From: Patescibacteria group bacterium
Lineage (GTDB): Bacteria > Patescibacteriota > Minisyncoccia > Phycocordibacterales > Phycocordibacteraceae
Length of the DNA stretch: 64,000 nt
Assembly: GCA_019744845.1 (NCBI GenBank)
Contig: JAIETW010000001.1
Location: forward strand, 482,859 to 546,858
Direction: 5' to 3'
Below, in pieces: positions 1 through 64,000 of this stretch (position 1 is its first letter; each line of letters opens with the position of its first letter). The notes below the pieces were generated by a model, which saw only the letters and a program-made list of their open reading frames with translations, did no database searches and was not told where the DNA came from. A program made the translations under genes and the position numbers.

Positions 1-38
1 TTTCCAGTGATTTCACATTCGCGTGCCATAGTCGCCGC

Positions 39-701
39 ATGCTAGCATGGCAGGAGCGTTTTATGCAAACCGACCTAGAAACCAGCATTTTCACCATAGT
101 AGTGCTTATTTTCTCCATCATCATCCATGAGGTGGCCCATGGATACGCGGCCAATTCCCTCGGAGACCCCACGGCCAAGCTCTCAGGCCGTCTCACGATG
201 AATCCGCTTCCGCATATAGACCCCATTGGGTCAGTGCTCCTCCCAGGACTCTTGGTGTTGACGAGTGCCGGAATGCTCTTCGGGTGGGCAAAGCCCGTGC
301 CATACAACCCGTACAACCTTAAGAACCGGCGCTGGGGCGAGGCGATCGTGGGAATCGCAGGCGTCGCCACCAACCTCCTTCTTGCGGTGCTTTTTGCACT
401 CCTCGCCAAGGTGGCCTACGCCTCAGGAGCGCCGGTCTTTGGGGACCTCTCTGCCATCATTGTGTATGTAAACCTCTTCTTGGGTCTCTTTAACCTCATT
501 CCGTTCCCCCCGCTTGATGGCTTTACCGTGTTACGTGGCGTACTTCCTGGGCGCTATGCCATGTCCCTCCGAAACCTTGAAGAGCGCTTCCTTGGCGGTG
601 GTATCTTCAGCCTCCTCCTATTCCTTATCGTCTTCTCCTACTTCTTCGTACAGCCTTTCGCGCAGTTTGTCCTCAGTGTCTTCCGATTCTTGATGTTCTA
701 A
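39..701 (+). CDS. Site-2 protease family (peptidase M50) membrane metalloprotease
   Basis: HEVAHG (HExxH) zinc motif in a TM helix. NLIPFPPLDG motif typical of S2P/M50. Multi-pass hydrophobic profile. Start codon uncertain (M at 39 or 63). Confidence 0.7.
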   Translation: MLAWQERFMQTDLETSIFTIVVLIFSIIIHEVAHGYAANSLGDPTAKLSGRLTMNPLPHIDPIGSVLLPGLLVLTSAGMLFGWAKPVPYNPYNLKNRRWGEAIVGIAGVATNLLLAVLFALLAKVAYASGAPVFGDLSAIIVYVNLFLGLFNLIPFPPLDGFTVLRGVLPGRYAMSLRNLEERFLGGGIFSLLLFLIVFSYFFVQPFAQFVLSVFRFLMF

Positions 702-740
702 GGTCTATACTGAGTGGGTATTAGTCACTAATTACCCAAC

Positions 741-1130
741 ATGGAACTCACGGTGTTTCTCGCTAAAGTGTTCGGTCTCTACATGCTCATCGCGGGCATT
801 GCAGTCCTCTTTAACCGCCGCCACATCATGGCCGGAGTCATGGCAATCGCTAAAGAGCGGTTTGCCCAGATCATTGCAGGAACTGTCGCCCTCTTCTTCG
901 GTCTTATCCTCGTGAATCTTCACAACGATTGGTCCACACTTCCTGCAAGCTTGGTCTCTCTCGTCGGTTGGTTTGGGGTCGCGAAGGGCGTGTTCTATCT
1001 CTTCCTTCCAGAAGGGAAGATCACGAAGCTCATGCACATGCTTACGGACCGTAACTGGTACACCGTTGATGGTGTCGTCGCGATTGTCATCGGTGTGTAC
1101 CTCGCCGGCTTCGGCTACGGCTGGTTCTAA
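741..1130 (+). CDS. Hypothetical small integral membrane protein
   Basis: 129-aa ORF with 3-4 hydrophobic segments on the same strand as its neighbours. No recognisable motif. Confidence 0.4.
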   Translation: MELTVFLAKVFGLYMLIAGIAVLFNRRHIMAGVMAIAKERFAQIIAGTVALFFGLILVNLHNDWSTLPASLVSLVGWFGVAKGVFYLFLPEGKITKLMHMLTDRNWYTVDGVVAIVIGVYLAGFGYGWF

Positions 1131-1190
1131 GTTCACAGCCCACACCTCTCCTCATCTATGAGGAGTAAATAAGCGCTATACTGAAGGAGC

Positions 1191-2189
1191 ATGAAGCTCC
1201 TTCAGTCGTTTCTGGCGCTCTTTCTTTTGGTGGCACTCGTGGTGCCTGCCTCGCTTTTTGCGCAAGGATTCAGCGCTGGGGGAGTAGAGCCACTCACGGT
1301 CACTCTCAACCCACAATATCCCCGCCCTTTTGATACGGTCACGATCACTCCTCGTAGCAACCTCATAGATCTTGCGGCAGCACGTGTCGTTGTTTCGGTA
1401 AACGGAGAAATTATTGAAGACGGAAGTGGTTCTCGTTCCGTACAAACGCGCGTTGGCGCCGCAGGAACCCGCTCCGTGATTCGCGTCACGGCAACTGAAG
1501 CTTCCGGTCAGGTCTACGCCAAAGAAATGGTAGTCACTCCTGCAGATGTCGCGCTCATTATTGACGCCGCATCTACCGCGCATCCATTTTATGAAGGTGC
1601 CCGATTGGTTGCGCCGGAAGGACGCGTGCGTGTGATCGCTATTCCCGACCTTCGCACCTCTGCGGGCGCCACTATCCCTCCACAAAGTCTCGTCTACACC
1701 TGGAAGAACGGTGATCGCGTGCTGCTTGAGCACTCGGGCATTGGACGCTCTGTGCTTGATGCGACCGCGCCAGTCCGTCACCGTGACGCAAAAATTACCG
1801 TGACGGTTTCCACTCAAGACAAGGCAGTTTCTGCCAGCGCGGTGACCACCGTCTCTCCGGTGGATCCATTCGTCCGCGTTTACACGTCGTCTCCGCTCCT
1901 TGGCCCGTCATTTGAAAATGCATTGAGTCAGTCCGTCACTATGGAAGGGGACGAGGACACCTTCCGTGCCGTGCCGTACTTCTTCCGCACTACTCCTGAG
2001 ATGGCCTGGAGCGTGAACGGAGTTGCGGGAGAAAAGGACGACACTCTTACCGTTCGCATCACCGAGCCAGGTCGTGGCACCGCACGCATTGAAGTGTCTG
2101 CACTTGGTGGTGGAGTCTTCCAGAATGCACAGGCGTTCTTCACCTTGAGCTTCGGCTCTGACGGAGGAACAGGTATATTTGGACTATGA
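1191..2189 (+). CDS. Hypothetical secreted protein (signal peptide)
   Basis: N-terminal MKLLQSFLALFLLVALVVPASLFAQG signal peptide. 332 aa. Overlaps the next gene by 4 nt (operon). Confidence 0.5.
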   Translation: MKLLQSFLALFLLVALVVPASLFAQGFSAGGVEPLTVTLNPQYPRPFDTVTITPRSNLIDLAAARVVVSVNGEIIEDGSGSRSVQTRVGAAGTRSVIRVTATEASGQVYAKEMVVTPADVALIIDAASTAHPFYEGARLVAPEGRVRVIAIPDLRTSAGATIPPQSLVYTWKNGDRVLLEHSGIGRSVLDATAPVRHRDAKITVTVSTQDKAVSASAVTTVSPVDPFVRVYTSSPLLGPSFENALSQSVTMEGDEDTFRAVPYFFRTTPEMAWSVNGVAGEKDDTLTVRITEPGRGTARIEVSALGGGVFQNAQAFFTLSFGSDGGTGIFGL

Positions 2190-3061
2190 TCTTCTCTCGC
2201 TCCACACTTCTCGTGATACTCGCAGCGACTGCTGCAATCGTTCTTCCGCAGGCCGTACTTGCTGCGGAAGGGTTCACTCCACTTACGCAGATTCCGGGCA
2301 TTGAAAACATTGCGTCGTCCTCTGGTCTTCCTGAGTTTTTGAATAACATCTATCAGCTCTGTATTGGTGCGGCTGCGGTGCTTGCCGTGCTTCAGATCAT
2401 GCGTGGTGGCGTCATCTACATGATGGGTGACAGTATTACTGAAAAGAAAGAGGCGAAGGATTTGATTGTCATGTCTATCGTCGGGCTTCTCTTGGTGCTT
2501 TCTCCTGCCATTGTCTTCGGTATTATTGATCCTCGTATTTTGAACTTGAATGTGGGCTTTGATCGGTTGAATCCAGGACAGGTGGGGTCAGGCAACGGCC
2601 AACAGGGCGCTGAATCTGGCACCGAGGGAGGGGAAGAGGGCGAACCCGCAGATGGAGACGATGAGCCTGCTGCACCAGAAGGCGACGATGAAGAGTGTGA
2701 TCCTGAGACCGAAGAAGAAGTTTTCAACTCTAACGGCACCACCACCTGTGAACCTCTCTCAGAAGTAACTGAGAGTGGGGTGGGTGTTCCTCAGCCAGTA
2801 CAGTTCCGTGTAAGTGCAGCGGAGGGAGGCAAGCGATATATAAAAGCCACATATGTATCCGGAACTCCTGCCGGAGCCTCCGAGCCGTGTAACTTGATTG
2901 AGTTTCAACAGGACTACTACAGCCTAAGTCAGTGTCCTGCGACCACCCCGTCGCCATACCGCGAGATTCTCGGATGCCAAGAAGTGACCGGATTGCCGAA
3001 AACAATTTCTGCAACCGTGCCGGGTCCTCGCTGCAACCAGCCACAATTTAACGTCCAATAG
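2186..3061 (+). CDS. Hypothetical exported membrane protein: signal peptide, two TM helices, acidic Gly/Cys-rich C-terminal tail
   Basis: Signal peptide MIFSRSTLLVILAATAAIVLPQAVLAAEG. Two hydrophobic helices (IYQLCIGAAAVLAVLQIM and LIVMSIVGLLLVLSPAIVFGII) separated by an RGG loop. The tail is E/D/G-rich and carries 6 Cys. Confidence 0.5.
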   Translation: MIFSRSTLLVILAATAAIVLPQAVLAAEGFTPLTQIPGIENIASSSGLPEFLNNIYQLCIGAAAVLAVLQIMRGGVIYMMGDSITEKKEAKDLIVMSIVGLLLVLSPAIVFGIIDPRILNLNVGFDRLNPGQVGSGNGQQGAESGTEGGEEGEPADGDDEPAAPEGDDEECDPETEEEVFNSNGTTTCEPLSEVTESGVGVPQPVQFRVSAAEGGKRYIKATYVSGTPAGASEPCNLIEFQQDYYSLSQCPATTPSPYREILGCQEVTGLPKTISATVPGPRCNQPQFNVQ

Positions 3062-3063
3062 TT

Positions 3064-4314
3064 ATGTCTGCCAACACTCGTCGCATCCTCATCATCGCTG
3101 TCGCTGTCGCTGTGGTGATTGCAGTGCTTGGCATTATCTGGGCATTCTTTTTCCGTAGTGGTCCTGATCTTCAAGTGGGTGGGGGAGATCCGTTTGGTAA
3201 TGCAGGATCAGGCGATACGACCGGTGGTGATGTGCCCGGAGTACTAGATTCCGGTATTAACTACTCTAGTGATGCGGGGACACTCGTCGCACCACGCTTG
3301 GTGCGCATTACCGACGCGCCAGTCGCATACGGATCGGTTGCCATGTATATCCCGGAAGTGCCTGCAGCGACCACGACTGACGGAAGTGTTACTCCTGCAA
3401 TACCGCCAGACGTAGAGATTCGTTTCGTAGAACGCCAGAGCGGTAACGTCTATGCGTATCGTGCCTATGCCCGATCTCTTACCCGTCTTTCTAATCAGAC
3501 TGTGCCAGGAGTACACGAAGCGGTGTGGCTTTCAGATGGCTCACTCGCGTATCTCCGCTTTTTGACTTCAACCACTGGTACGGAAATACTCCAAACATAC
3601 GCATTGCCTGCCAACGGTGATGGTGGGTACTACCTAGAGCAGGGAATTGCCGACCTTGCCGCAACCAGCAGCAGATCCGTGATGTCGCTTGTCACAAGCT
3701 CGAGTGGGTCGGTCGCCACTGCCGCAAACGCAGACGGTACTGAGCCGCGCACCGCATTCTCTTCGGCTATCACTGATCTGGCAATTGCATTCTTTGGGCG
3801 CGGATATCTTGCCACCACTCGTGGTTCCGCAAGTTTGGATGGCTATTCCTTCTTTGTATCTGAGGGCGGGACGACGTGGAGTCGTATTGCAGGACCGCTG
3901 CGCGGACTCTCTGCGATTGGAAGCCCTGATGGCACCACCGCACTTATTTCATACGTAGACCGCGGTACGCTTACGACTCGTCTAGTAGACATGCAGACAC
4001 GTCTCGTGACCCCGCTTCCGATTGCAACCCTTACAGAAAAGTGTGCGTTCTCTGCCGACAGCACTGCGCTCTATTGTTCGGTGCCGACCAATACTGTAGG
4101 CACGCTCCCCGACGCCTGGTACCAGGGCACAGTCAGTTTTGCAGATCGTATTTGGAAGGTAGACCTTGCGTCTCGTGTGACATTCATGCTGCTTGACCCC
4201 ACAGAAGTCGCAGAGATACAGCTCGATGGGGTCTCGCTTGCGGTAGATCCTACCGATGACATTCTTACGTTCACAAACCGGACGGACGGTTCTCTCTGGG
4301 CCTACGATCTTTAA
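3064..4314 (+). CDS. Hypothetical membrane-anchored extracellular protein
   Basis: N-terminal TM anchor ILIIAVAVAVVIAVLGIIWAFFF followed by a 390-aa Thr/Ser/Gly-rich domain. Third gene of a secreted-protein operon. Confidence 0.5.
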   Translation: MSANTRRILIIAVAVAVVIAVLGIIWAFFFRSGPDLQVGGGDPFGNAGSGDTTGGDVPGVLDSGINYSSDAGTLVAPRLVRITDAPVAYGSVAMYIPEVPAATTTDGSVTPAIPPDVEIRFVERQSGNVYAYRAYARSLTRLSNQTVPGVHEAVWLSDGSLAYLRFLTSTTGTEILQTYALPANGDGGYYLEQGIADLAATSSRSVMSLVTSSSGSVATAANADGTEPRTAFSSAITDLAIAFFGRGYLATTRGSASLDGYSFFVSEGGTTWSRIAGPLRGLSAIGSPDGTTALISYVDRGTLTTRLVDMQTRLVTPLPIATLTEKCAFSADSTALYCSVPTNTVGTLPDAWYQGTVSFADRIWKVDLASRVTFMLLDPTEVAEIQLDGVSLAVDPTDDILTFTNRTDGSLWAYDL

Positions 4315-5054
4315 TCAGCGACTGGTTCTACCGGTGCGTTTCTAATTTTGCGTGAGATAAGAAGCTCCTGAAGAAGGGTGAAGAGGTTGCTGGTAATAAA
4401 GTAGAGGGCGATTGCGCCTGAGGTGAAGGCGACAAATCCAATGATGAGAGGGAGCATGAAGCGCATCTGGAGTGCCATCGCACGTCCAAACTCTTCTTGC
4501 ATGGTAGCGGGGGCAGAGCCTGTTGGCTTTGGAGGCACTGGAATCGCCACGTACGCGTGTGCGAACTGGGTAATGGCGGCAATGATGGCGAGGGTGATGC
4601 TTGCGCCTGCAACCGGGAGAAGGCCAAGGAACATGGTGGAGATCACTTCAGGTACTGGCACGAATGAGTAGAGGAGCGGAACGGCAACTTGGGAGAGGGA
4701 TTCGTTCTGGAACACCCAGAAGAGGGCAATGAGGACCGGGATCTGTATCAAAATAGCGAGAATGCTCGCAAAGGGCTTTACGTTGTGCTTCTTATAGAGC
4801 GCAAACATCTCACGAGCCTGTGTTTCTTTATCGTCCTTGTACTTCTCGCGCAGCTCCTTGAACTCAGGCTCAATAGCCTTCATTGCCTTCTGGGTGCGGA
4901 TAGCCGCGACCGTAAGGGGTAGGGTAACGACCTTCACCACTAGGGTGACGGCGACCACCGCAAGACCTGCGTCTCCTCCAGGAAGTACTCCCGTGAGATA
5001 CACGAGGAGGTTATATATAGGTACGTACAGAACGTCGTGGAAGAAGCCGATCAT
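4311..5054 (-). CDS. yidC: Membrane protein insertase YidC (short form)
   Basis: 247 aa. Conserved YidC/Oxa1 core LPLTVAAIRTQKAMKAIEPEFKELREKY...VKPFASILAILIQIPVLIALFWV. Position downstream of rnpA is canonical. Confidence 0.8.
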   Translation of the reverse strand: MIGFFHDVLYVPIYNLLVYLTGVLPGGDAGLAVVAVTLVVKVVTLPLTVAAIRTQKAMKAIEPEFKELREKYKDDKETQAREMFALYKKHNVKPFASILAILIQIPVLIALFWVFQNESLSQVAVPLLYSFVPVPEVISTMFLGLLPVAGASITLAIIAAITQFAHAYVAIPVPPKPTGSAPATMQEEFGRAMALQMRFMLPLIIGFVAFTSGAIALYFITSNLFTLLQELLISRKIRNAPVEPVAD

Positions 5055-5066
5055 TGTGAGTGGATT

Positions 5067-5384
5067 CTACGTGTGAAGTGCCCTTGTTAGCAAGGAGGAC
5101 AGCTCGTGGGATAAGTCTTTAAAGGACAAAGAAGAGGTGCCAGTGCGAGCATAGACGACGAGCGCGAAGTCCGGGGAGCACCAGGGCTTCATGACCGATA
5201 GGATCCGGCGCTTCAAAAGGTGCCTAGATACCGAGAGTCTAGCGACTTTCTTAGGGACAACAACAGCACAGCCCCCGTGCCCTGGGGCGGCGGGGGCCAG
5301 CGTAAGAGAGAAATGCGTACTCGCAGCACGGGCCCCGGCAGTAGGGAAGGTCCTACGGGTGAGGCGCATGCGGCGTGGCAGCAT
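5067..5384 (-). CDS. rnpA: Ribonuclease P protein component
   Basis: Basic ~105-aa protein with a KKVARLSVSRHLLKRR motif resembling the RnpA RNR-like basic motif. Sits in the canonical rpmH-rnpA-yidC order. Confidence 0.6.
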   Translation of the reverse strand: MLPRRMRLTRRTFPTAGARAASTHFSLTLAPAAPGHGGCAVVVPKKVARLSVSRHLLKRRILSVMKPWCSPDFALVVYARTGTSSLSFKDLSHELSSLLTRALHT

Positions 5385-5387
5385 GTC

Positions 5388-5540
5388 CTACTTCTTTGGC
5401 TTAGAAACGGTAAGGGACGCGCGTCCTTTACGGCGGCGGGCAGCGATTACACGCTTACCTCCCACTGTTGAAGCGCGGGCACGGAAGCCGTGCGTCTTTG
5501 CGCGCTTCCTCTTTTTTGGCTGATAGGTTCGCTTTGGCAT
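5388..5540 (-). CDS. rpmH: 50S ribosomal protein L34
   Basis: Manual minus-strand translation gives [50 protein letters not shown]. This is the highly conserved L34 sequence. The gene is below the ORF-track size cutoff. Confidence 0.85.
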
Positions 5541-5639
5541 GATTTCGTGTCGTCGTTAGATGTCCACAGGATACTAACAGTTTCCCCACTGCGAGGCAAG
5601 AATTGGCAGGGGGTGGAATGCGCGTATACTACACCAACT

Positions 5640-6986
5640 ATGAATAAGTACGACTCTCGTGAACTTTGGGAACATGTGCTCTCGCAGGTCGAACTTTCAA
5701 TCTCTCCCGCAAACTTCAATACATGGTTTCGTGAAAGCTCTATCGTAAAGATTGAGGACGGGATTGTGTACATTGGTGTGCCAAGTCAGTTCTTCCGAGA
5801 CTGGTACCTAAAGAAATTCCACCCACTTCTCCTCAAGATCATCCGTGGTGTCTCCTACGAGTTCCGCAATATTGAGTACATGATCGTGAAAGACGCGTCT
5901 CGCAAGCCTCGTACCGAGCGCAGACGCGAGCCAAGCATGGAAATGCCTCTTGATGAGTTCTATATCAACAAGAGCGACAATCTCAACCCTAAATATACGT
6001 TTGATACGTTTGTCGTAGGTTCTTTTAACGAGCTTGCCTACGCTGCTGCTCAAGCAATTCTTGCCCGGCCCGGCATCACCTACAACCCACTCTTCATTTA
6101 TGGAGACACCGGAAGAGGGAAGACCCACTTGATCCAGGCAATTGGTAACCAGTTCAAGAAACTGTATCCAAATCGCAAGGTGTTTTATTTGACCTCCGAG
6201 CGTTTCTCTGTGGATTACACCGATTCTATTGGAAGCGGGTCTGCGAATCGCTTCAAAGAGAAGTATCGTCAGTATGATTTGCTCATCATGGACGATGTGC
6301 AGTTCCTTGCGAAGAAAGAAAAGACCCAGGAAGAGCTTTTCCACCTTTTTAACTCGCTCCACGACAACAACAAGCAGATTATCTTCTCCTCAGACCGTTC
6401 TCCGCAGTCTATTCCTGACATCGCAGATCGCGTGCGCGGCCGCTTGTCCTCTGGAATGACGGTGGATATCGGGGAACCAGATACAGAGAGCCGTATGTCC
6501 ATTGTGCGCCGTAAGGCAGCCGCTAACGGGGTCACTCTAGGGGAGGATGTTATTGAATATGTGGCCACTTCAGTCTCTGGGTCTATCCGTGAGCTTGAAG
6601 GAGTCATAAATAGCGTGGTCTGTCACACCCAGGTGAAGGGCGTTCCTCCAGATCTTGCTGAGGTTCGCCAGTCCCTACGCGCCTTTTCACGGCCTACTAA
6701 GACAGTTTCTGTGAAGCATGTGGTCTCTAAGGTGGCTGAGTTCTACGGCATAGATGAAGAAAGCATCTATGAGAAGACTCGCCGTAGGGAAGTGGTACGT
6801 CCGCGCCAGGTAATCATGTATTTGCTCCGTGAGGACTTCTCGGTGTCCTACCCCACCATTGGTTCTAAGCTTGGGGGTCGTGATCACACCACCGTGATTC
6901 ACTCATGTGAGAAGGTGAAGCGTGAAATTGTGGATGATGCAGATCTTGCAAAAGAGATTCAGGACATTCGTGGATTGTTGGTATAG
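5640..6986 (+). CDS. dnaA: Chromosomal replication initiator DnaA
   Basis: Walker A GDTGRGKTHL. AAA+ sensor motifs. C-terminal domain IV (VRPRQVIMYLLRE...GGRDHTTVIHSCEKV). Likely start at MNKYDSRELWEHVL (ATG 5640) rather than the longer ORF-track start. Confidence 0.95.
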   Translation: MNKYDSRELWEHVLSQVELSISPANFNTWFRESSIVKIEDGIVYIGVPSQFFRDWYLKKFHPLLLKIIRGVSYEFRNIEYMIVKDASRKPRTERRREPSMEMPLDEFYINKSDNLNPKYTFDTFVVGSFNELAYAAAQAILARPGITYNPLFIYGDTGRGKTHLIQAIGNQFKKLYPNRKVFYLTSERFSVDYTDSIGSGSANRFKEKYRQYDLLIMDDVQFLAKKEKTQEELFHLFNSLHDNNKQIIFSSDRSPQSIPDIADRVRGRLSSGMTVDIGEPDTESRMSIVRRKAAANGVTLGEDVIEYVATSVSGSIRELEGVINSVVCHTQVKGVPPDLAEVRQSLRAFSRPTKTVSVKHVVSKVAEFYGIDEESIYEKTRRREVVRPRQVIMYLLREDFSVSYPTIGSKLGGRDHTTVIHSCEKVKREIVDDADLAKEIQDIRGLLV

Positions 6987-7230
6987 TTGTTGATAAGGGT
7001 ATGGAAAAGTCACAGATAGTCATGTGGGTAAAGAACGGACAACCTCGGGTTCGTAGTGTACGAAGAAAAAACTCCCGCGTGATATCCGCATGTCGTGGCA
7101 CGTTCTCCACAGCTTCTCAGTTCATCACGTGCCAGAACACGTCGTACTTGCTTCGTGATTTTCGTTTTCCACGTATCGACAAGACTAATAAGTAATTATG
7201 ATTATTAATTTAAATAAAAAAGAATTCAGA
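6987..7230. promoter_or_regulatory. Candidate oriC (DnaA-box cluster plus AT-rich unwinding element) between dnaA and dnaN
   Basis: DnaA-box-like 9-mers TGTGGGTAA (7023-7031, 8/9 to TGTGGATAA), TTCTCCACA (7103-7111, 8/9 to TTATCCACA) and TTTTCCACG (7165-7173, 7/9). A ~50-bp stretch of >80% AT (7177-7230) runs into the dnaN start. Confidence 0.45.
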
Positions 7231-8298
7231 GATGTGGTGGGGATTGTATCTCGCTTTGCAGATAAGAGATCGTCGACACTTCCAACTCTTTCCGGTATCG
7301 CACTCATTGCAGGAGATGATGGGATTAAAGTTCGCGCCACTAATCTTGAGACGGGAGTCGATATGTTTGTAGAGGGAACGATTAAAACTCCTGGCGCGAT
7401 TGTCATTCCTTCTTCAGTCCTTCGTGATATCTCTTCTTCCTTCTCTGATTCAGGTCAGGTGACTATTGAACACTCTGGAGATACGGCGATTATTACAGCC
7501 GGAACCGCAAAGAGTACAGTGAAGACGCTTCCGTTTGATGATTTTCCTTCTCTACCACTTCCAGAGAACCCTAAAACCACTTTCCGTATTCCAGGAGCCT
7601 CTCTCGTATCCTTGATCAATACTGTTGCGTCTTGCGCATCTACTTCTACTATTCGTCCTGAACTTGCCGCAGTTCTTCTTTCTTCCGAGGGAGGGCATGT
7701 GAAGGCGGTTGCTACCGACTCATTCCGTCTTGCTGAGAAGAAGATTTCTATTAAAGAGAAGATGAATAACTTCTCTATCCTTATTCCTGCACGTAATGCG
7801 CTAGATCTTGCACAGACCATTCCTGATACGGATGTAGAGGTACGTGTAGATGAACACCAGTGTGCCGTCGTGTGGGGTAAGAACACCCTCACCACACGCC
7901 TTGTAGCAGCTGCATACCCTGATTACACGCAGATCATTCCTAAGTCCTTCACCTCAGAGGCTACGGTGCTTCGTAAGGACTTTGAGGGGGCCTTGAAGCG
8001 CACTGCAGTGTTCTCCGACTCCTTCCAGAAAGTGCGCCTTGGGTTTGATGTGAAGGGGAAGAAGCTTGCCCTTTCTGCACACAATGCAGACGTGGGAGAG
8101 GCGGTAGAGCCACTTGCGTCCTCTCTTACTGGGGATTCTCTAGAACTATCCTTTAACTTCCGCTACCTTCAGACCCCCCTTCCTTTGTTTACCTCAGAGA
8201 GTATTACGCTATCTGCAGGAGGAATTGGGCGCCCGCTCGTCATTAAGGGTGTAGGGGATCAGTCGTTCTTGTATCTGGTGATGCCAATGAATCAGTAG
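7198..8298 (+). CDS. dnaN: DNA polymerase III beta subunit (sliding clamp)
   Basis: 366 aa immediately downstream of dnaA. Three-domain clamp-like profile. The gene order is canonical. Confidence 0.9.
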   Translation: MIINLNKKEFRDVVGIVSRFADKRSSTLPTLSGIALIAGDDGIKVRATNLETGVDMFVEGTIKTPGAIVIPSSVLRDISSSFSDSGQVTIEHSGDTAIITAGTAKSTVKTLPFDDFPSLPLPENPKTTFRIPGASLVSLINTVASCASTSTIRPELAAVLLSSEGGHVKAVATDSFRLAEKKISIKEKMNNFSILIPARNALDLAQTIPDTDVEVRVDEHQCAVVWGKNTLTTRLVAAAYPDYTQIIPKSFTSEATVLRKDFEGALKRTAVFSDSFQKVRLGFDVKGKKLALSAHNADVGEAVEPLASSLTGDSLELSFNFRYLQTPLPLFTSESITLSAGGIGRPLVIKGVGDQSFLYLVMPMNQ

Positions 8299-8609
8299 TA
8301 TCTCCTTGGCTATTTGTCGTATCAAATTTGACAAAACACTACCCCCAACGCTAATACAGAACGTAGCCACAGAGTAGGAAGTCTGCGGTACAGTATAAGG
8401 AGATGGTCTTGTGAACTCTGGAGATGGCAATACGTCCAATGGGTTGTATTTCCTACCCTGCGAGGGTTAGTCAGATTAACTGGCGGCTTATACGTAGAGA
8501 TTCCTCCACCTCCAGAGTTCAATAGGCCATCTTTTTCCAACATAGCACGTACCGTGCTTAAAAAAGACGTTGTGGATAGTATTCCACAACACACTTCGGA
8601 GCACCTTGT

Positions 8610-10697
8610 CTAGTCCTCCTCCTCAATCTCCGGAAGCACCGCATTAAGCGCGCCGATCGGATACTCCCAGTGACTGTACTGTGCGTCTCGCCTTGAATTA
8701 CCACCTCCAAGTGGACTGTCTTTGTTTACCCAGTGGAGAATATCGTGCACACCGTCATCTCCTATATACATACCGCGAAGGGCAGGAGGTGCGTTCTCAG
8801 GAATACCACGGGGCTCACCAAAGAATTCCTTAGGACGCTTGGTAAGGGCGATGTCCATGAATGCGCGCCACATAGGAGCAACCACGTAGCCTGCAGTCTC
8901 GTGCACCATTGGAGTGTTGTCGTTATTTCCTGCCCATACACCCACTACGATTGAAGGGGTGTATCCCACGGTCCAGGTATCACGGTATTCGTTGGTGGTA
9001 CCGGTCTTAGCGGCCACATCAAAGCCAGGAATGTTGAATGGGTTGTTTGGCTGGTATGCAGGGAAGCGCGCTTCGTTACTAGAAAGCATTGAAGAGATAT
9101 CACGTGCCACGCCCGCATCAAGCACCTGCTCACCAAGGGGAGGAGTGTATTCCTCAAGCACCGTGCCTTTGTTGTCGGTGACCTTAAGCACAGAGACAGC
9201 AGGGACGCGCACGCCATTGTTCGCAAACACGCCGTACGCGCTCGTAAGCTCTAGAAGCTTCACCTCTCCCGCTCCAAGCGCAAGAGAGAGTCCGTATGAG
9301 CCCGCGCTTCCAAGTGTTGAAATACCCATCTGACTTGCGAGTGCGATCGTTTCGTTAATACCCGCAAGGTAGAGCACCTTTACGGCAGGAATGTTGATGG
9401 ACTGTGCGAGCGCAGAGGTGAAGGTCATTGGACCACGGAACTTGTTGTCGTAGTTTCCTGGGGCGTAGCATGGATAGACGGCATTGTAATTATCCGCAGG
9501 ACTGCAGGCAGTAGAGAACTGCGTCGGCATATCAAAGATGATGGTGCTTGGGGTGTAGCCCTTAAGAAGTGCTGCTGCGTACGCAAATGGCTTAAAGGAA
9601 GAACCTGGCTGACGATTCGCGATCGTGGCGTTGTAGCTACCATCAATCTCCTGGTTGAAGTAGTCACGAGATCCGACCATGGTGAGGATCTCTCCAGTCT
9701 TTGGATCTAGAGACACAAGCGCCGCATTGCTTGCGTTGAACCGTGTTTCGTTCTCAGTCGCATAGTCGTGCACAATCTTCTCTGCCTCGTGCTGGAGCTC
9801 TGCGTCAATGGTGGTGATGACCGAAAGGCCCTCTTCCACAACCGCAGGACCATATTTCTCCTCAAGATATTCACGCACGTAGAAGACAAAGTGTGGCGCG
9901 ATGATTGAAGAGTTTGGCTGCGCGCTAAAGGTGACGACTTCAGCAAGCGCGGCCTGGTACTCTTCCTCGTTCAAATACCCAACCTTCTTCATGCGCTCAA
10001 GCACCAGGTTCTTACGTGCCTCAAGTGCCTCACGATTGTTTCCGTATGGAGAGAAGCGGGTAGGGGACTGTGGAAGTGCGGCAAGGTACGCAGCTTCTCC
10101 AATCGTCAGGTCCTTAGAAGACTTTCCAAAGAAGGCACGACTTGCAGACTCGACACCGTAGAGGGTTCCTCCGAATGGTGCGTTATTCAAATAGAGCTCA
10201 AGGATTTCATCCTTGGTGAAGCGCTGCTCAAGCTTAAGCGCGAGCACCCACTCATGGACCTTACGAATCACGCTCTTCTCACCGGTAAGAAGCGTCATCT
10301 TCACCACCTGCTGCGTAATGGTGGACCCACCCTGACTAAATGAGCCGGTAGAAATGTTTGCCAATACGGCACGAAGGAATGAAATAGGGCGCACGCCAAT
10401 GTGGTTGTAGAACTGGTCGTCCTCAATCGCAATCACTGCCTCCTGCACGTTCTTAGACATGCTTTCAAGCGGCACGATGTTACGACGCACGTCGGTATTG
10501 AGGTCGTAGAGCACTGTCTCACCCGTACGGTCGTAGATCTTCGTAGACTGCTCTACCTTCCTATAGGAAAGGGAGTTTAAGTCTGGCACTGGGGTAAGTG
10601 CAATAAAGATGAGAAGGAGGCCTCCCATAAGAAGGCCGATGCCAAGTGCGACCGCAAAGCGCTCGGTAATAGGGTGCAGTTTCTTTCTGCGCTTCAT
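8610..10697 (-). CDS. Penicillin-binding protein 1A (bifunctional glycosyltransferase/transpeptidase)
   Basis: N-terminal TM anchor. GT51 motifs EDDQFYNHIG and GGSTITQQ. Transpeptidase motifs SSFKPF (SxxK), SxN and KTGTT. Confidence 0.9.
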   Translation of the reverse strand: MKRRKKLHPITERFAVALGIGLLMGGLLLIFIALTPVPDLNSLSYRKVEQSTKIYDRTGETVLYDLNTDVRRNIVPLESMSKNVQEAVIAIEDDQFYNHIGVRPISFLRAVLANISTGSFSQGGSTITQQVVKMTLLTGEKSVIRKVHEWVLALKLEQRFTKDEILELYLNNAPFGGTLYGVESASRAFFGKSSKDLTIGEAAYLAALPQSPTRFSPYGNNREALEARKNLVLERMKKVGYLNEEEYQAALAEVVTFSAQPNSSIIAPHFVFYVREYLEEKYGPAVVEEGLSVITTIDAELQHEAEKIVHDYATENETRFNASNAALVSLDPKTGEILTMVGSRDYFNQEIDGSYNATIANRQPGSSFKPFAYAAALLKGYTPSTIIFDMPTQFSTACSPADNYNAVYPCYAPGNYDNKFRGPMTFTSALAQSINIPAVKVLYLAGINETIALASQMGISTLGSAGSYGLSLALGAGEVKLLELTSAYGVFANNGVRVPAVSVLKVTDNKGTVLEEYTPPLGEQVLDAGVARDISSMLSSNEARFPAYQPNNPFNIPGFDVAAKTGTTNEYRDTWTVGYTPSIVVGVWAGNNDNTPMVHETAGYVVAPMWRAFMDIALTKRPKEFFGEPRGIPENAPPALRGMYIGDDGVHDILHWVNKDSPLGGGNSRRDAQYSHWEYPIGALNAVLPEIEEED

Positions 10698-10721
10698 GGG
10701 AAGAATGCTACCACGGAAACG

Positions 10722-10747
10722 AAAAAGCCCGCGCGGTGCGGGCTTTT
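10722..10747. terminator. Bidirectional rho-independent terminator
   Basis: A-run, GCCCGC-GCGGT-GCGGGC hairpin, then TTTT. Separates the ruvC operon from the PBP1A start. Confidence 0.6.
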
Positions 10748-10756
10748 ATGAGGTGA

Positions 10757-10900
10757 TTAGAAAGAATCTTCCTCGTCTTCCTCTACTACTGCAAGAGGGT
10801 CATCAAGATCCTCGTCGAGGTCGTCGTCTTCCAAGTCCTCGTCCGTGTCTTCATCAGGCACGTCAAGAACATCATCATCCTTCATTGCATCGTCGTCCAT
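10757..10900 (-). CDS. Small highly acidic peptide (47 aa, D/E-rich), hypothetical
   Basis: Minus-strand ATG..TAA ORF MDDDAMKDDDVLDVPDEDTDEDLEDDDLDEDLDDPLAVVEEDEEDSF. Lies between ruvC and the terminator. Low complexity, so it could be spurious. Confidence 0.3.
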   Translation of the reverse strand: MDDDAMKDDDVLDVPDEDTDEDLEDDDLDEDLDDPLAVVEEDEEDSF

Positions 10901-10989
10901 GCGTCTATAAATTAGTCTTCGTATGCCCCGCGCGGCGGAGTGCCTCTATTTGACCAGAACGTGCCCAACCCCGCAACAGGGGACAACGC

Positions 10990-11463
10990 CTACTGGGGAA
11001 AACGACCAGAGAGTGCAGTAATCCCAATTGCAATCGCGTCCAGCTCATCGTCTAAGCGCTTCTTTTCAGGAAGCTTTATAAGGAGGGGAATCATCCGGGC
11101 GATCGCTTTCTTGTCTGCGGCGCCATGGCCGGTCACCGCAAGCTTTATCGTGCCCGGCGCAAACTCTACGATAGGGAGAGAGGCTGCTCCAGCAACGGAG
11201 AGAATTGCCCCACGCGCTTCTGCGACCATGAGGGCAGACTTCTTATTCACACTGAAGAATAGTTTCTCAAGCGCGAGCACTTCAGGGGAATACTTCTCAA
11301 TTGATTCCTCAACCGCGGTGCGCACTGCCGCAAGGCGTGCCTCGTGCGCTCCTTTTGGCGGAGTTACACAATCACTCCACACGAGTATCGGCTTACTCGC
11401 CGTTCCTTCAAGAATGGCAATGCCCAGGCGATCGTACCCAGGATCAATCGCCAGTATTCTCAT
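10990..11463 (-). CDS. ruvC: Holliday junction resolvase RuvC
   Basis: MRILAIDPGYDRLGIAIL N-terminus with the catalytic Asp. RNase-H-like fold pattern. Start at 11463 overlaps the yebC 3' end by ~20 nt. Confidence 0.85.
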   Translation of the reverse strand: MRILAIDPGYDRLGIAILEGTASKPILVWSDCVTPPKGAHEARLAAVRTAVEESIEKYSPEVLALEKLFFSVNKKSALMVAEARGAILSVAGAASLPIVEFAPGTIKLAVTGHGAADKKAIARMIPLLIKLPEKKRLDDELDAIAIGITALSGRFPQ

Positions 11464-12001
11464 AGCCTTCACCGTTGGTGAACACCTCTTGTACGTCATC
11501 CTGCTCGTCTAGTAGTGAAAGGATCTCTCCGAGTTTCTCTTCGTCACCTTCAGCAACCGGCATCTTAGGGTCGTTCGCAATATAACGACCATCAGGAGTC
11601 TTCGTAAATGCCCATGCGGCGCTTCCTGGAGTCCCAAGTTCATACCCATTCTTTGAAAGAAGATGTTTGATCTCCTGTGTGGTGCGGTTCTTGCTGTCGG
11701 TGACAGCAACCGCAATGATGGCAATGCCACCAGGACCGTAAAACTCATACGCGACCTGTTCCAACTCACCACCATCCTTGCTTGCCCCCTTGGTAACGGC
11801 GCGATCAATGTTGTCTTTCGGCATATTGGCTGCCTTGGCGCGCGCAATGATTGCGGCGAGCGTCGGAGAAGAGACATTGCCGCCTACTTTCTTAGACTCA
11901 AGGGCGAGCTCACGCGCGAAGCGAGAGAATACACGGCTCCGTGCCGCATCCGTCACAGCCTTCGCGCGCTTTATCTGTGCCCATTTACTGTGTCCTGCCA
12001 T
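11444..12001 (-). CDS. yebC: YebC/PmpR-family probable transcriptional regulator (short form)
   Basis: MAGHSKWAQIKRAKAVTDAARSRVFSRFARELALESKKVGGN is the hallmark N-terminus of YebC. The ruvC-adjacent context is typical. Confidence 0.85.
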   Translation of the reverse strand: MAGHSKWAQIKRAKAVTDAARSRVFSRFARELALESKKVGGNVSSPTLAAIIARAKAANMPKDNIDRAVTKGASKDGGELEQVAYEFYGPGGIAIIAVAVTDSKNRTTQEIKHLLSKNGYELGTPGSAAWAFTKTPDGRYIANDPKMPVAEGDEEKLGEILSLLDEQDDVQEVFTNGEGYENTGD

Positions 12002-12049
12002 GATGCCTACTATAGCAAAACCTTTAGGTTCCTGTGCTACGCTTCGGGC

Positions 12050-12580
12050 ATGGTTAAAGGTACTCCCGAGTTTCCTGAAAGCGGCGGCAACACTTCAAAA
12101 GCTGACCTCAGTACGCTTGAAGGGTTTTCTCGACTTTCTCCCGCGCAGCAGGCAATGCTCCGTATGCTCCAGGGGCCACACGCAGAACAGGGTCTGGTGA
12201 ACTGCCACCTCGCCGTCTTTTATGTAGAACGCGGTGCGTCTGAAGCAGGAGACGAAGGACGACATAAAGAACTCCGGGACTTCCAGCTTCTCGGGTATGA
12301 GATTTCACAAGACCCTACATTGGACGCACTCACCAAACAGATCACGAAGACTGGATTCCCCTGCATCGTGGCGCCAAGTACGGTGTATGACGAAGCGCAG
12401 CCACCGGAACCCGTACACACCTTCATTGCATTCAAAAACAAACAGGGAGAGATCGTACTGTGGGAGAAGTCAGGATTTGATGGAGGATACCAAACGAGAA
12501 CACTTCCTGAAGTGTATGCGGCGTATCAAACAGGAACCGACCAGGTGTTCTGGCGCACGAGAAAACTTAAGACGCGTTAG
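12050..12580 (+). CDS. Hypothetical protein (176 aa)
   Basis: Only the 3' part of the long ORF 11663..12580 is non-overlapping; its 5' part is antisense to yebC. ATG at 12050 (MVKGTPEF...). No motif recognised. Confidence 0.35.
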   Translation: MVKGTPEFPESGGNTSKADLSTLEGFSRLSPAQQAMLRMLQGPHAEQGLVNCHLAVFYVERGASEAGDEGRHKELRDFQLLGYEISQDPTLDALTKQITKTGFPCIVAPSTVYDEAQPPEPVHTFIAFKNKQGEIVLWEKSGFDGGYQTRTLPEVYAAYQTGTDQVFWRTRKLKTR

Positions 12581-13565
12581 CGAGATACGCTTCTCCCTTA
12601 TCGGTGAGCATGCGTCCCCGAGGAGAGCGCTCAATGTAGCCAAGACGAAGCAGGTACGGTTCGTACACGTTCTCTAGCGTGTCGGGATCTTCATGGAGTG
12701 CAGAAGCAAGGGCACGGATACCTGCAGGTCCTCCTTTGAACCCAGTGGCAAGCGTCTCCAGGTAGCGCTTATCATCTTTGGTAAGCCCCAGCTCATCTAT
12801 GCCGAACATCTGGCAGGCGAGGTCACACACCTCAGGCGTAATGTCTTTCTCGTGTACTTCTGCGTAGTCACGGACGCGTTTTAAGAGTGCGTTTGCCACA
12901 CGAGGGGTGGCACGACTGCGGCTCGCAATCTTTTCTACCACCGCATCTGATGCAGAGAGGTTAAGCACACGAAGAGAGCGCTTAATGATGGAGCGTAGAT
13001 CTTCATCAGAGTAAAAATCTAGCTGATATACACCACCACCGAAGCGAGAGCGAAGCGGACCAGAGATATGGGAGACGCGAGTCGTTGCGCCGACGAGTGT
13101 GAAACGAGGAAGGGGAAGCTCTACGGTACGGGCAGACGGCCCCTTACCAAGCACGATATCAAGCGTCCCCGATTCAAGCGCAGGATACAAAAGTTCTTCC
13201 ACTTTGCTTCCAAGCTGATGAATTTCATCAATGAAAAGAATGGAACCCGGCTCAAGGTTGGTGAGAATGGCCGCAAGATCTCCTGCGCGTTCAATTGCGA
13301 CTCCTGAAGTGCTACGAATTGGTGCTTCAAGCGTGAGTGCAACCAAATGTGCGAGTGTGGTCTTTCCCACTCCCGGTGGACCATAGAACAAAAGATGCTC
13401 TGGCATGTCGCCACGTTTCTTTGCGGCATCAAGTACCACTTTTACGTTCGCTTTTACGTGTCCCTGACCCTCATATTCGTCCCAAATAGTGGGACGGAGC
13501 GCCGCATCAAGCGCTTGATCGCGTACGGGCTCTTCTTTAATGGGGTCTAGGGGGGTACTTGACAT
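12567..13565 (-). CDS. ruvB: Holliday junction branch migration ATPase RuvB
   Basis: Walker A GPPGVGKTTLA. Walker B ILFIDEIHQL. Sensor and arginine-finger pattern of the AAA+ RuvB family. Confidence 0.95.
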   Translation of the reverse strand: MSSTPLDPIKEEPVRDQALDAALRPTIWDEYEGQGHVKANVKVVLDAAKKRGDMPEHLLFYGPPGVGKTTLAHLVALTLEAPIRSTSGVAIERAGDLAAILTNLEPGSILFIDEIHQLGSKVEELLYPALESGTLDIVLGKGPSARTVELPLPRFTLVGATTRVSHISGPLRSRFGGGVYQLDFYSDEDLRSIIKRSLRVLNLSASDAVVEKIASRSRATPRVANALLKRVRDYAEVHEKDITPEVCDLACQMFGIDELGLTKDDKRYLETLATGFKGGPAGIRALASALHEDPDTLENVYEPYLLRLGYIERSPRGRMLTDKGEAYLANAS

Positions 13566-13639
13566 AGAAGGGAGGGTATGCTAGGATACCATTATACCTC
13601 AGTGAGTTTGAGGTCGGAACCTTCGGGTTCTTTTTCTTT

Positions 13640-13850
13640 GCAATTGAATCGTGCGCACCACCCTCTAGGCAAGGTCTGACGGCTTAGGGCGTCTCCCCAA
13701 GGATCTTCTGGTATCCACCTCGTTGTGGAAGTGCTGGTAGCCTCCTCAGGCGTTTCGTTCACTTTCTCTTTATTGAGAAGGAGTGCCTGGAGGGTAGTGC
13801 ACATGATTCTCCTTCTATACCCGGCTTCCCAAGCCGGGTATACTTTTTAT
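13640..13850 (+). ncRNA. Candidate structured RNA or cis-regulatory leader with intrinsic terminator
   Basis: Long-range complementarity GTGCGCACCACCCTCTAGG (13651-13669) with CCTGGAGGGTAGTGCAC (13786-13802) closes a ~115-nt domain. An 11-12 bp perfect hairpin TATACCCGGCTT-CCCA-AGCCGGGTATA plus CTTTTTAT follows (13816-13849), directly 5' of ATG 13851. A second plus-strand terminator GAACC-TTCG-GGTTC-TTTTTCTTT at 13617-13639 lies just upstream. Confidence 0.3.
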
Positions 13851-14267
13851 ATGAAGAGTATTGATGCGCCGGCATCTGTGGAGTCTCGTCCCGAAGGGCC
13901 ACTTAGAACCTCCTTAAAGCTTGGGCATCTTATAGATGATGCAGCCACAACGGTTGGGATTCCTCATGTAGAGGTTGGAATGACGAATGAGCGCGCTATT
14001 GAAACAGCTGTCGAGAAACTCGTGCAAGAAGGTGTGGTCCTCGACGTTTACCAAGCGCCACATCCGCAAAAAGGACGAGAGGGAAAGCGGTACGCCTTGT
14101 CTGCACAATCCATTGTTGCAGAACGGGTCATTGATAGATTTTTTGAGGCGAAGCACGCACCAGATTTACACAAGCGCCATGGGCCCATCATTGATCCGGA
14201 CGGAACACTGAAAACACGGTGGCTCGCGGAATTTACTGAGCTTGCAAAAACGGATCGTTACTCCTAG
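13851..14267 (+). CDS. Hypothetical protein (start uncertain)
   Basis: The ORF-track ORF 13725..14267 would translate through the perfect terminator palindrome, so its upstream part is rejected. First ATG after the hairpin is 13851. An alternative start MTNERAIET at ~13981 has a better SD (GAGGTTGG). Confidence 0.35.
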   Translation: MKSIDAPASVESRPEGPLRTSLKLGHLIDDAATTVGIPHVEVGMTNERAIETAVEKLVQEGVVLDVYQAPHPQKGREGKRYALSAQSIVAERVIDRFFEAKHAPDLHKRHGPIIDPDGTLKTRWLAEFTELAKTDRYS

Positions 14268-15928
14268 GTCGGAAGATCTACGACGCGACGAAGTTCTTCA
14301 ATCGTAGTCTTTCCTTCAAGTACTTTCAAAATGCCGTCCTGGGCAAGAGTGGGGAAGCCCTGACGAAGCACATGCTTTGCGATGTCGCCTTCAGACGGAT
14401 TGGTGCGAAGGAACTCGCCAAGCTCTTCATCCATGAAAATGGCCTCGTGTATTCCCATACGCCCTTTGTATCCGCTGCCACCTTCTTCGTCTGCTACTGC
14501 GTCATACACAGTGTCCATAGAGGCAGGAAGAAGAGAGCGATCGGTAAGAGTAGAGAGTACCTTCTCCATCATTTTCTTTTCTTCATCAGTTGCAGGACGT
14601 GCTTTCTTATTCGCATCAAGCGTACGTACCAAGCGCTGTGCCATAGACACTGTCACTGAAGACGCAAAGAGTTTTGGATCCACCTTCAAGTCCACAAGAC
14701 GAGGGAAGGTGCCTGCGGCATTGTTCGTGTGGAGCGTGGAGAATACAAAGTGTCCGGTAAGCGCGGCCTGAATGGCCGTCTCTGCCACCTCTGCATCGCG
14801 GATTTCTCCCACCATGATCACGTCCGGGTCCTGACGAAGTACAGAGCGAAGTCCTGAGGCGAAGGTGTAGTCCTTTCCCGTCTGTGTCTGCACAATGCCC
14901 TGGAGGTGGTATTCAATCGGATCTTCAATCGTCACGATCTTAATTTCTGGCGTATGTATTTCCTTCAAGAACGTGTACAAACTGGTGGTTTTACCAGACC
15001 CCGTCGGACCGGTGTTAAGAAGCATGCCGGTGGGGCGGCGAATTTCCGTTGCAAGACGAGACAAAAGTTTTGGGTGAATGCCAAGGTCGTTGAATGATTT
15101 ATTGATTGCACGCGGGTCAAGAATACGAAGCACGATAGACTCACCATAGTTTCCTGGGATCACTGAAGTACGAACCTCAATCTGGGACTCGTTCATTACC
15201 ACTGTGAAGCGACCGTCTTGTGCGCGGTTTACCACGTTCAACTTCAAACCAGAAAGAAGTTTAATACGAGAGTTAAGCAAGCGGTGCACGCGGTGCTCAA
15301 AGGAGAACGTGTCAGTCAACATACCGTCAAGACGAAGGCGGAAGCGCACGTCTGCTTCCTCAGGCTCTAGGTGGATGTCAGACGCCTTCATCACAAAGGC
15401 TGCTGCAAGCATCGCTTCAAACACTTTTGATACCTGGGAACCTTTTTTCTCCGCAAGCGTTTTGGTGAGATTGGCGCGGAGAGCGGCGAGGCTCGTGAGT
15501 TCTGCTGAAAGGGCCACCAGCTCATCACCTGAAATATCAAAGCTTCCGACCGCACTCTCGCTCGCAAAGGAAAGATCCGCATAACGCGCATAACCTTTGT
15601 TGAGGCTCTTCGTAGAGACGAGGAACTTGGTGAGAATGTAGCCCTGGGCTTCTAGGTCGGCGAGTACCGCGGGAAGGGACGGGTTACCAGGGTTATGCAT
15701 CGCGACTGACACTTGCTTGGCAACCTTGGAGAAGGCCACTACCTCTGCCTCGCGTGCGGTGTCCTCAGGGATAAGGCGGAGAGCGTCCACATCAATAGGT
15801 ACGACGCCGAGGTCGGTATACGTAAGTCCGTACTTGCTGGAGAGTACCTCGGCGAGGTCCTCTTCTTCTTTCTCACGGAGAAGCGCAAGCTTTGCGTCCT
15901 CTGCGCCTACGTCAAATTTATTGGCCAT
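14264..15928 (-). CDS. pilB: Type IV pilus assembly ATPase PilB / GspE-family secretion ATPase
   Basis: GspE N-domain. Walker A GPTGSGKTT. Asp box VGEIRD. His box GHFVFSTLHTNNAAGT. Confidence 0.9.
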   Translation of the reverse strand: MANKFDVGAEDAKLALLREKEEEDLAEVLSSKYGLTYTDLGVVPIDVDALRLIPEDTAREAEVVAFSKVAKQVSVAMHNPGNPSLPAVLADLEAQGYILTKFLVSTKSLNKGYARYADLSFASESAVGSFDISGDELVALSAELTSLAALRANLTKTLAEKKGSQVSKVFEAMLAAAFVMKASDIHLEPEEADVRFRLRLDGMLTDTFSFEHRVHRLLNSRIKLLSGLKLNVVNRAQDGRFTVVMNESQIEVRTSVIPGNYGESIVLRILDPRAINKSFNDLGIHPKLLSRLATEIRRPTGMLLNTGPTGSGKTTSLYTFLKEIHTPEIKIVTIEDPIEYHLQGIVQTQTGKDYTFASGLRSVLRQDPDVIMVGEIRDAEVAETAIQAALTGHFVFSTLHTNNAAGTFPRLVDLKVDPKLFASSVTVSMAQRLVRTLDANKKARPATDEEKKMMEKVLSTLTDRSLLPASMDTVYDAVADEEGGSGYKGRMGIHEAIFMDEELGEFLRTNPSEGDIAKHVLRQGFPTLAQDGILKVLEGKTTIEELRRVVDLPT

Positions 15929-15974
15929 GACTCCTTATAGTATCGCGCGGGAGCGTTGTTGGTACAATGGGGAG

Positions 15975-16412
15975 ATGCAGAACGTTGTGGCAACCATTCC
16001 CGATCTAGAACGCGAGGCAGAGGCATTTATGGCACGCCTTGCTCCTGAAGCGAATCGCGCAACCCTCATAACCCTCTCAGGAGAGCTCGGGGCAGGGAAA
16101 ACCTCTTTCACCAAAGCACTCGCCAAGGCCTATGGCGTGAGTGAGAGCGTGACGAGCCCCACTTTTGTCCTAGAAAAGGTCTACGCACTTCCTGCTGCGA
16201 CCGGCTTTGCACACCTGATCCACATTGATGCATACCGTTTAAAGAATGGTGAGGAACTCAAGGTGCTTGGATGGGTAGAGATTATGAAAGAAAAAGGAAA
16301 CTTGATTTTGCTTGAGTGGCCGGAGAATGTGAAAGATGCGCTCCCGGCCCCTTCAGTCGCGATTCGTCTTGAACCACACGCAGACGGAAGCCGTACCATC
16401 ACCTATGCCTAA
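15975..16412 (+). CDS. tsaE: tRNA threonylcarbamoyladenosine biosynthesis protein TsaE (YjeE)
   Basis: P-loop GELGAGKTSF and an SPTF motif. ~145 aa. The upstream part of ORF 15717..16412 overlaps pilB and is rejected. Confidence 0.8.
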   Translation: MQNVVATIPDLEREAEAFMARLAPEANRATLITLSGELGAGKTSFTKALAKAYGVSESVTSPTFVLEKVYALPAATGFAHLIHIDAYRLKNGEELKVLGWVEIMKEKGNLILLEWPENVKDALPAPSVAIRLEPHADGSRTITYA

Positions 16413-18789
16413 GAGCACGAACAAAAAGAAGCTCGTGCTTCTTGATGCGCACGCGATCATTCACCGTGCGTACCACGCACTCCCGGACTTCACCTCTCCA
16501 AAAGGGGAGCCAACCGGGGCGCTCTACGGCCTTTCTTCCATGCTGCTCCGCATCATGCAGGATCTGAAGCCGGACTACATCGCGGCCTGCTACGATCTTC
16601 CGAAACCAACGGTGCGGCACGAAGCGTACAAAGAATACAAGGGTACGCGCACAAAGACGGATGATGCGCTCATCACGCAGCTTAAGTCGTCTCGCGACGT
16701 GTTCGCTGCCTTTTGCATACCTATATATGAGCGAGAAGGATTTGAAGCAGACGATATCCTCGGCACCATTGCGCACATGCTCAAGGATGATTCTGAGGTA
16801 GACGTCATCATCGCCTCAGGAGATATGGACACACTGCAGCTCGTGGATGGCACGAGAGTGCGTGTGTACACCCTCAAGAAGGGACTGAACGATACGATCA
16901 TGTACGACGAGAAGGCAGTGGAGGCACGCTTCGGATTCTCGCCCGCACTTATCCCTGACTGGAAAGGACTACGGGGAGACCCGTCCGACAACATCAAGGG
17001 CGTGCCGGGTGTTGGAGAGAAGACGGCGACAGACCTCATTGTGAACTTCGGGAGCGTAGAAGAGATCTACAAGAAGCTGAAGAAAAGTGAGAAGACCTTC
17101 CTTGATAAGGGTATTAAGGTGCGCATGGTGAATATTTTGAAGGAGCACGAAGAGGATGCCATGTTCTCCAAGATGATTGCGACTATTCGCACTGATGCAC
17201 CGATTGCGTTCGCGCTTCCTGACGCAGAGCAGGTGGCCGCCACGCGCGGGAAGAAAGTGCTCGCGCTCTTTGATGAGCTCGGCTTCCGTTCACTGCGAGG
17301 GCGCGCTCGTGCGGTCTTGTTCGGAGGGGAAGAAGATGATGACGAGGAAGACGGGGAAGAAGATCTTCCCGTGGAAGAAGTAGATGCAATGAAACTCGCG
17401 GAAGCAAAGGCGATGCTCTGGCTCCTCCACTCTGACTTTACGAACCCAAGCATTGAAGACGTGATCGCGTTTGCAAAGACGCGCACCTTTGAAGATGCGT
17501 ATGCAGAACTTGAGAAGAAAATAAAAGAGACCGGACGACTCGGAGAAGTGTACGAGAATATAGAGCGACCGCTCATCCCGGTGCTCGTGCGCATGAAGGA
17601 GCATGGAGTTCTCATAGACACCAAAGTGCTCACGACGCTCGCGAAGACCTACCGAAAAGAGCTGGAGGCCATAGAAGCCCGCATATACAAGGCTGCAGGG
17701 CACGAATTTAATGTGAGCTCTCCCAAGCAGCTCGGTACGGTGTTGTTTGATGAGCTGAGCCTTGTCGCGAAGGGGCAGAAGAAGACTGCAGGAGGGCAGC
17801 GCTCCACACGTGAGTCAGAGCTAGAGAAGATCAAAGACCTTCATCCAATCGTAGAAGATATTTTGGAATACCGTGAGCTACAGAAGCTTCTCTCCACGTA
17901 CATTGAAAGCATGCCGCCGCTTCTTGATGAAGAGAATCGTCTCCACGCTGATTTCCTTCAGAGCGGAACGACAACGGGACGCATGGCGAGTGCAAACCCA
18001 AACCTGCAGAATATTCCTATCCGTACTGAGCGAGGCCGCGCAATCCGTAACGCGTTTGTCGCACCGAAGGGTTGCACGCTTGTCGCGCTTGATTACTCAC
18101 AGATTGAACTCAGGATTGCCGCGATTCTTTCAGGCGACAAGAAGCTCGGAGATATTTTCCGCAGTGGACGAGACGTACATCAGGAAGTAGCCGCCGCAGT
18201 ATTTAAAGTGGCACCTGAAAACGTAGACGCAGAAATGCGTCGTCGTGCGAAAGCCATTAACTTCGGCATTCTCTACGGCATGGGTGTGAATTCACTTCGC
18301 GCATCTCTTGGTACGACAACTGCAGAAGCACATAAGTTCTACGACGACTACTTCAGCACGTTCTCTACGCTCGCGGAGTATCTAGAAAAGACCAAAGGCT
18401 TTGCACGCAAGAACGGATACACGGAGACTCTCTTTGGTCGCCGTCGTCAGTTCCCAGAAATGAAATCACCACTTCCATATGTCCGTGCACAAGCAGAACG
18501 TATGGCCATCAATGCGCCAATCCAGGGCACTCAGTCTGACATTATTAAGCTCGCGATGGTACGGATTGATGAGTATCTTCGCACCGACGGACACGACGAC
18601 AAGGCGTACCTTCTTCTTCAGGTGCATGATGAGTTGGTGTACGAGATGAGCGAAGATAGGGCACAGGATCTGATACCAAAAATTAAGGAGATTATGGAGC
18701 AGGTACTTCCTCTTGAGGAGGCGCATAACGTGCCAGTGGTCGCTGAAGTAAAGAAGGGCCCCAACTGGGGTACCATGGAGCGCATATGA
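16405..18789 (+). CDS. polA: DNA polymerase I (5'-nuclease plus polymerase; 3'-5' exonuclease domain largely absent)
   Basis: N-terminal 5'-3' exonuclease/FEN domain (LLDAHAIIHRAYHAL). Pol A motifs DYSQIELRIAA, RRRAKAINFGILYG and QVHDELV. Only ~100 aa, including an acidic linker GGEEDDDEEDGEED, lie between the nuclease and polymerase domains. Confidence 0.95.
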   Translation: MPKSTNKKKLVLLDAHAIIHRAYHALPDFTSPKGEPTGALYGLSSMLLRIMQDLKPDYIAACYDLPKPTVRHEAYKEYKGTRTKTDDALITQLKSSRDVFAAFCIPIYEREGFEADDILGTIAHMLKDDSEVDVIIASGDMDTLQLVDGTRVRVYTLKKGLNDTIMYDEKAVEARFGFSPALIPDWKGLRGDPSDNIKGVPGVGEKTATDLIVNFGSVEEIYKKLKKSEKTFLDKGIKVRMVNILKEHEEDAMFSKMIATIRTDAPIAFALPDAEQVAATRGKKVLALFDELGFRSLRGRARAVLFGGEEDDDEEDGEEDLPVEEVDAMKLAEAKAMLWLLHSDFTNPSIEDVIAFAKTRTFEDAYAELEKKIKETGRLGEVYENIERPLIPVLVRMKEHGVLIDTKVLTTLAKTYRKELEAIEARIYKAAGHEFNVSSPKQLGTVLFDELSLVAKGQKKTAGGQRSTRESELEKIKDLHPIVEDILEYRELQKLLSTYIESMPPLLDEENRLHADFLQSGTTTGRMASANPNLQNIPIRTERGRAIRNAFVAPKGCTLVALDYSQIELRIAAILSGDKKLGDIFRSGRDVHQEVAAAVFKVAPENVDAEMRRRAKAINFGILYGMGVNSLRASLGTTTAEAHKFYDDYFSTFSTLAEYLEKTKGFARKNGYTETLFGRRRQFPEMKSPLPYVRAQAERMAINAPIQGTQSDIIKLAMVRIDEYLRTDGHDDKAYLLLQVHDELVYEMSEDRAQDLIPKIKEIMEQVLPLEEAHNVPVVAEVKKGPNWGTMERI

Positions 18790-19436
18790 TGTATCTCTTC
18801 CACGGCTCAGACGCAGGGAAGACGCGCGCAAAAGCGTTTCAATGGATCACTGCCGCACGCGCAAAACAACCAGAGGCACCGTACCTTCGCTTTGACGCGA
18901 CGTCACTTTCTGAAACCGCGCTTCTTAACGCACTCGCAACTCAAGGACTCTTTTTTAAGAAATCCCTCATTCTCATTGATGATCCATTCTCAGTCGCAGA
19001 ATCAGGTGCGGTGGTGGTAGAGCACCTTGAGGAAATACAAAAGACGGAGAACATTGTCGCAATTCTTGCGCCGAAGCTTCTTGCCGCACGCGTAAAGAAA
19101 TTAGAAACGAAAGCAGAAAAAGTATTTGTCTGCGATGCTGCGGAAAAGAAGGTGCGTGGTTTTAACAGTGGGCTCGTGAATGCGCTCGCGGCAAAAGACC
19201 AAGCGCTTCTCTGGAAAGAAGTGGTCAAAGCACTCCGGGAGGGTGACGCCCCAGAAGCAGTACATGGCCTCCTCCACTGGAAAGCGCGTGACATGATGCA
19301 GAAGGGAAGCCCGAAGTGGGGTAAAGACGGTGCACGCGTACTTTCTCGTCGTCTTATTGAACTTCTTTCAGACTCCCGAAGTGGAGATCTTCCACTCGCC
19401 GCATCGCTTGAGCGATTCGCGCTCACGCTTAAATAA
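18786..19436 (+). CDS. Probable DNA polymerase III delta subunit (HolA-like, short)
   Basis: MMYLFHGSDAGKTRAKAF N-terminus resembles the HolA MIYLxHG start. 216 aa. Start codon overlaps the polA stop. Assignment tentative. Confidence 0.5.
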   Translation: MMYLFHGSDAGKTRAKAFQWITAARAKQPEAPYLRFDATSLSETALLNALATQGLFFKKSLILIDDPFSVAESGAVVVEHLEEIQKTENIVAILAPKLLAARVKKLETKAEKVFVCDAAEKKVRGFNSGLVNALAAKDQALLWKEVVKALREGDAPEAVHGLLHWKARDMMQKGSPKWGKDGARVLSRRLIELLSDSRSGDLPLAASLERFALTLK

Positions 19437-19442
19437 ACGTAG

Positions 19443-19515
19443 TCCGCCCGCCAGGGCTCGAACCTGGGACCGTCTCCTTAAAAGGGAGCTGCTCTACCGA
19501 CTGAGCTACGGGCGG
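19443..19515 (-). tRNA. tRNA-Lys (anticodon TTT)
   Basis: Reverse complement folds as a cloverleaf: acceptor CCGCCCG/CGGGCGG, D-arm GCTC-AGTCGGTA-GAGC, anticodon loop CTTTTAA, T-arm CCAGG-TTCGAGC-CCTGG. Confidence 0.85.
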
Positions 19516-19550
19516 CTAAGGGACACCGTACCACCTTGCGACCGTGTTTT

Positions 19551-20468
19551 CTAGTACGCGAACACGTCTACGGTCTTTCCTGCGCTATCCGTGAGACGAA
19601 TGGTCTCATGATTTTCTCGCCACAATTCACGTGCACCACCCAAGAACACACGCCACGTACGCTCAGAGAACTCAGGATCATTCTGATACGCGGCAACACA
19701 GGAGTTGTAATTGAGTCCTTCAAGGAAGGATTCACAACTGTTTGATACATCTGACTGCACGTTCTCAGGTACGGTGCAGCGAGGAATGCTCCATGAGGCA
19801 AGCGCACAATCCTCTTTGTCTGACCGGTCGTACCGCATGAGCACTTCTTCTCGTGCGGTAGGGCAGGCGTCTTCAAGATCAGGTTCAAAGTCCTGGAATT
19901 CATCCAAGTATCCCGTGCAGATACTTTCACGGAAGGAAACGCCGAGAGGAGAGCGTCCGGTGGTGACGACGACTGTCTCTCCAGGGGCAACGACAATAGA
20001 GGAAACGGTATTCACACTTCCTGCACGAGGAATAGATACGCCGCCTGGAATAATCCCACCGACACCAGAGGCCATACTCTCAAGCTTCCACCCGGTCATA
20101 GTGATAGGCGCTTCTGCGCGACGAGACACACTGATACTCAAATACTCTTCGCTTGCCGTGGTCCCACGAGGACCGCTTGGGTTACGGGTGATGGAGACGA
20201 CGCCACGATACTCAGACGTCTCACCATAGGAAGAGAGATCTTCAAGCTGTGCACCAAGATCAAAGAATCCACTGTTGTTTCCAGTGATGCCGCTCGTAAA
20301 CCCAGAACCACGCTTAAGTTCATACGGCTCTGCAAGCTCCCCAGGACCATCAATTGGTTTTACGTACGGGCCTGCAGATGCAAAGGGCTTTGCAGGGCCT
20401 CCTGTCATCACCCAGAGGATGAATACGAAAATAAGAATACCTATGAAGAGAAGCGCATTGTTGCTCAT
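19551..20468 (-). CDS. Hypothetical membrane-anchored or secreted Cys-containing protein
   Basis: N-terminal hydrophobic anchor LLFIGILIFVFILWVMTG. 305 aa. No recognisable catalytic motif. Confidence 0.5.
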   Translation of the reverse strand: MSNNALLFIGILIFVFILWVMTGGPAKPFASAGPYVKPIDGPGELAEPYELKRGSGFTSGITGNNSGFFDLGAQLEDLSSYGETSEYRGVVSITRNPSGPRGTTASEEYLSISVSRRAEAPITMTGWKLESMASGVGGIIPGGVSIPRAGSVNTVSSIVVAPGETVVVTTGRSPLGVSFRESICTGYLDEFQDFEPDLEDACPTAREEVLMRYDRSDKEDCALASWSIPRCTVPENVQSDVSNSCESFLEGLNYNSCVAAYQNDPEFSERTWRVFLGGARELWRENHETIRLTDSAGKTVDVFAY

Positions 20469-20485
20469 GCCTCAATGATACCAGG

Positions 20486-21742
20486 CTAGACTGCGCGCCG
20501 CTGAAGCTCCTCGTGTACTACCTGTGCGTCGCTCCACGGGGTCTTTTTATCCTTCGCTCCCATGATGTAGGGGTCAGTGCCCTTACCAGTGATAAGTACC
20601 ACATCGTCTTCTGCGGCAAGTGAGAGGGCGGTACGGATTGCTTCACGACGGTCCATGACTATCCGTGGCTTCTTCTCCATGCCGTCTGCCATTGCGGCGA
20701 CAATAGCATCTGGATCTTCATCGTACGGATCTTCATTCGTGAGAATAACTTCATGACAGTACTCTTCCGCAATCTTACCCATCTCGGGACGCTTCCAGGT
20801 ATCGCGGCCACCACCAGTGTTTCCAAGTACGCAGATCTTTCGGCGTGCAGGATACGCGTCATAGAGCGCTCGAAGAGAGTCAGGGGTGTGTGCGTAGTCT
20901 ACGACGGCAAGAAAGTTCTGACCCTCATCTATCTGTTCTGCACGACCAGGAATGCGAGAGAGGCTCTGAAGTGCACGCGTGCAAGAAGTCGTGCTTGCAC
21001 CAAGGAACATTGCTGCCTTTACTGCCGCAAGGATATTCATGATGGAGAACACGCCTGGATGCGGGGAGGTGATCGTGGCCCCGTTAAACGTGAAGCGTAC
21101 GGACTCATGTTCCATCACTACGTTCTGCGCATCTCCGTATGAAAAGGGAACCGACTCTTCAACCGGTAATTCCAAGAAACGAATACCGTATGGGTCGTCG
21201 GCATTTGCCACGATTGCGCGAGGACGTTTCTCTGAGCTCGCAAGCTCTTTTCCAATGCGGTACTTCGCGGCGAAGTAATTCTCCATACTTCCATGTGACT
21301 CAATATGTTCACGCGTAAGGTTAGTGAACACCAGTACGTTGAGGGAAGTAAAGAGATGTCGGTACTGGAGTGTGCTTTCGCTCGTGAGCTCCACAACGAC
21401 GTGAGTGCAGCCTGCGTTCTTTGCCTCACGAAAGAATCGTTGCAAAAACCCGCGCCCGGGAAGCGTCATCTTATAGAGATTTGGATGTGATTCGTTTCCT
21501 ATCTTGAAACGGATCGTGCTTGAGAGCGCAACAGTGTGTCCATCCTCTTCAAGAATGGCAGCAATCATTTCTGAGACTGAAGATTTTCCTTTGGTACCGG
21601 TGACACCGATGATGATCATGTCTCGTGCAGGAAATCCGTACCAGAGCGCACTCCCAAATGCCCAGAGATAGTGATAGGGACGAAGAAGTGCCCGGTATAC
21701 GGGACGCGGAAGAATGGTAGAGAGAATATGCCGAAGTCTCAT
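20486..21742 (-). CDS. Mur ligase family protein (MurE-like)
   Basis: ATP-binding P-loop GVTGTKGKSS. DYAHTPDSL motif, as in the MurE DYAHTPDAL. At 418 aa it is shorter than canonical MurE, so exact specificity is uncertain. Confidence 0.6.
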   Translation of the reverse strand: MRLRHILSTILPRPVYRALLRPYHYLWAFGSALWYGFPARDMIIIGVTGTKGKSSVSEMIAAILEEDGHTVALSSTIRFKIGNESHPNLYKMTLPGRGFLQRFFREAKNAGCTHVVVELTSESTLQYRHLFTSLNVLVFTNLTREHIESHGSMENYFAAKYRIGKELASSEKRPRAIVANADDPYGIRFLELPVEESVPFSYGDAQNVVMEHESVRFTFNGATITSPHPGVFSIMNILAAVKAAMFLGASTTSCTRALQSLSRIPGRAEQIDEGQNFLAVVDYAHTPDSLRALYDAYPARRKICVLGNTGGGRDTWKRPEMGKIAEEYCHEVILTNEDPYDEDPDAIVAAMADGMEKKPRIVMDRREAIRTALSLAAEDDVVLITGKGTDPYIMGAKDKKTPWSDAQVVHEELQRRAV

Positions 21743-21744
21743 AG

Positions 21745-22299
21745 TTACCGTGTTGCTGAAGAAAGTGCTGCCTTGAGGCGCGCGTCTTTGCCAGTGATAT
21801 CTCCCGGAACGAGCGCAAGCGCACGACGTGCTTCACGGTCGGTGTATCCAAGTGCTACGAGCGTATCAAATACATCTGAATCCTCTCCTTCATGAGGAGC
21901 AGAAGACACTCCGACTTTCTCTGAAAGCTCCACTACAAGTTTCTCTGCTGCCTTCTTTCCGAGGCCCACAACACGCGTGAGATAGGATATATCACGCTTC
22001 GCGATCGCGCCCTCAAGCGCTTCTCGCGGTGCACGGCGAAGAATGGAGAGGGCAGTCTTTGGCCCTACTCCAGAGACGAGCAAACAGAGCTGGAAGAAGC
22101 GGACGTCAGCGGCATCGGTGAATCCATAGAGCTCTACACCGTCTTGCTTGAAGGCCAGGTGTGTTTGCATGTGGGTTTCCTGTCCGACCATGAGCCCCTC
22201 GGAGGAAATCATGGACACAAAGACCCCCCAGCCCGCCACATCTACGACGGCACCCTCAGGCTCTACCGACACCACGGTTCCTCGTATCTCACGTATCAT
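21745..22299 (-). CDS. ruvA: Holliday junction DNA helicase subunit RuvA
   Basis: MIREIRGTVVSVEPEGAVVDVAGWGVFV OB-fold N-terminus, HhH motifs and C-terminal domain III. 184 aa. Confidence 0.9.
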   Translation of the reverse strand: MIREIRGTVVSVEPEGAVVDVAGWGVFVSMISSEGLMVGQETHMQTHLAFKQDGVELYGFTDAADVRFFQLCLLVSGVGPKTALSILRRAPREALEGAIAKRDISYLTRVVGLGKKAAEKLVVELSEKVGVSSAPHEGEDSDVFDTLVALGYTDREARRALALVPGDITGKDARLKAALSSATR

Positions 22300-22353
22300 T
22301 CACCCCATCCTACCATTTGCGCGAAAAAGGGAGATAGCGTACTATGCCGCGAC

Positions 22354-22611
22354 ATGGCAATCACGAAATCAGCAAAGAAAGCGCACCGCGCCTCCCTTAA
22401 CAAGAAGGTGTTTAACCTTCGTCGCAAGCGTGCACTTAACGATTCCACCAAGGAGGTTAAGAAGCTCATTGCAGAAGGAAAGGGAAAGGATGCGGCTGCG
22501 TCACTTTCCGCTGCCTACAAGGCAATTGATAAGGCAGCAAAGCGCGGAGTGATCAAGAAAAACACCGCCGCTCGTAAGAAGTCCCGCCTCGCAAAGGCAC
22601 TCGCAAAATAA
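22354..22611 (+). CDS. rpsT: 30S ribosomal protein S20
   Basis: MAITKSAKKAHRASLNKKVFNLRRKRAL...AARKKSRLAKALAK. The internal ATG at 22354 gives the canonical 85-aa S20. The longer ORF-track version overlaps ruvA and is rejected. Confidence 0.9.
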   Translation: MAITKSAKKAHRASLNKKVFNLRRKRALNDSTKEVKKLIAEGKGKDAAASLSAAYKAIDKAAKRGVIKKNTAARKKSRLAKALAK

Positions 22612-22614
22612 GAA

Positions 22615-22637
22615 GCCGCCCCGAGGGGCGGTTTTTT
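22615..22637 (+). terminator. Rho-independent terminator of rpsT
   Basis: CCGCCCC-GA-GGGGCGG hairpin followed by TTTTTT. Confidence 0.7.
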
Positions 22638-22641
22638 CATG

Positions 22642-22713
22642 TGCTCTCGGCAGGAATCGAACCTGCATTTCCTCCTTCGGAGGGAGATGTCCTATCCATT
22701 GAACGACGAGAGC
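22642..22713 (-). tRNA. tRNA-Arg (anticodon CCG)
   Basis: Reverse complement GCTCTCGTCGTTCAATGGATAGGACATCTCCCTCCGAAGGAGGAAATGCAGGTTCGATTCCTGCCGAGAGCA. 7-bp acceptor, D-arm, anticodon loop CTCCGAA, T-arm GCAGG-TTCGATT-CCTGC. Confidence 0.85.
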
Positions 22714-22853
22714 GTTCCGGGGACTATAGCACTATTTACAGTGGTGCTCTCAAGCAAGTAAGGGCACTTTTCTGGAGATTGTTTGGAAGTCCTATTTAGT
22801 ATCAATTCAAACTTGCTTATTATATGGCTTGGGAATTGAACATTTTTTAACCC

Positions 22854-22893
22854 CTTATAAATAATTGACGTATTTATAAGGATGTTATACATT
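22854..22893 (+). promoter_or_regulatory. Promoter with operator: perfect 10-bp inverted repeat overlapping the -35 hexamer
   Basis: CTTATAAATA (22854-22863), 7-bp spacer ATTGACG, TATTTATAAG (22871-22880). TTGACG (22865-22870) is a near-consensus -35. TATACA/TACATT lies 15-17 bp downstream as -10. The transcript would start at or just before ATG 22900 (leaderless). Confidence 0.45.
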
Positions 22894-22899
22894 TACAAT

Positions 22900-23130
22900 A
22901 TGAGTAAACCTAAAGATCAGGAAAATTCACGGGACAGATTTAAACGTCTTGCCACACAGCGCACCAACAACGTTTTGCAGAAATTAAAAGTTTTAGGCAA
23001 CTGCTCAAATCGCAGTGTGTATGAATACGATGAGGAAGATATCTCAAAAATATTCTCCGAAATTGAAAAGCGTGTAAGAGAAACCAAGGCCAAGTTTCAC
23101 TTTTCCAAAAGGAGTGTTTTTAAGCTCTAA
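22900..23130 (+). CDS. Islet gene 1: small basic helical protein (76-82 aa), hypothetical
   Basis: MSKPKDQENSRDRFKRLATQRTNNVLQKLKVLGN.... Lys/Arg-rich, no TM segment. The ORF track starts at 22882; ATG 22900 fits the predicted promoter better. First gene of the operon, 3 nt before gene 2. Confidence 0.45.
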   Translation: MSKPKDQENSRDRFKRLATQRTNNVLQKLKVLGNCSNRSVYEYDEEDISKIFSEIEKRVRETKAKFHFSKRSVFKL

Positions 23131-23133
23131 ACT

Positions 23134-23787
23134 ATGACCGACCATAAAAAATCTATTCTTGCCCTTAAGCCCTTTCCGGCAAAATCTTACGCCGAAGTAG
23201 ATCTTGATCGGCTAGCGGTCTATGCACTTTATACGTTAGACCAAAAACACCTGCCCTTGTATTTCGAATATGCAGCAGTGGCCCTTTTTAGATTGTTCCC
23301 TAAGAAGTTCTCCATGGCTAACTTTAGTCGTTACCCTGATACTTATAGGATCAACAACTCACTGAGACGGCTTGTGGGTGGGCTGGGAACAAAAAGTGAA
23401 AAAGCGGGGTGGGTATCAGGAAGCGTTGAGCATGGGTTCCGAATGACCGATGTAGGGATAGAGATTGCCAAACAGATGGATTTATTACTAAAAGCTCCTG
23501 CCGGAAATAAGCCTGTTAAGCCTCTAGTTTCAAAAACCAGAGGAAGATTTTCTAGCGATGACGTGAAAGAAATTAGAGCATCAGGTGCGTTTGATAAGTG
23601 GCAGACAGGGAAAGAAATTAATGGCCATGAGTTCCTTGCTTTTCTTAAGGCGCCGCCCTATACCCCGAAACACCTCTTGGCAGCCCACCTAACTCGTCTT
23701 AAGGATTCTGCACTAACTGCCAAAGACGGTGTAGTAATAAAGTTTCTTGCTCACATGGAACAAAAATTTAAGGACCTCATAAACTAA
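23134..23787 (+). CDS. Islet gene 2: hypothetical protein (217 aa)
   Basis: Tightly coupled on both sides (3-nt and 2-nt gaps). No recognisable motif. AT-rich codon usage matches the islet. Confidence 0.5.
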   Translation: MTDHKKSILALKPFPAKSYAEVDLDRLAVYALYTLDQKHLPLYFEYAAVALFRLFPKKFSMANFSRYPDTYRINNSLRRLVGGLGTKSEKAGWVSGSVEHGFRMTDVGIEIAKQMDLLLKAPAGNKPVKPLVSKTRGRFSSDDVKEIRASGAFDKWQTGKEINGHEFLAFLKAPPYTPKHLLAAHLTRLKDSALTAKDGVVIKFLAHMEQKFKDLIN

Positions 23788-23789
23788 CT

Positions 23790-26609
23790 ATGTCTGAAAT
23801 AGCTGTCCAAATTGCATCCCGTTATATCCGCAGGAAACAGTCGGATGCAGTCGGTAAGAACCTACTAAAAACCTTAACTGAACCGATAACTAACTCTGAC
23901 GATAGCTATAGAAGAATTGCAGAGTCCGAAAAGGATTTCGCTAGCGCAGTCTTTCCAATAACAATATTTGTAGATAAGCCGGGGCGCCTAATTCGCATTA
24001 TTGATGAAGCTGAAGGGATGACAGAGAAGGAGCTTGAAACAAAGTTTAAAGAGTACGGTGCCGCCAAAAGTGGTGCTTACGAAGGCTTTAGTTCAAGGGG
24101 AATATTTGGGCAAGGTCTTTCGGACGTGCTTTTCTACCATCGTGAAGGAAAAATCAAGACAATCAAAAATGAAGAAGCTACGGTATGTAGCTTTTATTGG
24201 AAAAAAGAAAAGCAATATATTCAAGTTGAAAAGCAAACAAAAGATATAAATAGAATTGCAAGAGAGTGGTCGTTACCGTGTAAGCACGGAACGGTTATTG
24301 AGTTTGTATTAGACAACACAACACTACACGATTACGAAAATCTCGTGAAAAAATTGAGTGTTTTTTATATGTTACGCCTCATCAATAATAGTGACAGGCG
24401 TACCATCAAGCTTGTATATAAAGAGCGGAGCGCTACCAAAAAAGCTCAGATTAAGTATGAGTTTCCCAAGGGAGACCTGGTAGACTCAAGGCAGTTTCCA
24501 TTTAATTTTGAGGGGCACGATCCGGTGACAGTTGACGTGCAGTTATACAAATCTGACGTCTCTCTTAAAACAGTAGGTGAAGAAAGGGAAAATGGCTTAC
24601 TTGTATTTGACAATAAAGAAGCTGTATATGATCAAACGTTTTTTGGGCTAGACGATCTACCAGGTGCGGACAAGTTTTTTGGCACAATGAAACTTACAGG
24701 TGCTCGGGAGATTATTTTGGAAAAAATTAACCATCCGAAACATCCAGAAGAGATTTTGTCGGATACGCGTGATGGTTTCAATAAGCAGCACGAATTCTAT
24801 AAACAGCTTCAACTGATTGTTAAAGACTGGCTCTATCCAATTTTAAATGAAGAAAGAAGGCGAAAAACGAATGACGGGATTTCTGAGTCAACGATTGAAA
24901 AACATCAAAAGGCTTTTGAGGAATTAAACAAACTTTACAAGCAACTTACAGGAGACGAGACAAGTGGAACAATAAAAGCAAAGAAAAAACTGCGCCCAAT
25001 CGGTGGAATCCAGTTTGCAAGAAACCACGTCTCAATAACGGTTGGGAAAAGATACGGACTGCAATTACTGATTGATACTAACGTTGTAAAGATTGGCACT
25101 AAGGTTAAGTTAAAGGCGGCTAAGGGGGTAGTTGGGTTTTCCCCCGGAGAATTTGTTGTAGAGGAAGCACGTCCTGACGAAAACGGAGTTGCTGTCAAAA
25201 CTATAATTTTAACTGGACCTAAGGCACGTACGGCTGATACTCTCCATGCGAATGCAGGCAAGCACTCTGCTTCCGTTGTTGTAGGGGTAATTTCGGAGGA
25301 AGTGGCTTATCCAGAGGACGGGATGGTTTTTAGTCCTGAGTACGTCAGAACTATATCTCACAAAGATAGTGTAGCGACTTTGTATATTGATTTAACCAAA
25401 ATCAAGATAGGAACAAAAATACGCTTTGTAAGCACTAACGACACTATTCAACTAAAAAGAACAACAATTTCTGTTCCACGCAGAATGAGAACAGCAACCG
25501 GAACAAAGTTGGCAAAAATTCAAGTTGAGTTTCAAGGAAATAAAAATGACGAAACAGGAATTATTGAAGCTTCGTTCGGCAAATACTTAACTCAATGCAG
25601 GGTTGATATTAAAGAAAAAAAGAGGATCCCCCCAGGAGGATCTATAGGAAAGTTTAAGGACTGGGATTTTGATGACGGAGTCCCCCCTCATTTGCAAACT
25701 ACCTATGATCCAATGGAAGGGAGTCCCACTCAGGGATATATATTGATAAATACTTCCCACCCGATCAATCGGCACTACTTTGGTGAAAGCCCAACGAAAA
25801 AAGAGGCGCTTAAGTCACATAAGGCGCAACTCTACCTTGCGGAGCTAATACTTAATGAGTCGCTAGGAGGAATGATAAATGAAGCGTATCAAAAAGGAGT
25901 AATCCCTACAAACTACGGCGCTGGCATAGACATTCCTGTCTACGTTGCACAAAAAAAATATGAACTCGGCGAGCTAATTTATGATTTTTTTGTTGAACCG
26001 GAACCAACGGGTCTTGAATCCAGAAGAACTGAAAAACTCCAGGAGGCAAAACAGAAACACGATATGTCTGAAGAAGAACTCCTAGAAAATATGGACGATA
26101 GACCAAGAACAATGGTTGAGATGTACTTTGGTTTAGGTGAACAGAGAAAGCACACCCTTGAAGAAATTGCTTCAAGATTTGGGGTAACAAGGGAAAGAAT
26201 TAGACAGATCATCAATAAAGCATTGGCTCCGAGTTTTGGGGAGAAGTCCGATCCGTACGTGACTTCAGAGGATGAGGGAGTAGATACAAGAGATTATCTT
26301 GCTGAGGAAGAAAAACGCCTAATGCTTGAGGCGGAAAAAATAGTGGAAGTTAGCGCAAGGATGTACGGCGTGAAAGCATCTGACTTGTACAGTAAGACAA
26401 GAGAGGCAAATATTGTTGTACCGCGGCACATAGCTATGTATTTATTACGAACAAAAATGGGCCTTTCCTTTCCATCTATTGGGAAACAGTTTGATCGTGA
26501 CCACACTACAATTATGCATGCGTGTAACAAGATCTCTCTAATGATTCAAAAAAACCAAAAGATAAACAGAAGAGTGGATAAGATACTCAGTCTTGCTGAA
26601 GTTAAATAA
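23790..26609 (+). CDS. Islet gene 3: 939-aa chimeric protein with GHKL (Hsp90/MORC-like) ATPase N-domain, sigma-70 region-4 HTH and C-terminal DnaA domain IV
   Basis: Bergerat-fold motifs EPITNSDDS (N box), IIDEAEGMTEKEL (G1), AAKSG and GIFGQGLSDVLF (G2), cf. Hsp90 DTGIGMTK..IAKSG..GQFGVGFYS. Residues ~765-815 MVEMYFGLGEQRKHTLEEIASRFGVTRERIRQIINKAL are a textbook sigma-70 region 4.1/4.2. Residues ~842-939 (YGVKASDLYSKTREANIVVPRHIAMYLLRTKMGLSFPSIGKQFDRDHTTIMHACNKI) align at ~45% identity to domain IV of this genome's own DnaA (YGIDEESIYEKTRRREVVRPRQVIMYLLREDFSVSYPTIGSKLGGRDHTTVIHSCEKV). Confidence 0.7.
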   Translation: MSEIAVQIASRYIRRKQSDAVGKNLLKTLTEPITNSDDSYRRIAESEKDFASAVFPITIFVDKPGRLIRIIDEAEGMTEKELETKFKEYGAAKSGAYEGFSSRGIFGQGLSDVLFYHREGKIKTIKNEEATVCSFYWKKEKQYIQVEKQTKDINRIAREWSLPCKHGTVIEFVLDNTTLHDYENLVKKLSVFYMLRLINNSDRRTIKLVYKERSATKKAQIKYEFPKGDLVDSRQFPFNFEGHDPVTVDVQLYKSDVSLKTVGEERENGLLVFDNKEAVYDQTFFGLDDLPGADKFFGTMKLTGAREIILEKINHPKHPEEILSDTRDGFNKQHEFYKQLQLIVKDWLYPILNEERRRKTNDGISESTIEKHQKAFEELNKLYKQLTGDETSGTIKAKKKLRPIGGIQFARNHVSITVGKRYGLQLLIDTNVVKIGTKVKLKAAKGVVGFSPGEFVVEEARPDENGVAVKTIILTGPKARTADTLHANAGKHSASVVVGVISEEVAYPEDGMVFSPEYVRTISHKDSVATLYIDLTKIKIGTKIRFVSTNDTIQLKRTTISVPRRMRTATGTKLAKIQVEFQGNKNDETGIIEASFGKYLTQCRVDIKEKKRIPPGGSIGKFKDWDFDDGVPPHLQTTYDPMEGSPTQGYILINTSHPINRHYFGESPTKKEALKSHKAQLYLAELILNESLGGMINEAYQKGVIPTNYGAGIDIPVYVAQKKYELGELIYDFFVEPEPTGLESRRTEKLQEAKQKHDMSEEELLENMDDRPRTMVEMYFGLGEQRKHTLEEIASRFGVTRERIRQIINKALAPSFGEKSDPYVTSEDEGVDTRDYLAEEEKRLMLEAEKIVEVSARMYGVKASDLYSKTREANIVVPRHIAMYLLRTKMGLSFPSIGKQFDRDHTTIMHACNKISLMIQKNQKINRRVDKILSLAEVK

Positions 26610-26712
26610 ACTACCCCAACTGTTCGGCAGATAGAGTGAACTAATATCACGCTTTGCCCGGTTGCCTGTGTGGCCATTGAACTGTTCTATTGCCTCCCCA
26701 GGAGGTCTCTGG

Positions 26713-26784
26713 TGCTCTCGGTAGGAATCGAACCTACATTACCAGCTCCGCAAGCTAGCGTCCTATCCATTGAACGACGAGAGC
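26713..26784 (-). tRNA. tRNA-Arg (anticodon GCG)
   Basis: Reverse complement GCTCTCGTCGTTCAATGGATAGGACGCTAGCTTGCGGAGCTGGTAATGTAGGTTCGATTCCTACCGAGAGCA. Its 5' half is identical to the tRNA-Arg(CCG) at 22642-22713. Anticodon loop TTGCGGA. Confidence 0.8.
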
Positions 26785-26825
26785 GTCGCCTGTGACTCTA
26801 ACGTTCTTCCTCCGCATTCGCAAGC

Positions 26826-27308
26826 CTACAGCCGCAAATACTCAAAGAAACGATCAAGGAAGGAGTGCTCGTGATTACCCTCAGGTACGTGCTGAGCGAT
26901 GTAGTCATAGATCTCAAGGGGGTCGTGTCCAATGACAGGAATGAGAATGTGAGGCGCAAGAATATGTCGGGTCCTGATAGAGAGGGCAGGAGGGAGCTTT
27001 GGATCTAGATACTCAAGGGCAGAGAAGTGCATCATGTCCTCGTAGTAGTAGAGGTTTTCATCAATCGCGAGTCCATCTTCCATCACGCGGAAGCGGTGCG
27101 TGTGAGGCGGCTTTGCAGCCTGAAGTGCAAGCGCACCTGCACCTGCCGCAATCACGAGAGCCAAAAGAATATTGTTGAAGAGAATGGCGGCAATCACTGC
27201 AGCGGTTGCAAGAATACCGAGCGCCCAAAACCAATCCGCGCCTTTATCGCCGAAGTCGTGTTGTGAGCCTTCCCATTCAAAGATGGTCTGTGCCATAGCT
27301 ATCGCCAT
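26826..27308 (-). CDS. Hypothetical membrane protein
   Basis: 160 aa with two central hydrophobic helices (WFWALGILATAAVIAAILFNNILLALVIAAGAGALAL). Confidence 0.45.
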   Translation of the reverse strand: MAIAMAQTIFEWEGSQHDFGDKGADWFWALGILATAAVIAAILFNNILLALVIAAGAGALALQAAKPPHTHRFRVMEDGLAIDENLYYYEDMMHFSALEYLDPKLPPALSIRTRHILAPHILIPVIGHDPLEIYDYIAQHVPEGNHEHSFLDRFFEYLRL

Positions 27309-27347
27309 AATACCACCCGTATACCAGGGGTAGAGGAAGACTGAGGA

Positions 27348-28880
27348 CTACTCGTACTCAATTGTGGCTGGTGGTTTCTGTGTGACGTCGTAGAGGATAC
27401 GATTTACGCCACGCACCTTTCCAACAATGGCGCTTGAGATCTTTTCAAGGAGTTCTGGTGGCATTTTGTGCCAGTCAGCGCTCATGCCATCCACTGAATC
27501 TACGGCGCGAAGGGCGAGTACGTACTCATACGTGCGCGCATCTCCCATCACTCCCACTACTTTAAGAGGGAAGAGTGCAGCAAAGGCCTGCCAGATCTTC
27601 TCGTACTCACCGGACTTCTTAAGTTCCTCTATGTACACCGCATCTGCGTCACGAAGGATTTCAAGACGCTCAGGAGTGACTTCACCCACAATGCGGATGG
27701 CGAGGCCTGGGCCTGGGAATGGGTGGCGCCATAGAAGTTCCTTTGGAAGATCCAAGGTTGCGCCCACGCGTCGCACCTCATCTTTGTAGAGATCTTTAAT
27801 AGGCTCAAGCACCTTAAGACCAAAACGCTCAGGAAGCGTAAGGTTGTGATGACTCTTTATCTTTGATGCCTGCTTGCCGGTTGCTGCAGATTCAATGCGG
27901 TCGGGGTAGATAGTGCCCTGTGCAAGATACTTAATAGGGAAGTCCGCGAGCTCTTCCTCAATCGCTTTCTCAAATACTTCAATAAACGTGTGCCCGATGA
28001 TCTTTCGTTTCTGTTCAGGGTCAGTAATACCAGAAAGTTTTGAAAGGAAGATGCGAGACGCATCAATCACATGCAGCCCCTTGAAACCGTGCTTCTTTAA
28101 ATAAGTAGACACTTGCTCCACCTCTCCCTTACGAAGAAGGCCCGTGTCTACAAACACGGCGTGCAATTGGTTTCCAATGGCGCGGTGTATGAGTGTTGCG
28201 GCGACGAGAGAGTCTACGCCACCGGAAATACCGACAAGCACATGTGCATCGCCGACCTCTTCTTTGATGTCCGCGATAATCTTTTCTCCGACTGCTTTGA
28301 TCTTCCAATCTTTCTTTGCGTTCACAATTTCAAAAAGGAAGTTCTTCAATACTTCCGTTCCGTGTGCGGTGTGCGTCACTTCGGGATGGAACTGGATACC
28401 GTAGAACTTTCGCTTTGCATCCATAAAGCCCGCGTACTTACAGGAAGGGGTGGAGGCAGTAACGGTAAATCCTTTCGGAAGCTTGGTTGCCTGGTCGCCA
28501 TGTGAGAACCACACAACTTCTTTTGCAGAGAGTCCCTTGAGCACTCCCTTCTTTGCGACCACTTTAATGGTTTCTTTTCCAAACTCGCGCTCCTTTCCTG
28601 GGGTGACTTTGCCACCAAGGAGATGCGCCATCGCCTGGTGTCCGTAACAGATACCAAGCACGGGAACCCCAAGCGTGAACACTCCCTTGTCAGGAAGTGG
28701 TGCTCCGTCATCAAGCACGGACATTGGTCCCCCAGAAAGAATAATTCCGGCAGGAGACAGGGCTTTAATTTCCTCTAGTGAGGCGGTTCCAGGAAGAATT
28801 TCTGCGCGGACTCCAAGGTCACGGACGCGGCGAGCAATAAGGTGGGCGAACTGGCTCCCAAAGTTCAGTACGACAATCAT
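27348..28880 (-). CDS. guaA: GMP synthase (glutamine-hydrolysing)
   Basis: N-terminal class-I glutamine amidotransferase (catalytic C in GICYGHQ). ATP pyrophosphatase PP-loop SGGVDSLV. C-terminal dimerisation domain ending ...PPATIEYE. Confidence 0.95.
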   Translation of the reverse strand: MIVVLNFGSQFAHLIARRVRDLGVRAEILPGTASLEEIKALSPAGIILSGGPMSVLDDGAPLPDKGVFTLGVPVLGICYGHQAMAHLLGGKVTPGKEREFGKETIKVVAKKGVLKGLSAKEVVWFSHGDQATKLPKGFTVTASTPSCKYAGFMDAKRKFYGIQFHPEVTHTAHGTEVLKNFLFEIVNAKKDWKIKAVGEKIIADIKEEVGDAHVLVGISGGVDSLVAATLIHRAIGNQLHAVFVDTGLLRKGEVEQVSTYLKKHGFKGLHVIDASRIFLSKLSGITDPEQKRKIIGHTFIEVFEKAIEEELADFPIKYLAQGTIYPDRIESAATGKQASKIKSHHNLTLPERFGLKVLEPIKDLYKDEVRRVGATLDLPKELLWRHPFPGPGLAIRIVGEVTPERLEILRDADAVYIEELKKSGEYEKIWQAFAALFPLKVVGVMGDARTYEYVLALRAVDSVDGMSADWHKMPPELLEKISSAIVGKVRGVNRILYDVTQKPPATIEYE

Positions 28881-28905
28881 GACCTATCCTATCATGCAGA
28901 TTCTC

Positions 28906-29883
28906 TCAATTAAAATCCGCGAGAAACCGCTCCACGGCCGGCGCAATGCGTTCCTTACAGGCGATGAATAGAGAGGAGCGAGGATCATTTGAGGTGCCGT
29001 ATGCCCACATAAGAAGTACAAACATCTCGCACACGCGTATCCTCATTCGGAAATCGTCCTGCGCTTCTTTAGACGTGATTCCCTGTTCGGAAAAATAGGT
29101 AGTGAGTGAGTACGGACTGCAGTATGTAAAGTCCCATGCGGGATCTGCAAGAAGCGCCCACTCCCAGTCTATGAGTCCAGAAAGCTTTCCATCGCTCATC
29201 AATACGTTAGAAGGATTTATATAGTCCGTGCACACAAGTGACGAGGGTCCTGTATAGGTGATGAGAGGGAAGAGACGATCAAAGAGCTGTGCAAAAAGTG
29301 GACGCATATCGTCCTCAGGATTGGTGACCAGTGACTTTTGTGCGATTGCGTCTGCCCACAGTGGTGCTTCAGTCATGAGAAACTCTTTCCACGACTGGTA
29401 ACGAGCGTGGATGCGGCCGTCCGCAAATGACTCTATGACACCAAAGCCTTCGGTAGGCACCTGCGCATGTATGGCTGCAAGTGCTGCTTCTACTTGAGGC
29501 CCAACAGTCTCCACCGGCTCCTTCCACTCCATGTACGTTGTGTTTCCTCGGAGTTCTATAGAGCCTGCGGCGTGTCCAGGAAGTTTGTGCTGAATAGTGA
29601 CTGCGTGATCTGAGAGGTCTACGCAGGACAACACTTCAGCAAGTGGGAGGTGAGGAAATGCTCGTGTTGCATCAGACACAATCTTCAACTTGTCGGGCAT
29701 TCCAAACGCGCGCTGCTCTGGCGTGATCTTTTTTATATGCACGACCAGTTCACCAACACTGGTGGTGAGTATGTACACTTCGCTCATGATGCCCTGCGTT
29801 CCGTAGAGGTGAAGAGAAGCAGGGTCGTATGTGATACCGAGGCAGTCTAATTCAGAAAGAGCCGTCTGAATATGAGCATTCAT
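28906..29883 (-). CDS. Aminoglycoside/choline-kinase-like phosphotransferase family protein
   Basis: APH-fold signature LIDWEWALLADPAWDF (Brenner/DFG-like region) and the overall protein-kinase-like pattern. Confidence 0.6.
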   Translation of the reverse strand: MNAHIQTALSELDCLGITYDPASLHLYGTQGIMSEVYILTTSVGELVVHIKKITPEQRAFGMPDKLKIVSDATRAFPHLPLAEVLSCVDLSDHAVTIQHKLPGHAAGSIELRGNTTYMEWKEPVETVGPQVEAALAAIHAQVPTEGFGVIESFADGRIHARYQSWKEFLMTEAPLWADAIAQKSLVTNPEDDMRPLFAQLFDRLFPLITYTGPSSLVCTDYINPSNVLMSDGKLSGLIDWEWALLADPAWDFTYCSPYSLTTYFSEQGITSKEAQDDFRMRIRVCEMFVLLMWAYGTSNDPRSSLFIACKERIAPAVERFLADFN

Positions 29884-29914
29884 ACGGGTAAGTATTTCAC
29901 AGTTGAACGTTTAG

Positions 29915-29999
29915 CGGAGGAGGTGAGATTCGAACTCACGGTCCCTTGCGAGACTCTTGTTTTCAAGACAAGTGCGATAGACCACTCTGCCACTCCTCC
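29915..29999 (-). tRNA. tRNA-Ser (anticodon TGA)
   Basis: Reverse complement GGAGGAGTGGCAGAGTGGTCTATCGCACTTGTCTTGAAAACAAGAGTCTCGCAAGGGACCGTGAGTTCGAATCTCACCTCCTCCG. Long variable arm. Anticodon loop CTTGAAA. Confidence 0.85.
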
Positions 30000-30006
30000 T
30001 GGGCTA

Positions 30007-30321
30007 CTACGACCCCTGTTGAGGGGCCCCAGTGTCCTTACTTGTACCAAAGGTAAAGAGAGAAGGGAAGGTGCGCGCCTCTTTGTCCTTACGGAACCAG
30101 AGAAGGTACACGATCTCTAGAATACCCACGGTGTTTACAAGAAGAAGGACGATAAACCAGATCTTCTGACCGTTTTTAGCGGCGTGCCAGAGTGCAAGAC
30201 CCTTCCAGACGAGAGTCCACAATACAGCGACGATCATAAGACCGGCAAACATCCCGAGCCCCGCACCCATCATTCCCACATTTCCCATAAATGGACTATA
30301 CATATATATACAGGATAGCAT
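30007..30321 (-). CDS. Small hypothetical membrane protein
   Basis: Gly/Met-rich N-terminus and two TM helices. ~100 aa. Start uncertain. Confidence 0.4.
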   Translation of the reverse strand: MLSCIYMYSPFMGNVGMMGAGLGMFAGLMIVAVLWTLVWKGLALWHAAKNGQKIWFIVLLLVNTVGILEIVYLLWFRKDKEARTFPSLFTFGTSKDTGAPQQGS

Positions 30322-30327
30322 GTACCA

Positions 30328-30717
30328 ATGAAGTATCTAGGAATTGATTACGGCACTAAGAAAGTAGGACTCGCCCTCTCGGACGAGAACGGGACCATGG
30401 GCTTCCCGCATGGCGTGGTACCAAACGATGCGAATCTTAAGGCGTACCTCCTTAGTCTTATAGAGAAGGAGGGAGTGGGTGCCATTGTCGTCGGGGAATC
30501 TAAGAACTATCAAGGAGGAGACAATCCGGTCGCCGCACATGCACGCGCTTTTGCAGAAAAGCTTGGGGAAGTTGCGAGTGTTCCAATCCACTTCTACTCA
30601 GAACTTCTTACGAGCGAGGAAGCTCGCCGCATGCCGGATGGAAGTCGCGTATCTGAGGGAGGTGTTGACGCATCGGCTGCTGCCCTTATTCTTACTCATT
30701 ATTTTGAACGACCATGA
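30328..30717 (+). CDS. ruvX: YqgF/RuvX Holliday-junction-resolvase-like putative pre-16S rRNA nuclease
   Basis: MKYLGIDYGTKKVGLALSD N-terminus with the catalytic Asp in a GxDxG context. 129 aa RNase-H-like fold. Confidence 0.85.
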   Translation: MKYLGIDYGTKKVGLALSDENGTMGFPHGVVPNDANLKAYLLSLIEKEGVGAIVVGESKNYQGGDNPVAAHARAFAEKLGEVASVPIHFYSELLTSEEARRMPDGSRVSEGGVDASAAALILTHYFERP

Positions 30718-31043
30718 TTACGATAGATGATCTTGCAAAGATAGAGATACGAGTAGGCACGGTAGTGTCTGCAGAGCGTGTGCCCGAGACCGACAAGCTC
30801 ATTCGCCTCATGGTGGAGTTCGGGGAAGACACAGGACCACGCCAGATTGTGTCTGGCATCGCTGCATACATAGAGAGTCCTGAGTGGCTCGTCGGGAAGC
30901 AACTTTCTTTTGTGACGAACCTAGAACCACGTACGATTAAGGGGCTTGAGAGTAACGGCATGCTCTTTGCCATTGGTGGAGGAGATTCATTTGCGTTTCT
31001 TACTCCCCACCGTGACGTGCCACCAGGAACGAGTGCGCACTAA
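30714..31043 (+). CDS. tRNA-binding domain protein (EMAP/Trbp111/CsaA-like OB fold)
   Basis: IRVGTVVSAERVPETDKLIRLMVEFGED...QIVSGI...VGKQLSFVTNLEPRTIKGLESNGMLFA matches the MetRS C-terminal / Trbp111 tRNA-binding domain pattern. The metG in this window lacks that domain. Confidence 0.75.
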   Translation: MITIDDLAKIEIRVGTVVSAERVPETDKLIRLMVEFGEDTGPRQIVSGIAAYIESPEWLVGKQLSFVTNLEPRTIKGLESNGMLFAIGGGDSFAFLTPHRDVPPGTSAH

Positions 31044-31064
31044 AGCCTTGGTATACTCCAAGAG

Positions 31065-32150
31065 ATGAAAGGAACGTTCGCACGGTTCGCACGAGTGGAG
31101 TTTGCTCCTCCACCGTATTTGTCGCTTCCGACTGCGGGCGTAGATATCTCCACGAGCGGTATCAAGATTGCATTTTTGAAAGAACACGGGCATGGTCTTG
31201 AACTTGCGTCCTACGGTGAAGCACCACTCGCACTCGGCGCTATTGATGGAGGAGAGATTGCTGATCGCGCCGCAGTGGTAGAAGGACTCAAGATGCTTGC
31301 GAAGAAGCACGGCATCCGCTTTGCGAACATTGCACTTCCTGAATCTCGTGGGTATCTCTTTGAGGCGGGAGTAGAAGGAACGACTCCAAACGACTGGCGC
31401 ACCTCTATAGAACAGCGCATTGATGAATATGTCCCACTCCCTCCTGCAGAAGTGATGTTTGACCTCGTGCCTATAAACGAAAAGAAGGAAGACAAGATAC
31501 AGGTTGCCGGAATCGGATACGCACGTCGTGTCGTAGAAGAGTCGGTATCTGCACTAGAAGAGGCGGGGATTACCGTACGCGCAGTAGAGAGTGAGAACTT
31601 TGCACTTCCTCGCGCACTTCTTCCTCACGGAGATACGGAGACCGTGCTCGTGATTGATCTTGGGAAAACCACCACGAAGCTTCTCGTGGTGACTGAGCGT
31701 GTACCTCGTCTTGCGACGACGCTTGATATTGGTGGACACGCACTCACCCTTGCAGTCGTCAAGCACTTCGGGGTGTCAGAAGAAGAAGCACGTCGCATTA
31801 AGGCAGAGAAGGGAATTGTCTCTGGCACCGAGAATGATGAGTACATTGCTGCCATGCTCTCCACTGTGTCGGTGATCCGCGAAGAGATCGGACGCCGTCT
31901 TGAATACTGGCAAAGCCATGCTGCAGAAGACGGGCATCAGCCAGTGACGCGCGCAGTCTTGGTAGGAGGGAACGCAACAATACGCGGACTCCCTGAGTAT
32001 CTTGAATCAGGACTCAAGATACCGGTGGCGCTTGGAGATGTGTTTGTAAACCTCGCATCTCGCGACGATTGGTTGCCACCCGTTGATTACATGCAGTCAC
32101 TTGCGTACGGCACCGCGATAGGTCTTGCACTTCGTGAATACGTCCCATAG
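31065..32150 (+). CDS. pilM: Type IV pilus assembly protein PilM
   Basis: Actin-like ATPase-fold protein of 361 aa. Followed by PilN- and PilO-like genes. GIDISTSGIKIAFL N-terminal pattern. Confidence 0.75.
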   Translation: MKGTFARFARVEFAPPPYLSLPTAGVDISTSGIKIAFLKEHGHGLELASYGEAPLALGAIDGGEIADRAAVVEGLKMLAKKHGIRFANIALPESRGYLFEAGVEGTTPNDWRTSIEQRIDEYVPLPPAEVMFDLVPINEKKEDKIQVAGIGYARRVVEESVSALEEAGITVRAVESENFALPRALLPHGDTETVLVIDLGKTTTKLLVVTERVPRLATTLDIGGHALTLAVVKHFGVSEEEARRIKAEKGIVSGTENDEYIAAMLSTVSVIREEIGRRLEYWQSHAAEDGHQPVTRAVLVGGNATIRGLPEYLESGLKIPVALGDVFVNLASRDDWLPPVDYMQSLAYGTAIGLALREYVP

Positions 32151-32152
32151 CT

Positions 32153-32722
32153 ATGCACTCCTCCCTTATTAACCTCCTTTCCTCCGAACGCATTCGTGCG
32201 TTTCAGCAGGGATACTTCTATCGCCTTGGTACGGTGATCGCTCTTTCGCTTGCCTTCATGCTCATGCTTCACGCCATGATGCTTGCGCCTGCGTACTTCA
32301 CGCTTGCTGAAGCGAAGGCGAATGAAACGACTCTTCTTCAGAGTGTGAAGGAGCGTCTCTCTTCTGCAGGAGATCAGGAAATTACGGAACGCCTTGCGGC
32401 ACTCGGAAAGCAAACGGAACACCTTGTTCGTCTTGCAGCGGTGCCATCGGCCACCGCTACTATGCGGGAAGTACTTCTGCTTCCACGAAGCGGCATCACG
32501 CTTACCGGGCTTTCCTTCACTCCACCGGCAGGGAAGACCGGAGGACAGCTCCGGCTGACTGGCACTGCCGTATCTCGTGATGCACTCCGAAGCTACCAAA
32601 GCACTCTTGGTACTCTTCCGACGGTTACGAATGTTGACTTGCCAATCAGTGCATTTGCGAAGGAGAGTGATATTCCATTTACGATTACACTCACCGGGAG
32701 TTTTAGCCCCGTCTCGCCATGA
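32153..32722 (+). CDS. pilN: PilN-like pilus assembly protein
   Basis: Single N-terminal TM helix followed by a coiled-coil/periplasmic domain. Position after pilM. Confidence 0.5.
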   Translation: MHSSLINLLSSERIRAFQQGYFYRLGTVIALSLAFMLMLHAMMLAPAYFTLAEAKANETTLLQSVKERLSSAGDQEITERLAALGKQTEHLVRLAAVPSATATMREVLLLPRSGITLTGLSFTPPAGKTGGQLRLTGTAVSRDALRSYQSTLGTLPTVTNVDLPISAFAKESDIPFTITLTGSFSPVSP

Positions 32723-33294
32723 CCAAGACCACTCTCATTCACCTGGGGCTTTCTATTCTCCTTCTCATCGGAGTAGGAGTGGCGTATGTATTTTGGTACA
32801 CGAGCGTCGTCTCTCTTCGCACTGAAGTCGCCACTCTCCGGACGGAAACGGAGACACTTTCCGCGTCTGCACTTCAAATCTCTGCTGCGCGATCTGCACT
32901 CGCAAAACTAACGGAGGACGAGACGTACTTTGGTTCTTACTTTGTCTCTACCTCAACCGTCGTTTCTTACCTTGAAGCACTTGAGAGTGCAGGAGATGAG
33001 TTTGGTGCCTTTGTAGAAGTAGTGTCAGTCACTCCGGAAGGAAAAACACGACTGGCGGTCTCTTGGAAGGCAGAAGGATCATTTGTGCAGGTGATGCGCA
33101 CGGCCGGTGTAATTGAGCACGGCCCCTACGATGCAGTGATGAAGAGTCTCACTATTGATACCAATGTGTCGGCAGAGGGAGTGTGGACGGTGTCTGGAGT
33201 CGTCTCAGTCGGGATGCGACCAGACGAAGGAACGAAGGAGCAGTCGGGCGCTCCTGCCGCTCCGTCGGATAATGTGAACGACCTTCTTATATGA
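32719..33294 (+). CDS. pilO: PilO-like pilus assembly protein
   Basis: N-terminal TM helix plus a coiled-coil segment (LRTEVATLRTETETLSAS). 4-nt overlap with pilN. Confidence 0.45.
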   Translation: MTKTTLIHLGLSILLLIGVGVAYVFWYTSVVSLRTEVATLRTETETLSASALQISAARSALAKLTEDETYFGSYFVSTSTVVSYLEALESAGDEFGAFVEVVSVTPEGKTRLAVSWKAEGSFVQVMRTAGVIEHGPYDAVMKSLTIDTNVSAEGVWTVSGVVSVGMRPDEGTKEQSGAPAAPSDNVNDLLI

Positions 33295-33584
33295 AACTCA
33301 AACTCCCATTTAAGGTACCAAGCTTGAAGTACGGCGATCGTATTCACGCCGTGCGTGACTGGCTCGCCCTTCTCTCCGCGCTCCTTATCTTCCTTGTGGC
33401 AAGCGTTGCATGGAATGCGTGGTTCTTTGTGAACGTCACTGACGAGAGTGCCTTCATCACTCCAGGGCAGAGTGCTCCTGCGCCAATCTTGAGTGCGCTT
33501 CCTGCTGCGCGTGAAGTGCTTGAAAACAGAGCAGGGGAAGCAGATCGTTACAGAATCTTCTATCAGTTCGTTGACCCGTCGTAG
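33291..33584 (+). CDS. Small hypothetical membrane protein (pilMNO operon tail)
   Basis: 97 aa, one TM helix, 4-nt overlap with the upstream gene. Confidence 0.35.
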   Translation: MKLKLPFKVPSLKYGDRIHAVRDWLALLSALLIFLVASVAWNAWFFVNVTDESAFITPGQSAPAPILSALPAAREVLENRAGEADRYRIFYQFVDPS

Positions 33585-33605
33585 GAGGACGAGTACTGTT
33601 ACTAA

Positions 33606-33677
33606 GCCCCCATAGCTTAATGGATAAAGCTGCGGACTTCTAAGCCGTCGATCTAGGTTCGATTCCTGGTGGGGGCA
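33606..33677 (+). tRNA. tRNA-Arg (anticodon TCT)
   Basis: GCCCCCATAGCTTAATGGATAAAGCTGCGGACTTCTAAGCCGTCGATCTAGGTTCGATTCCTGGTGGGGGCA. Acceptor GCCCCCA/TGGGGGC. Anticodon loop CTTCTAA. One A-G mismatch closes the anticodon stem. Confidence 0.75.
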
Positions 33678-33686
33678 CAGCTGGCG

Positions 33687-34232
33687 TTATGCTCGGTGCC
33701 ACAGTGCGAGCTCTTCTGCAGTAAGGACGGTCTCCGTAATGAGGAGCTCTTCCATAATTGGTGCGACTGCAATCATCGCATCAACGAGTCCAAGTCGCGT
33801 GCGCTCACTTCCGCTTACCTCAAAACGTACTGGCCATGTAGTTACAATTTCTGTAATGATTTGACGATCTCCAGCGGTAAGACGAGTGCCGTGCTCGTAT
33901 GTCATTAAAATATCAAGGAGATGTTCTGACATCACAAATGGATTAATCTCTGCATGTGCTTCTTTGAGCTGGTGGAGTATTGGTGTGATGCTTTCGCGCC
34001 GTGCCCATGCATCAAGAATACGAGTGCGCACACCCAGGTACTCTCCGTATGGTCGTCCATCTGCGTCTTCTCCCTCTGCCCAGTGCACAAGACGCTCTAT
34101 GTCATGCGCGGTAAGTTCTTCGGTCGGCGGCCATGGCTGCTCGGTGGATCCGGCAAGCGTACTCGCCGCCGCGGCAGCAGCGAGTGCTTCGTTCACATTT
34201 CTGCGAGTGTACCTCTTTTCATCTTCCGGCAT
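33687..34232 (-). CDS. Hypothetical protein (181 aa)
   Basis: The ORF-track ORF 33687..34343 runs through tRNA-Val. The first ATG downstream of the tRNA (MPEDEKRY...) is at 34232. No known motif. Confidence 0.4.
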   Translation of the reverse strand: MPEDEKRYTRRNVNEALAAAAAASTLAGSTEQPWPPTEELTAHDIERLVHWAEGEDADGRPYGEYLGVRTRILDAWARRESITPILHQLKEAHAEINPFVMSEHLLDILMTYEHGTRLTAGDRQIITEIVTTWPVRFEVSGSERTRLGLVDAMIAVAPIMEELLITETVLTAEELALWHRA

Positions 34233-34249
34233 AGATGAGTTTTCGGTGG

Positions 34250-34322
34250 TGGGCGCTAGAGGACTCGAACCTCTGACCATCCCGGTGTAAACGGGGTGCT
34301 CTACCAACTGAGCTAAGCGCCC
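34250..34322 (-). tRNA. tRNA-Val (anticodon TAC)
   Basis: Reverse complement GGGCGCTTAGCTCAGTTGGTAGAGCACCCCGTTTACACCGGGATGGTCAGAGGTTCGAGTCCTCTAGCGCCCACCA. Anticodon loop TTTACAC. CCA is encoded. Confidence 0.85.
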
Positions 34323-34378
34323 GGTCCTGAGACGATAGCGCACCTCTCGCAGATTTCAAAGCGTGGTAGGTTCTATAT

Positions 34379-34648
34379 ATGGAACGCATGGAGGCTTTGG
34401 TCTCGGGCAGGGTACAGGGCGTGATGTATAGAGACTTCGTGGAGCGGAACGCTTCCGCACTCTCTTTGTGTGGATTTGTGAAGAATCTGCCTGACGGGAC
34501 GGTGTCTGTCTATGCAGAAGGGTCGCGCAAACACCTTGAAACATTACTAGAGCGTCTCAAGAAAGGACCGATGTTTGCCAAGGTAGACGAGGTGACGGTT
34601 TCTTGGGCCGAAGCGACAAATGAACATAAATCTTTTAGTATCAAATAA
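34379..34648 (+). CDS. acyP: Acylphosphatase
   Basis: VSGRVQGVMYRDF matches the acylphosphatase signature (V-x-G-x-V-Q-G-V-x-F-R). 89 aa. Confidence 0.8.
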   Translation: MERMEALVSGRVQGVMYRDFVERNASALSLCGFVKNLPDGTVSVYAEGSRKHLETLLERLKKGPMFAKVDEVTVSWAEATNEHKSFSIK

Positions 34649-34651
34649 GTC

Positions 34652-35392
34652 ATGAATCTCCCTATCATTTACGAAGACGAGCAGCTCGTCGCGGTCAACA
34701 AGCCTGCGGGCGTAATGACGCACCCTGACGGAAAGACCTCCGAAGAGACCGTGAGCGACTGGTTTGCAGCTAGGTATCCGGAAAGTAAGGATGTGGGTGA
34801 AGTACAGAAACTTCCTGACGGCACTGAGCTCACGCGCCCTGGTGTCGTGCATCGTCTTGATCGCGATACCTCAGGAGTAATTGTGCTTGCGAAGACACAG
34901 GAGGCACACGCATTCTTGAAGAGTGCATTTCAAAACAGGGAAGCGAAGAAAACCTATGTGGCCTTTGTATACGGTATCCCCAAGGAACGGCGCGGAGTGA
35001 TTGAGTTTGCGATTGGACGTTCTCGCAAAGACTTCCGACTCCGCTCCGCACAACCGAAGGCGAAGGGTCTGCTTCGCGAGGCCGTCACTCGCTACGAGGT
35101 TATCGCAGACAACGGCACACACTCCATTATGAAAGCGATGCCCGAGACAGGGCGCACGCACCAGATTCGTGTGCACCTGAAGGCCATCCACCACCCAGTG
35201 GTAGGGGACACACTGTATGCACCAGGACGCCCGGAGGACCTTGGATTTAACCGTCTTGGTCTCCATGCGTATCGTCTGGAACTCCCGAGCCCTACTGGAG
35301 AACCGCGTATTCTCACAGCACCACTCCCTGAGGAGCTTATGAAAGGAGTAGAGAAATTCCCTGAGGGGGCGGCTCGGATTGCCTCTATATAG
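34652..35392 (+). CDS. RluA-family pseudouridine synthase
   Basis: Catalytic motif HRLDRDTSGVIVLAK. ~246 aa. Confidence 0.85.
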   Translation: MNLPIIYEDEQLVAVNKPAGVMTHPDGKTSEETVSDWFAARYPESKDVGEVQKLPDGTELTRPGVVHRLDRDTSGVIVLAKTQEAHAFLKSAFQNREAKKTYVAFVYGIPKERRGVIEFAIGRSRKDFRLRSAQPKAKGLLREAVTRYEVIADNGTHSIMKAMPETGRTHQIRVHLKAIHHPVVGDTLYAPGRPEDLGFNRLGLHAYRLELPSPTGEPRILTAPLPEELMKGVEKFPEGAARIASI

Positions 35393-35416
35393 GCGGTGTG
35401 ATAGAGTACGCCGACT

Positions 35417-35935
35417 ATGAATCAGGTCATCACTCCGGTTAAGACCGAGGAACGCACCAAGCTTGGCATCCGCCCAGGCGATACGGTCCGTGTCCACCAG
35501 AAGATTGTAGAAAAGGGGAAGACTCGTCTCCAGGTATTTGAAGGTCTCGTCCTTGCGGTCAAGCACGGTACTGAGGCAGGAGCCTCTTTCACCGTTCGTG
35601 CCACCCTTTCTGGTATCGGCGTTGAGCGCGTGTTCCCACTCTACGCTCCTTTTATTGAGAAGATTGAGATCGTAAAGCGCTCTAAGGTTCGCCGCGCAAA
35701 GCTTTACTTCATCCGTGACAAGGTTGCTCGTGAAGTACGCCGCCAGCTCCGCAATATGCGCATGATGAACGTCTCTACGACTGACTTTAAAGAGGAAGAG
35801 AAGGAGGTGGTGTCCGTACTCCCAGAAGAGAACCAGGAGGAGAAGATGGAGACAGCTCCAGAAGTTGCAGAGGCAGGGGGAGATACTTCAACCGAAGCAG
35901 CACCGGAAGCAGCAGAAGAGAAAGCAGCGGTGTAA
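35417..35935 (+). CDS. rplS: 50S ribosomal protein L19 (with acidic C-terminal extension)
   Basis: RPGDTVRVHQKIVEKGKTRLQVFEGLVL...SFTVR...GVERVFPLYAP...VRRAKLYFIRD matches the L19 consensus. Confidence 0.9.
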   Translation: MNQVITPVKTEERTKLGIRPGDTVRVHQKIVEKGKTRLQVFEGLVLAVKHGTEAGASFTVRATLSGIGVERVFPLYAPFIEKIEIVKRSKVRRAKLYFIRDKVAREVRRQLRNMRMMNVSTTDFKEEEKEVVSVLPEENQEEKMETAPEVAEAGGDTSTEAAPEAAEEKAAV

Positions 35936-35941
35936 CGAAAA

Positions 35942-35964
35942 GACCAGGACACCCTGGTCTTTTT
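35942..35964 (+). terminator. Rho-independent terminator after rplS
   Basis: GACCAGG-ACAC-CCTGGTC hairpin followed by TTTTT. Confidence 0.65.
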
Positions 35965-35995
35965 CATATGTTGTCGGTATAGTACGCGGGCACCT

Positions 35996-36077
35996 GCCCA
36001 GGTGGCGGAATTGGTATACGCGCTACCTTGAGGTGGTAGTGCCGCAAGGCTTGGAGGTTCGAGTCCTCTCCTGGGCA
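35996..36077 (+). tRNA. tRNA-Leu (anticodon GAG)
   Basis: GCCCAGGTGGCGGAATTGGTATACGCGCTACCTTGAGGTGGTAGTGCCGCAAGGCTTGGAGGTTCGAGTCCTCTCCTGGGCA. Long variable arm. Anticodon loop TTGAGGT. Confidence 0.85.
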
Positions 36078-36090
36078 CAGACGAAACACC

Positions 36091-36387
36091 GTGGTTATGC
36101 ACCACGGTGTTGTTGTTTCCTCTCTCAATCGTTGCCATGATGAAAATATGAGACAGCACTTACTGAATTCCTTAATGGTTTCAATTGAGTGGCGTGTGAT
36201 TGCGTTCCTGATCACCAATGTCTTCCTCTGGTTTGTGACAGGACATTTCGGGCAGGCAACTGCGCTCGCGCTCGGACTTCACCTCATTCTTTTCTTTGCA
36301 CATTTCGTATGGCACTTCGTCCGACGGGAGTACCCTCGGATGGAGCTTGAGGCAGCGGCTTCCAGAGCGTCGGAACGCGTGGTATAA
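36091..36387 (+). CDS. Small hypothetical membrane protein
   Basis: Two hydrophobic helices. Start could be the internal M (MRQHLLNSLMV...). Confidence 0.35.
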   Translation: MVMHHGVVVSSLNRCHDENMRQHLLNSLMVSIEWRVIAFLITNVFLWFVTGHFGQATALALGLHLILFFAHFVWHFVRREYPRMELEAAASRASERVV

Positions 36388-36398
36388 GTGCGAGACAT

Positions 36399-36474
36399 GG
36401 CGACCGTGGTGTAACGGTTAACACTGCAGGTTGTGGTCCTGCCAATTCGGGTTCGATTCCCGGCGGTCGCCCCA
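36399..36474 (+). tRNA. tRNA-His (anticodon GTG) with encoded G-1 and CCA
   Basis: G-GCGACCGTGGTGTAACGGTTAACACTGCAGGTTGTGGTCCTGCCAATTCGGGTTCGATTCCCGGCGGTCGC-C-CCA. The extra 5' G pairs with discriminator C, the tRNA-His hallmark. Confidence 0.85.
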
Positions 36475-36491
36475 AGGTATAATCCAGCTAT

Positions 36492-36860
36492 ATGGACTTC
36501 ATCAAAGAATTTAAGACCTTCGCGCTTCGTGGGAACGCACTGGATCTCGCGGTGGGAGTTGTGATTGGCGCGGCATTTAACAGTATCGTTACTTCGCTTG
36601 TCACCAATATTCTGACTCCACCTCTTGGACTCGTCATAGGAGGCGTAGATTTCAGTGATCTTCAGGTGGTCATTGGAGGGGAAGCTGCTATTCAGTACGG
36701 CCTTTTCATTGAAGCGATCATAAGCTTCGTCATCACCGCCTTTGCACTCTTCCTCCTTATTAAGGCGATGAACAAGTTCGTGAAGAAGCCTGACGTGCCG
36801 GTGACGAAGCCTGCAGACGTGGTGGTGCTAGAAGAAATTCGTGATCTCCTGAAGAAATAG
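36492..36860 (+). CDS. mscL: Large-conductance mechanosensitive channel MscL
   Basis: MDFIKEFKTFALRGNALDLAVGVVIGAAFNSIVTSLVTNILTPPLG is the MscL signature N-terminus. 122 aa. Confidence 0.9.
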   Translation: MDFIKEFKTFALRGNALDLAVGVVIGAAFNSIVTSLVTNILTPPLGLVIGGVDFSDLQVVIGGEAAIQYGLFIEAIISFVITAFALFLLIKAMNKFVKKPDVPVTKPADVVVLEEIRDLLKK

Positions 36861-36883
36861 GAGAAGTGCTAGACTAGGGGCAT

Positions 36884-37522
36884 ATGAAACAGCTTCTTCT
36901 CGGGGTAGTGCTTTTGGTGCTTATCGGTATTGCGGGATTCTTTTATAGGAATGCGATAGAGGGACCAGGTCCGATTGTCGCCTGTCCGCTCGATGCAAAA
37001 CTCTGCCCTGACGGTTCTTCAGTCGGTCGTGTGCTTCCGACTTGTGAGTTTGCCGCCTGCCTAGCCGCAGAAGGGAAGGTCTCCTACTCCATGCCTGCGG
37101 GCTACACTGCGGATGAGAATGCGTACGGCGCTGACACTTCTCTCCTTGATGCATTCGTAAAGTCATCACTCTCAGAAAATCCAAAGCACACCATTACGGT
37201 GCGTGAGTACATGATTCCTGAGGGGCAAACGGCAAACGATGTGATCATCGCGAATACAACCTTCTATCCTTCAGATATGCCGGCTGAATCCATGGATCAG
37301 TTTGAGCCGGTCACTGTAAACGGAAAGACGTATCAGTCAGTGGTGATTGAGCGCTTTGAAGCAATTGTGCACAGCGCATACTTCCTCCCACTTGAAGGCA
37401 AGGTGTTGAAGTTTGAGATTGTGGAGCACGACGTCATGGATTGGATGGAGCCTACACTCGCGGTGAAGAAGCTCCCTGAGCATGCCGCATTCATTCAGAT
37501 GCTCGGCACAGTGTCGTACTAA
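36884..37522 (+). CDS. Hypothetical secreted/membrane-anchored Cys-containing protein
   Basis: N-terminal hydrophobic anchor/signal MKQLLLGVVLLVLIGIAGFF. 212 aa. Confidence 0.45.
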   Translation: MKQLLLGVVLLVLIGIAGFFYRNAIEGPGPIVACPLDAKLCPDGSSVGRVLPTCEFAACLAAEGKVSYSMPAGYTADENAYGADTSLLDAFVKSSLSENPKHTITVREYMIPEGQTANDVIIANTTFYPSDMPAESMDQFEPVTVNGKTYQSVVIERFEAIVHSAYFLPLEGKVLKFEIVEHDVMDWMEPTLAVKKLPEHAAFIQMLGTVSY

Positions 37523-37525
37523 TCT

Positions 37526-38098
37526 ATGGCTGAACGTTCCGCACAGGAGAGAGATTCACGCTTCGGTGCTCCAGAGAAGAGAGAAGTTGATGGGCATTCC
37601 ATCACCATTCGGTACCCGAACCCAGAGGCGGTGGCCGCACTTGAGGGGCGCATTGCGGATACGGAATTTACGGATGAAATGTTGCGTCCTCAAATCGCAA
37701 CTCTCATCGCGATGCTGAAACTTCCGATCATTACAGATGATTTTGGAAATCAGCATGAGGCCCGACGAGCCTGGCGCACAGGTCTTCTTGAAAAAGGACT
37801 TACGGAAGAGCATGCGCTCCTTGAGCAAGGATTATTGCGCGGGAATAACATTGGCGCGCTTTCCGTGTTTGATGCACTCAAAGCAATGCAACAACACCTT
37901 GGAAGATTTGCAGTGGTAAACGGACAGAACCCGGAGCACTTTTCAGAAATCGTAAACGCAGGACTTCACATGCTGAGCAAGGTACAGAACGAGTACGAGC
38001 AGATGGATACAGCTCAGCGTCTCGTCTTTGTAGAGCGCTCGATTGAGCTCGTGGAGAAAGCCGTATGGGGACTCGTGAAGTTGTTTGAGAAGGCCTAG
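37526..38098 (+). CDS. Hypothetical protein (190 aa)
   Basis: No TM segment and no recognised motif. Helical, charged. Confidence 0.4.
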   Translation: MAERSAQERDSRFGAPEKREVDGHSITIRYPNPEAVAALEGRIADTEFTDEMLRPQIATLIAMLKLPIITDDFGNQHEARRAWRTGLLEKGLTEEHALLEQGLLRGNNIGALSVFDALKAMQQHLGRFAVVNGQNPEHFSEIVNAGLHMLSKVQNEYEQMDTAQRLVFVERSIELVEKAVWGLVKLFEKA

Positions 38099-38940
38099 TC
38101 TACGTGACCCACTTCCTCCTCTAGGTGCATCTCCTCTTCAAGGTGAGTGCTTTCACCTTCATGTGCCTCGTCTCCGTGCCCGTGACTTTCGGTGCCCATG
38201 AGCAGTACCATCGCGAGAAGTCCAAGAAGAATCACCCCGAACTGAAGGAGTGAGCGGCGCTTTCCTGTGGTTTTGTGAAGCTCAGGAATAAGATCTGCCG
38301 CAGCGATGTAAATGAACATACCTGCAGTGAATGAGGTGATGAGAGGCACGGCAATCTCACCAAAGGTAGAAAGCCAGAAGGCGAGCCCGACTCCCACGAA
38401 TGCAGTAAGTGCAGATAAGAAGTTCATCAAAAGCGCTTTGCCGCGAGAGAAGCCTGCGTGTATCAGAAGACCAAACTCACCAATCTCCTGAGGGATCTCG
38501 TGAAGTGCGATCGCAATGGTTGTTGCGATACCTACTTCAGGAGAGATAAGGAATGCGGCACCAATCGCAATACCGTCTACAAGGTTATGAATACCATCAG
38601 AAACAATCACCATGTGCCCGACCGGGTGGATGGTGGCGTGGTCAGGGGAATACTCTTCGTCGCCGTGACTGTGGTGCCAGTTAAGGAATTTCTCTAGGAC
38701 AAAGAAGGTGAAGAATCCGGTAAGAATGAGAAGAGATACGGTAAGTGCGGAGGCTTGCTCAAATGCTTCCGGTATAAGGTGGATGAATGCATCACCAAGC
38801 AGTGCTCCCGCCGCAAGTGAAATAAGAAGAAACAGAATCTTTTTCAGGAATTCCTGACGGAGTGAGAGTGTCGCGATACCGACAAGAGAAATAAGACTCA
38901 CGACGCCAACGGCGAACAGGCTTTGTATAAGAGGGGTCAT
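38095..38940 (-). CDS. zupT: ZIP-family zinc transporter (ZupT-like)
   Basis: His-rich loop HHSHGDEE. Conserved ZIP motif HEIPQEIGEFGLL. Eight TM helices. Real start MTPLIQSLFAVG at 38940, so the long N-terminal extension in the ORF track is rejected. Confidence 0.8.
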   Translation of the reverse strand: MTPLIQSLFAVGVVSLISLVGIATLSLRQEFLKKILFLLISLAAGALLGDAFIHLIPEAFEQASALTVSLLILTGFFTFFVLEKFLNWHHSHGDEEYSPDHATIHPVGHMVIVSDGIHNLVDGIAIGAAFLISPEVGIATTIAIALHEIPQEIGEFGLLIHAGFSRGKALLMNFLSALTAFVGVGLAFWLSTFGEIAVPLITSFTAGMFIYIAAADLIPELHKTTGKRRSLLQFGVILLGLLAMVLLMGTESHGHGDEAHEGESTHLEEEMHLEEEVGHVD

Positions 38941-38970
38941 GACGGTACCGTAGCATGGGGAAAGTCTAGT

Positions 38971-38985
38971 TGCAAATAATTTGCA
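38971..38985. promoter_or_regulatory. Candidate Zur operator: perfect 15-bp palindrome in the zupT/zur divergent promoter region
   Basis: TGCAAATAATTTGCA (7-bp arms around a central A). AT-rich palindrome of Fur/Zur-box type. Lies between the divergent zupT and Fur-family regulator genes. Confidence 0.45.
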
Positions 38986-39021
38986 TGTGTAAAACTCAGG
39001 GGAACCAGGTATGATGGAGGA

Positions 39022-39441
39022 ATGAGTAAAAAAGGAATTGATGCGGCAGCTCTCCTGAGAGATGCGGGTGTGCGTGCCACGCCGCAGCGCATTCGTATCG
39101 TGGAGATACTCCATGCGCGGCATCGCCCCCTTTCTATAGAGGCGCTCGTGTCCGCGGGGAAGGGAGTGTTTGATATGACAACCGCATACCGTGCGGTAGA
39201 AACGCTCTGGAAGAGCGGGGTGGTGCGACGTATTGATCTCAAGCAGCAGCACGCACTCTATGAACTTGCAGAAGATCACCATCATCATGCGGTGTGCACT
39301 TCCTGCGGTGCCATCCAGGATGTGAGCATGTGTATTAGCCCTTCGCTTGATGAAAAGGTGCGACGTGCGGTCGGGTTTAGTCGCGTAGACTCACATGCGC
39401 TAGAATTCTTTGGTATCTGTAACGCCTGCGCCAAGAAATGA
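39022..39441 (+). CDS. zur: Fur-family metalloregulator, probably Zur (zinc uptake regulator)
   Basis: Winged-helix N-domain TPQRIRIVEIL. Metal-binding HHHH...C-x2-C and C-x2-C (CTSCG, CNAC) motifs. Divergent from a ZIP transporter. Confidence 0.75.
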   Translation: MSKKGIDAAALLRDAGVRATPQRIRIVEILHARHRPLSIEALVSAGKGVFDMTTAYRAVETLWKSGVVRRIDLKQQHALYELAEDHHHHAVCTSCGAIQDVSMCISPSLDEKVRRAVGFSRVDSHALEFFGICNACAKK

Positions 39442-40535
39442 AATCATTCCTTTTCTCTCTTCTCGTGCTTGCAACGTGCATCCCAACATCCGTACTTGCG
39501 GCAGAGCCTTCTTTTGCAGATAGCGTCATGCGTGCGAGAGTGCTGTCTGTTGAATCTGCAGGAGAGCGTGCGGTTGCGGGGACGGATCTTTCCGAAGCGT
39601 TCCAGCGTTTGTCGGTAGAAGTCATAGAAGGAGCGCAGAAGGGAGAGATTCTAGAAGTAGAAAACAATGCGCCAACGGCGCTGTCCGTCGGGGATGTCTT
39701 CTATCTCCACAAAGTATCAGACGAATTTGGTACGCAGTATGCGGTAGGGGAGCCTGATCGTCGCTGGGTTCTTTTCGGTCTTGCTGGACTGTTTGTACTC
39801 GTCACCGTGGTGGCCGCAGGAAAAGCAGGAGCACTCTCACTTCTTTCTCTTGTCCTCAGCTTCCTCATTATTATTTATGGTCTTGTGCCTGCGCTCTCGT
39901 CAGGAGGAGATCCAGTTTTGATCTCTGTGTTCTTTGCAATTGTGATGCTCGCAGTCGCCATGATCATGACGCACGGCTTGAATCGTGCAATGTGGGTTGC
40001 GCTCGCCGGCAGCATTGTAGCGCTCGTATTTGCGGCAGTGGTTGCGCACATTGCCGTTGCGCTTGCGAATCTTTCTGGGTTTGCGAGCGATGAGACGGTG
40101 TTCCTAAACTTCGCAACGGATGGCGCTATTAATCTCCCCGCACTTCTCTTGGGAGGCATCCTCGTCGGTATCGTCGGTATTTTGAACGACGTATCGGTAT
40201 CTCAGGTACATACGGTCATCGAGATCTCTGATGCGAACCCTGCACTCACCAAGAAAGAGGTGCTTACACGTGCCATGCGGGTGGGGCAGGAGCACATGGG
40301 GGCAGTCGTGAATACGCTTCCGCTTGCCTATGCTGGTGCCTCACTCCCACTCCTCCTCCTATTCTTTGGGTCTGATGCCTCTCCTTTGTTTATTCTGAAC
40401 CGAGAGATATTTGCCGTAGAGCTTATCCGTACCTTTGCTGGGGGCATAGGGCTTATGTGTTCCGGGGTCATCGCGACCCTCCTTGCGGTAATGTTTACGG
40501 GCCCGGCACGTCATCGTGATAGAATCGCTATATAA
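39438..40535 (+). CDS. YibE/F-family membrane protein
   Basis: Signal peptide, soluble N-domain, then 7-8 TM helices with the YibE/F-like pattern. Confidence 0.65.
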   Translation: MKSFLFSLLVLATCIPTSVLAAEPSFADSVMRARVLSVESAGERAVAGTDLSEAFQRLSVEVIEGAQKGEILEVENNAPTALSVGDVFYLHKVSDEFGTQYAVGEPDRRWVLFGLAGLFVLVTVVAAGKAGALSLLSLVLSFLIIIYGLVPALSSGGDPVLISVFFAIVMLAVAMIMTHGLNRAMWVALAGSIVALVFAAVVAHIAVALANLSGFASDETVFLNFATDGAINLPALLLGGILVGIVGILNDVSVSQVHTVIEISDANPALTKKEVLTRAMRVGQEHMGAVVNTLPLAYAGASLPLLLLFFGSDASPLFILNREIFAVELIRTFAGGIGLMCSGVIATLLAVMFTGPARHRDRIAI

Positions 40536-40553
40536 CAGTTACTTATTAAATCC

Positions 40554-41363
40554 ATGGACGAGAAATTCTCATTTGACCAGCTCGCAAGCTCCAAGGCCTT
40601 TCGCATGACCGCGGTTGCCGTCCTCGGCCTTCTTGCACTATTCCTTCTAGTAAAGACGGTAGACCTCATTGCATACGGCATTGGCCGCAGTGATGTGTAC
40701 CCTGCAAAGACCATCTCTGTTGAAGGAACAGGGGAAGCAAGCATGATTCCTGACATTGCACAGATCACGTACTCCGTCACCGAACAAGGTGCAACGGTAT
40801 CTGAGGCACAGGACAAGGCAACCACCAAGATGGATGCTGCCCTTGCTGCTGTTGAAGCACTCGGTGTTGAGGAGAAGGACGTAAAGACCGTTGGCTACAA
40901 CGTCTATCCACGTTACGAGTACCAGCAGCCTTGTTACTCTGGCATCTGCCCACCAGTGACCTCAAGCCCACGTATCATTGGCTACGAAGTATCACAGTCA
41001 ATTGAAGTAAAGGTTCGCGACACTGGAAAGGCAGGAGAAGTACTTCAGGCACTCGGCACTGCGGGTGTCCAGAACATCTCTGGTCCTAACTTCGTCGTAG
41101 ACGATGCAGATGGTGTACGCGCAGAAGCACGCGAACTCGCTATCAAGGAAGCAAAGGAGAAGGCAAAGCAGCTTTCTAAGGACCTTGGCGTATCCCTTGG
41201 AAACGTCGTCTCATTCTCTGAGAGCTCTGGCTACTACCCAATGTACGACTCGTACTATGGAAAGGGCGCAGGCATGGAGGCTGAACAGTCTATGGCTCCA
41301 TCTCTCCCAGTCGGTGAAGAGGAGACCACGATCACGGTCTACATCACCTACGAGATTCGCTAA
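40554..41363 (+). CDS. SIMPL-domain (DUF541) periplasmic protein
   Basis: N-terminal TM anchor plus SIMPL-like repeated beta/alpha pattern (EGTGEASMIPDIAQITYSV...AKEKAKQLSKDLGVSLG). Confidence 0.65.
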   Translation: MDEKFSFDQLASSKAFRMTAVAVLGLLALFLLVKTVDLIAYGIGRSDVYPAKTISVEGTGEASMIPDIAQITYSVTEQGATVSEAQDKATTKMDAALAAVEALGVEEKDVKTVGYNVYPRYEYQQPCYSGICPPVTSSPRIIGYEVSQSIEVKVRDTGKAGEVLQALGTAGVQNISGPNFVVDDADGVRAEARELAIKEAKEKAKQLSKDLGVSLGNVVSFSESSGYYPMYDSYYGKGAGMEAEQSMAPSLPVGEEETTITVYITYEIR

Positions 41364-41382
41364 GCGATATTCTCTCCTAAAA

Positions 41383-41404
41383 CCGCCCTACTGGGCGGTT
41401 TTTT
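41383..41404 (+). terminator. Rho-independent terminator
   Basis: CCGCCC-TACT-GGGCGG hairpin followed by TTTTTT. Confidence 0.7.
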
Positions 41405-41409
41405 GTATC

Positions 41410-41472
41410 TTGACGACCCATCGGGCAAATAGTATGATTGCCCACGTACCAAAGGCCCGCAGGGCTTTTTTA
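41410..41472 (+). promoter_or_regulatory. Putative sigma-70 promoter and short leader hairpin upstream of secE-nusG-rplK
   Basis: -35 TTGACG (41410-41415), 17-bp spacer, -10 TATGAT (41433-41438). The leader contains GGCCC-GCA-GGGCT plus TTTTTTA (41454-41472), which could be an attenuator or a second terminator. Confidence 0.35.
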
Positions 41473-41480
41473 TTTGGACT

Positions 41481-41663
41481 ATGAAATCATTCTTCACCTA
41501 TCTCAAGAATGTGCGCGCAGAATTGGAGCACGTCGTGTGGCCGAAGCCTCGCACGGCAGTGGGGCACACCATTCTTATTCTTGTTATTTCCGCCGTCACT
41601 GCGGCGTTCCTTGCGTTGCTTGACTATCTCTTCACGAGCGGCGTCGGCACCCTTATCCGCTAA
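41481..41663 (+). CDS. secE: Preprotein translocase subunit SecE
   Basis: 60-aa single-TM protein immediately upstream of nusG. The AELEHVVWP pattern resembles the SecE KEVxWP motif. Confidence 0.8.
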   Translation: MKSFFTYLKNVRAELEHVVWPKPRTAVGHTILILVISAVTAAFLALLDYLFTSGVGTLIR

Positions 41664-41674
41664 TCGTCTGTCCT

Positions 41675-42244
41675 ATGGATACTCGCACCTCTCCACAATT
41701 CTCCGAAGACGCGATTAACCTTGAGCCACGTTGGTACACCATCCATACCTACGCGGGCTACGAGAATGCCGTTGAGCGTAATTTGAAGCAGCGCATTGAG
41801 TCTCTTGGCATGGAAGGGAAGATTTTTGAAGTCGTCGTTCCTACCGAGAAGAAGATTCGCGTAAAAGGCGGTAAGCGTATCGTAGAAGAAGAGAAAATCT
41901 ACCCTGGCTACATCCTCGTGAAGATGATCGTAGACGAGGATTCTTGGTTTGTGGTTCGTAACACTCCTCGCGTGACCGGCTTCGTCGGTTCTGGCACCAC
42001 CCCGGTTCCTATGGAGGAATCAGAAGTCGCCACTCTTATGAAGCGCATGGATGCAGAAGCACCCAAGCACCGTATTGATCTTGCCAAGGATGATCCAGTT
42101 ATCATCGCTGACGGTCCCTTCAAGGATCTTGAAGGAAAGGTGGGCGAAGTGGATGAGGAACGTGGCAAGGTCAAAGTCATGGTTGCCATGTTCGGTCGCG
42201 AGACCCCTGTGGAACTAGACTTCTTGCAGGTTCGTAAGCTCTAG
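41675..42244 (+). CDS. nusG: Transcription termination/antitermination factor NusG
   Basis: NGN domain (WYTIHTYAGYENAVERNL) and C-terminal KOW motif. Canonical secE-nusG-rplK order. Confidence 0.9.
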   Translation: MDTRTSPQFSEDAINLEPRWYTIHTYAGYENAVERNLKQRIESLGMEGKIFEVVVPTEKKIRVKGGKRIVEEEKIYPGYILVKMIVDEDSWFVVRNTPRVTGFVGSGTTPVPMEESEVATLMKRMDAEAPKHRIDLAKDDPVIIADGPFKDLEGKVGEVDEERGKVKVMVAMFGRETPVELDFLQVRKL

Positions 42245-42261
42245 CGTAAAGTCACATAACT

Positions 42262-42681
42262 ATGCCAAAAGTAGTAAAGAAAATTAAGCTCCAGATTCCC
42301 GCAGGAAAGGCCACCCCGGCCCCTCCAGTCGGTACCGTACTTGGTCCCGCAGGTGTGAACATTGGAGATTTCGTTAACAAATTTAACGAGGCCACCAAGG
42401 ACAAGATGGGGGACATCATCCCAGTAGACCTTTCCGTCTACGAGGACCGTACCTTCAGCTTCGTTCTTAAGACCCCTCCTGCATCTCGCCTTATTTTGAA
42501 GATCCTTGGAATTGAGAAGGGATCCCAGAAGCCAGGAGGCAAGAAAGCTGCAACGCTTACGAAGGCCCAGGTTCGTCAGATTTCTGAACAGAAGATGCCT
42601 GACCTAAACGCCGCCTCTCCTGAAGCCGCCGACCGAATCATTGAAGGAACGGCCCGCTCAATGGGAATAGACGTAAAGTAA
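42262..42681 (+). CDS. rplK: 50S ribosomal protein L11
   Basis: [42 protein letters not shown] matches the L11 consensus. Confidence 0.95.
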
Positions 42682-42688
42682 GCAAAAG

Positions 42689-42712
42689 CCCCGCCTCAAG
42701 CGGGGTTTTTTC
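42689..42712 (+). terminator. Rho-independent terminator after rplK
   Basis: CCCCGC-CTCAA-GCGGGG hairpin followed by TTTTTTC. No rplA follows. Confidence 0.7.
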
Positions 42713-42729
42713 TTGTGTAGAATACGCAT

Positions 42730-43545
42730 ATGGCTCTAGAGTCTTTCTCCTCAGCAGAAACCGGACCACTCTCAAAAGAAGAGATTGCTGCAGTGTTTGA
42801 AGAAGCACGCGTGATGAATCTCCTCTTCCCGCAGGCCATCCAGGGCATTGCCATGGTGATGATTGGAGAGTTGCTCAACTCTCCGAACCCAGAGCGCATG
42901 CTCCGTCGCTTCGCAAGTACACGACTTCCTGAGCCCTTGGCAGAAAAATATGGAGACCATGGCACTGCGGCGCATATCGCACGCGGATTTACCCGAGAGG
43001 TAGGGGCGCTCGGTGGCGCATGGTTGTGGGAGCGGGAGAAAGTAACTTTGTTTGCTATTCTTGCGCGCGTTTTTCTTTCTCGTGAAGATCGGCAACAGCT
43101 TCATATAGACAGCCCGCGCATTAAAGAGATAGGAAGAATGCTCCAGCACGTGATACACAGCTCTGGAAAGTTTGAAGACGGCCCTCAGTTTAATGAGGCA
43201 GGTATTACTGAACTCTGCAAAGTCCTCTCTGCGCGCATGTCCGCCGATAAAGAGGGAGTAGCTGCACTGCAAGCATACGCCCCGCTAGTTAAAGAAGCGC
43301 TTGAAACTTTGACTGACAAACTTACGGTGTATAGAGAAGGGTTCGCTCCGATTGTGAAACGACGTGACCTCACAGGAGACATCCATACCTATTTTGCGCA
43401 AACGGATGCACACGTGCGTCCAATGCTAGACCAGGCCCTTGATGCCACTGAAACTCTTTTGAAAGAAAAAGAAATGCCGCAGGCTCTCAAGCGCCGCGTA
43501 GAGCTCCTCATCAATATTCTTAAGACGCAGTATTTTGAGCACTAG
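42730..43545 (+). CDS. Hypothetical protein (271 aa) occupying the position where rplA is expected
   Basis: Soluble, helical, no recognised motif. Not ribosomal protein L1. Confidence 0.45.
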   Translation: MALESFSSAETGPLSKEEIAAVFEEARVMNLLFPQAIQGIAMVMIGELLNSPNPERMLRRFASTRLPEPLAEKYGDHGTAAHIARGFTREVGALGGAWLWEREKVTLFAILARVFLSREDRQQLHIDSPRIKEIGRMLQHVIHSSGKFEDGPQFNEAGITELCKVLSARMSADKEGVAALQAYAPLVKEALETLTDKLTVYREGFAPIVKRRDLTGDIHTYFAQTDAHVRPMLDQALDATETLLKEKEMPQALKRRVELLINILKTQYFEH

Positions 43546-44030
43546 CGCTCAAGAGTGAGATACGTATACGGAGGATTGTGATCTAGATGGGGGACTTCTT
43601 CTACGACTTTCGTAAATTCTCCGTAGTCAGGGAAGAACACATCACCAGGAGAATCGTCGTGTACGAGGGTCAGGTACAGGCGGTCAGTATAAGGGAACGC
43701 ATCCTTGAAGATGCCACAGCCGCCAATGATATAGATCTCTTCGGAACCTGGGGAATTCTTTGCTGCTTCTATTGCAGCCTCTACGGAAGATACGACGACT
43801 GCACCCGGCGCCTCGTACTCAGGGTTACGAGTGACGACAATGTTCGTGCGCTTTGGAAGGGGGCGGCGCTCAGCGGGAAGGGATTCCCACGTCTTACGTC
43901 CCATGATGATGGGGTGGTTACGGGTGAAGTTGCGGAAGCGCTCCAAGTCTTCAGGGATGTCCCAGACCAAATCATTATCCTTCCCTAGGACTTTCGTGTG
44001 CGCTCCAATAGCGGCAATGGCAGCAATCAT
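43542..44030 (-). CDS. folA: Dihydrofolate reductase
   Basis: MIAAIAAIGAHTKVLGKDNDLVWDIPEDLERFRNFTRNHPIIMGRKTWESLP matches the DHFR signature, including the GRKT region. Confidence 0.9.
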   Translation of the reverse strand: MIAAIAAIGAHTKVLGKDNDLVWDIPEDLERFRNFTRNHPIIMGRKTWESLPAERRPLPKRTNIVVTRNPEYEAPGAVVVSSVEAAIEAAKNSPGSEEIYIIGGCGIFKDAFPYTDRLYLTLVHDDSPGDVFFPDYGEFTKVVEEVPHLDHNPPYTYLTLER

Positions 44031-44482
44031 GATTTCAAGATATCACGCGCATGCGTCTCATACACAAAGAGCTGTTCTCCTTCTGAAACGCAGACATAAT
44101 CTACTGGCTGGTCCCATGGCTGCCGCAGAAGGGGAGCCTCTGAGAACTGGGATGGATAGCAAAAGCCGACGCGAAGCCAATTCTTTGGAAGGTATCCAAG
44201 AAAACGGTCATACCAGCCACCACCTCTGCCGTGTCGTGTACCGAGTGCATCAAAGGCACGACCAGGCACGAAGACTACAACGGGAGTGTCTTTGAACGCG
44301 ACACGCACCGCCTTTGCTTCTTCTTCAGGGTTGAGAGAAGCCCGAGGAGTGACGGTGTGCGTGGGTGCTTGCTTTGGAAGAGAAATATAATCCAAGAATG
44401 GTACCTCCGTCTTTAACGGAACGTACGTAACAAAAGCGCCATAGGCGCTTAGGACAACTGCTATTTTGACTTCTTGTGCCAC
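44027..44482 (-). CDS. 5-formyltetrahydrofolate cyclo-ligase (MTHFS)
   Basis: GTRHGRGGGWYDRFL matches the MTHFS G-x-G-G-G-Y-Y-D-R signature. 151 aa. Confidence 0.8.
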   Translation of the reverse strand: MAQEVKIAVVLSAYGAFVTYVPLKTEVPFLDYISLPKQAPTHTVTPRASLNPEEEAKAVRVAFKDTPVVVFVPGRAFDALGTRHGRGGGWYDRFLGYLPKNWLRVGFCYPSQFSEAPLLRQPWDQPVDYVCVSEGEQLFVYETHARDILKS

Positions 44483-45159
44483 GATTGTTTCTTTTTAATA
44501 TCGCGATCCTTCCAGAGTTTCGGAAGCATCATGTCCGGCTTCCACTCCTTCTTAAGGCGGGAAAGCTCCGTTGAGCTCTGGTACTTACCGGCCGCTGCGT
44601 AGTCTTTCTTCAAGATAGGGCCAGTTTCAAAGAAGACGATCTGTGCGATACGACGTCCGACCACGAGAGGAATGATGTAGTGGCGAGAAGAGTTTGAGAT
44701 CTCCATAGTCCAGCGGTTGATGTAGCCGACGTCACCCCACCCCGCACACTTACAGACGTTAATGAAGTCGCGGGCAAGAGACGAGCGCGCCTTCATCATA
44801 GTCGTGACGGTGTCGCGTCCACCGATGAATTCATTCGTGTGCGCAAGGATGGTTTCTCCCGGCTCAAGAAGAATCACCTTGTCGTCAGGGCGAATCCCAT
44901 CAAAGTCAAAGTTGAAGTCGCTCAAACAATCCTTCGCATAGTCAGCACGATGTGGCTCGGTGCCCCAGATAAGTTCGGTGTCTTTCTTGCTGTAGAGGTT
45001 GAAGAGATTCTTGTAGCGCTTTGGCTTCTGTTCTCGGTAGAACCATTCACCAAGCGTGACGTCCATGGAGGACGTACAAAGATTTTCCTTATCAAAGGGC
45101 TCAATCACAATAGAACCCGCCCTCATGTGTTCAAGAATCTTTTTGTCCGAAAGTGCCAT
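44461..45159 (-). CDS. dcd: dCTP deaminase family protein (dUTPase superfamily)
   Basis: N-terminus MALSDKKILEHMRAGSIVIEP and the jelly-roll dUTPase-like motifs ARSSLAR and AGWGDVGY. C-terminal basic extension. Confidence 0.75.
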   Translation of the reverse strand: MALSDKKILEHMRAGSIVIEPFDKENLCTSSMDVTLGEWFYREQKPKRYKNLFNLYSKKDTELIWGTEPHRADYAKDCLSDFNFDFDGIRPDDKVILLEPGETILAHTNEFIGGRDTVTTMMKARSSLARDFINVCKCAGWGDVGYINRWTMEISNSSRHYIIPLVVGRRIAQIVFFETGPILKKDYAAAGKYQSSTELSRLKKEWKPDMMLPKLWKDRDIKKKQSWHKKSK

Positions 45160-45169
45160 AGTCCGAGGA

Positions 45170-46003
45170 TTATACCGCCATAGGGGCCTTAATAGTAGGG
45201 TGGGATTCGTAGTTTTCCAGCTTGATGTCGTCCATGGTGAACTTATCTATGTCTTTGATTTCAGGATTGAGCCAGAGGGTAGGGGAGGCGAGGGGTTCAC
45301 GAGTCAGCTGCTCCTTTACGGCATCAAAGTGGTTCTTATATATATGTGCATCGCCAAGCACGTGCACGAATTCTCCCGGCTTGTATCCCGTTACCTGCGC
45401 CACCATCATCAAGAAGAGGGAATAGGAGGCGATGTTAAACGGTACGCCAAGGAACATGTCACAGCTGCGCTGATACATCTGCATAGAGAGGCGACCATCG
45501 GCGACAAAAAACTGGAACATGACGTGGCAGGGAGGAAGCGCCATCTGATCAAGCTCTCCAGGATTCCAGGCAGAGACAATAAGACGACGTGAAGTAGGGT
45601 CAGTCTTTATGCGCTCTATCACTTCCTTAATCTGATCTACGGTCCCACCATCAGGCTTCTGCCAACTCCGCCATTGCACACCATAGATACGACCGAGATC
45701 CCCTGGGAATTTTGCTTTTGGTTTCCAGTAATCTGCCTCTGCGTTGTCGGTCCAGATCGTGCGCTCACTTCCGTTCAGTTCCTTGAGACGGTTGTCGTCG
45801 TTGCTTCCCTCAAGAAACCAGAGAAGTTCACTCTTAACTGCTTTAAAGGCAAGTTTCTTCGTCGTAATAGCGGGGAAGCCGTGTGCCAGATCAAAGCGCA
45901 TCTGAAACCCAAAAAGGCCACGAGTACCAACCCCTGTACGATCATTGCGGTCTACTCCCTCTTCGTAGATTTTACGGAGGCTATGTAGATAGGGCTGTTC
46001 CAT
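45170..46003 (-). CDS. thyA: Thymidylate synthase
   Basis: [37 protein letters not shown] and the active-site Cys region [11 protein letters not shown] are canonical ThyA motifs. Confidence 0.95.
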
Positions 46004-46023
46004 ACAGGCAGTATACTAGGGGT

Positions 46024-46707
46024 ATGAAAAAAGGGGTGTTTATAGTCCTTGACGGTAATGATGGCTCTGGTAAGGCGACCCAAACCAGACTTTTGGCTGA
46101 GCGCCTCACAAAGGAAAAGGTACCACTTGAGACCTTTGATTTCCCAAGCTACAACCGCAATTTCTTTGGCACGATGCTCGCCGATTGTTTGTCGGGGAAG
46201 TGCGGAGATTTCGTACACTTAGACCCCAAGATCGCATCTACTTTGTATGCACTTGACCGCTTTGAAGAGACACCACGTATTAAACGAGCGCTCTCAGATG
46301 GGAAGGTGGTAATTACTGACCGCTTCTCTTCGTCGAACCAGATACACCAAGGAGGAAAGATAGAAGACACTAAGGCGAGAGAGGAGTTCCTCATCTGGCT
46401 TGATGGTATGGAACACACGACGCTTGGCATCCCACGCCCTGACGCGGTGCTGTACTTTGATGTGCCGCTGGAGATTAGCCTTGCCCTTCTTGAGGAGAAG
46501 CGGGCAGTAAAGAACGCGGGGGTAGAGGGGAAAGACCAGGTAGAGCAAGATCGCCAGTACCTCGCCCAGAGCTATGAGGCTGCCAAGTGGCTTGCGAGCC
46601 GCCAGCCAAACTGGCATGTGATCCAATGTGCGGAGAATGGGGTGATGCGGAGCCGGGAGGCAATCCACGAGGACGTCTATAGAGTAGTGTCGGGGCTTCT
46701 AGTATAA
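46024..46707 (+). CDS. tmk: Thymidylate kinase
   Basis: P-loop FIVLDGNDGSGKATQ and the DRF motif (ITDRFSSS). Start at internal ATG 46024. The upstream part of the ORF-track ORF is antisense to thyA. Confidence 0.9.
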   Translation: MKKGVFIVLDGNDGSGKATQTRLLAERLTKEKVPLETFDFPSYNRNFFGTMLADCLSGKCGDFVHLDPKIASTLYALDRFEETPRIKRALSDGKVVITDRFSSSNQIHQGGKIEDTKAREEFLIWLDGMEHTTLGIPRPDAVLYFDVPLEISLALLEEKRAVKNAGVEGKDQVEQDRQYLAQSYEAAKWLASRQPNWHVIQCAENGVMRSREAIHEDVYRVVSGLLV

Positions 46708-46739
46708 TTAGGCATTAGAAGATTAGCGGTTCCCATACC

Positions 46740-48005
46740 ATGTCCAGTTACGAGCACGTGAAGCGTGACGATCCGGAAATTTACCGGGCCCTAGAGGGAG
46801 AAGAGAGGCGTGAACGGGAGGGCCTTGAGCTTATCCCTTCAGAGAACTATGTATCACTCGCCGTACGCGAAGTGATGGGTTCCGTGTTCACAAACAAGTA
46901 CTCGGAAGGGTACCCAGGCAAGCGCTACTACGGCGGGCAGCAGTACACCGACGTCATAGAGGACCTTGCACGCGAACGTGCGAAGAAACTCTTCAACGCA
47001 GGGTTTGCAAACGTGCAGCCACACGCTGGTGCTCCGGCAAACGTTGCAATGTACTTCGCACTCCTTGAGCCGGGGGACACGATTCTCGGTATGGATCTCT
47101 CCCACGGTGGACACCTCACGCACGGGCACCCCGTGACCTATCTCACGAAGATCTTCAACTTCGTGCGATACAAAATGAAGAACATTGAGACGGGAGAAAT
47201 TGATTACGATGAGATGCTAGAGGTGGCGAAGCGTGAGAAGCCAAAGATGCTTCTTGCAGGGTACTCTGCGTATCCTCGCGAGCTTGATTACACAAAATTT
47301 GTATCTATCGCGCGCGAAGTCGGGGCAATCGCCGTCATGGATGTGGCGCACATTGCGGGGCTCATCGCCGGAAAGGCAGTGAAGAATCCATTTGATTACG
47401 GCTTTGATGTGATGACTACCACGACGCACAAGACACTTCGTGGTCCTCGTGGCGGCATGATCCTCACCCGTGAAGACGCGGACGTTGCAAAGAAGATTGA
47501 TAAGTCTGTGTTCCCTGGATTCCAGGGCGGTCCTTTGATGCACATGATTGCCGCAAAGGCAGTGTGTTTCGGGGAAGCACTTACGCCACAGTTTGAGACC
47601 TACGCCAAGCAGGTGATTGTGAATGCGTCTGCCATGGCGGATGTATTCCTTGAGGATGGTGCACGCCTTATTACGGGCGGCACCTCTAACCACCTCATCC
47701 TTGCGGATGTGTGGGGCTCCTACGAAATCTCAGGACATGATGCAGAGACTCTCCTTGATCGTGCAGGTATTACGCTTAACAAGAACTCCATTGCTGACGA
47801 TACACGTAAGCCAATGGACCCATCTGGTATCCGCTTCGGTACGCCTGCGATCACCACTCGTGGATTCAAGGAAGCAGAGTGTATCCGCATTGCAGAACTC
47901 ATGATTGAGATCTTGAAGAAGCGTGATGATGCGACGGTAGAGGCCGCACGTGCAGAAGTGCAGACCATGGCTGAGAAGCACCCAGTACCAGAATCATTCG
48001 TCTAA
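46740..48005 (+). CDS. glyA: Serine hydroxymethyltransferase
   Basis: LELIPSENYVS. PLP-lysine region TTTTHKTLRGPRGG. 421 aa. Confidence 0.95.
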   Translation: MSSYEHVKRDDPEIYRALEGEERREREGLELIPSENYVSLAVREVMGSVFTNKYSEGYPGKRYYGGQQYTDVIEDLARERAKKLFNAGFANVQPHAGAPANVAMYFALLEPGDTILGMDLSHGGHLTHGHPVTYLTKIFNFVRYKMKNIETGEIDYDEMLEVAKREKPKMLLAGYSAYPRELDYTKFVSIAREVGAIAVMDVAHIAGLIAGKAVKNPFDYGFDVMTTTTHKTLRGPRGGMILTREDADVAKKIDKSVFPGFQGGPLMHMIAAKAVCFGEALTPQFETYAKQVIVNASAMADVFLEDGARLITGGTSNHLILADVWGSYEISGHDAETLLDRAGITLNKNSIADDTRKPMDPSGIRFGTPAITTRGFKEAECIRIAELMIEILKKRDDATVEAARAEVQTMAEKHPVPESFV

Positions 48006-48382
48006 TGAAGATTCGGAAGGCCAACGGACTTGATGGGGCCGCCATCAGGAACTTGATACGACTGTATCCAGGGAAGTTGATACAAGAACATCTTCCTCGT
48101 ACGGGAGAGTTCTTTGTTGCCATTGAAGGGAAGAAGATTGTCGGCTGTTGTGCACTTGCCGTGTATTCAAAGCGGCTCGCAGAGATTCGTTCGCTTGCAG
48201 TTGATCCGAACTTCCAAGGGAAGGGGATAGGACGCGCACTCGTGGATGCGTGCATGAAAGAGGCAAAGCGTCGCAAAGTATACGAGGTACTTTCAGTCAC
48301 CGGCGCCAAGGAGCTTTTTGAGAAGCATGGCTTCAACACCTTCAATCAGGAGAAATACGCGATGATTCGGGTCCTTGGATAG
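48005..48382 (+). CDS. GNAT-family N-acetyltransferase
   Basis: Acetyl-CoA-binding motif QGKGIGRALV (Q/RxxGxG/A). 125 aa. Confidence 0.7.
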   Translation: MKIRKANGLDGAAIRNLIRLYPGKLIQEHLPRTGEFFVAIEGKKIVGCCALAVYSKRLAEIRSLAVDPNFQGKGIGRALVDACMKEAKRRKVYEVLSVTGAKELFEKHGFNTFNQEKYAMIRVLG

Positions 48383-48404
48383 GCCCGTTTGCTATACTCC
48401 CTGC

Positions 48405-50048
48405 ATGGAAACGCGCATCAAAGATGCCGTGAGAAACGCTCTTCTGGCGCTCGGCGCGCCGGAGCTTCCATTTGCCGTAGAGCGCCCGGGAGATCACGCG
48501 CATGGAGATTACGCGGTAAATGCCGCACTCGTTGCCGCTAAGGTGCTCGGGAAGAATCCTAAGGAAGTGGCGGATGCACTTGCGACTGAACTTACCAAGG
48601 CGCTTGGAGATTCGGTCACTCGCGTGAGTGTCGCCGGTCCTGGTTTCATCAACATCACGCTTGCCCGCTCAGTTATTACGGACGCACTTGAAGAGGCGCA
48701 CACAGAAGAATGGGGGAAGGGAGTGGTGAACGCAGAGAAGAGGGTGATGGTGGAGTTCACCGACCCCAATCCATTTAAGGAGATGCACATTGGGCACCTC
48801 ATGAGCAACGTGATTGGCGAATCAGTCGCGCGTCTTATTGAATACTCGGGGGCTACTGTTGCGCGTGCAAATTATTTCGGTGACGTCGGACCCCACGTCG
48901 CAAAAGCGATCTGGGGATTGAAGCATGCAGGAGTGACAGATCCAGATTCTGCCGCAGAGATTGGCAAAGCATATGCGCATGGATCTCGTTCGTACGAAGA
49001 AAGCGAGAAGGCAAAGGAAGAAATAGACGCACTTAACATCGCGCTCTATAAAGGAGAAGACAGAGAACTCATGGAGTTCTGGCGCAAAGGACGTGCCGTC
49101 TCACTCGACGCGTTTGAAGAGGTGTACAAGACACTCGGCACGAAGTTTGATTACTATTTCCCAGAAAGCGAAGTGGCCGATGATGGCGTGCGACTCGTAC
49201 AGGAAGGAGTAGAGAAGGGGGTGTTTGAAGAGAGTCAGGGCGCCATAATTTTTAATGGTGAGAAGCGAGGCCTTCATACATTGGTGTTCATCACTTCTAA
49301 AGGCACGCCAACCTATGAAGCCAAGGAGCTTGGGCTCGCCTTTGCAAAGGAGGCGCGCTGGCCATCTGACGTATCACTCATTCTCACCGCGGCAGAACAG
49401 GTGGGACATTTTCATGTCGCACTCGCGGCACTCAAAGAGTTTGCGCATGCGCTTGCCGAAAAGACCGCGCATATTCCTCACGGATTCCTACGCCTCACCA
49501 CGGGGAAGATGTCTTCTCGCGAAGGCACGATCGTGACTGCGACCTCACTCATCAACGATATGGTGGCAAAGGCGCAGGAGCGTGCGCAGGATGTGCTTGT
49601 GGCAGAACAGGTCGGCATTGCCGCAATTAAATACATGGTGCTTCGTCAGGCACCGGGAGGTGACATCATTTTCAATCCTGAACAATCACTTTCTCTTGAG
49701 GGAGATTCTGGTCCGTACCTTCAGTACGCACTCGTGCGTGCGACGTCAGTGCTCGCGTCTGCAGAGAAAGAGGGAAGCAGAGAGGACGCACCCGCGGAAC
49801 CGTATCTTATTGAACGTCTCATCTCTCGTTTCCCTGAAGTTGCGGCCCGTGCAGAGCGCGAGCGCTCCCCACATCATGTCGCACAGTATTTGACCACGCT
49901 TGCGGGAGAGTGGAACTCTTTTTATGCGCAGAACCGTATCATTGGAGGAGAGTATGAGCCATACAAATTGTTTGTGGCACGTGCCTTCCAGAACACCATG
50001 AAAAAAGGTCTGTGGCTCCTGGGGATTCCAACTCCAGAGAAGATGTAA
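48405..50048 (+). CDS. argS: Arginine--tRNA ligase
   Basis: HIGH motif (PNPFKEMHIGHLMSNVIGE). Anticodon-binding DALR domain. C-terminal ...IPTPEKM. Start at ATG 48405 (METRIKDAV...). Confidence 0.95.
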   Translation: METRIKDAVRNALLALGAPELPFAVERPGDHAHGDYAVNAALVAAKVLGKNPKEVADALATELTKALGDSVTRVSVAGPGFINITLARSVITDALEEAHTEEWGKGVVNAEKRVMVEFTDPNPFKEMHIGHLMSNVIGESVARLIEYSGATVARANYFGDVGPHVAKAIWGLKHAGVTDPDSAAEIGKAYAHGSRSYEESEKAKEEIDALNIALYKGEDRELMEFWRKGRAVSLDAFEEVYKTLGTKFDYYFPESEVADDGVRLVQEGVEKGVFEESQGAIIFNGEKRGLHTLVFITSKGTPTYEAKELGLAFAKEARWPSDVSLILTAAEQVGHFHVALAALKEFAHALAEKTAHIPHGFLRLTTGKMSSREGTIVTATSLINDMVAKAQERAQDVLVAEQVGIAAIKYMVLRQAPGGDIIFNPEQSLSLEGDSGPYLQYALVRATSVLASAEKEGSREDAPAEPYLIERLISRFPEVAARAERERSPHHVAQYLTTLAGEWNSFYAQNRIIGGEYEPYKLFVARAFQNTMKKGLWLLGIPTPEKM

Positions 50049-50059
50049 TATAGGAGCAT

Positions 50060-50341
50060 ATGAGCGAAGGAATAGAAGCAAAAGGATCAACCACCGAACC
50101 AGTTATTGCGAGCATACGCGATGCGGTCTTATACGCCCGAACGATTGGATACCCTATTCTCGTCCGTCCGTGGGGATGCGATGAGAATTCAGAAAAACTC
50201 TTTCATGTCGTGAACAACGATGAAGAGCTTATCCGCATTCTTCCGGATGCGCTTCGTGACTCAGTTAACCAGGGCCGTGTAGACATGGTGCATCTTACAA
50301 AGGCACAGGAAACGAAGAGCTACATCCCAACGCCTAAATAG
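50060..50341 (+). CDS. Small ORF resembling an isolated ATP-grasp N-terminal fragment (possible gene remnant)
   Basis: AVLYARTIGYPILVRPWG resembles the ATP-grasp A..FA..IGYPVxVRP motif, but only 93 aa. May be a degraded remnant or spurious. Confidence 0.25.
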   Translation: MSEGIEAKGSTTEPVIASIRDAVLYARTIGYPILVRPWGCDENSEKLFHVVNNDEELIRILPDALRDSVNQGRVDMVHLTKAQETKSYIPTPK

Positions 50342-50379
50342 TTTGGGGAACGTCCTTTCCTAGGATAGGATGGACGATT

Positions 50380-53300
50380 ATGGCAGATGATCGGGGTAAA
50401 GCAGAGGTAGCACGACGCGAAGAGGAAATTCTCGCGTTTTGGAAGGATGCCCGTATCTTTGAGAAATCACTCGGGAAAGATGCTCCTAAGGGGGAGTTCA
50501 CCTTTTATGACGGTCCTCCATTTGCGACCGGCCTCCCACACCAGGGTTCTCTTCTTTCTTCGGTCGCTAAAGATGCGATCCCGCGCTACAAGACCATGCG
50601 TGGGTATAGAGTACGTCGTCGTTGGGGCTGGGATACGCACGGACTTCCGATTGAATCGCTCGTAGAGAAGAAGCTGGGACTGAAGAATAAGAAAGAGATT
50701 CTCAATATAGGTATTGAGACCTTTAACGAGACTGCGCGCTCCATGGTGCTTGATTACGTGCATGAGTGGAAACGCTACATTGAGCGTATTGGTCGCTTCG
50801 TGGATTTTGATAATTCCTACAAGACCATGGACAACTCATTCATTGAGTCGGTCTGGTGGGGACTGAAGGAGATACATAAGAAGGGACGTCTCTATGAGGG
50901 ACGCAAAGTGCTTATGTACTGTCCGCACTGCGAAACGCCACTCGCGAAAGCAGAGATCGCGATGGACAACACCTATAAGGACATCACTGAAGAAGCGGTG
51001 ACGGTGAAGTTCAAGGTGAAGAATCCAGAGAAGCATGCGTTGCCCGCAGATACCCACATTCTCGCGTGGACCACGACGCCGTGGACGCTTCCGGGAAACG
51101 TGGGACTTGCAGTAGGGAAGGACATTCAGTACGGGCTCTACGGAAACGTGATTGCGGCTTCCGCGCGCGCTGAGTCTCTCGGGCTCTCCTCTCCTTCAAA
51201 GGAGATTACGGGCGCTGAACTTGTGGGTATTGAATACGAACCGCTCTATGACATCGCAAAAGTGGCGGCACACACAGGAAAGAAGTGGCAGGTGCTCTCC
51301 GGAGATTTCGTTACCACTGAAGATGGTACGGGTATCGTGCACACTGCCGTCATCTATGGAGAGGACGACTACGCGCTTGGCCTTAAGGAAGGGCTTCCAA
51401 TGGTGCCGCTCCTAAATCCAAACGGTACGTACAACGCTGACGCACCTGAGTTTGTGCAGGGGCAGTACATCAAGAAAGCAGAACCACTCATCAAGGAAGA
51501 TCTGGAGAAGCGCGGACTCATGTTTGCGAAGGCGATGAATACGCACTCATACCCGCATTGTTACCGCTGCGGCACTGCGCTCATCTACAACGCCGTCTCT
51601 TCGTGGTTCATAGATATTCAGTCGGTGAAGCAGAAGATGCTCGCAGAGAACGAAAAGATTTCCTGGACTCCAGGGCATCTTAAGCACGGACGTTTCAAAC
51701 ACATTATTGAATCTGCACCAGATTGGACTATTTCTCGTAACCGATTCTGGGCAAGTCCGCTTCCGATCTGGAAAGATCCGAAAGGGAATGTCACCGTCAT
51801 CGGTTCTCTTGATGAGCTTAAGGCGCGCACGAAGAAGTCAGGCAACAAATATTTCCTTCTTCGTCATGGCGAGGCAGAGCAGAATGCGATGGATATTTTG
51901 AACAGCAAAGATCCAGAGAAGTATGGTTTGACCGAAAAAGGGAAGGGGCAGGCAGATGAGGCAGGGGATGCGCTTAAAGAGAAAAAGATCACCAAGGTCT
52001 TTGTGTCCCCGTATCGTCGTACTCGCGAGACGGCAGGCATTGTCGCAAAGAAGCTCGGTATTCCAGAGTCTTCAATTGTCGTAGACGAGCGTATTCGCGA
52101 GCTTGATTTTGGCGAGAAAGATGGCAGTGGGCACAACGCATTCCTTGAATACCGTGCCGCACACATGTCCTCCTGTGACGATCGTATTCCTGGAGGGGAG
52201 AGTTACCAGGACGCCCGCAAGCGTTTTGGAGAGTTTATTTATGAAATAGAAGAGAAGTACCAGAATGAATCGGTGCTCATTGTCTCGCACGGCATTGCCT
52301 TTGAGACACTGGAGACACTTTCACTTGGACTCAGCAAGGTAGAGGTATGGGATCGCATTCTTGGCGTCCGCGCACCTATCGGCGCATACAAGGAGATTGA
52401 GTTTGTACCACTGCCACATAACAAGGATTACGAACTTGATTACCATCTCCCATACATAGATCGGGTGCAGCTTGTCTCTGAATCGGGAGAGCCACTTACC
52501 CGTACGCCTGAAGTGGTGGACTGTTGGGTGGAGTCAGGCTCCATGCCGTTTGCGGAGTACCACTATCCCTTTGAGAACCAGAAGGAGTTTGAGAAACGTG
52601 CGCCGGGGGACTTCGTCTCCGAATACATTGGGCAAACTCGTGCCTGGTTCTACTACATGCACGCGATCTCTGTCTCTATCTTTGGCCGTCAGTCATTCCG
52701 CAATGTGATCACGACTGGAAACGTCGTTGCCAAAGACGGGGCGAAGCTCTCTAAGAGTAAGAACAACTATACGGATCCGTACGTACTCTTTGATATGTAT
52801 GGTGCAGACGCGTTCCGGTATTACCTCCTCTCAAGTCCGGTCATGCAGGCAGAGGATCTTATGTTCCGCGATGAGGACGTGAAGGATGCGCATGCACGCG
52901 TCGTGAACATGCTTCGGAACGTCTTGTCCTTCTACCTTCTCTTTAAGGACGACATAAAAGAAGGAGTAGTGGTGCGCACCACGCATCCACTTGATAAGTG
53001 GATCTGGGCACGCTTCTCTGAAGTGCTTGCAGATTCCACTGATGCCTTTGATCGCTACGACGTCGTACGCGCGACACGCCCGTTCAAGGATTTCATTGAT
53101 GACTTGTCTACCTGGTACCTTCGTCGCTCACGTGACCGTGTGAAGGGAGAGGATGAGGAAGATCGTCAGGCAGCACTCCTTACCCTCCGTCACATTCTTC
53201 GTGAGTTCTCTAAGGTGATTGCGCCCGCAATGCCGTTTATCGCAGACGAAATATTCCGCACCGTGCGTCTCTCCTCTGATCCTGAAAGTGTGCACCTTGC

Positions 53301-53757
53301 CAACTGGCCAGCGCGTAAGGTGGCGCTCGTCACCAAGCTTCTTGGCGCAGGGAAGCGCGAGAAGATCTTGGTTACTGAAATGGCGCAGGTACGTGCGCTT
53401 GCCTCCGAAGCACTCATGCTTCGTCAGAAGGCAAATCTTAAAGTACGTCAGCCTCTTGCCTCTCTTTCTATCCCTGGAACACTGCTTCCTGAACTCGCGG
53501 CAATTCTTTCTGACGAGGTGAATGTGAAAGAGGTGAAGATGAATGCGAAGGATGTATCTCTTGATACAGTACTTACTCCTGAACTTGTGAAAGAGGGGGA
53601 CGAACGTGCGTTTGCACGCGCAGTCGCTGAAGCACGTAAGACGGAAGGCCTCTCACCAAAAGATAAAGTGACGGTAGAAAAGAAAGAGGATGGTGCACAT
53701 GTCGCTGAACTTTCTACCGGCAGCGTGCGCTTCTCGCTTATTCGCGATGCGTCCTAA
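50380..53757 (+). CDS. ileS: Isoleucine--tRNA ligase (type-2-like) carrying an inserted histidine-phosphatase (PGM-family) domain
   Basis: Class I motifs PPFATGLPHQGS (HIGH-like) and KLSKS. WTISRNRFWASPLPIW and YHLPYIDRV...VVDCWVESGSMP (CP/zinc region). Between them is a ~190-aa module, FLLRHGEAEQN...VFVSPYRRTRETA...LIVSHGIA, with the RHG and SHG catalytic motifs of histidine phosphatases. Confidence 0.9.
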   Translation: MADDRGKAEVARREEEILAFWKDARIFEKSLGKDAPKGEFTFYDGPPFATGLPHQGSLLSSVAKDAIPRYKTMRGYRVRRRWGWDTHGLPIESLVEKKLGLKNKKEILNIGIETFNETARSMVLDYVHEWKRYIERIGRFVDFDNSYKTMDNSFIESVWWGLKEIHKKGRLYEGRKVLMYCPHCETPLAKAEIAMDNTYKDITEEAVTVKFKVKNPEKHALPADTHILAWTTTPWTLPGNVGLAVGKDIQYGLYGNVIAASARAESLGLSSPSKEITGAELVGIEYEPLYDIAKVAAHTGKKWQVLSGDFVTTEDGTGIVHTAVIYGEDDYALGLKEGLPMVPLLNPNGTYNADAPEFVQGQYIKKAEPLIKEDLEKRGLMFAKAMNTHSYPHCYRCGTALIYNAVSSWFIDIQSVKQKMLAENEKISWTPGHLKHGRFKHIIESAPDWTISRNRFWASPLPIWKDPKGNVTVIGSLDELKARTKKSGNKYFLLRHGEAEQNAMDILNSKDPEKYGLTEKGKGQADEAGDALKEKKITKVFVSPYRRTRETAGIVAKKLGIPESSIVVDERIRELDFGEKDGSGHNAFLEYRAAHMSSCDDRIPGGESYQDARKRFGEFIYEIEEKYQNESVLIVSHGIAFETLETLSLGLSKVEVWDRILGVRAPIGAYKEIEFVPLPHNKDYELDYHLPYIDRVQLVSESGEPLTRTPEVVDCWVESGSMPFAEYHYPFENQKEFEKRAPGDFVSEYIGQTRAWFYYMHAISVSIFGRQSFRNVITTGNVVAKDGAKLSKSKNNYTDPYVLFDMYGADAFRYYLLSSPVMQAEDLMFRDEDVKDAHARVVNMLRNVLSFYLLFKDDIKEGVVVRTTHPLDKWIWARFSEVLADSTDAFDRYDVVRATRPFKDFIDDLSTWYLRRSRDRVKGEDEEDRQAALLTLRHILREFSKVIAPAMPFIADEIFRTVRLSSDPESVHLANWPARKVALVTKLLGAGKREKILVTEMAQVRALASEALMLRQKANLKVRQPLASLSIPGTLLPELAAILSDEVNVKEVKMNAKDVSLDTVLTPELVKEGDERAFARAVAEARKTEGLSPKDKVTVEKKEDGAHVAELSTGSVRFSLIRDAS

Positions 53758-54286
53758 GTACGTCACTCCTGCAATTGTGCTTGCCCGTATACCTCACGGG
53801 GAAGCCAACGCGCTTGTGACCTTACTGACTGCGGACTTCGGCCTTATCCGTGCACGTGCACAGGGAGTGCGGAAGTCTGGTGCCAAACTCGCGGCCTCTC
53901 TCCGCACCCTTTCTGAACTTGATGCCAGCGTCTTGTATGGGAAGGAGGGATGGCGTCTCTCAGGAGCCTCACTTGTAGAAGATCACTTTTCTAACCTTGA
54001 TGCAGTCTCCCGTGCCCGTGCAGGCCGTATTTCGTCTCTTATTCTCCGCCTGGTGCGAGGGGAGACCGCAGAGCCAGAGCTCTTTTTTGCCATCAAAGAC
54101 TTCCTGTCTTCACTCCCTGGTGAGGATGAAGAGACTCAGGATGCACTTGAGTGCCGTACGGCGCTTCGCCTCGTGAGTGCACTTGGGCTTGATGCAGGGG
54201 AGATTCCCGCGCTTGAAGAGGTGCAGACTTCTCGCAAAGCAATAGTCGCGCGCATCAATACTGGCATCGCAGCTTCGGGTCTTTAA
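53747..54286 (+). CDS. recO: DNA repair protein RecO (short form)
   Basis: OB-fold N-terminus ...TPAIVLARIPHGEANALVTLLTADFGLIRARAQGVRKS resembles RecO. 179 aa. Overlaps the ileS stop by 11 nt. Confidence 0.65.
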   Translation: MRPKYVTPAIVLARIPHGEANALVTLLTADFGLIRARAQGVRKSGAKLAASLRTLSELDASVLYGKEGWRLSGASLVEDHFSNLDAVSRARAGRISSLILRLVRGETAEPELFFAIKDFLSSLPGEDEETQDALECRTALRLVSALGLDAGEIPALEEVQTSRKAIVARINTGIAASGL

Positions 54287-54304
54287 GGTATACTTTTCTA
54301 CATC

Positions 54305-56146
54305 ATGGCTGATGAGCGCGAAGAAAAGCCAAGCCCGCTTGAGCGGATGCGAAAGAGTCTCTACACTCCGGGCACCTCTTTTGATATACAGCCGTCCTCA
54401 CTGTCTGCACGTTCTTCAAAGATGGCGCGTACTTGGGAAAAGGAGCCTGAGCCTGAAGTAAAAAAGGAGAGTCCAATTAAAATCTCCAAGTCCCTCATCT
54501 TCCTTATCGGTGCTGCAGCGTTTTTTGTAATTGCGGGACTGATTGCGTTCTTCCTTGTCGTACAGGGGGGTCGCTCGGTGTCTACCGATCGGATCTCTAT
54601 TTCTATTGAAAACCCACCCACCTCTATCGCAGGAGGGGACACGGTCTCTTTGTTTGTACTCATAAAGAACGAGAATCCTGCACTTCTCACTGACGCTAAA
54701 CTCTCGGTAGATTTTCCTGAAGGAACATACTCAGCGATTAATGCGACCGAACAAATCTCGCACCACATAGAGAAGATTGGAAACATTGGTCCAGGAGAGA
54801 GTGTGAAGAAAACCATCCGTGCCACTCTCTTTGGGGAAGCGAATCAGACGATTAAGATTCCGATGACGCTTGAATACCGCACGGAAGGCTCTAGTGCGAC
54901 CTTTGAGAAGGAAGAGGAATTTAGTTTTGTGATTGGCACCTCTCCTGTGTCGGTGAATGTGGTCGCGCTCTCTGAAGTAGCGTCAGGGCAGGAGATGACC
55001 TTTGAAGTGTCGGTACGTTCTAACTCACCAACGCTCATTGATGATCTCGCTGTGCGTGCAGAGTATCCATTTGGGTTTTCTGTTGTTGAAACCACTCCAT
55101 CTCCAGTTGCCGGGAACCTGTTCTCCCTTGGTGGACTCAAGCCAGGAGAAGAACGGAAGATCACCATCACCGGCAGGCTTACCGGCCAAGATCAGGATGA
55201 GCGCGTGTTCCGCTTTTCTGCGGGAACCGCACGCGCAGATGGTTCGCAGAATCTTGCGACGACGTATATTTCTAAGGAGGCGCTCGTGCAGATCACGCGG
55301 CCATTTATTGCGGTTGACCTTACCGTTGACGGAAGCCAAGCAGATTTGATTGCGGTTGCCCCTGGTCGCCCCGTCCAGTCACTGCTCTCGTGGATGAACA
55401 CACTCCCAAGTCAGATTCAGGATGCAGAACTTTCCGTTCGTCTTACAGGGGAGGCGCTTGATAAAAATTCTGTGACAGCATCCGGCGGATTCTATCGCTC
55501 TTCTGATACCACCGTGCTCTTTAACCGGGATTCTTCACCAGGCCTCCGTACGCTTCAGCCAGGAGATAGTGGAAAGGGATCATTTAGCTTTGCGACCAAG
55601 CCAAGCGCTCAGCTCGCGGACCTTCACAATCCTTCTATTACGATTACCGTTTCCGTTGCAGGCCGTCGCGTCGGAGAAACAGGCGTTGCAGAGCAGGTGT
55701 CCTCTACACTCACGCGTACCATACAGGTGGCAAGCGAGCTTTCACTCTCTGCATACGCCACGCGTGTAAGTGGTGCGTATCCGCCAGTTGCCGATGCGGA
55801 GACCGTCTACAGTGTGCGCTTTGGGGTGAATAACGGAGTGAACGCGATTGCTGATAGCGTCGTGAAAGCAACGCTTCCATCCTATGTGCGCTTCATCAGT
55901 AGCGCTGGAGGAAGCGTGACGTATAACGAAACGACACGAGAAGTCTCATGGGTCATTGGTGAACTCCCCGCACATGCACAGAACCGCTCAGCCGCCTTTG
56001 ATATTGCATTCCTTCCAAGTACCTCACAGCGAGATGCGACCCCAGTACTCGTGAATAGCCCGGTACTTTCGGGGTTTGATCGCTATGTGCAGAAGGTGGT
56101 GACCGATACGGTGCAGGCAATAGACTCTGGCGAGCCAGTAGAGTAG
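54305..56146 (+). CDS. Large membrane-anchored surface protein with ~5 tandem beta-rich repeat domains (hypothetical)
   Basis: N-terminal TM anchor LIFLIGAAAFFVIAGLIAFFLVV followed by a repeated ~100-aa pattern of Ig/DUF11-like type (PTSIAGGDTVSLFVL, VSGQEMTFEVSV, VAPGRPVQSLLSW, ITITVSVAGRRV, VYSVRFGVNNG). Confidence 0.5.
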   Translation: MADEREEKPSPLERMRKSLYTPGTSFDIQPSSLSARSSKMARTWEKEPEPEVKKESPIKISKSLIFLIGAAAFFVIAGLIAFFLVVQGGRSVSTDRISISIENPPTSIAGGDTVSLFVLIKNENPALLTDAKLSVDFPEGTYSAINATEQISHHIEKIGNIGPGESVKKTIRATLFGEANQTIKIPMTLEYRTEGSSATFEKEEEFSFVIGTSPVSVNVVALSEVASGQEMTFEVSVRSNSPTLIDDLAVRAEYPFGFSVVETTPSPVAGNLFSLGGLKPGEERKITITGRLTGQDQDERVFRFSAGTARADGSQNLATTYISKEALVQITRPFIAVDLTVDGSQADLIAVAPGRPVQSLLSWMNTLPSQIQDAELSVRLTGEALDKNSVTASGGFYRSSDTTVLFNRDSSPGLRTLQPGDSGKGSFSFATKPSAQLADLHNPSITITVSVAGRRVGETGVAEQVSSTLTRTIQVASELSLSAYATRVSGAYPPVADAETVYSVRFGVNNGVNAIADSVVKATLPSYVRFISSAGGSVTYNETTREVSWVIGELPAHAQNRSAAFDIAFLPSTSQRDATPVLVNSPVLSGFDRYVQKVVTDTVQAIDSGEPVE

Positions 56147-56157
56147 TCTCTACAGAT

Positions 56158-57450
56158 ATGGAAGGTTTGACTCTTGATACCCTCGTTTCTCTCGCCAAGC
56201 GTCGTGGATTCGTGTATCCGGGCTCTGAAATCTATGGCGGCCTTGCCGGTACTTTTGACTACGGACCGATGGGAGTCGCGCTCAAGAAGAATATTGAGCA
56301 GCTCTGGTGGAATCGTTTTGTCGCGACTCGTGATGACATGTACGGCCTTGATTCAAGCATCATCATGCCGGAAGCAGTCTGGAAAGCATCTGGACACCTT
56401 GAGGGCTTCACTGATCCCATGGTGGAGTGTGAGAAGTGTAAGCACCGCTTCCGCGCTGATCACGTAGAAGGGGAGAAGTGCCCGGATTGTGGTGGAAAGT
56501 TGAGTGCGGCACGCCAGTTCAACCTTTTGTTCCCGGTAGAGATGGGTGCGGCTTCAGGCGGTACGACGACTGGATATCTTCGCGGAGAGATTGCACAGGG
56601 CATGTTTGTGAACTTTAAGAATGTCATTGATTCCTTCCATCCAAAACTTCCATTTGGTTTGGCACAGAGTGGTAAGGCGTTCCGCAATGAGATTGCCCCA
56701 CGCGAGTTTTTGTTCCGTGTACGTGAGTTTGATCTCATGGAGTTTGAGTACTTCATTCGTCCCGATATGTGGGAGGAGCGTTTTGAATATTGGCGTAAAG
56801 AGATGTGGGCGTGGATTGAGGAAGTGGGTATTGATAAGGAAAAGGTGCATGAGCTAGAGGTGTCTGCCGACGATCGCGCGCACTACTCTAAGCGCACCAT
56901 AGACTTTGAGTTTGATTTCCCATTTGGTCGTAAAGAGCTCTACGGTCTTGCGTACCGTACTGACTACGATCTTTCTCGTCATGGAGAAGCTTCAAAGGAA
57001 AACCTTACCTATCTAGACGAAGAGACGAAGGAGAAGTTTGTGCCGCATGTCATTGAACCTACCTTTGGTCTTGGCCGCACCGTGCTTGCGGTGCTTGCCT
57101 CTGCGTATCGTGAGGATGAGCTTGGGGGAGAGAAGCGTGTGTACCTTGCACTGCCTCCCGCAGTCGCTCCAGTGAAGGCGATGGTGTCTCCACTCTTGAA
57201 AAACAAGCCGGAGCTTGTGGCAAAGGCACGAGAAGTGCGCGAGATGCTTCGCAAAGTGAATCCTGCGATTGCGTGGGACGATAACGGTAACATTGGTAAG
57301 CGATATCGTCGTCAGGATGAGATAGGTACGCCGTACTGTGTGACGATTGATTTTGATACCCTTGAAGACAATACGGTAACGGTGCGTGATCGTGATACGG
57401 GAGAACAGAAGAGGGTCGCCATCGCAGATCTTTCCTCCACGCTCTTCTAA
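56158..57450 (+). CDS. glyQS: Glycine--tRNA ligase (homodimeric alpha2 type)
   Basis: RGFVYPGSEIYGGLAGTFDYGPMG N-terminus. Class II motifs. Zn-finger-like insertion (CEKCKHRF...CPDCGG). C-terminal anticodon-binding domain. Confidence 0.95.
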   Translation: MEGLTLDTLVSLAKRRGFVYPGSEIYGGLAGTFDYGPMGVALKKNIEQLWWNRFVATRDDMYGLDSSIIMPEAVWKASGHLEGFTDPMVECEKCKHRFRADHVEGEKCPDCGGKLSAARQFNLLFPVEMGAASGGTTTGYLRGEIAQGMFVNFKNVIDSFHPKLPFGLAQSGKAFRNEIAPREFLFRVREFDLMEFEYFIRPDMWEERFEYWRKEMWAWIEEVGIDKEKVHELEVSADDRAHYSKRTIDFEFDFPFGRKELYGLAYRTDYDLSRHGEASKENLTYLDEETKEKFVPHVIEPTFGLGRTVLAVLASAYREDELGGEKRVYLALPPAVAPVKAMVSPLLKNKPELVAKAREVREMLRKVNPAIAWDDNGNIGKRYRRQDEIGTPYCVTIDFDTLEDNTVTVRDRDTGEQKRVAIADLSSTLF

Positions 57451-57486
57451 GGTGCAGAGCGAAGGGCAGAGTGCTAGTATTGCCCT

Positions 57487-58533
57487 ATGGATAAGCAGAT
57501 CAACGTCTCTATCACTCCTGGGACGGTCGTAATGACCATTCTCATTGGTGCAGCCGCCTACGCGCTCTGGTACCTCAGAGACCTCGTGCTTTTGGTCCTT
57601 ACGGCCATTGTGATTGCGTCAGCACTTGAGCCAGGTATCGCCTTTTTTGTGAAATATAAGCTTCCGCGCGTTATTGCCGGGCTCCTCATGTATTTGATTC
57701 TCTTCGGATCATTCTTCGGCACCATCTATTTCTTCTTCCCACCAATTCTTGAAGATACGCAGGCATTCCTTTTGTCCGCACCGCAGTATTTAGAGACCAT
57801 GAATCTTCCACAGTCGCTCACTGACATCTCTGTCGCGGCAGAGCATGCAGCAGAAGGGGAGACACTCATTGACACCTTGTTTGCCTTCCGTTCCGCATTC
57901 GTAGATACCTCTGAAGGAGCCTTCCGCTTGGTGTCTTCGTTCTTCGGTGGTGTGTTCTCGCTTCTGCTCGTGCTCGTACTTTCGTTCTATCTCGCGATTC
58001 GGGAGACGGGAGTGAATGACTTCCTTCGTTTGGTTACCCCCGCAAAGCACGAGGACTACATTCTTGATTTGTGGCGCCGTGCACACGGAAAGATCGGGCA
58101 GTGGATGCAGGGGCAGCTTCTCCTCTCTATTCTTGCGGGCGTGATCATCTATCTGGGCCTTCTCATCCTTGGCGTACCGTATGCACTTTTGCTTGCGTCC
58201 TTTGCAGCGGTTGCAGAGCTTATTCCAATCTTCGGTTCCTACATCGCTGCTATTCCCGCACTTATTGTTGCCTTTACGTACGGCGGGTTCCCGCTTGCGG
58301 TCATCGTCGCAGGTCTCTACTTGATCATGAACCTCTTCCAGGCAAATCTCATTTATCCGCTTGTGGTGAACAAAGTGGTGGGCATCCCACCGCTCATGGT
58401 CATTCTTGCACTTCTCATTGGAGGTAGTTTGGCTGGATTCCTTGGGGTGCTCCTTTCGGTTCCTATCGCCGCTGCACTTCAGGAGTTCATTAAAGACTTT
58501 GATCGTGCCAAGCGAAAGGGGAAGACTGCCTAA
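57487..58533 (+). CDS. AI-2E family transporter (PerM-like permease)
   Basis: 8 TM helices with the AI-2E pattern (LLSILAGVIIYLGLLILGVPYALLLASFAAVAELIPIFGSYIAAIPA). Confidence 0.8.
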   Translation: MDKQINVSITPGTVVMTILIGAAAYALWYLRDLVLLVLTAIVIASALEPGIAFFVKYKLPRVIAGLLMYLILFGSFFGTIYFFFPPILEDTQAFLLSAPQYLETMNLPQSLTDISVAAEHAAEGETLIDTLFAFRSAFVDTSEGAFRLVSSFFGGVFSLLLVLVLSFYLAIRETGVNDFLRLVTPAKHEDYILDLWRRAHGKIGQWMQGQLLLSILAGVIIYLGLLILGVPYALLLASFAAVAELIPIFGSYIAAIPALIVAFTYGGFPLAVIVAGLYLIMNLFQANLIYPLVVNKVVGIPPLMVILALLIGGSLAGFLGVLLSVPIAAALQEFIKDFDRAKRKGKTA

Positions 58534-58538
58534 GACCC

Positions 58539-59972
58539 ATGAGTGCTCGCTACCTTACCTCTACACTTCCGTACGTAAACGCTGATCCGCATATTGGATT
58601 TGCGCTAGAGATTGTCCAGACTGATGCGCTTGCGCGTGCATGGCGGGCAGAAGGGCATCAAGTATTTTTCAGTACGGGAACGGATGAACATGGACAAAAG
58701 ATTCTTGAAGCAGCGGAGAAGTCTGGAAAGGATGTGCAGGACTATGTAGATCACTACGCTTCTGAGTTTCAGAAGTTGAAAGAGGCGCTTGATTTGAGTA
58801 ACGATACGTTCATTCGCACTACCGATGCGCATCATGTCGCTGCGGCACAGGAAATGTGGAAGCGTTGTGAAGCCTCAGGAGATATATACAAGAAAGCGTA
58901 CGAAGGTTTGTACTGTGTCGGATGTGAGAAGTTTTTGACGGAGCGCGACATGGAAGAAGGGAAGTGTGTGATTCATCAGAAGGAGCCAGTCCTTCTTAAG
59001 GAAGAGAACTACTTCTTTCGCTTCTCTAAGTATCAGGACGCACTTCTTGGGTATCTTTCACGTCCTACCTCAGTCGTTCCTGAGTGGCGACGAGAAGAGG
59101 CACTGAACTTTGTGAAGGGGGGTCTTGAAGACTTCAGTATTTCTCGTGAGAAAGAGCGTCTTTCCTGGGGCATTCCCGTACCAGGAGATGATACGCAGGT
59201 TATGTATGTTTGGTTTGATGCGCTCACCAACTACATCTCTACGCTTGGCTGGCCTGAGCAGGGAGGGAACTTTGAGAAGTTCTGGACCAACGGATTTGTG
59301 CTTCAGACGGCGGGGAAAGATCAGGTCCGCTTCCAGTCACTCATGTGGCAGGCCATGCTTATCTCTGCAGGAGTAAAAGCAACTGACACGGTCTTCTACC
59401 ACGGCTTCATTACCTCCGGAGGGCAGAAGATGAGTAAGTCTTTAGGAAATGTGATTAGCCCGTACGATCTGGTGACCAAGTACGGCACTGATGCCACGAG
59501 ATATCTTCTTCTTCGTCACGTCCATCCGTTTGAAGATTCAGATGTGACCTGGGAGCGACTTGATGAGTGGTACACCGCAAACTTGGTGAACGGACTTGGA
59601 AACTTGGTCGCGCGCGTGATGAAACTTGCGGAAGAACATCTTCCAGGACCGGTCGCAGTTTCTGAAGACGACGTACGCATAGAAGCACCCTTTGTTGCTG
59701 CGCTAGACGCATTCCGTTTTGATGAAGCAATGGATCTTATCTTCAGTCATATCCAGAAGGGGGATGAGTACATCACCGAGAATGAGCCGTACAAGAAAGT
59801 GAAGGTAGAGGAGACAAAAGAGGAAGCAAAGAAAGATTTGGAGAAGCTCGTCATACACCTTGCAAAGGTGGCGGCACATCTTGCTCCACTCATGCCTTCA
59901 ACCGCGCGTGCTATTCAGGCTGCGGTCGCTACGAACACCAAGCCAGAGAATCTCTTCCCACGACTGCCGTGA
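58539..59972 (+). CDS. metG: Methionine--tRNA ligase (minimal form without C-terminal tRNA-binding domain)
   Basis: HIGH-region variant PYVNADPHIGFA. KMSKS (QKMSKSLGN). Zn knuckle CVGCEKF...C. Confidence 0.95.
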   Translation: MSARYLTSTLPYVNADPHIGFALEIVQTDALARAWRAEGHQVFFSTGTDEHGQKILEAAEKSGKDVQDYVDHYASEFQKLKEALDLSNDTFIRTTDAHHVAAAQEMWKRCEASGDIYKKAYEGLYCVGCEKFLTERDMEEGKCVIHQKEPVLLKEENYFFRFSKYQDALLGYLSRPTSVVPEWRREEALNFVKGGLEDFSISREKERLSWGIPVPGDDTQVMYVWFDALTNYISTLGWPEQGGNFEKFWTNGFVLQTAGKDQVRFQSLMWQAMLISAGVKATDTVFYHGFITSGGQKMSKSLGNVISPYDLVTKYGTDATRYLLLRHVHPFEDSDVTWERLDEWYTANLVNGLGNLVARVMKLAEEHLPGPVAVSEDDVRIEAPFVAALDAFRFDEAMDLIFSHIQKGDEYITENEPYKKVKVEETKEEAKKDLEKLVIHLAKVAAHLAPLMPSTARAIQAAVATNTKPENLFPRLP

Positions 59973-60760
59973 AGTATTTTGATGCGCATTGCCATATTCA
60001 GTTCGCGCAGTATGACGAGGATCGTGATGCTGTAGTCGCGGCGATGCGAGATGCCGAAGTCGGAGGACTCATCGTCGGTACCGACAGTACGCACTCACAA
60101 AAAGCAGTGGCCCTTGCGGATGGAGTCACCACCTTTGCTGCAGTGGGGCTGCATCCCAACGACAAACCAGGAGAAGGATATAATGACGCGTTTTTTGCAG
60201 CGCTCGCAAAGGATCCCAAGGTAGTAGCGATAGGGGAGTGTGGGCTTGATTACTTCCGACCCGAAGAGCCTGAGCAGGAGAAAGCACGACAGAAAGAAGT
60301 GTTTAGAAAACACATTGCGCTTGCAGTAGAGAACGACAAGCCGCTCATGATCCACGCACGCCCTTCTAAGGGAAGTATGGACGCATATCTTGATGCATAT
60401 GAAATGTTGAAAGAAGTGCAGCAGACACATGGCGAAAAGGTACGAGGGAACATGCACTTCTATGTAGGTTATATAGAGACGACCAAGAAGTTTCTTGAGA
60501 TTGGATTTACCTTCTCCTTTACCGCCGTCCTTACCTTTGCGCGAGATTATGACGAAGTAGTGCGGTACATCCCGCTTACGCGTATCCTTTCTGAGACCGA
60601 TGCGCCGTATGTGGCGCCTGCGCCAAACCGGGGGAAGCGGAATGATCCTCTTGCAGTGCAAGCAGTCGTAAAGGCTATCGCCGAGATACGGGGGGAGGAA
60701 GAAGAGGTGGTACGGGAGGCAGTGCTGGGGAATGCCCGGAGGGTCTTTCGGCTCCCGTAA
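59969..60760 (+). CDS. tatD: TatD-family metal-dependent hydrolase/DNase
   Basis: FDAHCHIQF N-terminal His motif. ECGLDY. MIHAR. TDAPY. 263 aa. Confidence 0.9.
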   Translation: MKYFDAHCHIQFAQYDEDRDAVVAAMRDAEVGGLIVGTDSTHSQKAVALADGVTTFAAVGLHPNDKPGEGYNDAFFAALAKDPKVVAIGECGLDYFRPEEPEQEKARQKEVFRKHIALAVENDKPLMIHARPSKGSMDAYLDAYEMLKEVQQTHGEKVRGNMHFYVGYIETTKKFLEIGFTFSFTAVLTFARDYDEVVRYIPLTRILSETDAPYVAPAPNRGKRNDPLAVQAVVKAIAEIRGEEEEVVREAVLGNARRVFRLP

Positions 60761-60807
60761 AGGGCCTATTTGCCCCCTCCAGGGGGGCGTGCTAGGATAC
60801 GGCGACT

Positions 60808-61302
60808 ATGGCTAAGAAAGAAGTAGAAGCGCTTGAGCGCGAGGAAGAGCTTGAAGCGGACCACGCAGAAATGCGGGTCTACGAGCTCGGTTTTCACATT
60901 GATCCTGAGCTCTCTCAGGAGGAGGTAAAGAAGGTATACCAGGGCATTAAGGACGTCATTGAGGGTGTCGGGGAGGTTGTTGCCGAGGGTACACCAGAGA
61001 AGATCCAGCTTGCCTACACCATTTCTCGCATGGAGCATGCAGGTCGCCACGACTTTGATAACAGCCAGTTTGCATGGATTGCATACGAGACTGATGGCGC
61101 AGGACACGAGAAGATAGCTGCAGCAGCACGCGCAGAGACCCGTATCTTCCGTTTCCTTGATATCCGCACTACCAAGGAGGAAGCAAAGCACTCTGCAGAG
61201 GTCGCTGAAATGATGCGCCAGGCTGCAACCGAGCAGGAGACCGTAGAAGAGGAAGTGTCTGAGACTGAACTAGACGCCGCTCTTAAGGAGGTGGGAGTGT
61301 AG
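60808..61302 (+). CDS. rpsF: 30S ribosomal protein S6 (with N- and C-terminal charged extensions)
   Basis: The core MRVYELGFHIDPELSQEEVKKVYQGIKDVIEGVGEVV...KIQLAYTI...AETRIFRFLDIRTTKE fits the S6 pattern. Start may be the internal MRVYELG. Confidence 0.75.
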   Translation: MAKKEVEALEREEELEADHAEMRVYELGFHIDPELSQEEVKKVYQGIKDVIEGVGEVVAEGTPEKIQLAYTISRMEHAGRHDFDNSQFAWIAYETDGAGHEKIAAAARAETRIFRFLDIRTTKEEAKHSAEVAEMMRQAATEQETVEEEVSETELDAALKEVGV

Positions 61303-61315
61303 TAGAATAGAGGAT

Positions 61316-61759
61316 ATGTACTTGAACAAGGTACAACTCTACGGAAACCTTACCCGCGACCCGGAGATGCGTTCGCTACCCTCTGGTCAGGCAGTCGCTA
61401 ACTTTGCGATCGCCACGAACCGTACCTACAAGGACAAGAACGGTGCGAAGCAGGAGCAGACTGAATTTCATAACGTCGTTGCCTTTGGTCGCCAGGCTGA
61501 GGTGATTGGCCAGTACATGAAGAAGGGCCGCCCAATGTTTGTGGAGGGCCGTATCCAGACCCGCTCATGGGAGAAGGATGGTGCAAAGCAGTACCGTACC
61601 GAGATCGTAGTAGAGAGCTTCCAGTTCGGTGCAGGGGGCGGGGGAGAGGGCGGTAGCCGTGCTCCTCAGCAGGATATGGACCAGTCAGCACCAGCTGACA
61701 CAGGGGACCAGATTCAGTACCCGGACGAGGACATCAATCCGGAGGACATTCCGTTTTAA
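61316..61759 (+). CDS. ssb: Single-stranded DNA-binding protein
   Basis: OB-fold MYLNKVQLYGNLTRDPEMR...FHNVVAFGRQAEV. Gly-rich linker. C-terminal acidic tip DEDINPEDIPF. Confidence 0.9.
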   Translation: MYLNKVQLYGNLTRDPEMRSLPSGQAVANFAIATNRTYKDKNGAKQEQTEFHNVVAFGRQAEVIGQYMKKGRPMFVEGRIQTRSWEKDGAKQYRTEIVVESFQFGAGGGGEGGSRAPQQDMDQSAPADTGDQIQYPDEDINPEDIPF

Positions 61760-61804
61760 TAGGTTTTTGACAGGGCAGACCCTTTAGAGTAAGGTACTTC
61801 AACT

Positions 61805-62011
61805 ATGGCATACCAGGCAGAACGCGAAGAGGTTGAGCACAAGAAGTTTGTGGACTACAAGGACATTCCGTACCTTCGTCTTTTCACCAACCCACACGCA
61901 AAGATGCTTTCTAAGAAGCGCACGGGACTCAATGCAGCCCAGCAGCGCAAAGTAGCGATGGCAATCAAGCGAGCCCGCTACATGGGACTCCTCCCATACC
62001 TCGCAGCCTAA
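61805..62011 (+). CDS. rpsR: 30S ribosomal protein S18
   Basis: FVDYKDIPYLRLFTNPHAKMLSKKRTGLNAAQQRKVAMAIKRARYMGLLPY matches the S18 consensus. Canonical rpsF-ssb-rpsR order. Confidence 0.9.
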   Translation: MAYQAEREEVEHKKFVDYKDIPYLRLFTNPHAKMLSKKRTGLNAAQQRKVAMAIKRARYMGLLPYLAA

Positions 62012-62019
62012 CGAACCAA

Positions 62020-62039
62020 CCGCCCGAAAGGGCGGTTTT
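62020..62039. terminator. Rho-independent (bidirectional) terminator
   Basis: CCGCCC-GAAA-GGGCGG hairpin followed by TTTT. Separates rpsR from the convergent minus-strand genes. Confidence 0.6.
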
Positions 62040-62478
62040 ACGTATTACGTTCTGAGCGCTCTATTAATTCTGATGCACCTAAAAGAGCGAGGGCTAAGAG
62101 TCCGTATAGTGCTGAATATAGAACTGCAAAGCCACGGGTATCAAGAAGAGTAAAACCAAACCCCCCCATACCGTATCCGAGCTCCGGGATAGTTATCATA
62201 AGAATAGAGACAATTACTCCGTATACGACAGAAAACACAATCCATCGCCGGTATGTCTTAGGAGAGCTAAAGAAGGCTAGTATAGAGAAAGTTAAAAGCG
62301 TTGCAGAAAGAGAAAGCAGGGCTGCAGCATACGGATACCACAGAGGCGACGCGCAAACCGTGACGCCGTCTCCTCTGTCGTGAGTTTGGCAGAAGCCAAA
62401 CCACTCTGGCCATATAGAGTACACGGCAAATAGTGTGCTGATAGACGCAATGATAATTGGTATAACCTTAAGTTTCAT
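62038..62478 (-). CDS. Hypothetical integral membrane protein (low-GC segment)
   Basis: 146 aa with 4 TM helices. Lower GC than the core genome. Confidence 0.45.
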   Translation of the reverse strand: MKLKVIPIIIASISTLFAVYSIWPEWFGFCQTHDRGDGVTVCASPLWYPYAAALLSLSATLLTFSILAFFSSPKTYRRWIVFSVVYGVIVSILMITIPELGYGMGGFGFTLLDTRGFAVLYSALYGLLALALLGASELIERSERNT

Positions 62479-62485
62479 ATGGCCA

Positions 62486-63964
62486 TTATACTTCCTTCCA
62501 GAAAGTGAGCAGGCCTAGTATCCACCAAATGAAGGACCTTATCGCTTCTATGAAAAACTTGAAGACAGAATTCACTGCGTCGTAAACAGAAGCAGTTTGA
62601 CTTTGGTGTACTGGATCCTCTAGTTCTGTAGAGACTTCAATATCAAATGGTGTTGGAGAGAGTGCTTTCTTTATAGTAGGAACGACTGCTGAAGGTCCTA
62701 ACAAGTCGCCATCAGGCTGTGCTGCCTGGACTACAATTTCTGTGTTGGATTCTTCAGGTTTTCGTTCCGTCTGCATTACTCTAGAAGAGTGTTTGATAGG
62801 GGCTTCTATAAACGGAGTTTCATAAATAACCGTTTCATTTTCTTCAAAAGCAATTGTAATGTCAGTTTCTCCATCACCGTCTTCGTCTAACGATAATGGG
62901 GAAATGGAACTCGCATCATGATCAATTGTCGTAGAAGCATAAGTTCGGGGAGTTACTGGGAGATTTGTAATTACAGAAGCTTCATTTTTACTCTCAGAAT
63001 CTACAATTTTTATTGTAAATACACCGTCATCTATGCCGTATATAGAGACTTCGTATTCGTTGGTAGCAGGAGCAATTATATATTTACCCTCACCACCGAA
63101 TTTCACCGCTGAGTTTGGTATATCTTCTATAATGTAATAAAGGTCGCTGTCGGGGACTGGAAAGATTCCGGTCTTCTTTCCTTCTTTGTTTGTGAGGGAG
63201 ATAATTACTGGAGAATGCACGCTTACAGAAATAAGATCCTGTTCTACGTTCGGTTCTTGAGAAGAAAAAAGACTTTCGTTATAGGACTCTTTGGTTCCGA
63301 AAAGATACAAGAAATATTCATGGATTCGTGAGGATTCAGTAAGGTTTTCATGTTTCCGATATTCTTGGAAGTCGTTACTTAAACGGTAAAGATTAAAATA
63401 AACACCACTTTCCATAAAAAGAGCACTAGGTGCTACTACTGTGTCGTCACCAGTGAATGTTGTTATAGGTTCGTAATCTATTGTTTCATGGAGACCGCAA
63501 GAAAGAACTCCAGAAGGACATGAGTAGCTGCTTTCTGTGTAGTATTTAGCTCCAGTCACGGTTATGTTTCCCCAACCAGCAATTTCATTAATAGAAACGT
63601 CTTCGGGGGCTTCCCAGCTATCAAGCAAGACGTGAGTGTCCGCTGCTCGTGTGATCAAGGATAAAGAAAGAGGGTGTGGGGTTTCTTCATCATTTATAGC
63701 GGGAGGTGTCCTAGTGAATGGGTCATTCAACATAAACGCCAACGACATAAAAGAATCCTTTATTTCTTTCCCTAAAGCTGCCACATAGATGTCTGTTGCT
63801 GTTCCAGATTCAAATATTGCTAGGGGGTTAGAAAGAAGCGAAAAATATGAATCCGAAGGGAGTAGCGCATAAGCGCCCGGCATAGTCATTGCGCTCCGAC
63901 GTGCCTCTCCGTTAAGAGCAATATAGGGAGGAACGATATTATGTCCATGGAGAAGCCCTAGCAT
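62486..63964 (-). CDS. Hypothetical large secreted/surface protein (3' portion; continues beyond the window)
   Basis: Open for at least 492 aa, with no start codon inside the window. C-terminal TM anchor (IWWILGLLTFW). Asp/Glu/Thr-rich, Cys pairs, low GC. Confidence 0.45.
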   Translation of the reverse strand: MLGLLHGHNIVPPYIALNGEARRSAMTMPGAYALLPSDSYFSLLSNPLAIFESGTATDIYVAALGKEIKDSFMSLAFMLNDPFTRTPPAINDEETPHPLSLSLITRAADTHVLLDSWEAPEDVSINEIAGWGNITVTGAKYYTESSYSCPSGVLSCGLHETIDYEPITTFTGDDTVVAPSALFMESGVYFNLYRLSNDFQEYRKHENLTESSRIHEYFLYLFGTKESYNESLFSSQEPNVEQDLISVSVHSPVIISLTNKEGKKTGIFPVPDSDLYYIIEDIPNSAVKFGGEGKYIIAPATNEYEVSIYGIDDGVFTIKIVDSESKNEASVITNLPVTPRTYASTTIDHDASSISPLSLDEDGDGETDITIAFEENETVIYETPFIEAPIKHSSRVMQTERKPEESNTEIVVQAAQPDGDLLGPSAVVPTIKKALSPTPFDIEVSTELEDPVHQSQTASVYDAVNSVFKFFIEAIRSFIWWILGLLTFWKEV

Positions 63965-64000
63965 CCCTTGAGGAGTTCCTACCTGAGGAGTTCCGACGAG

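Follow-up and report, generated by a model that had tools for sequence, protein, structure and literature searches.

In the C-protein/C-box circuits of restriction-modification systems, such as those of C.PvuII and C.AhdI, a mobile cassette opens with a small leaderless gene, palindromic boxes lie near or over the -35 element and the circuit is autoregulated, with the C proteins activating as well as repressing. In the cI / PRM-OR system of phage lambda, dyad-symmetric operators, three in tandem, overlap the core promoter, and DtxR, IdeR and MntR bind as dimers to palindromes of about 19 bp that lie over promoters. The lambda cI mRNA is noted to be leaderless (PMC10491246). Short operons that are repressed by their own product at a promoter palindrome have been described for CapS/CapK (PMC13373217) and for WYL regulators (PMC9122588); CapK is a small anti-sigma-type kinase of the GHKL fold that is encoded together with a DNA-binding repressor, and CapS is a STAS-domain protein (PMC13373217).

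Here we describe a related arrangement in a 64,000-nucleotide stretch of a Patescibacteria genome (the whole stretch analysed is referred to as ‘the window’): a 29-bp dyad that encloses the predicted -35 element at the head of a three-gene cassette. The explanation towards which we lean overall, judging from sequence comparison, is that the dyad is an operator placed over the -35, that a cassette-encoded protein, likeliest the product of gene 2, would bind it, and that the operon would be under negative autoregulation. The three genes lie on the same strand with gaps of 3 nt (gene 1 to gene 2) and 2 nt (gene 2 to gene 3), and the dyad heads them (Table 1). The GC content of the cassette is 39-45%, as compared to 50-54% in its surroundings. 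The cassette sits between two minus-strand tRNA-Arg genes; its neighbours are the housekeeping genes rpsT, ruvA and guaA, and dnaA and dnaN are located 16 kb away. The dyad was also considered as a part of the tRNA-Arg promoter, and this was rejected since the left tRNA gene has its own extended -10 element (TGcTATAGT, 22731-22723 on the minus strand), approximately 120 nt off.

Table 1. Position and strand of the cassette features and flanking tRNA genes in the window, with the description or supporting evidence for each
Feature	Position	Strand	Description or evidence
tRNA-Arg(CCG)	22641..22713	-	Left flank of the cassette
Left arm CCTTATAAATA	22853..22863	.	Perfect repeat; orthologous dyads in L063, L014, L058, L017, L065 and L015
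Spacer ATTGACG with -35 TTGACG	22864..22870	+	Promoter scan; TTGACA-like -35 in nearly all related cassettes
Right arm TATTTATAAGG	22871..22881	.	Perfect repeat; family-wide AAGG enrichment
-10 hexamer TACATT	22888..22893	+	17 bp from the -35, 6 nt to the ATG; orthologous TACCCT/TACACT/TATCCT at the same place
Gene 1, 76 aa	22900..23130	+	Small basic helical protein, highly conserved; probably from a leaderless mRNA
Gene 2, 217 aa	23134..23787	+	N-terminal winged helix and C-terminal helical domain; best candidate operator binder
Gene 3, 939 aa	23790..26609	+	GHKL-type ATPase N-terminus, sigma-70 region 4 (764-812), DnaA domain IV (849-915)
tRNA-Arg(GCG)	26710..26784	-	Right flank of the cassette; 83% identical to the left tRNA gene

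The order of genes 1, 2 and 3 is conserved in Patescibacteria, including Saccharibacteria, and in one Thermoleophilia genome, and genes 2 and 3 are also found in Bathyarchaeia and Armatimonadota. Related cassettes occupy differing genomic neighbourhoods, and their adjacency to tRNA genes is inconsistent across loci, which argues against tRNA-targeted insertion. Domain searches found no recombinase in the cassette, and a search of viral contigs and plasmids found no relatives of it. PADLOC v2 returned only a domain-level match of gene 3 region 4 to MzaA and a marginal match to mad1 over the same HTH stretch (E 0.02), with nothing for gene 1, gene 2 or the ATPase part of gene 3. PHROGs gave no match beyond the two HTH domains of gene 3, and a literature search for the domain combination of gene 3 found nothing relevant. 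With HTH matches at the domain level only and no viral or plasmid relatives, the suggestion made in the first-pass annotation that tight regulation of this kind is typical of toxic or defence modules is left without support. The cassette is conserved and entirely uncharacterised; the operator itself is of an ordinary, textbook kind.

The dyad (22853-22881) consists of CCTTATAAATA, ATTGACG and TATTTATAAGG, with perfect 11/11 arms and a 7-bp spacer; counted with the 5-bp spacer TTGAC, 11 of 12 positions are paired. The first-pass annotation had described a perfect 10/10 repeat with a 7-bp spacer holding TTGACG, which is correct but understated by one C:G pair. The outer arm ends, CCTTA (22853-22857) and TAAGG (22877-22881), are exactly the CCTTr/yAAGG pair of the family. 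The left arm joins this CCTTA half-site to the core TAAATA and extends from -47 to -37 counted from the A of ATG 22900, and the TAAGG that closes the right arm is the element yAAGG, found family-wide 9-13 nt after the -35. In first-order Markov simulations of the intergenic region (186 nt, 34% GC, n=3000), perfect arms of at least 10 bp arose in 0.5% of the 3000 runs and perfect arms of at least 11 bp in none (0/3000). Over the whole 64-kb window, arms of at least 11 bp were observed at 5 loci against 0.2 expected. The other four of these loci are G+C-richer hairpins of different composition, at least some of which are terminator-like. A search for further copies of the half-site CTTATAAATA, as had been proposed, found none elsewhere in the 64-kb window.

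A promoter scan paired TTGACG (22865-22870) with TACATT (22888-22893) over a 17-bp spacer, with 9 of 12 matches to consensus and 5 of 6 for the -35 alone. This is the layout of a sigma-70-type promoter (-35 resembling TTGACA, a spacer of 16-18 bp, TAnnnT), and the same layout with a near-consensus TTGACA is found upstream of gene 1 in almost every related cassette (29 related promoters). The conserved geometry supports the prediction of a near-consensus -35 with a correctly spaced -10. The hexamer TACAAT (22894-22899) was considered as the -10 and discarded: its distance from the -35 is 23 bp, and transcription from it would begin downstream of the only available start codon.

The -10 ends 6 nt before ATG 22900 and there is no Shine-Dalgarno sequence, which is the arrangement expected of a leaderless gene. 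Exactly the same 6-nt gap is found in ten related loci (L001, L014, L021, L056, L057, L058, L063, L064, L065 and L066), nine of them with independent promoters, and a gap of 7-10 nt is found in L016, L003, L009, L038 and L051. Among the host ORFs of the window, the distance from a -10-like hexamer to the ATG peaks at 6 nt as well; a -10-like hexamer lies 5-9 nt upstream of 15 of the 57 long host ORFs, with an SD-like motif in only 13 of the 57. Since the 6-nt spacing is kept in ten relatives and is also the modal distance in the host, a leaderless gene 1 appears well supported and would be ordinary for this genome, and transcription most likely starts at about ATG 22900, as had been suggested. 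The public annotation of gene 1 likewise starts at ATG 22900 and gives 76 aa. An upstream start at ATG 22882 was rejected, as it lies inside the promoter, both the homologues and the public annotation indicate 76 aa, and the N-termini vary over approximately 10 residues only. In L063 the gene caller picked an internal GTG, with an in-frame ATG available at the conserved place, 6 nt beyond the -10.

Collection scans and contig look-ups yielded 66 related loci, and about 40 related cassettes entered the comparison. In an alignment anchored on the 5-nt spacer, the same dyad is present in six of the other loci. In L063 it reads CCCTTGTAAATAC-TTGAC-GTATTTACAAGGG, with perfect 13-bp arms, and in L014, L058, L017 and L065 it is located at the same place, with pairing at 8-10 of 15 positions. 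L015 carries the same arms around the spacer AGCAC, immediately after the -10 of another promoter. As the arms are kept in L015 without the -35, it is the arms rather than the -35 that are conserved, and both placements predict repression. The core TAAATA-N7-TATTTA is invariant in 7/7 sequences, and the gene 3 proteins of these loci are only ~61-72% identical. In the ungapped alignment of the seven sequences, 83.5% of cells are paired, as compared to 33-48% when the partner is slid, and one compensatory pair is G:C in four others where the window has A:T. The alignment has a covariation score of 0.198, reached by 20 of 500 shuffles, versus 0.138 in shuffles; only modestly above the shuffles and resting on seven related sequences, it may be read as supportive, not decisive. 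Selection on the symmetry of a dyad that encloses the -35 is, in our reading of the alignments, supported.

Perfect inverted repeats are enriched in the family's core promoters: 15 of 36 loci have arms of 7 bp or more (4.1 expected), and 5 of 36 have arms of 10 bp or more (0.2 expected). A second type of dyad lies between the -35 and the -10 and displays a compensatory change of its own (TCCTTA/TAAGGA in L066 versus (A)TCCTTG/CAAGGA(T) in L001), a further type, TAAGGATA-TGC-TATCCTTA, lies over the -10 in L021, L022, L052 and L053, and L006 contains three sites at 20-21 bp spacing. The common half-site is yAAGG, 9-13 nt after the -35, with a CCTTr partner either upstream or downstream. AAGG was observed 26 times in the family core promoters against 5.7 expected and CCTT 31 times against 5.1, an approximately 5-fold enrichment, and 17 of 37 loci have both in one promoter (0.7 expected), although these counts are not independent events, since the loci share ancestry. 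The AAGG half-site recurs in three dyad arrangements, each with its own spacing, which is awkward for one rigid dimer.

A distant clade differs in its half-site: of its 5 loci in which gene 1 is recognisable, 3 have ATGTAG/CTACAT repeats at the core promoter, L008 an inverted repeat over the -10, L009 two direct copies flanking the -35 and L038 one copy. In this clade gene 2 carries a different helix, YPDAARVNRTLLH, and gene 3, at ~740 aa, is without both C-terminal HTH domains. Since the type of half-site changes with the cassette clade, a cassette-encoded binder is favoured. As judged from these comparisons, the dyad is probably a functional, protein-binding operator; whether an operon-encoded protein would be the one to bind it we regard as evenly balanced, and the assignment to gene 2 specifically is tentative. 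The first-pass proposal that the operator may be bound by proteins of the cassette is therefore favoured as regards an operon-encoded binder, but the proteins singled out, those of genes 1 and 3, are not the favoured ones.

The first-pass annotation had described the architecture of a dimeric HTH repressor occluding the -35 and pointed to gene 1, a small basic protein. Of this architecture, the selected symmetry around the -35 appears to stand, and gene 1 as the repressor is not supported. A word-limited search found 635 homologous proteins; the best 120 of the 635 are all at least 70% identical, with lengths of 72-89 aa and one of 103 aa, and the sequence barely varies. The structural model (pLDDT 71) consists of two long helices and matches no solved structure in a fold search or a PDB profile search, and an HTH or RHH repressor found no support in Pfam, NCBIfam, PHROGs, the PDB profile search or the fold search. 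Nothing marks gene 1 as DNA-binding, and we rank gene 2 above it as the best candidate.

Gene 2 was overlooked in the first-pass annotation. Its N-terminal winged helix resembles the DNA-binding domain of DtxR, IdeR and MntR: in the model (pLDDT 83), it superposes on that domain with a probability of 1.0 and an rmsd of 2.9 A over 91 columns. The fold match is weak (E ~0.1, 10-16% identity) and covers the winged helix only, and long alignments give an rmsd of ~16 A. The DNA complexes 1DDN, 1C0W and 7B24, which show dimers of this family on their palindromes, are among the matches listed. MukE-MukF appears in the same fold list with low probability, and winged helices can serve as protein-protein modules too. 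Searches of gene 2 gave no Pfam, NCBIfam or PDB sequence match, and the metal-binding dimerisation domain and family signature of DtxR/MntR are unmatched. The model places the recognition helix at approximately residues 67-81 (YPDTYRINNSLRRL); this putative helix (YPDTNRINKALRR, with YPDTYRINNSLRR in the window) hardly varies within the AAGG/CCTT clade.

In the mechanism that we propose, the RNA polymerase holoenzyme would use TTGACG/TACATT, the single promoter of the cassette, and start transcription at A22900 or within a base or two of it. The 70S ribosome would initiate on the 5'-terminal AUG of gene 1, with genes 2 and 3 translated by coupling. A dimer of a cassette protein, most likely that of gene 2 acting through its DtxR-like winged helix, would occupy both arms of the dyad and block sigma region 4 from the -35, so that the operon would be repressed by its own product (negative autoregulation). 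In L015, where this site covers the start point, its occupation would prevent initiation; both layouts are consistent with repression.

Gene 3 as the autoregulator is an unlikely alternative, in which its region 4 would compete with RNA polymerase on TTGACG and its DnaA domain IV or a second GHKL protomer would contact the flanks. The protein is equipped with the relevant domains. The HATPase_c_3 match of the window gene 3 is weak (21.6 bits, just under the 25-bit cut-off); HATPase_c/HATPase_c_3 match in 24 of 28 homologues at E up to 0.01 (best 2.2e-6), and the alignment contains the invariant ExxxNxxD and DxGxG motifs of a GHKL ATPase. Region 4 and DnaA domain IV are both present in 28/28 aligned homologues, and in gene 3 their DNA-contact motifs are intact: in residue-level alignments, region 4 has the same recognition helix as Thermus SigA (VTRERIRQI), and DnaA domain IV preserves the PR...P...DHTT..H motif of its E. 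coli counterpart. A recent capture of the host DnaA domain was rejected, the identity being only 34%. What speaks against gene 3 is the behaviour of the repeats. L008, L009 and L038, where gene 3 is without the HTH domains, retain a perfect TTGACA with repeats around it, and thus these domains are not needed for the promoter repeats; moreover, the arms persist around AGCAC in L015, and a single asymmetric hexamer leaves symmetric arms of 11-13 bp unexplained. The earlier idea that gene 3 region 4 recognises the operator is therefore sound as to the domain, which is real and has its helix intact, and is weakened as to the site, with the repeats persisting in relatives without the HTH domains and around a spacer other than TTGAC in L015.

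Promoter composition and DnaA boxes offer gene 3 some further support. Cassette promoters nearly always have TTGACA, whereas most promoters of host genes in the window show no recognisable -35. In L004, L052, L053 and L047, a canonical or near-canonical DnaA box precedes the -35 by exactly 10 bp, and in L005 by 8 bp. L034 has a box in reverse orientation ~6 nt upstream; in total, 7 boxes were found in 36 upstream regions against 1.5 expected, in 6 loci that all belong to the full-length (or full-length-like) clade. The window, however, contains no DnaA box with at most one mismatch within 130 nt upstream. The arm TTATAAATA was tried as a DnaA box (TTATCCACA) and rejected: it matches at only 6 of 9 positions and is missing CCACA, and the domain keeps the canonical contact residues. 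Region 4 of gene 3 may still touch TTGACG, as a rival explanation or as an extra layer.

Gene 3 also invites a more far-reaching reading, which we consider doubtful. It would be a GHKL-type ATPase with a borrowed sigma-70 region 4, its recognition helix identical to that of primary sigma factors, and a borrowed DnaA domain IV that retains every residue contacting the DnaA box; it would load on, or compete at, -35 elements and DnaA boxes, making the cassette a replication/transcription interference or surveillance module. If so, the DnaA box and the -35 would form a composite site read jointly by the tandem heads of gene 3 in several relatives, the protein might act on the host origin (with the intergenic dnaA-dnaN boxes at 6929-7111, 16 kb away) or on invading replicons, and the winged-helix protein of gene 2 would shut the operon through the AAGG/CCTT dyads. 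Such a module would be of a new kind, found mainly in Patescibacteria.

The dyad could instead be bound by a host-encoded regulator or nucleoid protein that wires the cassette into host physiology, which we consider quite unlikely. The inner TAAATA/TATTTA part of the dyad occurs in a single sub-lineage only, whereas genes 1 and 2 show hardly any change and the helix of gene 2 stays almost the same from one sub-lineage to another; this would fit a host protein as the reader of the core, as would the different genomic neighbourhoods of the cassettes. However, promoter and dyad travel with the cassette across hosts and contexts, with the cassette homology beginning at the left arm of the dyad; the half-site type tracks the cassette clade; and the half-site is missing from the rest of the 64-kb window. 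An operator read by a cassette-encoded protein remains the preferred explanation.

As an intrinsic terminator, the dyad was rejected: it is absent from the terminator scan, its stem is A+T-rich and there is no T-run on either strand. A covariance-model search of Rfam 15 over 22600-23200 gave the tRNA and chance-level hits only and left the dyad unmatched. Finally, it is very improbable that the dyad has no regulatory role and either arose from A+T-rich promoter sequence (a UP-like tract upstream of the -35 and a spacer) or forms a DNA or RNA hairpin that ends transcription or serves recombination at the edge of the cassette. The left arm is indeed rich in A+T and lies at the position of a UP element (-47 to -37), the dyad is the left edge of cassette homology and, as RNA, it would fold at -10.9 kcal/mol (z-score -4.9), but compensatory changes preserve the symmetry, the repeat is far beyond composition-matched chance, the dyad lies upstream of the predicted start and so outside the transcript of this promoter, and the cassette is without a recombinase.

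In practical terms, the operator model supplies a site defined to 29 bp, a code of half-sites for the family (ATGTAG in one clade and yAAGG/CCTTr in another) and a short list of candidate binders. The cassette is known from uncultivated Patescibacteria and a few further phyla, and in its large protein a GHKL ATPase is joined to sigma region 4 and DnaA domain IV. That many genes of this Patescibacteria genome are initiated without leaders is relevant to gene calling in such genomes.

How does the cassette compare with the described systems? With C-protein/C-box control it shares the layout of a mobile cassette with a small, probably leaderless first gene, a palindrome at the -35 and proposed autoregulation. 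Unlike in the restriction-modification controller circuits, gene 1 shows no Xre-type HTH, the cassette encodes no methyltransferase or endonuclease and the half-sites are unrelated; while C proteins activate as well as repress, only repression is predicted for the cassette operator. The probably leaderless first gene and the dyad over the core promoter are likewise reminiscent of lambda cI / PRM-OR, but the cassette has no phage context, its first gene is not an HTH repressor and the window contains one dyad (L006 has three sites). The possible likeness to DtxR, IdeR and MntR lies in the modelled N-terminal winged helix of gene 2, which superposes on their DNA-binding domain; their metal-binding/dimerisation domain, in contrast, is unmatched, and gene 2 continues into a C-terminal helical domain of another type. 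As compared to CapS/CapK, gene 3 is a 939-aa HATPase_c_3-type protein, gene 2 is a winged-helix protein and no toxin or defence domain is present; with such different proteins, the CapK/CapS analogy was set aside as a conceptual likeness only. Residues 755-812 of gene 3 match the sigma-70 region 4 part of MzaA (PADLOC PDLC02203, NCBIfam NF041931), but at 50 bits versus a cut-off of 800 this reflects the shared domain only, and the cassette contains no other Mza component. The cassette is, then, not a member of the C-protein/restriction-modification, lambda cI or toxin-antitoxin families; by analogy, its arrangement would work like theirs.

As judged by matches to TTATCCACA, taken as canonical or with one mismatch, DnaA boxes are over-represented at the promoters of related cassettes: the 36 upstream regions of gene 1 hold 7, compared to 1.5 expected. 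In four of these loci from other genomes (L004, L052, L053 and L047) the box lies exactly 10 nt 5' of the -35 element; in L005 the distance is 8 nt, and in L034 the box is located upstream of gene 1 in reverse orientation. In all six of these box-bearing cassettes, the GHKL-type ATPase encoded by gene 3 has a DnaA domain IV with the box-contact residues intact. The window's own cassette promoter has no DnaA box. Elsewhere in the window, four one-mismatch boxes are clustered within 180 nt between dnaA and dnaN, coinciding with a local GC dip; the cluster, which is separated from the cassette by ~16 kb, probably represents the chromosomal origin.

The host genome appears to be largely leaderless, that is, with transcripts starting at or next to the start codon. 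Among the long ORFs of the window (1-64000), TATACT/TATAAT-like hexamers most commonly end exactly 6 nt 5' of the ATG, and such a hexamer is found 5-9 nt before the ATG in 15 of the 57, with approximately half of the host -10-like hexamers preceded by a TGn extension. We found no clear -35 at host promoters across the window, and a Shine-Dalgarno-like motif is present in only 13/57 ORFs. Gene 1 of the related locus L063 (161-176 of that locus) is an example of a miscalled leaderless start: the gene caller placed the start at an internal GTG (71 aa), and an in-frame ATG is located 6 nt past the -10, the same position as conserved in the relatives.

The low-GC cassette is located between two tRNA-Arg genes that are 83% identical, an arrangement that resembles insertion into a tRNA pair. 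The cassette between the two genes encodes no recombinase, and adjacency to tRNA is inconsistent among the related loci. The extended -10 of tRNA-Arg(CCG) ends so close to the mature 5' end of the tRNA that it implies a precursor with a predicted 5' leader of just a few nucleotides. GC content drops a second time, to 42-44% as compared to ~52%, at the window's right edge.

Features located in the window
Feature	Position	Strand	Remark
dnaA	5640-6986		left of DnaA-box cluster
DnaA-box cluster	6929-7111		
dnaN	7198-8298		right of DnaA-box cluster
tRNA-Arg, CCG anticodon	22641-22713	minus	
Extended -10 TGcTATAGT	22723-22731	minus	ends 9 nt before mature 5' end of tRNA-Arg(CCG)
Longer imperfect dyad	22835-22899		
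tRNA-Arg, GCG anticodon	26710-26784	minus	
Host -10-to-ATG pattern, examples	31065, 36492, 45170, 46024, 48405, 62038		
Second GC drop	62001-64000		

At the window's cassette promoter, the perfect inverted repeat is enclosed by a longer imperfect dyad with 29-nt arms (72% complementary), which is centred on the -35 and spans from ATTGAAC to the TACAAT immediately 5' of the ATG. Other layouts are found in the relatives. In the Saccharibacteria relative L006, three copies of the self-complementary TTTACGTAAA (4035-4100 of that locus) are spaced by 21 and 20 bp, the last two flanking the cassette-promoter TTGACA, which looks like a putative multi-site operator of different sequence. Finally, L017, L018, L033 and L050 share a second conserved promoter-like element, cTCCCTTGACAnaGAAATyCATATAGATTAAACTGG, at approximately -90 to -60 from gene 1; its location 5' of the proximal promoter suggests that this sub-lineage may use tandem promoters.

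Follow-up and report, generated by a model that had tools for sequence, protein, structure and literature searches.

The window analysed here is a stretch of 64,000 nucleotides from a Patescibacteria group bacterium (GCA_019744845.1, JAIETW010000001.1:482859-546858). Its ileS gene encodes an isoleucyl-tRNA synthetase (IleRS) that carries a predicted histidine phosphatase (HP) module within its catalytic domain (Table 1). A preliminary description of the locus had reported one uninterrupted 1125-aa ORF, with a complete HP in frame between two conserved IleRS blocks. Both points were borne out, the second by Pfam and by alignment with IleRS of Thermus thermophilus (PDB 1ILE). Over the whole protein, Pfam identified tRNA-synt_1, split in two, His_Phos_1, Anticodon_1 and DUF5915. 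The IleRS subdomain names used below (CP core, CP1-CP3) follow PMC7955072 and PMC7191050. In public annotation, these proteins appear merely as "class I tRNA ligase family protein".

Table 1 Features of the ileS locus, with positions counted from the first nucleotide of the window
Feature	Position	Strand	Remarks
argS, upstream member of the argS-(HP)-ileS-recO block	48375..50048	+	Pfam; synteny in L081, L082, L084 and L086
Conserved 93-aa ORF in the slot of the relatives' free-standing phosphatase gene	50060..50341	+	
ileS::HP gene, 1125-aa type-2 IleRS with inserted histidine phosphatase	50380..53757	+	One uninterrupted ORF; end includes the stop codon
IleRS N-terminal part, residues 1-486: first Rossmann half, CP core, CP1 editing domain, CP2, CP2-CP3 linker, first CP3 beta-hairpin and helix	50380..51837	+	Aligns to 1ILE residues 6-482
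HIGH signature, here H-Q-G-S (fourth His replaced by Ser)	50539..50550	+	
CP2-CP3 linker WTISRNRFWASPLPIW	51724-51771	+	Motif at expected coordinates
Inserted histidine phosphatase module, residues 487-685, in a CP3 loop (site A)	51838..52434	+	
RHG motif: R495, predicted nucleophile H496, G497	51862..51870	+	
R547, second phosphate-binding Arg (SPYRRTRET)	52018..52020	+	Invariant
E574, predicted general acid/base (RELDFGE)	52099..52101	+	Aligns with the LREIHLGDWEG motif of PhoE
H637-G638, with the second catalytic His (LIVSHG)	52288..52293	+	H637 invariant
IleRS C-terminal part, residues 686-1125: rest of CP3, second Rossmann half, anticodon-binding domain, type-2 C-terminal domain	52435..53757	+	Aligns to 1ILE residues 488-814; Anticodon_1 and DUF5915
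LDYHLPYID, CP3	52435-52461	+	
DCWVESG, second Rossmann half	52519-52539	+	
KLSKS	52744-52758	+	K789, S791, K792 and S793 invariant (74 homologues)
recO, downstream member	53690..54286	+	RecO_N; listed ORF overlaps the ileS 3' end by 68 nt

In the alignment with 1ILE, residues 487-685 of the window protein replace just five T. thermophilus residues (483-487), so that a 199-aa enzyme domain stands in CP3 where 1ILE has 5 residues. The phosphatase indeed lies in the stretch 51841-52420 to which it had been assigned, but the true insert, as delimited by this alignment, is slightly wider. The His_Phos_1 profile (PF00300) matched residues 492-658 of the whole protein (E = 2.5e-34) and also the isolated stretch 51841-52420 (E = 1.3e-34), with 119-120 bits against a gathering cut-off of 21.7, and profile positions 2-169 of 194 were covered. 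The RHG motif, the substrate-binding Arg and the second catalytic His, all quoted in the preliminary description, are present at the expected coordinates. Across at least 80 reference-genome loci, the flanking core motifs are 54-79 aa apart without the insert and 249-269 aa apart with it, which agrees with the earlier statement that this region is short in ordinary type-2 IleRS. CP3 is a subdomain whose structure varies among solved IleRS enzymes (PMC7191050). An intein, or another self-splicing or mobile insertion, was rejected because the Pfam scan of the whole protein gave only aminoacyl-tRNA synthetase (aaRS) and His_Phos_1 families, with no Hint/intein or homing-endonuclease domain at the borders of the insert, and because the phosphatase fold accounts for the entire insert.

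An AF2 model of the isolated insert reached a pLDDT of 95.2 and a pTM of 0.91. The nearest structures found by Foldseek were 6S2Q, PspA (4IJ5/6), PhoE (1H2E), HFP (9MMH), GpgP (4QIH) and CobC (6E4B). The nearest structures, PspA, PhoE, GpgP and CobC among them, superpose with TM 0.78-0.82 and rmsd 2.2-2.9 Å at a probability of 1.00, whereas dPGM structures fit the insert worse than these small-cap phosphatases do, with rmsd 3.4-6.9 Å. The best PDB match by sequence was PhoE (E = 3e-12). As judged from sequence and model, a complete branch-1 histidine phosphatase occupies a surface loop of the variable CP3 subdomain, and its predicted fold resembles small-molecule phosphomonoesterases (PhoE, PspA, CobC, GpgP), not mutases. 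The earlier assignment to the "phosphoglycerate-mutase family" thus holds only at the superfamily level. A dPGM identity was rejected, the dPGM models scoring far below their cut-offs (NF038349, 95 vs 225 bits; TIGR01258, 31 vs 81.7; NF010713, 28 vs 305) and the nearest structures being phosphatases. The models for CobC (TIGR03162, 81.5 vs 162.9), PspA (NF045917, 77 vs 350), SixA (TIGR00249, 43.8 vs 74.5) and GpmB (NF002901, 73.9 vs 261) all remained below cut-off as well, so that no substrate assignment is transferable from them. For comparison, we considered PhoE (YhfR) of Geobacillus stearothermophilus, a broad-specificity phosphatase (1EBB/1H2E), and further small-cap branch-1 relatives, namely PspA (4IJ5), CobC (6E4B/6NRU), GpgP Rv2419c (4QIH) and the riboflavin-pathway HFP (9MMH). 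The insert shares with PhoE-type enzymes the same catalytic residues and a similarly small cap. However, it is 22-26% identical to them, and those enzymes are free-standing whereas the insert is nested in another enzyme.

The catalytic set R495, H496, N502, R547, E574 and H637 is fully present, and so is G497. R495, H496, R547 and H637 are invariant in 74 homologues, in 26 reference-genome copies and in all copies of multi-copy variants; E574 is at least 90% conserved in the 74 sequences and is a glutamate in 26/26 reference-genome copies. G497 and N502 are conserved as well, both in the 74 homologues and in each complete copy elsewhere. In the predicted mechanism, the phosphate would be transferred to H496 and kept in place by R495, R547, N502 and H637, and E574 would serve as the acid/base. 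For the insert, dN/dS is 0.058, which indicates strong purifying selection; the corresponding values are 0.025-0.040 for the synthetase core and 0.069 for the editing domain. Synonymous divergence (dS) is twofold higher in the insert than in its flanks. Overall, the module is apparently an active histidine phosphatase. Domain insertions in aaRSs often serve non-catalytic roles, and the insert evolves faster than the core (82% vs 94-97% amino-acid identity to the closest relative), as could be the case for a scaffold or a ligand sensor that, for example, binds a phosphorylated metabolite to modulate IleRS without turnover. We consider such a role very improbable, since a pseudo-enzyme would be expected to lose its nucleophile or its acid/base in some lineages, whereas the six catalytic residues are invariant or nearly so in more than 100 copies that are otherwise 22-55% identical.

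The synthetase that surrounds the insert scored 770.5 bits against TIGR00392 (ileS; cut-off 621.4), although the insert splits the match, and phmmer matched the window protein to 1ILE with E = 9e-188. The CP1 editing domain is present and aligns to 1WK8/1UDZ. The full-length AF2 model has a mean pLDDT of 85.4, and Foldseek compared its scaffold with solved IleRS structures at a TMt of 0.83 to 1ILE and of 0.74-0.75 to 8C8U/8C8V. In sequence and model, the IleRS scaffold is complete, with a HIGH-like motif, KLSKS, and the CP1 editing, anticodon-binding and type-2 C-terminal domains. The full domain set, the KLSKS motif and the DUF5915 C-terminal domain are shared with type-2 IleRS, the eukaryote-like, mupirocin-insensitive type (T. 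thermophilus 1ILE, Priestia megaterium IleRS2 8C8U/8C8V, yeast 7D5C, 8WND). Unlike the T. thermophilus enzyme, the window protein has a CP3 without Zn-binding cysteines, and it differs from type-2 IleRS in that its HIGH motif reads HQGS. Within this motif, H54 and G56 are invariant, and HxGS occurs in 64/74 sequences of the subclade vs 1/50 insert-less IleRS. HQGS was nevertheless rejected as a correlate of the insert, because 14 insert-bearing loci have HxGH; the variant is specific to the subclade of the window. The protein scored below the cut-offs of the models for IleRS with GNAT (NF040702, 329 bits, cut-off 1999) and for the mupirocin-resistance enzymes MupA/MupB (NF000257/NF000258, 591 and 603 bits, cut-off 1900). 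It should charge tRNA-Ile normally, full activity being assumed with HQGS in place of HxGH. The window ileS would be the orthologous housekeeping copy, because it has the same synteny as the insert-less ileS of relatives.

The sequence is metagenome-derived and its closest database entries are MAGs, which raises the concern that a chimeric assembly or a mis-join made the fusion. This concern is effectively refuted. Across independent projects, all of the best 120 database matches (120/120; 63-100% identity; NCBI, JGI, ENA and Logan assemblies) carry PF00300 together with IleRS domains, and the same architecture is found in at least 18 reference-genome loci. In addition, L086 (GCA_964357595.1), which was assembled independently, is collinear along the full 3375 nt with no indels. 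The insert matches its flanks in GC content (0.494 vs 0.516 and 0.522), the frame is uninterrupted, and selection on the insert is purifying, as described above. A split ileS at the insertion site in locus L041 was rejected, since a run of Ns in the assembly accounts for the break. The architecture, which had been called unusual, is so among described aaRSs, but it is not a one-off: judging from these genes, ileS of a large Patescibacteria clade normally carries the phosphatase insert.

The closest free-standing homologue of the insert is encoded immediately upstream of ileS in insert-less relatives. Three such homologues (P0271, P0279 and P0276) directly precede an insert-less ileS, and the gene order of these relatives, argS-HP-(NUDIX)-ileS-recO-DUF11-glyS, matches that of the window. 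The free-standing CPR phosphatases (P0271, P0276, P0279; loci L081, L082, L084, L032, L053) belong to the same clade as the insert, with up to 45% full-length identity and the same argS-ileS-recO neighbourhood; unlike the insert, they are separate polypeptides of 185-205 aa, and their partner IleRS has 948-960 aa and a short CP3. In a six-frame HMM scan of 86 loci, an adjacent phosphatase gene and an inserted phosphatase were alternatives and did not occur together at any locus. A single clade of the phosphatase tree, supported at 100%, unites the Paceibacteria inserts with the adjacent genes and with the other free copies from CPR. Phosphatase genes next to ileS are found in three different IleRS clades, and the IleRS and phosphatase trees are discordant; both are neighbour-joining trees on deep divergences. 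Clade frequencies, which come from the at least 80 reference-genome loci listed, are not quantitative. In the window, the slot of the free-standing gene is taken by the 93-aa ORF, which has a counterpart of 63% identity in L086 and matched neither a Pfam family nor the HP HMM. This ORF was rejected as a decayed phosphatase remnant, because it has no HP HMM similarity and is conserved in its own right.

Intact HP domains also occur in other CPR IleRS proteins at no fewer than three further sites, giving sites A-D in total, with up to four HP copies per protein. The locations include CP3, the loop after DCWVESG and the anticodon-binding domain. The two copies found in Peregrinibacteria are just 22-31% identical to each other, and tandem duplication was rejected as their origin, the second copy being located in another CP3 loop, some 20 residues further downstream. 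The multi-domain hosts that were checked, of varied lengths, are type-2 IleRS or IleRS fragments in 18/18 cases; no other host protein for the HP domain, and no ArgRS, was found among these 18 matches. One protein (P0219) combines IleRS, HP and GNAT. IleRS with an extra enzyme domain has a precedent in the ileS_w_GNAT family (NF040702), whose members contain an N-acetyltransferase domain; the window gene is without GNAT. Overall, there is one partnership in several arrangements: the phosphatase is encoded next to ileS or is inserted into IleRS, either once or two to four times at different sites. Adjacency, single inserts and multiple inserts together constitute strong "Rosetta stone" evidence that links isoleucylation to an undescribed dephosphorylation step, and a functional partnership of IleRS and the predicted phosphatase is well supported.

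Part of the same evidence can be read without any biochemical connection to isoleucylation. The module would then be an ordinary housekeeping phosphatase (a phosphoserine, sugar-phosphate or general PhoE-type enzyme), a neighbour gene that local rearrangements in streamlined CPR genomes have repeatedly put into permissive ileS loops, and that is kept as it is needed and its expression is guaranteed. Its position directly upstream of ileS in relatives would make ileS the likeliest target of a local rearrangement, and the insertion sites are diverse and all in variable loops, as expected if tolerance were the sole requirement. The nearest structures are general small-molecule phosphatases, and the insert was cleanly lost in locus L022, which is nested in an insert-bearing clade (98% support). 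Yet the free-standing gene sits between argS and ileS, and the hosts are 18/18 IleRS and 0 ArgRS. Moreover, at least four independent in-frame insertions, with up to four intact copies per IleRS, are hard to explain without a benefit of linkage, the adjacency to ileS recurs across the three clades, and insertion in the middle of an essential catalytic domain is much rarer than end-to-end fusion. We regard this account as unlikely, while still giving it some weight.

The explanation that we favour, and hold to be reasonably probable as a whole, is that the housekeeping ileS encodes a bifunctional IleRS-phosphomonoesterase, whose phosphatase works in partnership with IleRS on what is probably a small phosphomonoester. 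The partnership would predate the fusion, and the fusion would fix co-expression and co-localisation. The substrate would most likely be a small phosphomonoester, our best guess being one of nucleotide type (AMP, another NMP, or a 2'/3'-phosphorylated nucleotide), and the role may be local product clearance or housecleaning tied to synthesis and editing by IleRS, a cycle that consumes ATP. This guess is made because the predicted active site is capped and the nearest structures are all small-molecule phosphatases, and because the free-standing form would function in trans and a NUDIX gene lies between HP and ileS in some operons. The identity of the substrate, a best guess, is the weakest step of this explanation. 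PhoE reportedly showed activity on AMP in a study of its substrates. On the other hand, CPR organisms are thought to depend on nucleotide salvage, so that AMP hydrolysis would be wasteful, which counts against AMP. The substrates proposed in the preliminary description, (p)ppGpp, Ap4A and 2',3'-cyclic phosphates, fit the chemistry poorly. In branch-1 histidine phosphatases, the catalytic His receives the terminal phosphate of a phosphomonoester; Ap4A and 2',3'-cyclic phosphates contain no phosphomonoester, and it is HD and NUDIX enzymes that are known to hydrolyse (p)ppGpp. The module may nevertheless act in proofreading or regulation, as that description also suggested.

The diversity of the sites (CP3, post-DCWVESG loop, anticodon-binding domain) suggests that no precise geometry at the synthetic site is needed, which weakens the case for action on something in the IleRS pocket. 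Two further accounts nevertheless place the substrate on IleRS or on its tRNA. The histidine phosphatase superfamily also includes protein phosphatases (SixA, PGAM5, Sts-1), and tethering, even of multiple copies, would be sensible if the substrate were the host protein itself. The module could then act in cis on IleRS, most plausibly on S791 or S793 of the KLSKS loop, whose K-L-S-K-S is invariant, and so undo inactivation by a regulatory kinase or by Ser/Thr toxin kinases of the HipA/HipT type. Kinases are known to target the KMSKS serine of class I synthetases: HipA phosphorylates GltX at S239 in KLS239KR and HipT phosphorylates TrpS at S197 in KMS197KS (PMC6581861). Against this, the predicted cap is PhoE-like, and the closest structural matches act on small molecules and are not minimal protein phosphatases like SixA. 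In addition, no IleRS-targeting kinase is known and the free-standing form is merely an operon neighbour, which together make dephosphorylation in cis improbable.

The other account, slightly more improbable still, is that the module strips a 2'- or 3'-terminal phosphate from damaged tRNA-Ile, or from another RNA end, for repair and recharging while the RNA is bound to IleRS. CP3 begins directly after the linker that lines the pocket of the tRNA CCA end (PMC7955072). Sites A-D, in the catalytic and anticodon-binding domains, could face a bound tRNA. The fusion of a histidine phosphatase to an enzyme of nucleic-acid metabolism has a precedent in the bifunctional RNase H/acid phosphatase (NF005567), of which the insert is not a member (85-87 bits, cut-off 326). 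However, the capped pocket suits small molecules, end repair is not obviously specific to IleRS, and we know of no histidine phosphatase that acts on RNA ends.

Aminoacyl-tRNA synthetases are among the most conserved enzymes known, and the domains acquired by bacterial aaRSs mostly serve editing, tRNA binding or zinc binding and are not independent metabolic catalysts. In the literature on IleRS or other aaRSs with a histidine phosphatase or phosphoglycerate mutase, including that on CPR/Patescibacteria, we found no description of such a fusion, nor does the AARS Online paper refer to a phosphatase module. Beyond the bifunctional enzyme favoured above, a bolder proposal, which we offer as speculative and rather doubtful, is that tRNA-Ile charging in a large part of the Patescibacteria needs a dedicated phosphatase "eraser" that is absent from model organisms. 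Its target would be the synthetase itself (e.g. a KMSKS-loop phosphoserine left by Hip-like toxin kinases), tRNA-Ile, or an IleRS-specific phosphorylated inhibitor or by-product, and this need would have driven the four or more independent insertions.

The coupling of the phosphatase to one specific synthetase spans a major uncultivated bacterial radiation, and it offers a natural example for studying how a domain is repeatedly inserted into an essential enzyme. Identification of the substrate could uncover an additional level at which aaRSs are regulated or repaired, a means of protecting IleRS from toxins or inhibitors directed at it, or an adaptation of the nucleotide economy of ultra-small symbionts.

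The window's ileS::HP gene encodes 1125 residues in a single uninterrupted ORF. In Pfam, tRNA-synt_1, the catalytic family of class I synthetases, is found in two pieces with His_Phos_1 (PF00300, residues 492-658, E = 2.5e-34) between them, followed by Anticodon_1 and DUF5915, the type-2 IleRS C-terminal family. The protein also scores 770 bits against the NCBIfam ileS equivalog TIGR00392 (cut-off 621). When aligned with T. thermophilus IleRS (1ILE), residues 6-486 correspond to Thermus residues 6-482 and residues 686-1004 to 488-814; hence, 199 residues (487-685) substitute for five. The window protein belongs to the IleRS family and its insert to the histidine phosphatase superfamily. This agrees with the preliminary description, which had placed an in-frame phosphatase in the catalytic core of one continuous ORF, and whose quoted motifs are all found at the expected coordinates. 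The corresponding segment is indeed short in ordinary type-2 IleRS, as it had stated: across the 80 reference-genome loci listed, the spacing between two flanking core motifs is 54-79 aa without insert, 249-269 aa with one phosphatase and 433-442 aa with two. GC content does not differ between insert (0.494) and flanks (0.516 and 0.522). In the full-length AF2 model (mean pLDDT 85.4; 93-97 along the insert), the synthetase scaffold matches solved structures of type-2 and eukaryotic IleRS at TMt values of 0.74-0.83.

The insert lies in CP3, the subdomain between the W-x-I-S-R-x-R-x-W-G linker and the second Rossmann half (residues 459-526 of ScIleRS and 473-534 of CaIleRS in published structures). 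The CP2-CP3 linker contributes to the pocket for the tRNA CCA end and reveromycin (PMC7955072). Since CP3 topology differs among the Candida, Thermus and Staphylococcus enzymes, with a zinc motif only in Thermus (PMC7191050), it is a naturally variable surface element. In two insert-bearing loci, L011 and L015, the CP3 zinc knuckle still has its two CxxC pairs, which flank the insert. Therefore, the phosphatase is nested within CP3 rather than replacing it.

A chimeric assembly was considered and rejected. The best 120 matches among 5.8 billion proteins (63-100% identity, 1090-1185 aa), drawn from Patescibacteria, Paceibacterota and Parcubacteria in NCBI, JGI, ENA and Logan assemblies, all combine PF00300 with the IleRS families; public records name them "class I tRNA ligase family protein" or "isoleucyl-tRNA synthetase". 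Moreover, the independently assembled locus of the closest relative, L086 (GCA_964357595.1, 93% amino-acid identity), is collinear along all 3375 nt and has an identical gene neighbourhood.

Table: Features of the ileS region and phosphatase insertion sites. Window positions are in nucleotides and site positions in window IleRS residues; L-handles are ileS loci of related or reference genomes, P-handles homologous proteins.
Feature	Position	Strand	Remarks
dnaA, dnaN, T4SS-pilin-like gene, T2SSE ATPase, eight tRNA genes	5490-8298 and 19442-36474		tRNAs: Lys, three Arg, Ser, Val, Leu, His
GNAT gene, 125 aa	48005-48382	+	directly upstream of argS, overlapping its listed start
Synthetase genes	48375-59972		ArgRS, IleRS, class II GlyRS, MetRS within ~12 kb
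orf93, 93 aa	50060-50341	+	between argS and ileS
ileS::HP	50380..53757	+	1125 aa
HIGH signature, H-Q-G-S	50539-50550	+
Insert	51838-52434		residues 487-685
Site A	~486/487		CP3 loop 1; window, Paceibacteria, first Peregrinibacteria copy, P0161, P0219
Site B	~701-705		CP3 loop 2; second Peregrinibacteria copy, P0186 d2, P0132 d1
Site C	~725-737		after DCWVESG…HYPFEN; P0129 d1, P0185 d1, P0223, P0132 d2
Site D	~856-870		first loop of anticodon-binding domain; P0129 d2, P0185 d2
NUDIX gene, Staskawiczbacteria	L082 6587-7033; L083 987-1433		argS-HP-NUDIX-ileS
Apparent ileS split, Yanofskybacteria MAG	L041 ~5515-5527		exactly within the insert

Sequence and model both suggest a catalytically competent insert. 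In 74 homologues, each residue of the branch-1 catalytic set (R495, H496, G497, N502, R547, E574 and H637) is invariant or shows at least 90% conservation. The set is also kept in 26 of 26 complete copies at those reference-genome loci, save two Asn substitutions, as well as in every complete copy of multi-copy variants. The domains are otherwise 22-55% identical among themselves. A non-catalytic module is thus unlikely, given this conservation. Relative to the closest relative, dN/dS is 0.058 for the insert, 0.025-0.040 for the IleRS core and 0.069 for the editing domain. The domain modelled alone (pLDDT 95.2, pTM 0.91) is closest to small-cap phosphomonoesterases (TM 0.78-0.82, rmsd 2.2-2.9 Å), namely mycobacterial hydrolase 1, phosphoserine phosphatase PspA, PhoE, a riboflavin-pathway HFP, glucosyl-3-phosphoglycerate phosphatase and CobC, whereas dPGM mutases align more poorly. 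PhoE is also the top PDB sequence match (E = 3e-12). However, the insert reaches none of the NCBIfam equivalog cut-offs for dPGM, CobC, PspA, SixA and GpmB, and therefore no substrate can be transferred by homology. On the synthetase side, the fourth HIGH residue is Ser in 64 and Thr in 2 of the 74 homologues, in the window's subclade, as against Ser in 1 of 50 insert-less IleRS sampled; the variant is subclade-specific, since other insert-bearing lineages keep HxGH. We assume that the HQGS-bearing IleRS is fully active.

A search with the insert alone retrieved free-standing CPR proteins (185-205 aa); the nearest, P0271, is 45% identical over its full length. In three independent genomes, such a gene immediately precedes an ileS without insert (948-960 aa), at gaps of 7-58 nt, within the block (tmk)-argS-HP-(NUDIX)-ileS-recO-DUF11/CLIPPER-glyS. 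The window order, tmk-glyA-GNAT-argS-orf93-ileS::HP-recO-DUF11-glyS, matches, as does that of L086. A six-frame HMM scan of 86 loci found the phosphatase ORF abutting the ileS start in two further Staskawiczbacteria loci (L032 and L053); it found no separate copy in the flanks of insert-bearing loci, and none within 4 kb of insert-less loci outside the adjacent group (Saccharibacteria, Actinobacteria, Spirochaetes and others). Therefore, the phosphatase is encoded either in the gene just before ileS or within ileS itself, a classic Rosetta-stone pattern.

In the window, orf93 occupies exactly the slot of the free-standing phosphatase. It is 63% identical in L086, without Pfam match or similarity to phosphatase; by eye, its sequence (…ARTIGYPILVRPWG…) resembles an ATP-grasp enzyme fragment. 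The GNAT gene is notable because GNAT domains occur inside IleRS of other lineages. The listed recO ORF shares 68 nt with the 3' end of ileS; recO itself and genes for an AI-2E transporter and a DUF11 surface-type protein are interspersed among the synthetase genes. The dnaA/dnaN region is a probable replication origin.

Mapping onto the insert-less L081 IleRS identified four insertion sites, and the fragment P0123 carries four phosphatase copies. Multi-domain hosts were type-2 IleRS or fragments in all 18 matches checked by Pfam; ArgRS was host in none, although argS flanks the phosphatase gene on the other side. In the IleRS fragment P0219 there are three domains not native to the enzyme: an IS200-like Y1 transposase domain interrupting the editing-domain region (after ~window residue 307), the phosphatase at site A, then a GNAT acetyltransferase. 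In these lineages, IleRS seems particularly prone to acquiring inserted domains. The apparent split of L041 was rejected, the break being a run of Ns (assembly gap).

In bootstrapped NJ trees, phosphatases of three kinds (Paceibacteria inserts, products of ileS-adjacent genes and further free-standing CPR copies) cluster in a single clade (100%), separate from non-CPR PhoE-like proteins and both Peregrinibacteria copies. In the IleRS-core tree, inserted, adjacent and absent states are interleaved within well-supported clades: L081, L082 and L053 (adjacent) with L024 (none; 100%), L022 (none) among insert-bearing loci (98%), and L007 (insert) among insert-less ones (95%). The window insert joins the L010 insert (92%) and the free-standing L081 phosphatase (78%), while the three corresponding cores fall in different clades. 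Measured against L086, the insert has a dS roughly double that of the flanking core (1.87 versus 0.80-0.87). The module may have recombined or been exchanged, or saturation noise may account for this and for the discordance. Together, trees and dS suggest repeated gain, loss or exchange; the trees, being NJ on deep divergences, assign no direction of change.

We favour a phosphatase acting in a process coupled to IleRS. The domain would be an active phosphomonoesterase working through phospho-H496, with E574 as acid/base. Its substrate is most likely a small, nucleotide-type phosphomonoester, because the active site has a PhoE-like cap, the nearest structures are all small-molecule phosphatases, the domain evidently functions as a free protein too, and a NUDIX hydrolase, which may hint at nucleotide-related function, separates it from ileS in some operons. 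PhoE reportedly hydrolyses AMP and other nucleotides among many substrates, as Rigden and colleagues are said to have found in 2001. Two points count against this reading: AMP hydrolysis seems wasteful, and insertion at such diverse positions speaks against a strict geometric tie between the domain and the synthetic site. The substrates first put forward are chemically unlikely: Ap4A and 2',3'-cyclic phosphates are not phosphomonoesters, and (p)ppGpp belongs to other enzyme families. Alternatively, the domain could be an unrelated housekeeping phosphatase, repeatedly transferred into the adjoining gene, or could act on the tRNA 2'/3' end. It could also be a cis-acting protein phosphatase undoing phosphorylation of the KLSKS serine, the same serine that HipA and HipT kinases target in GltX and TrpS (PMC6581861).

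The literature searched, AARS Online paper included, yielded no description of an IleRS-phosphatase, and the window protein is not a member of the NCBIfam families dPGM, CobC, PspA, SixA, ileS_w_GNAT or MupA/B. NCBIfam nevertheless holds precedents for each half of the arrangement: in its curated ileS_w_GNAT family IleRS accommodates a further enzyme domain, and in "bifunctional RNase H/acid phosphatase" a histidine phosphatase is joined to an enzyme acting on nucleic acid. The functional link between IleRS and the phosphatase is well supported; the mechanism given here is a proposal, and fusion would ensure co-expression and co-localisation of the two activities.
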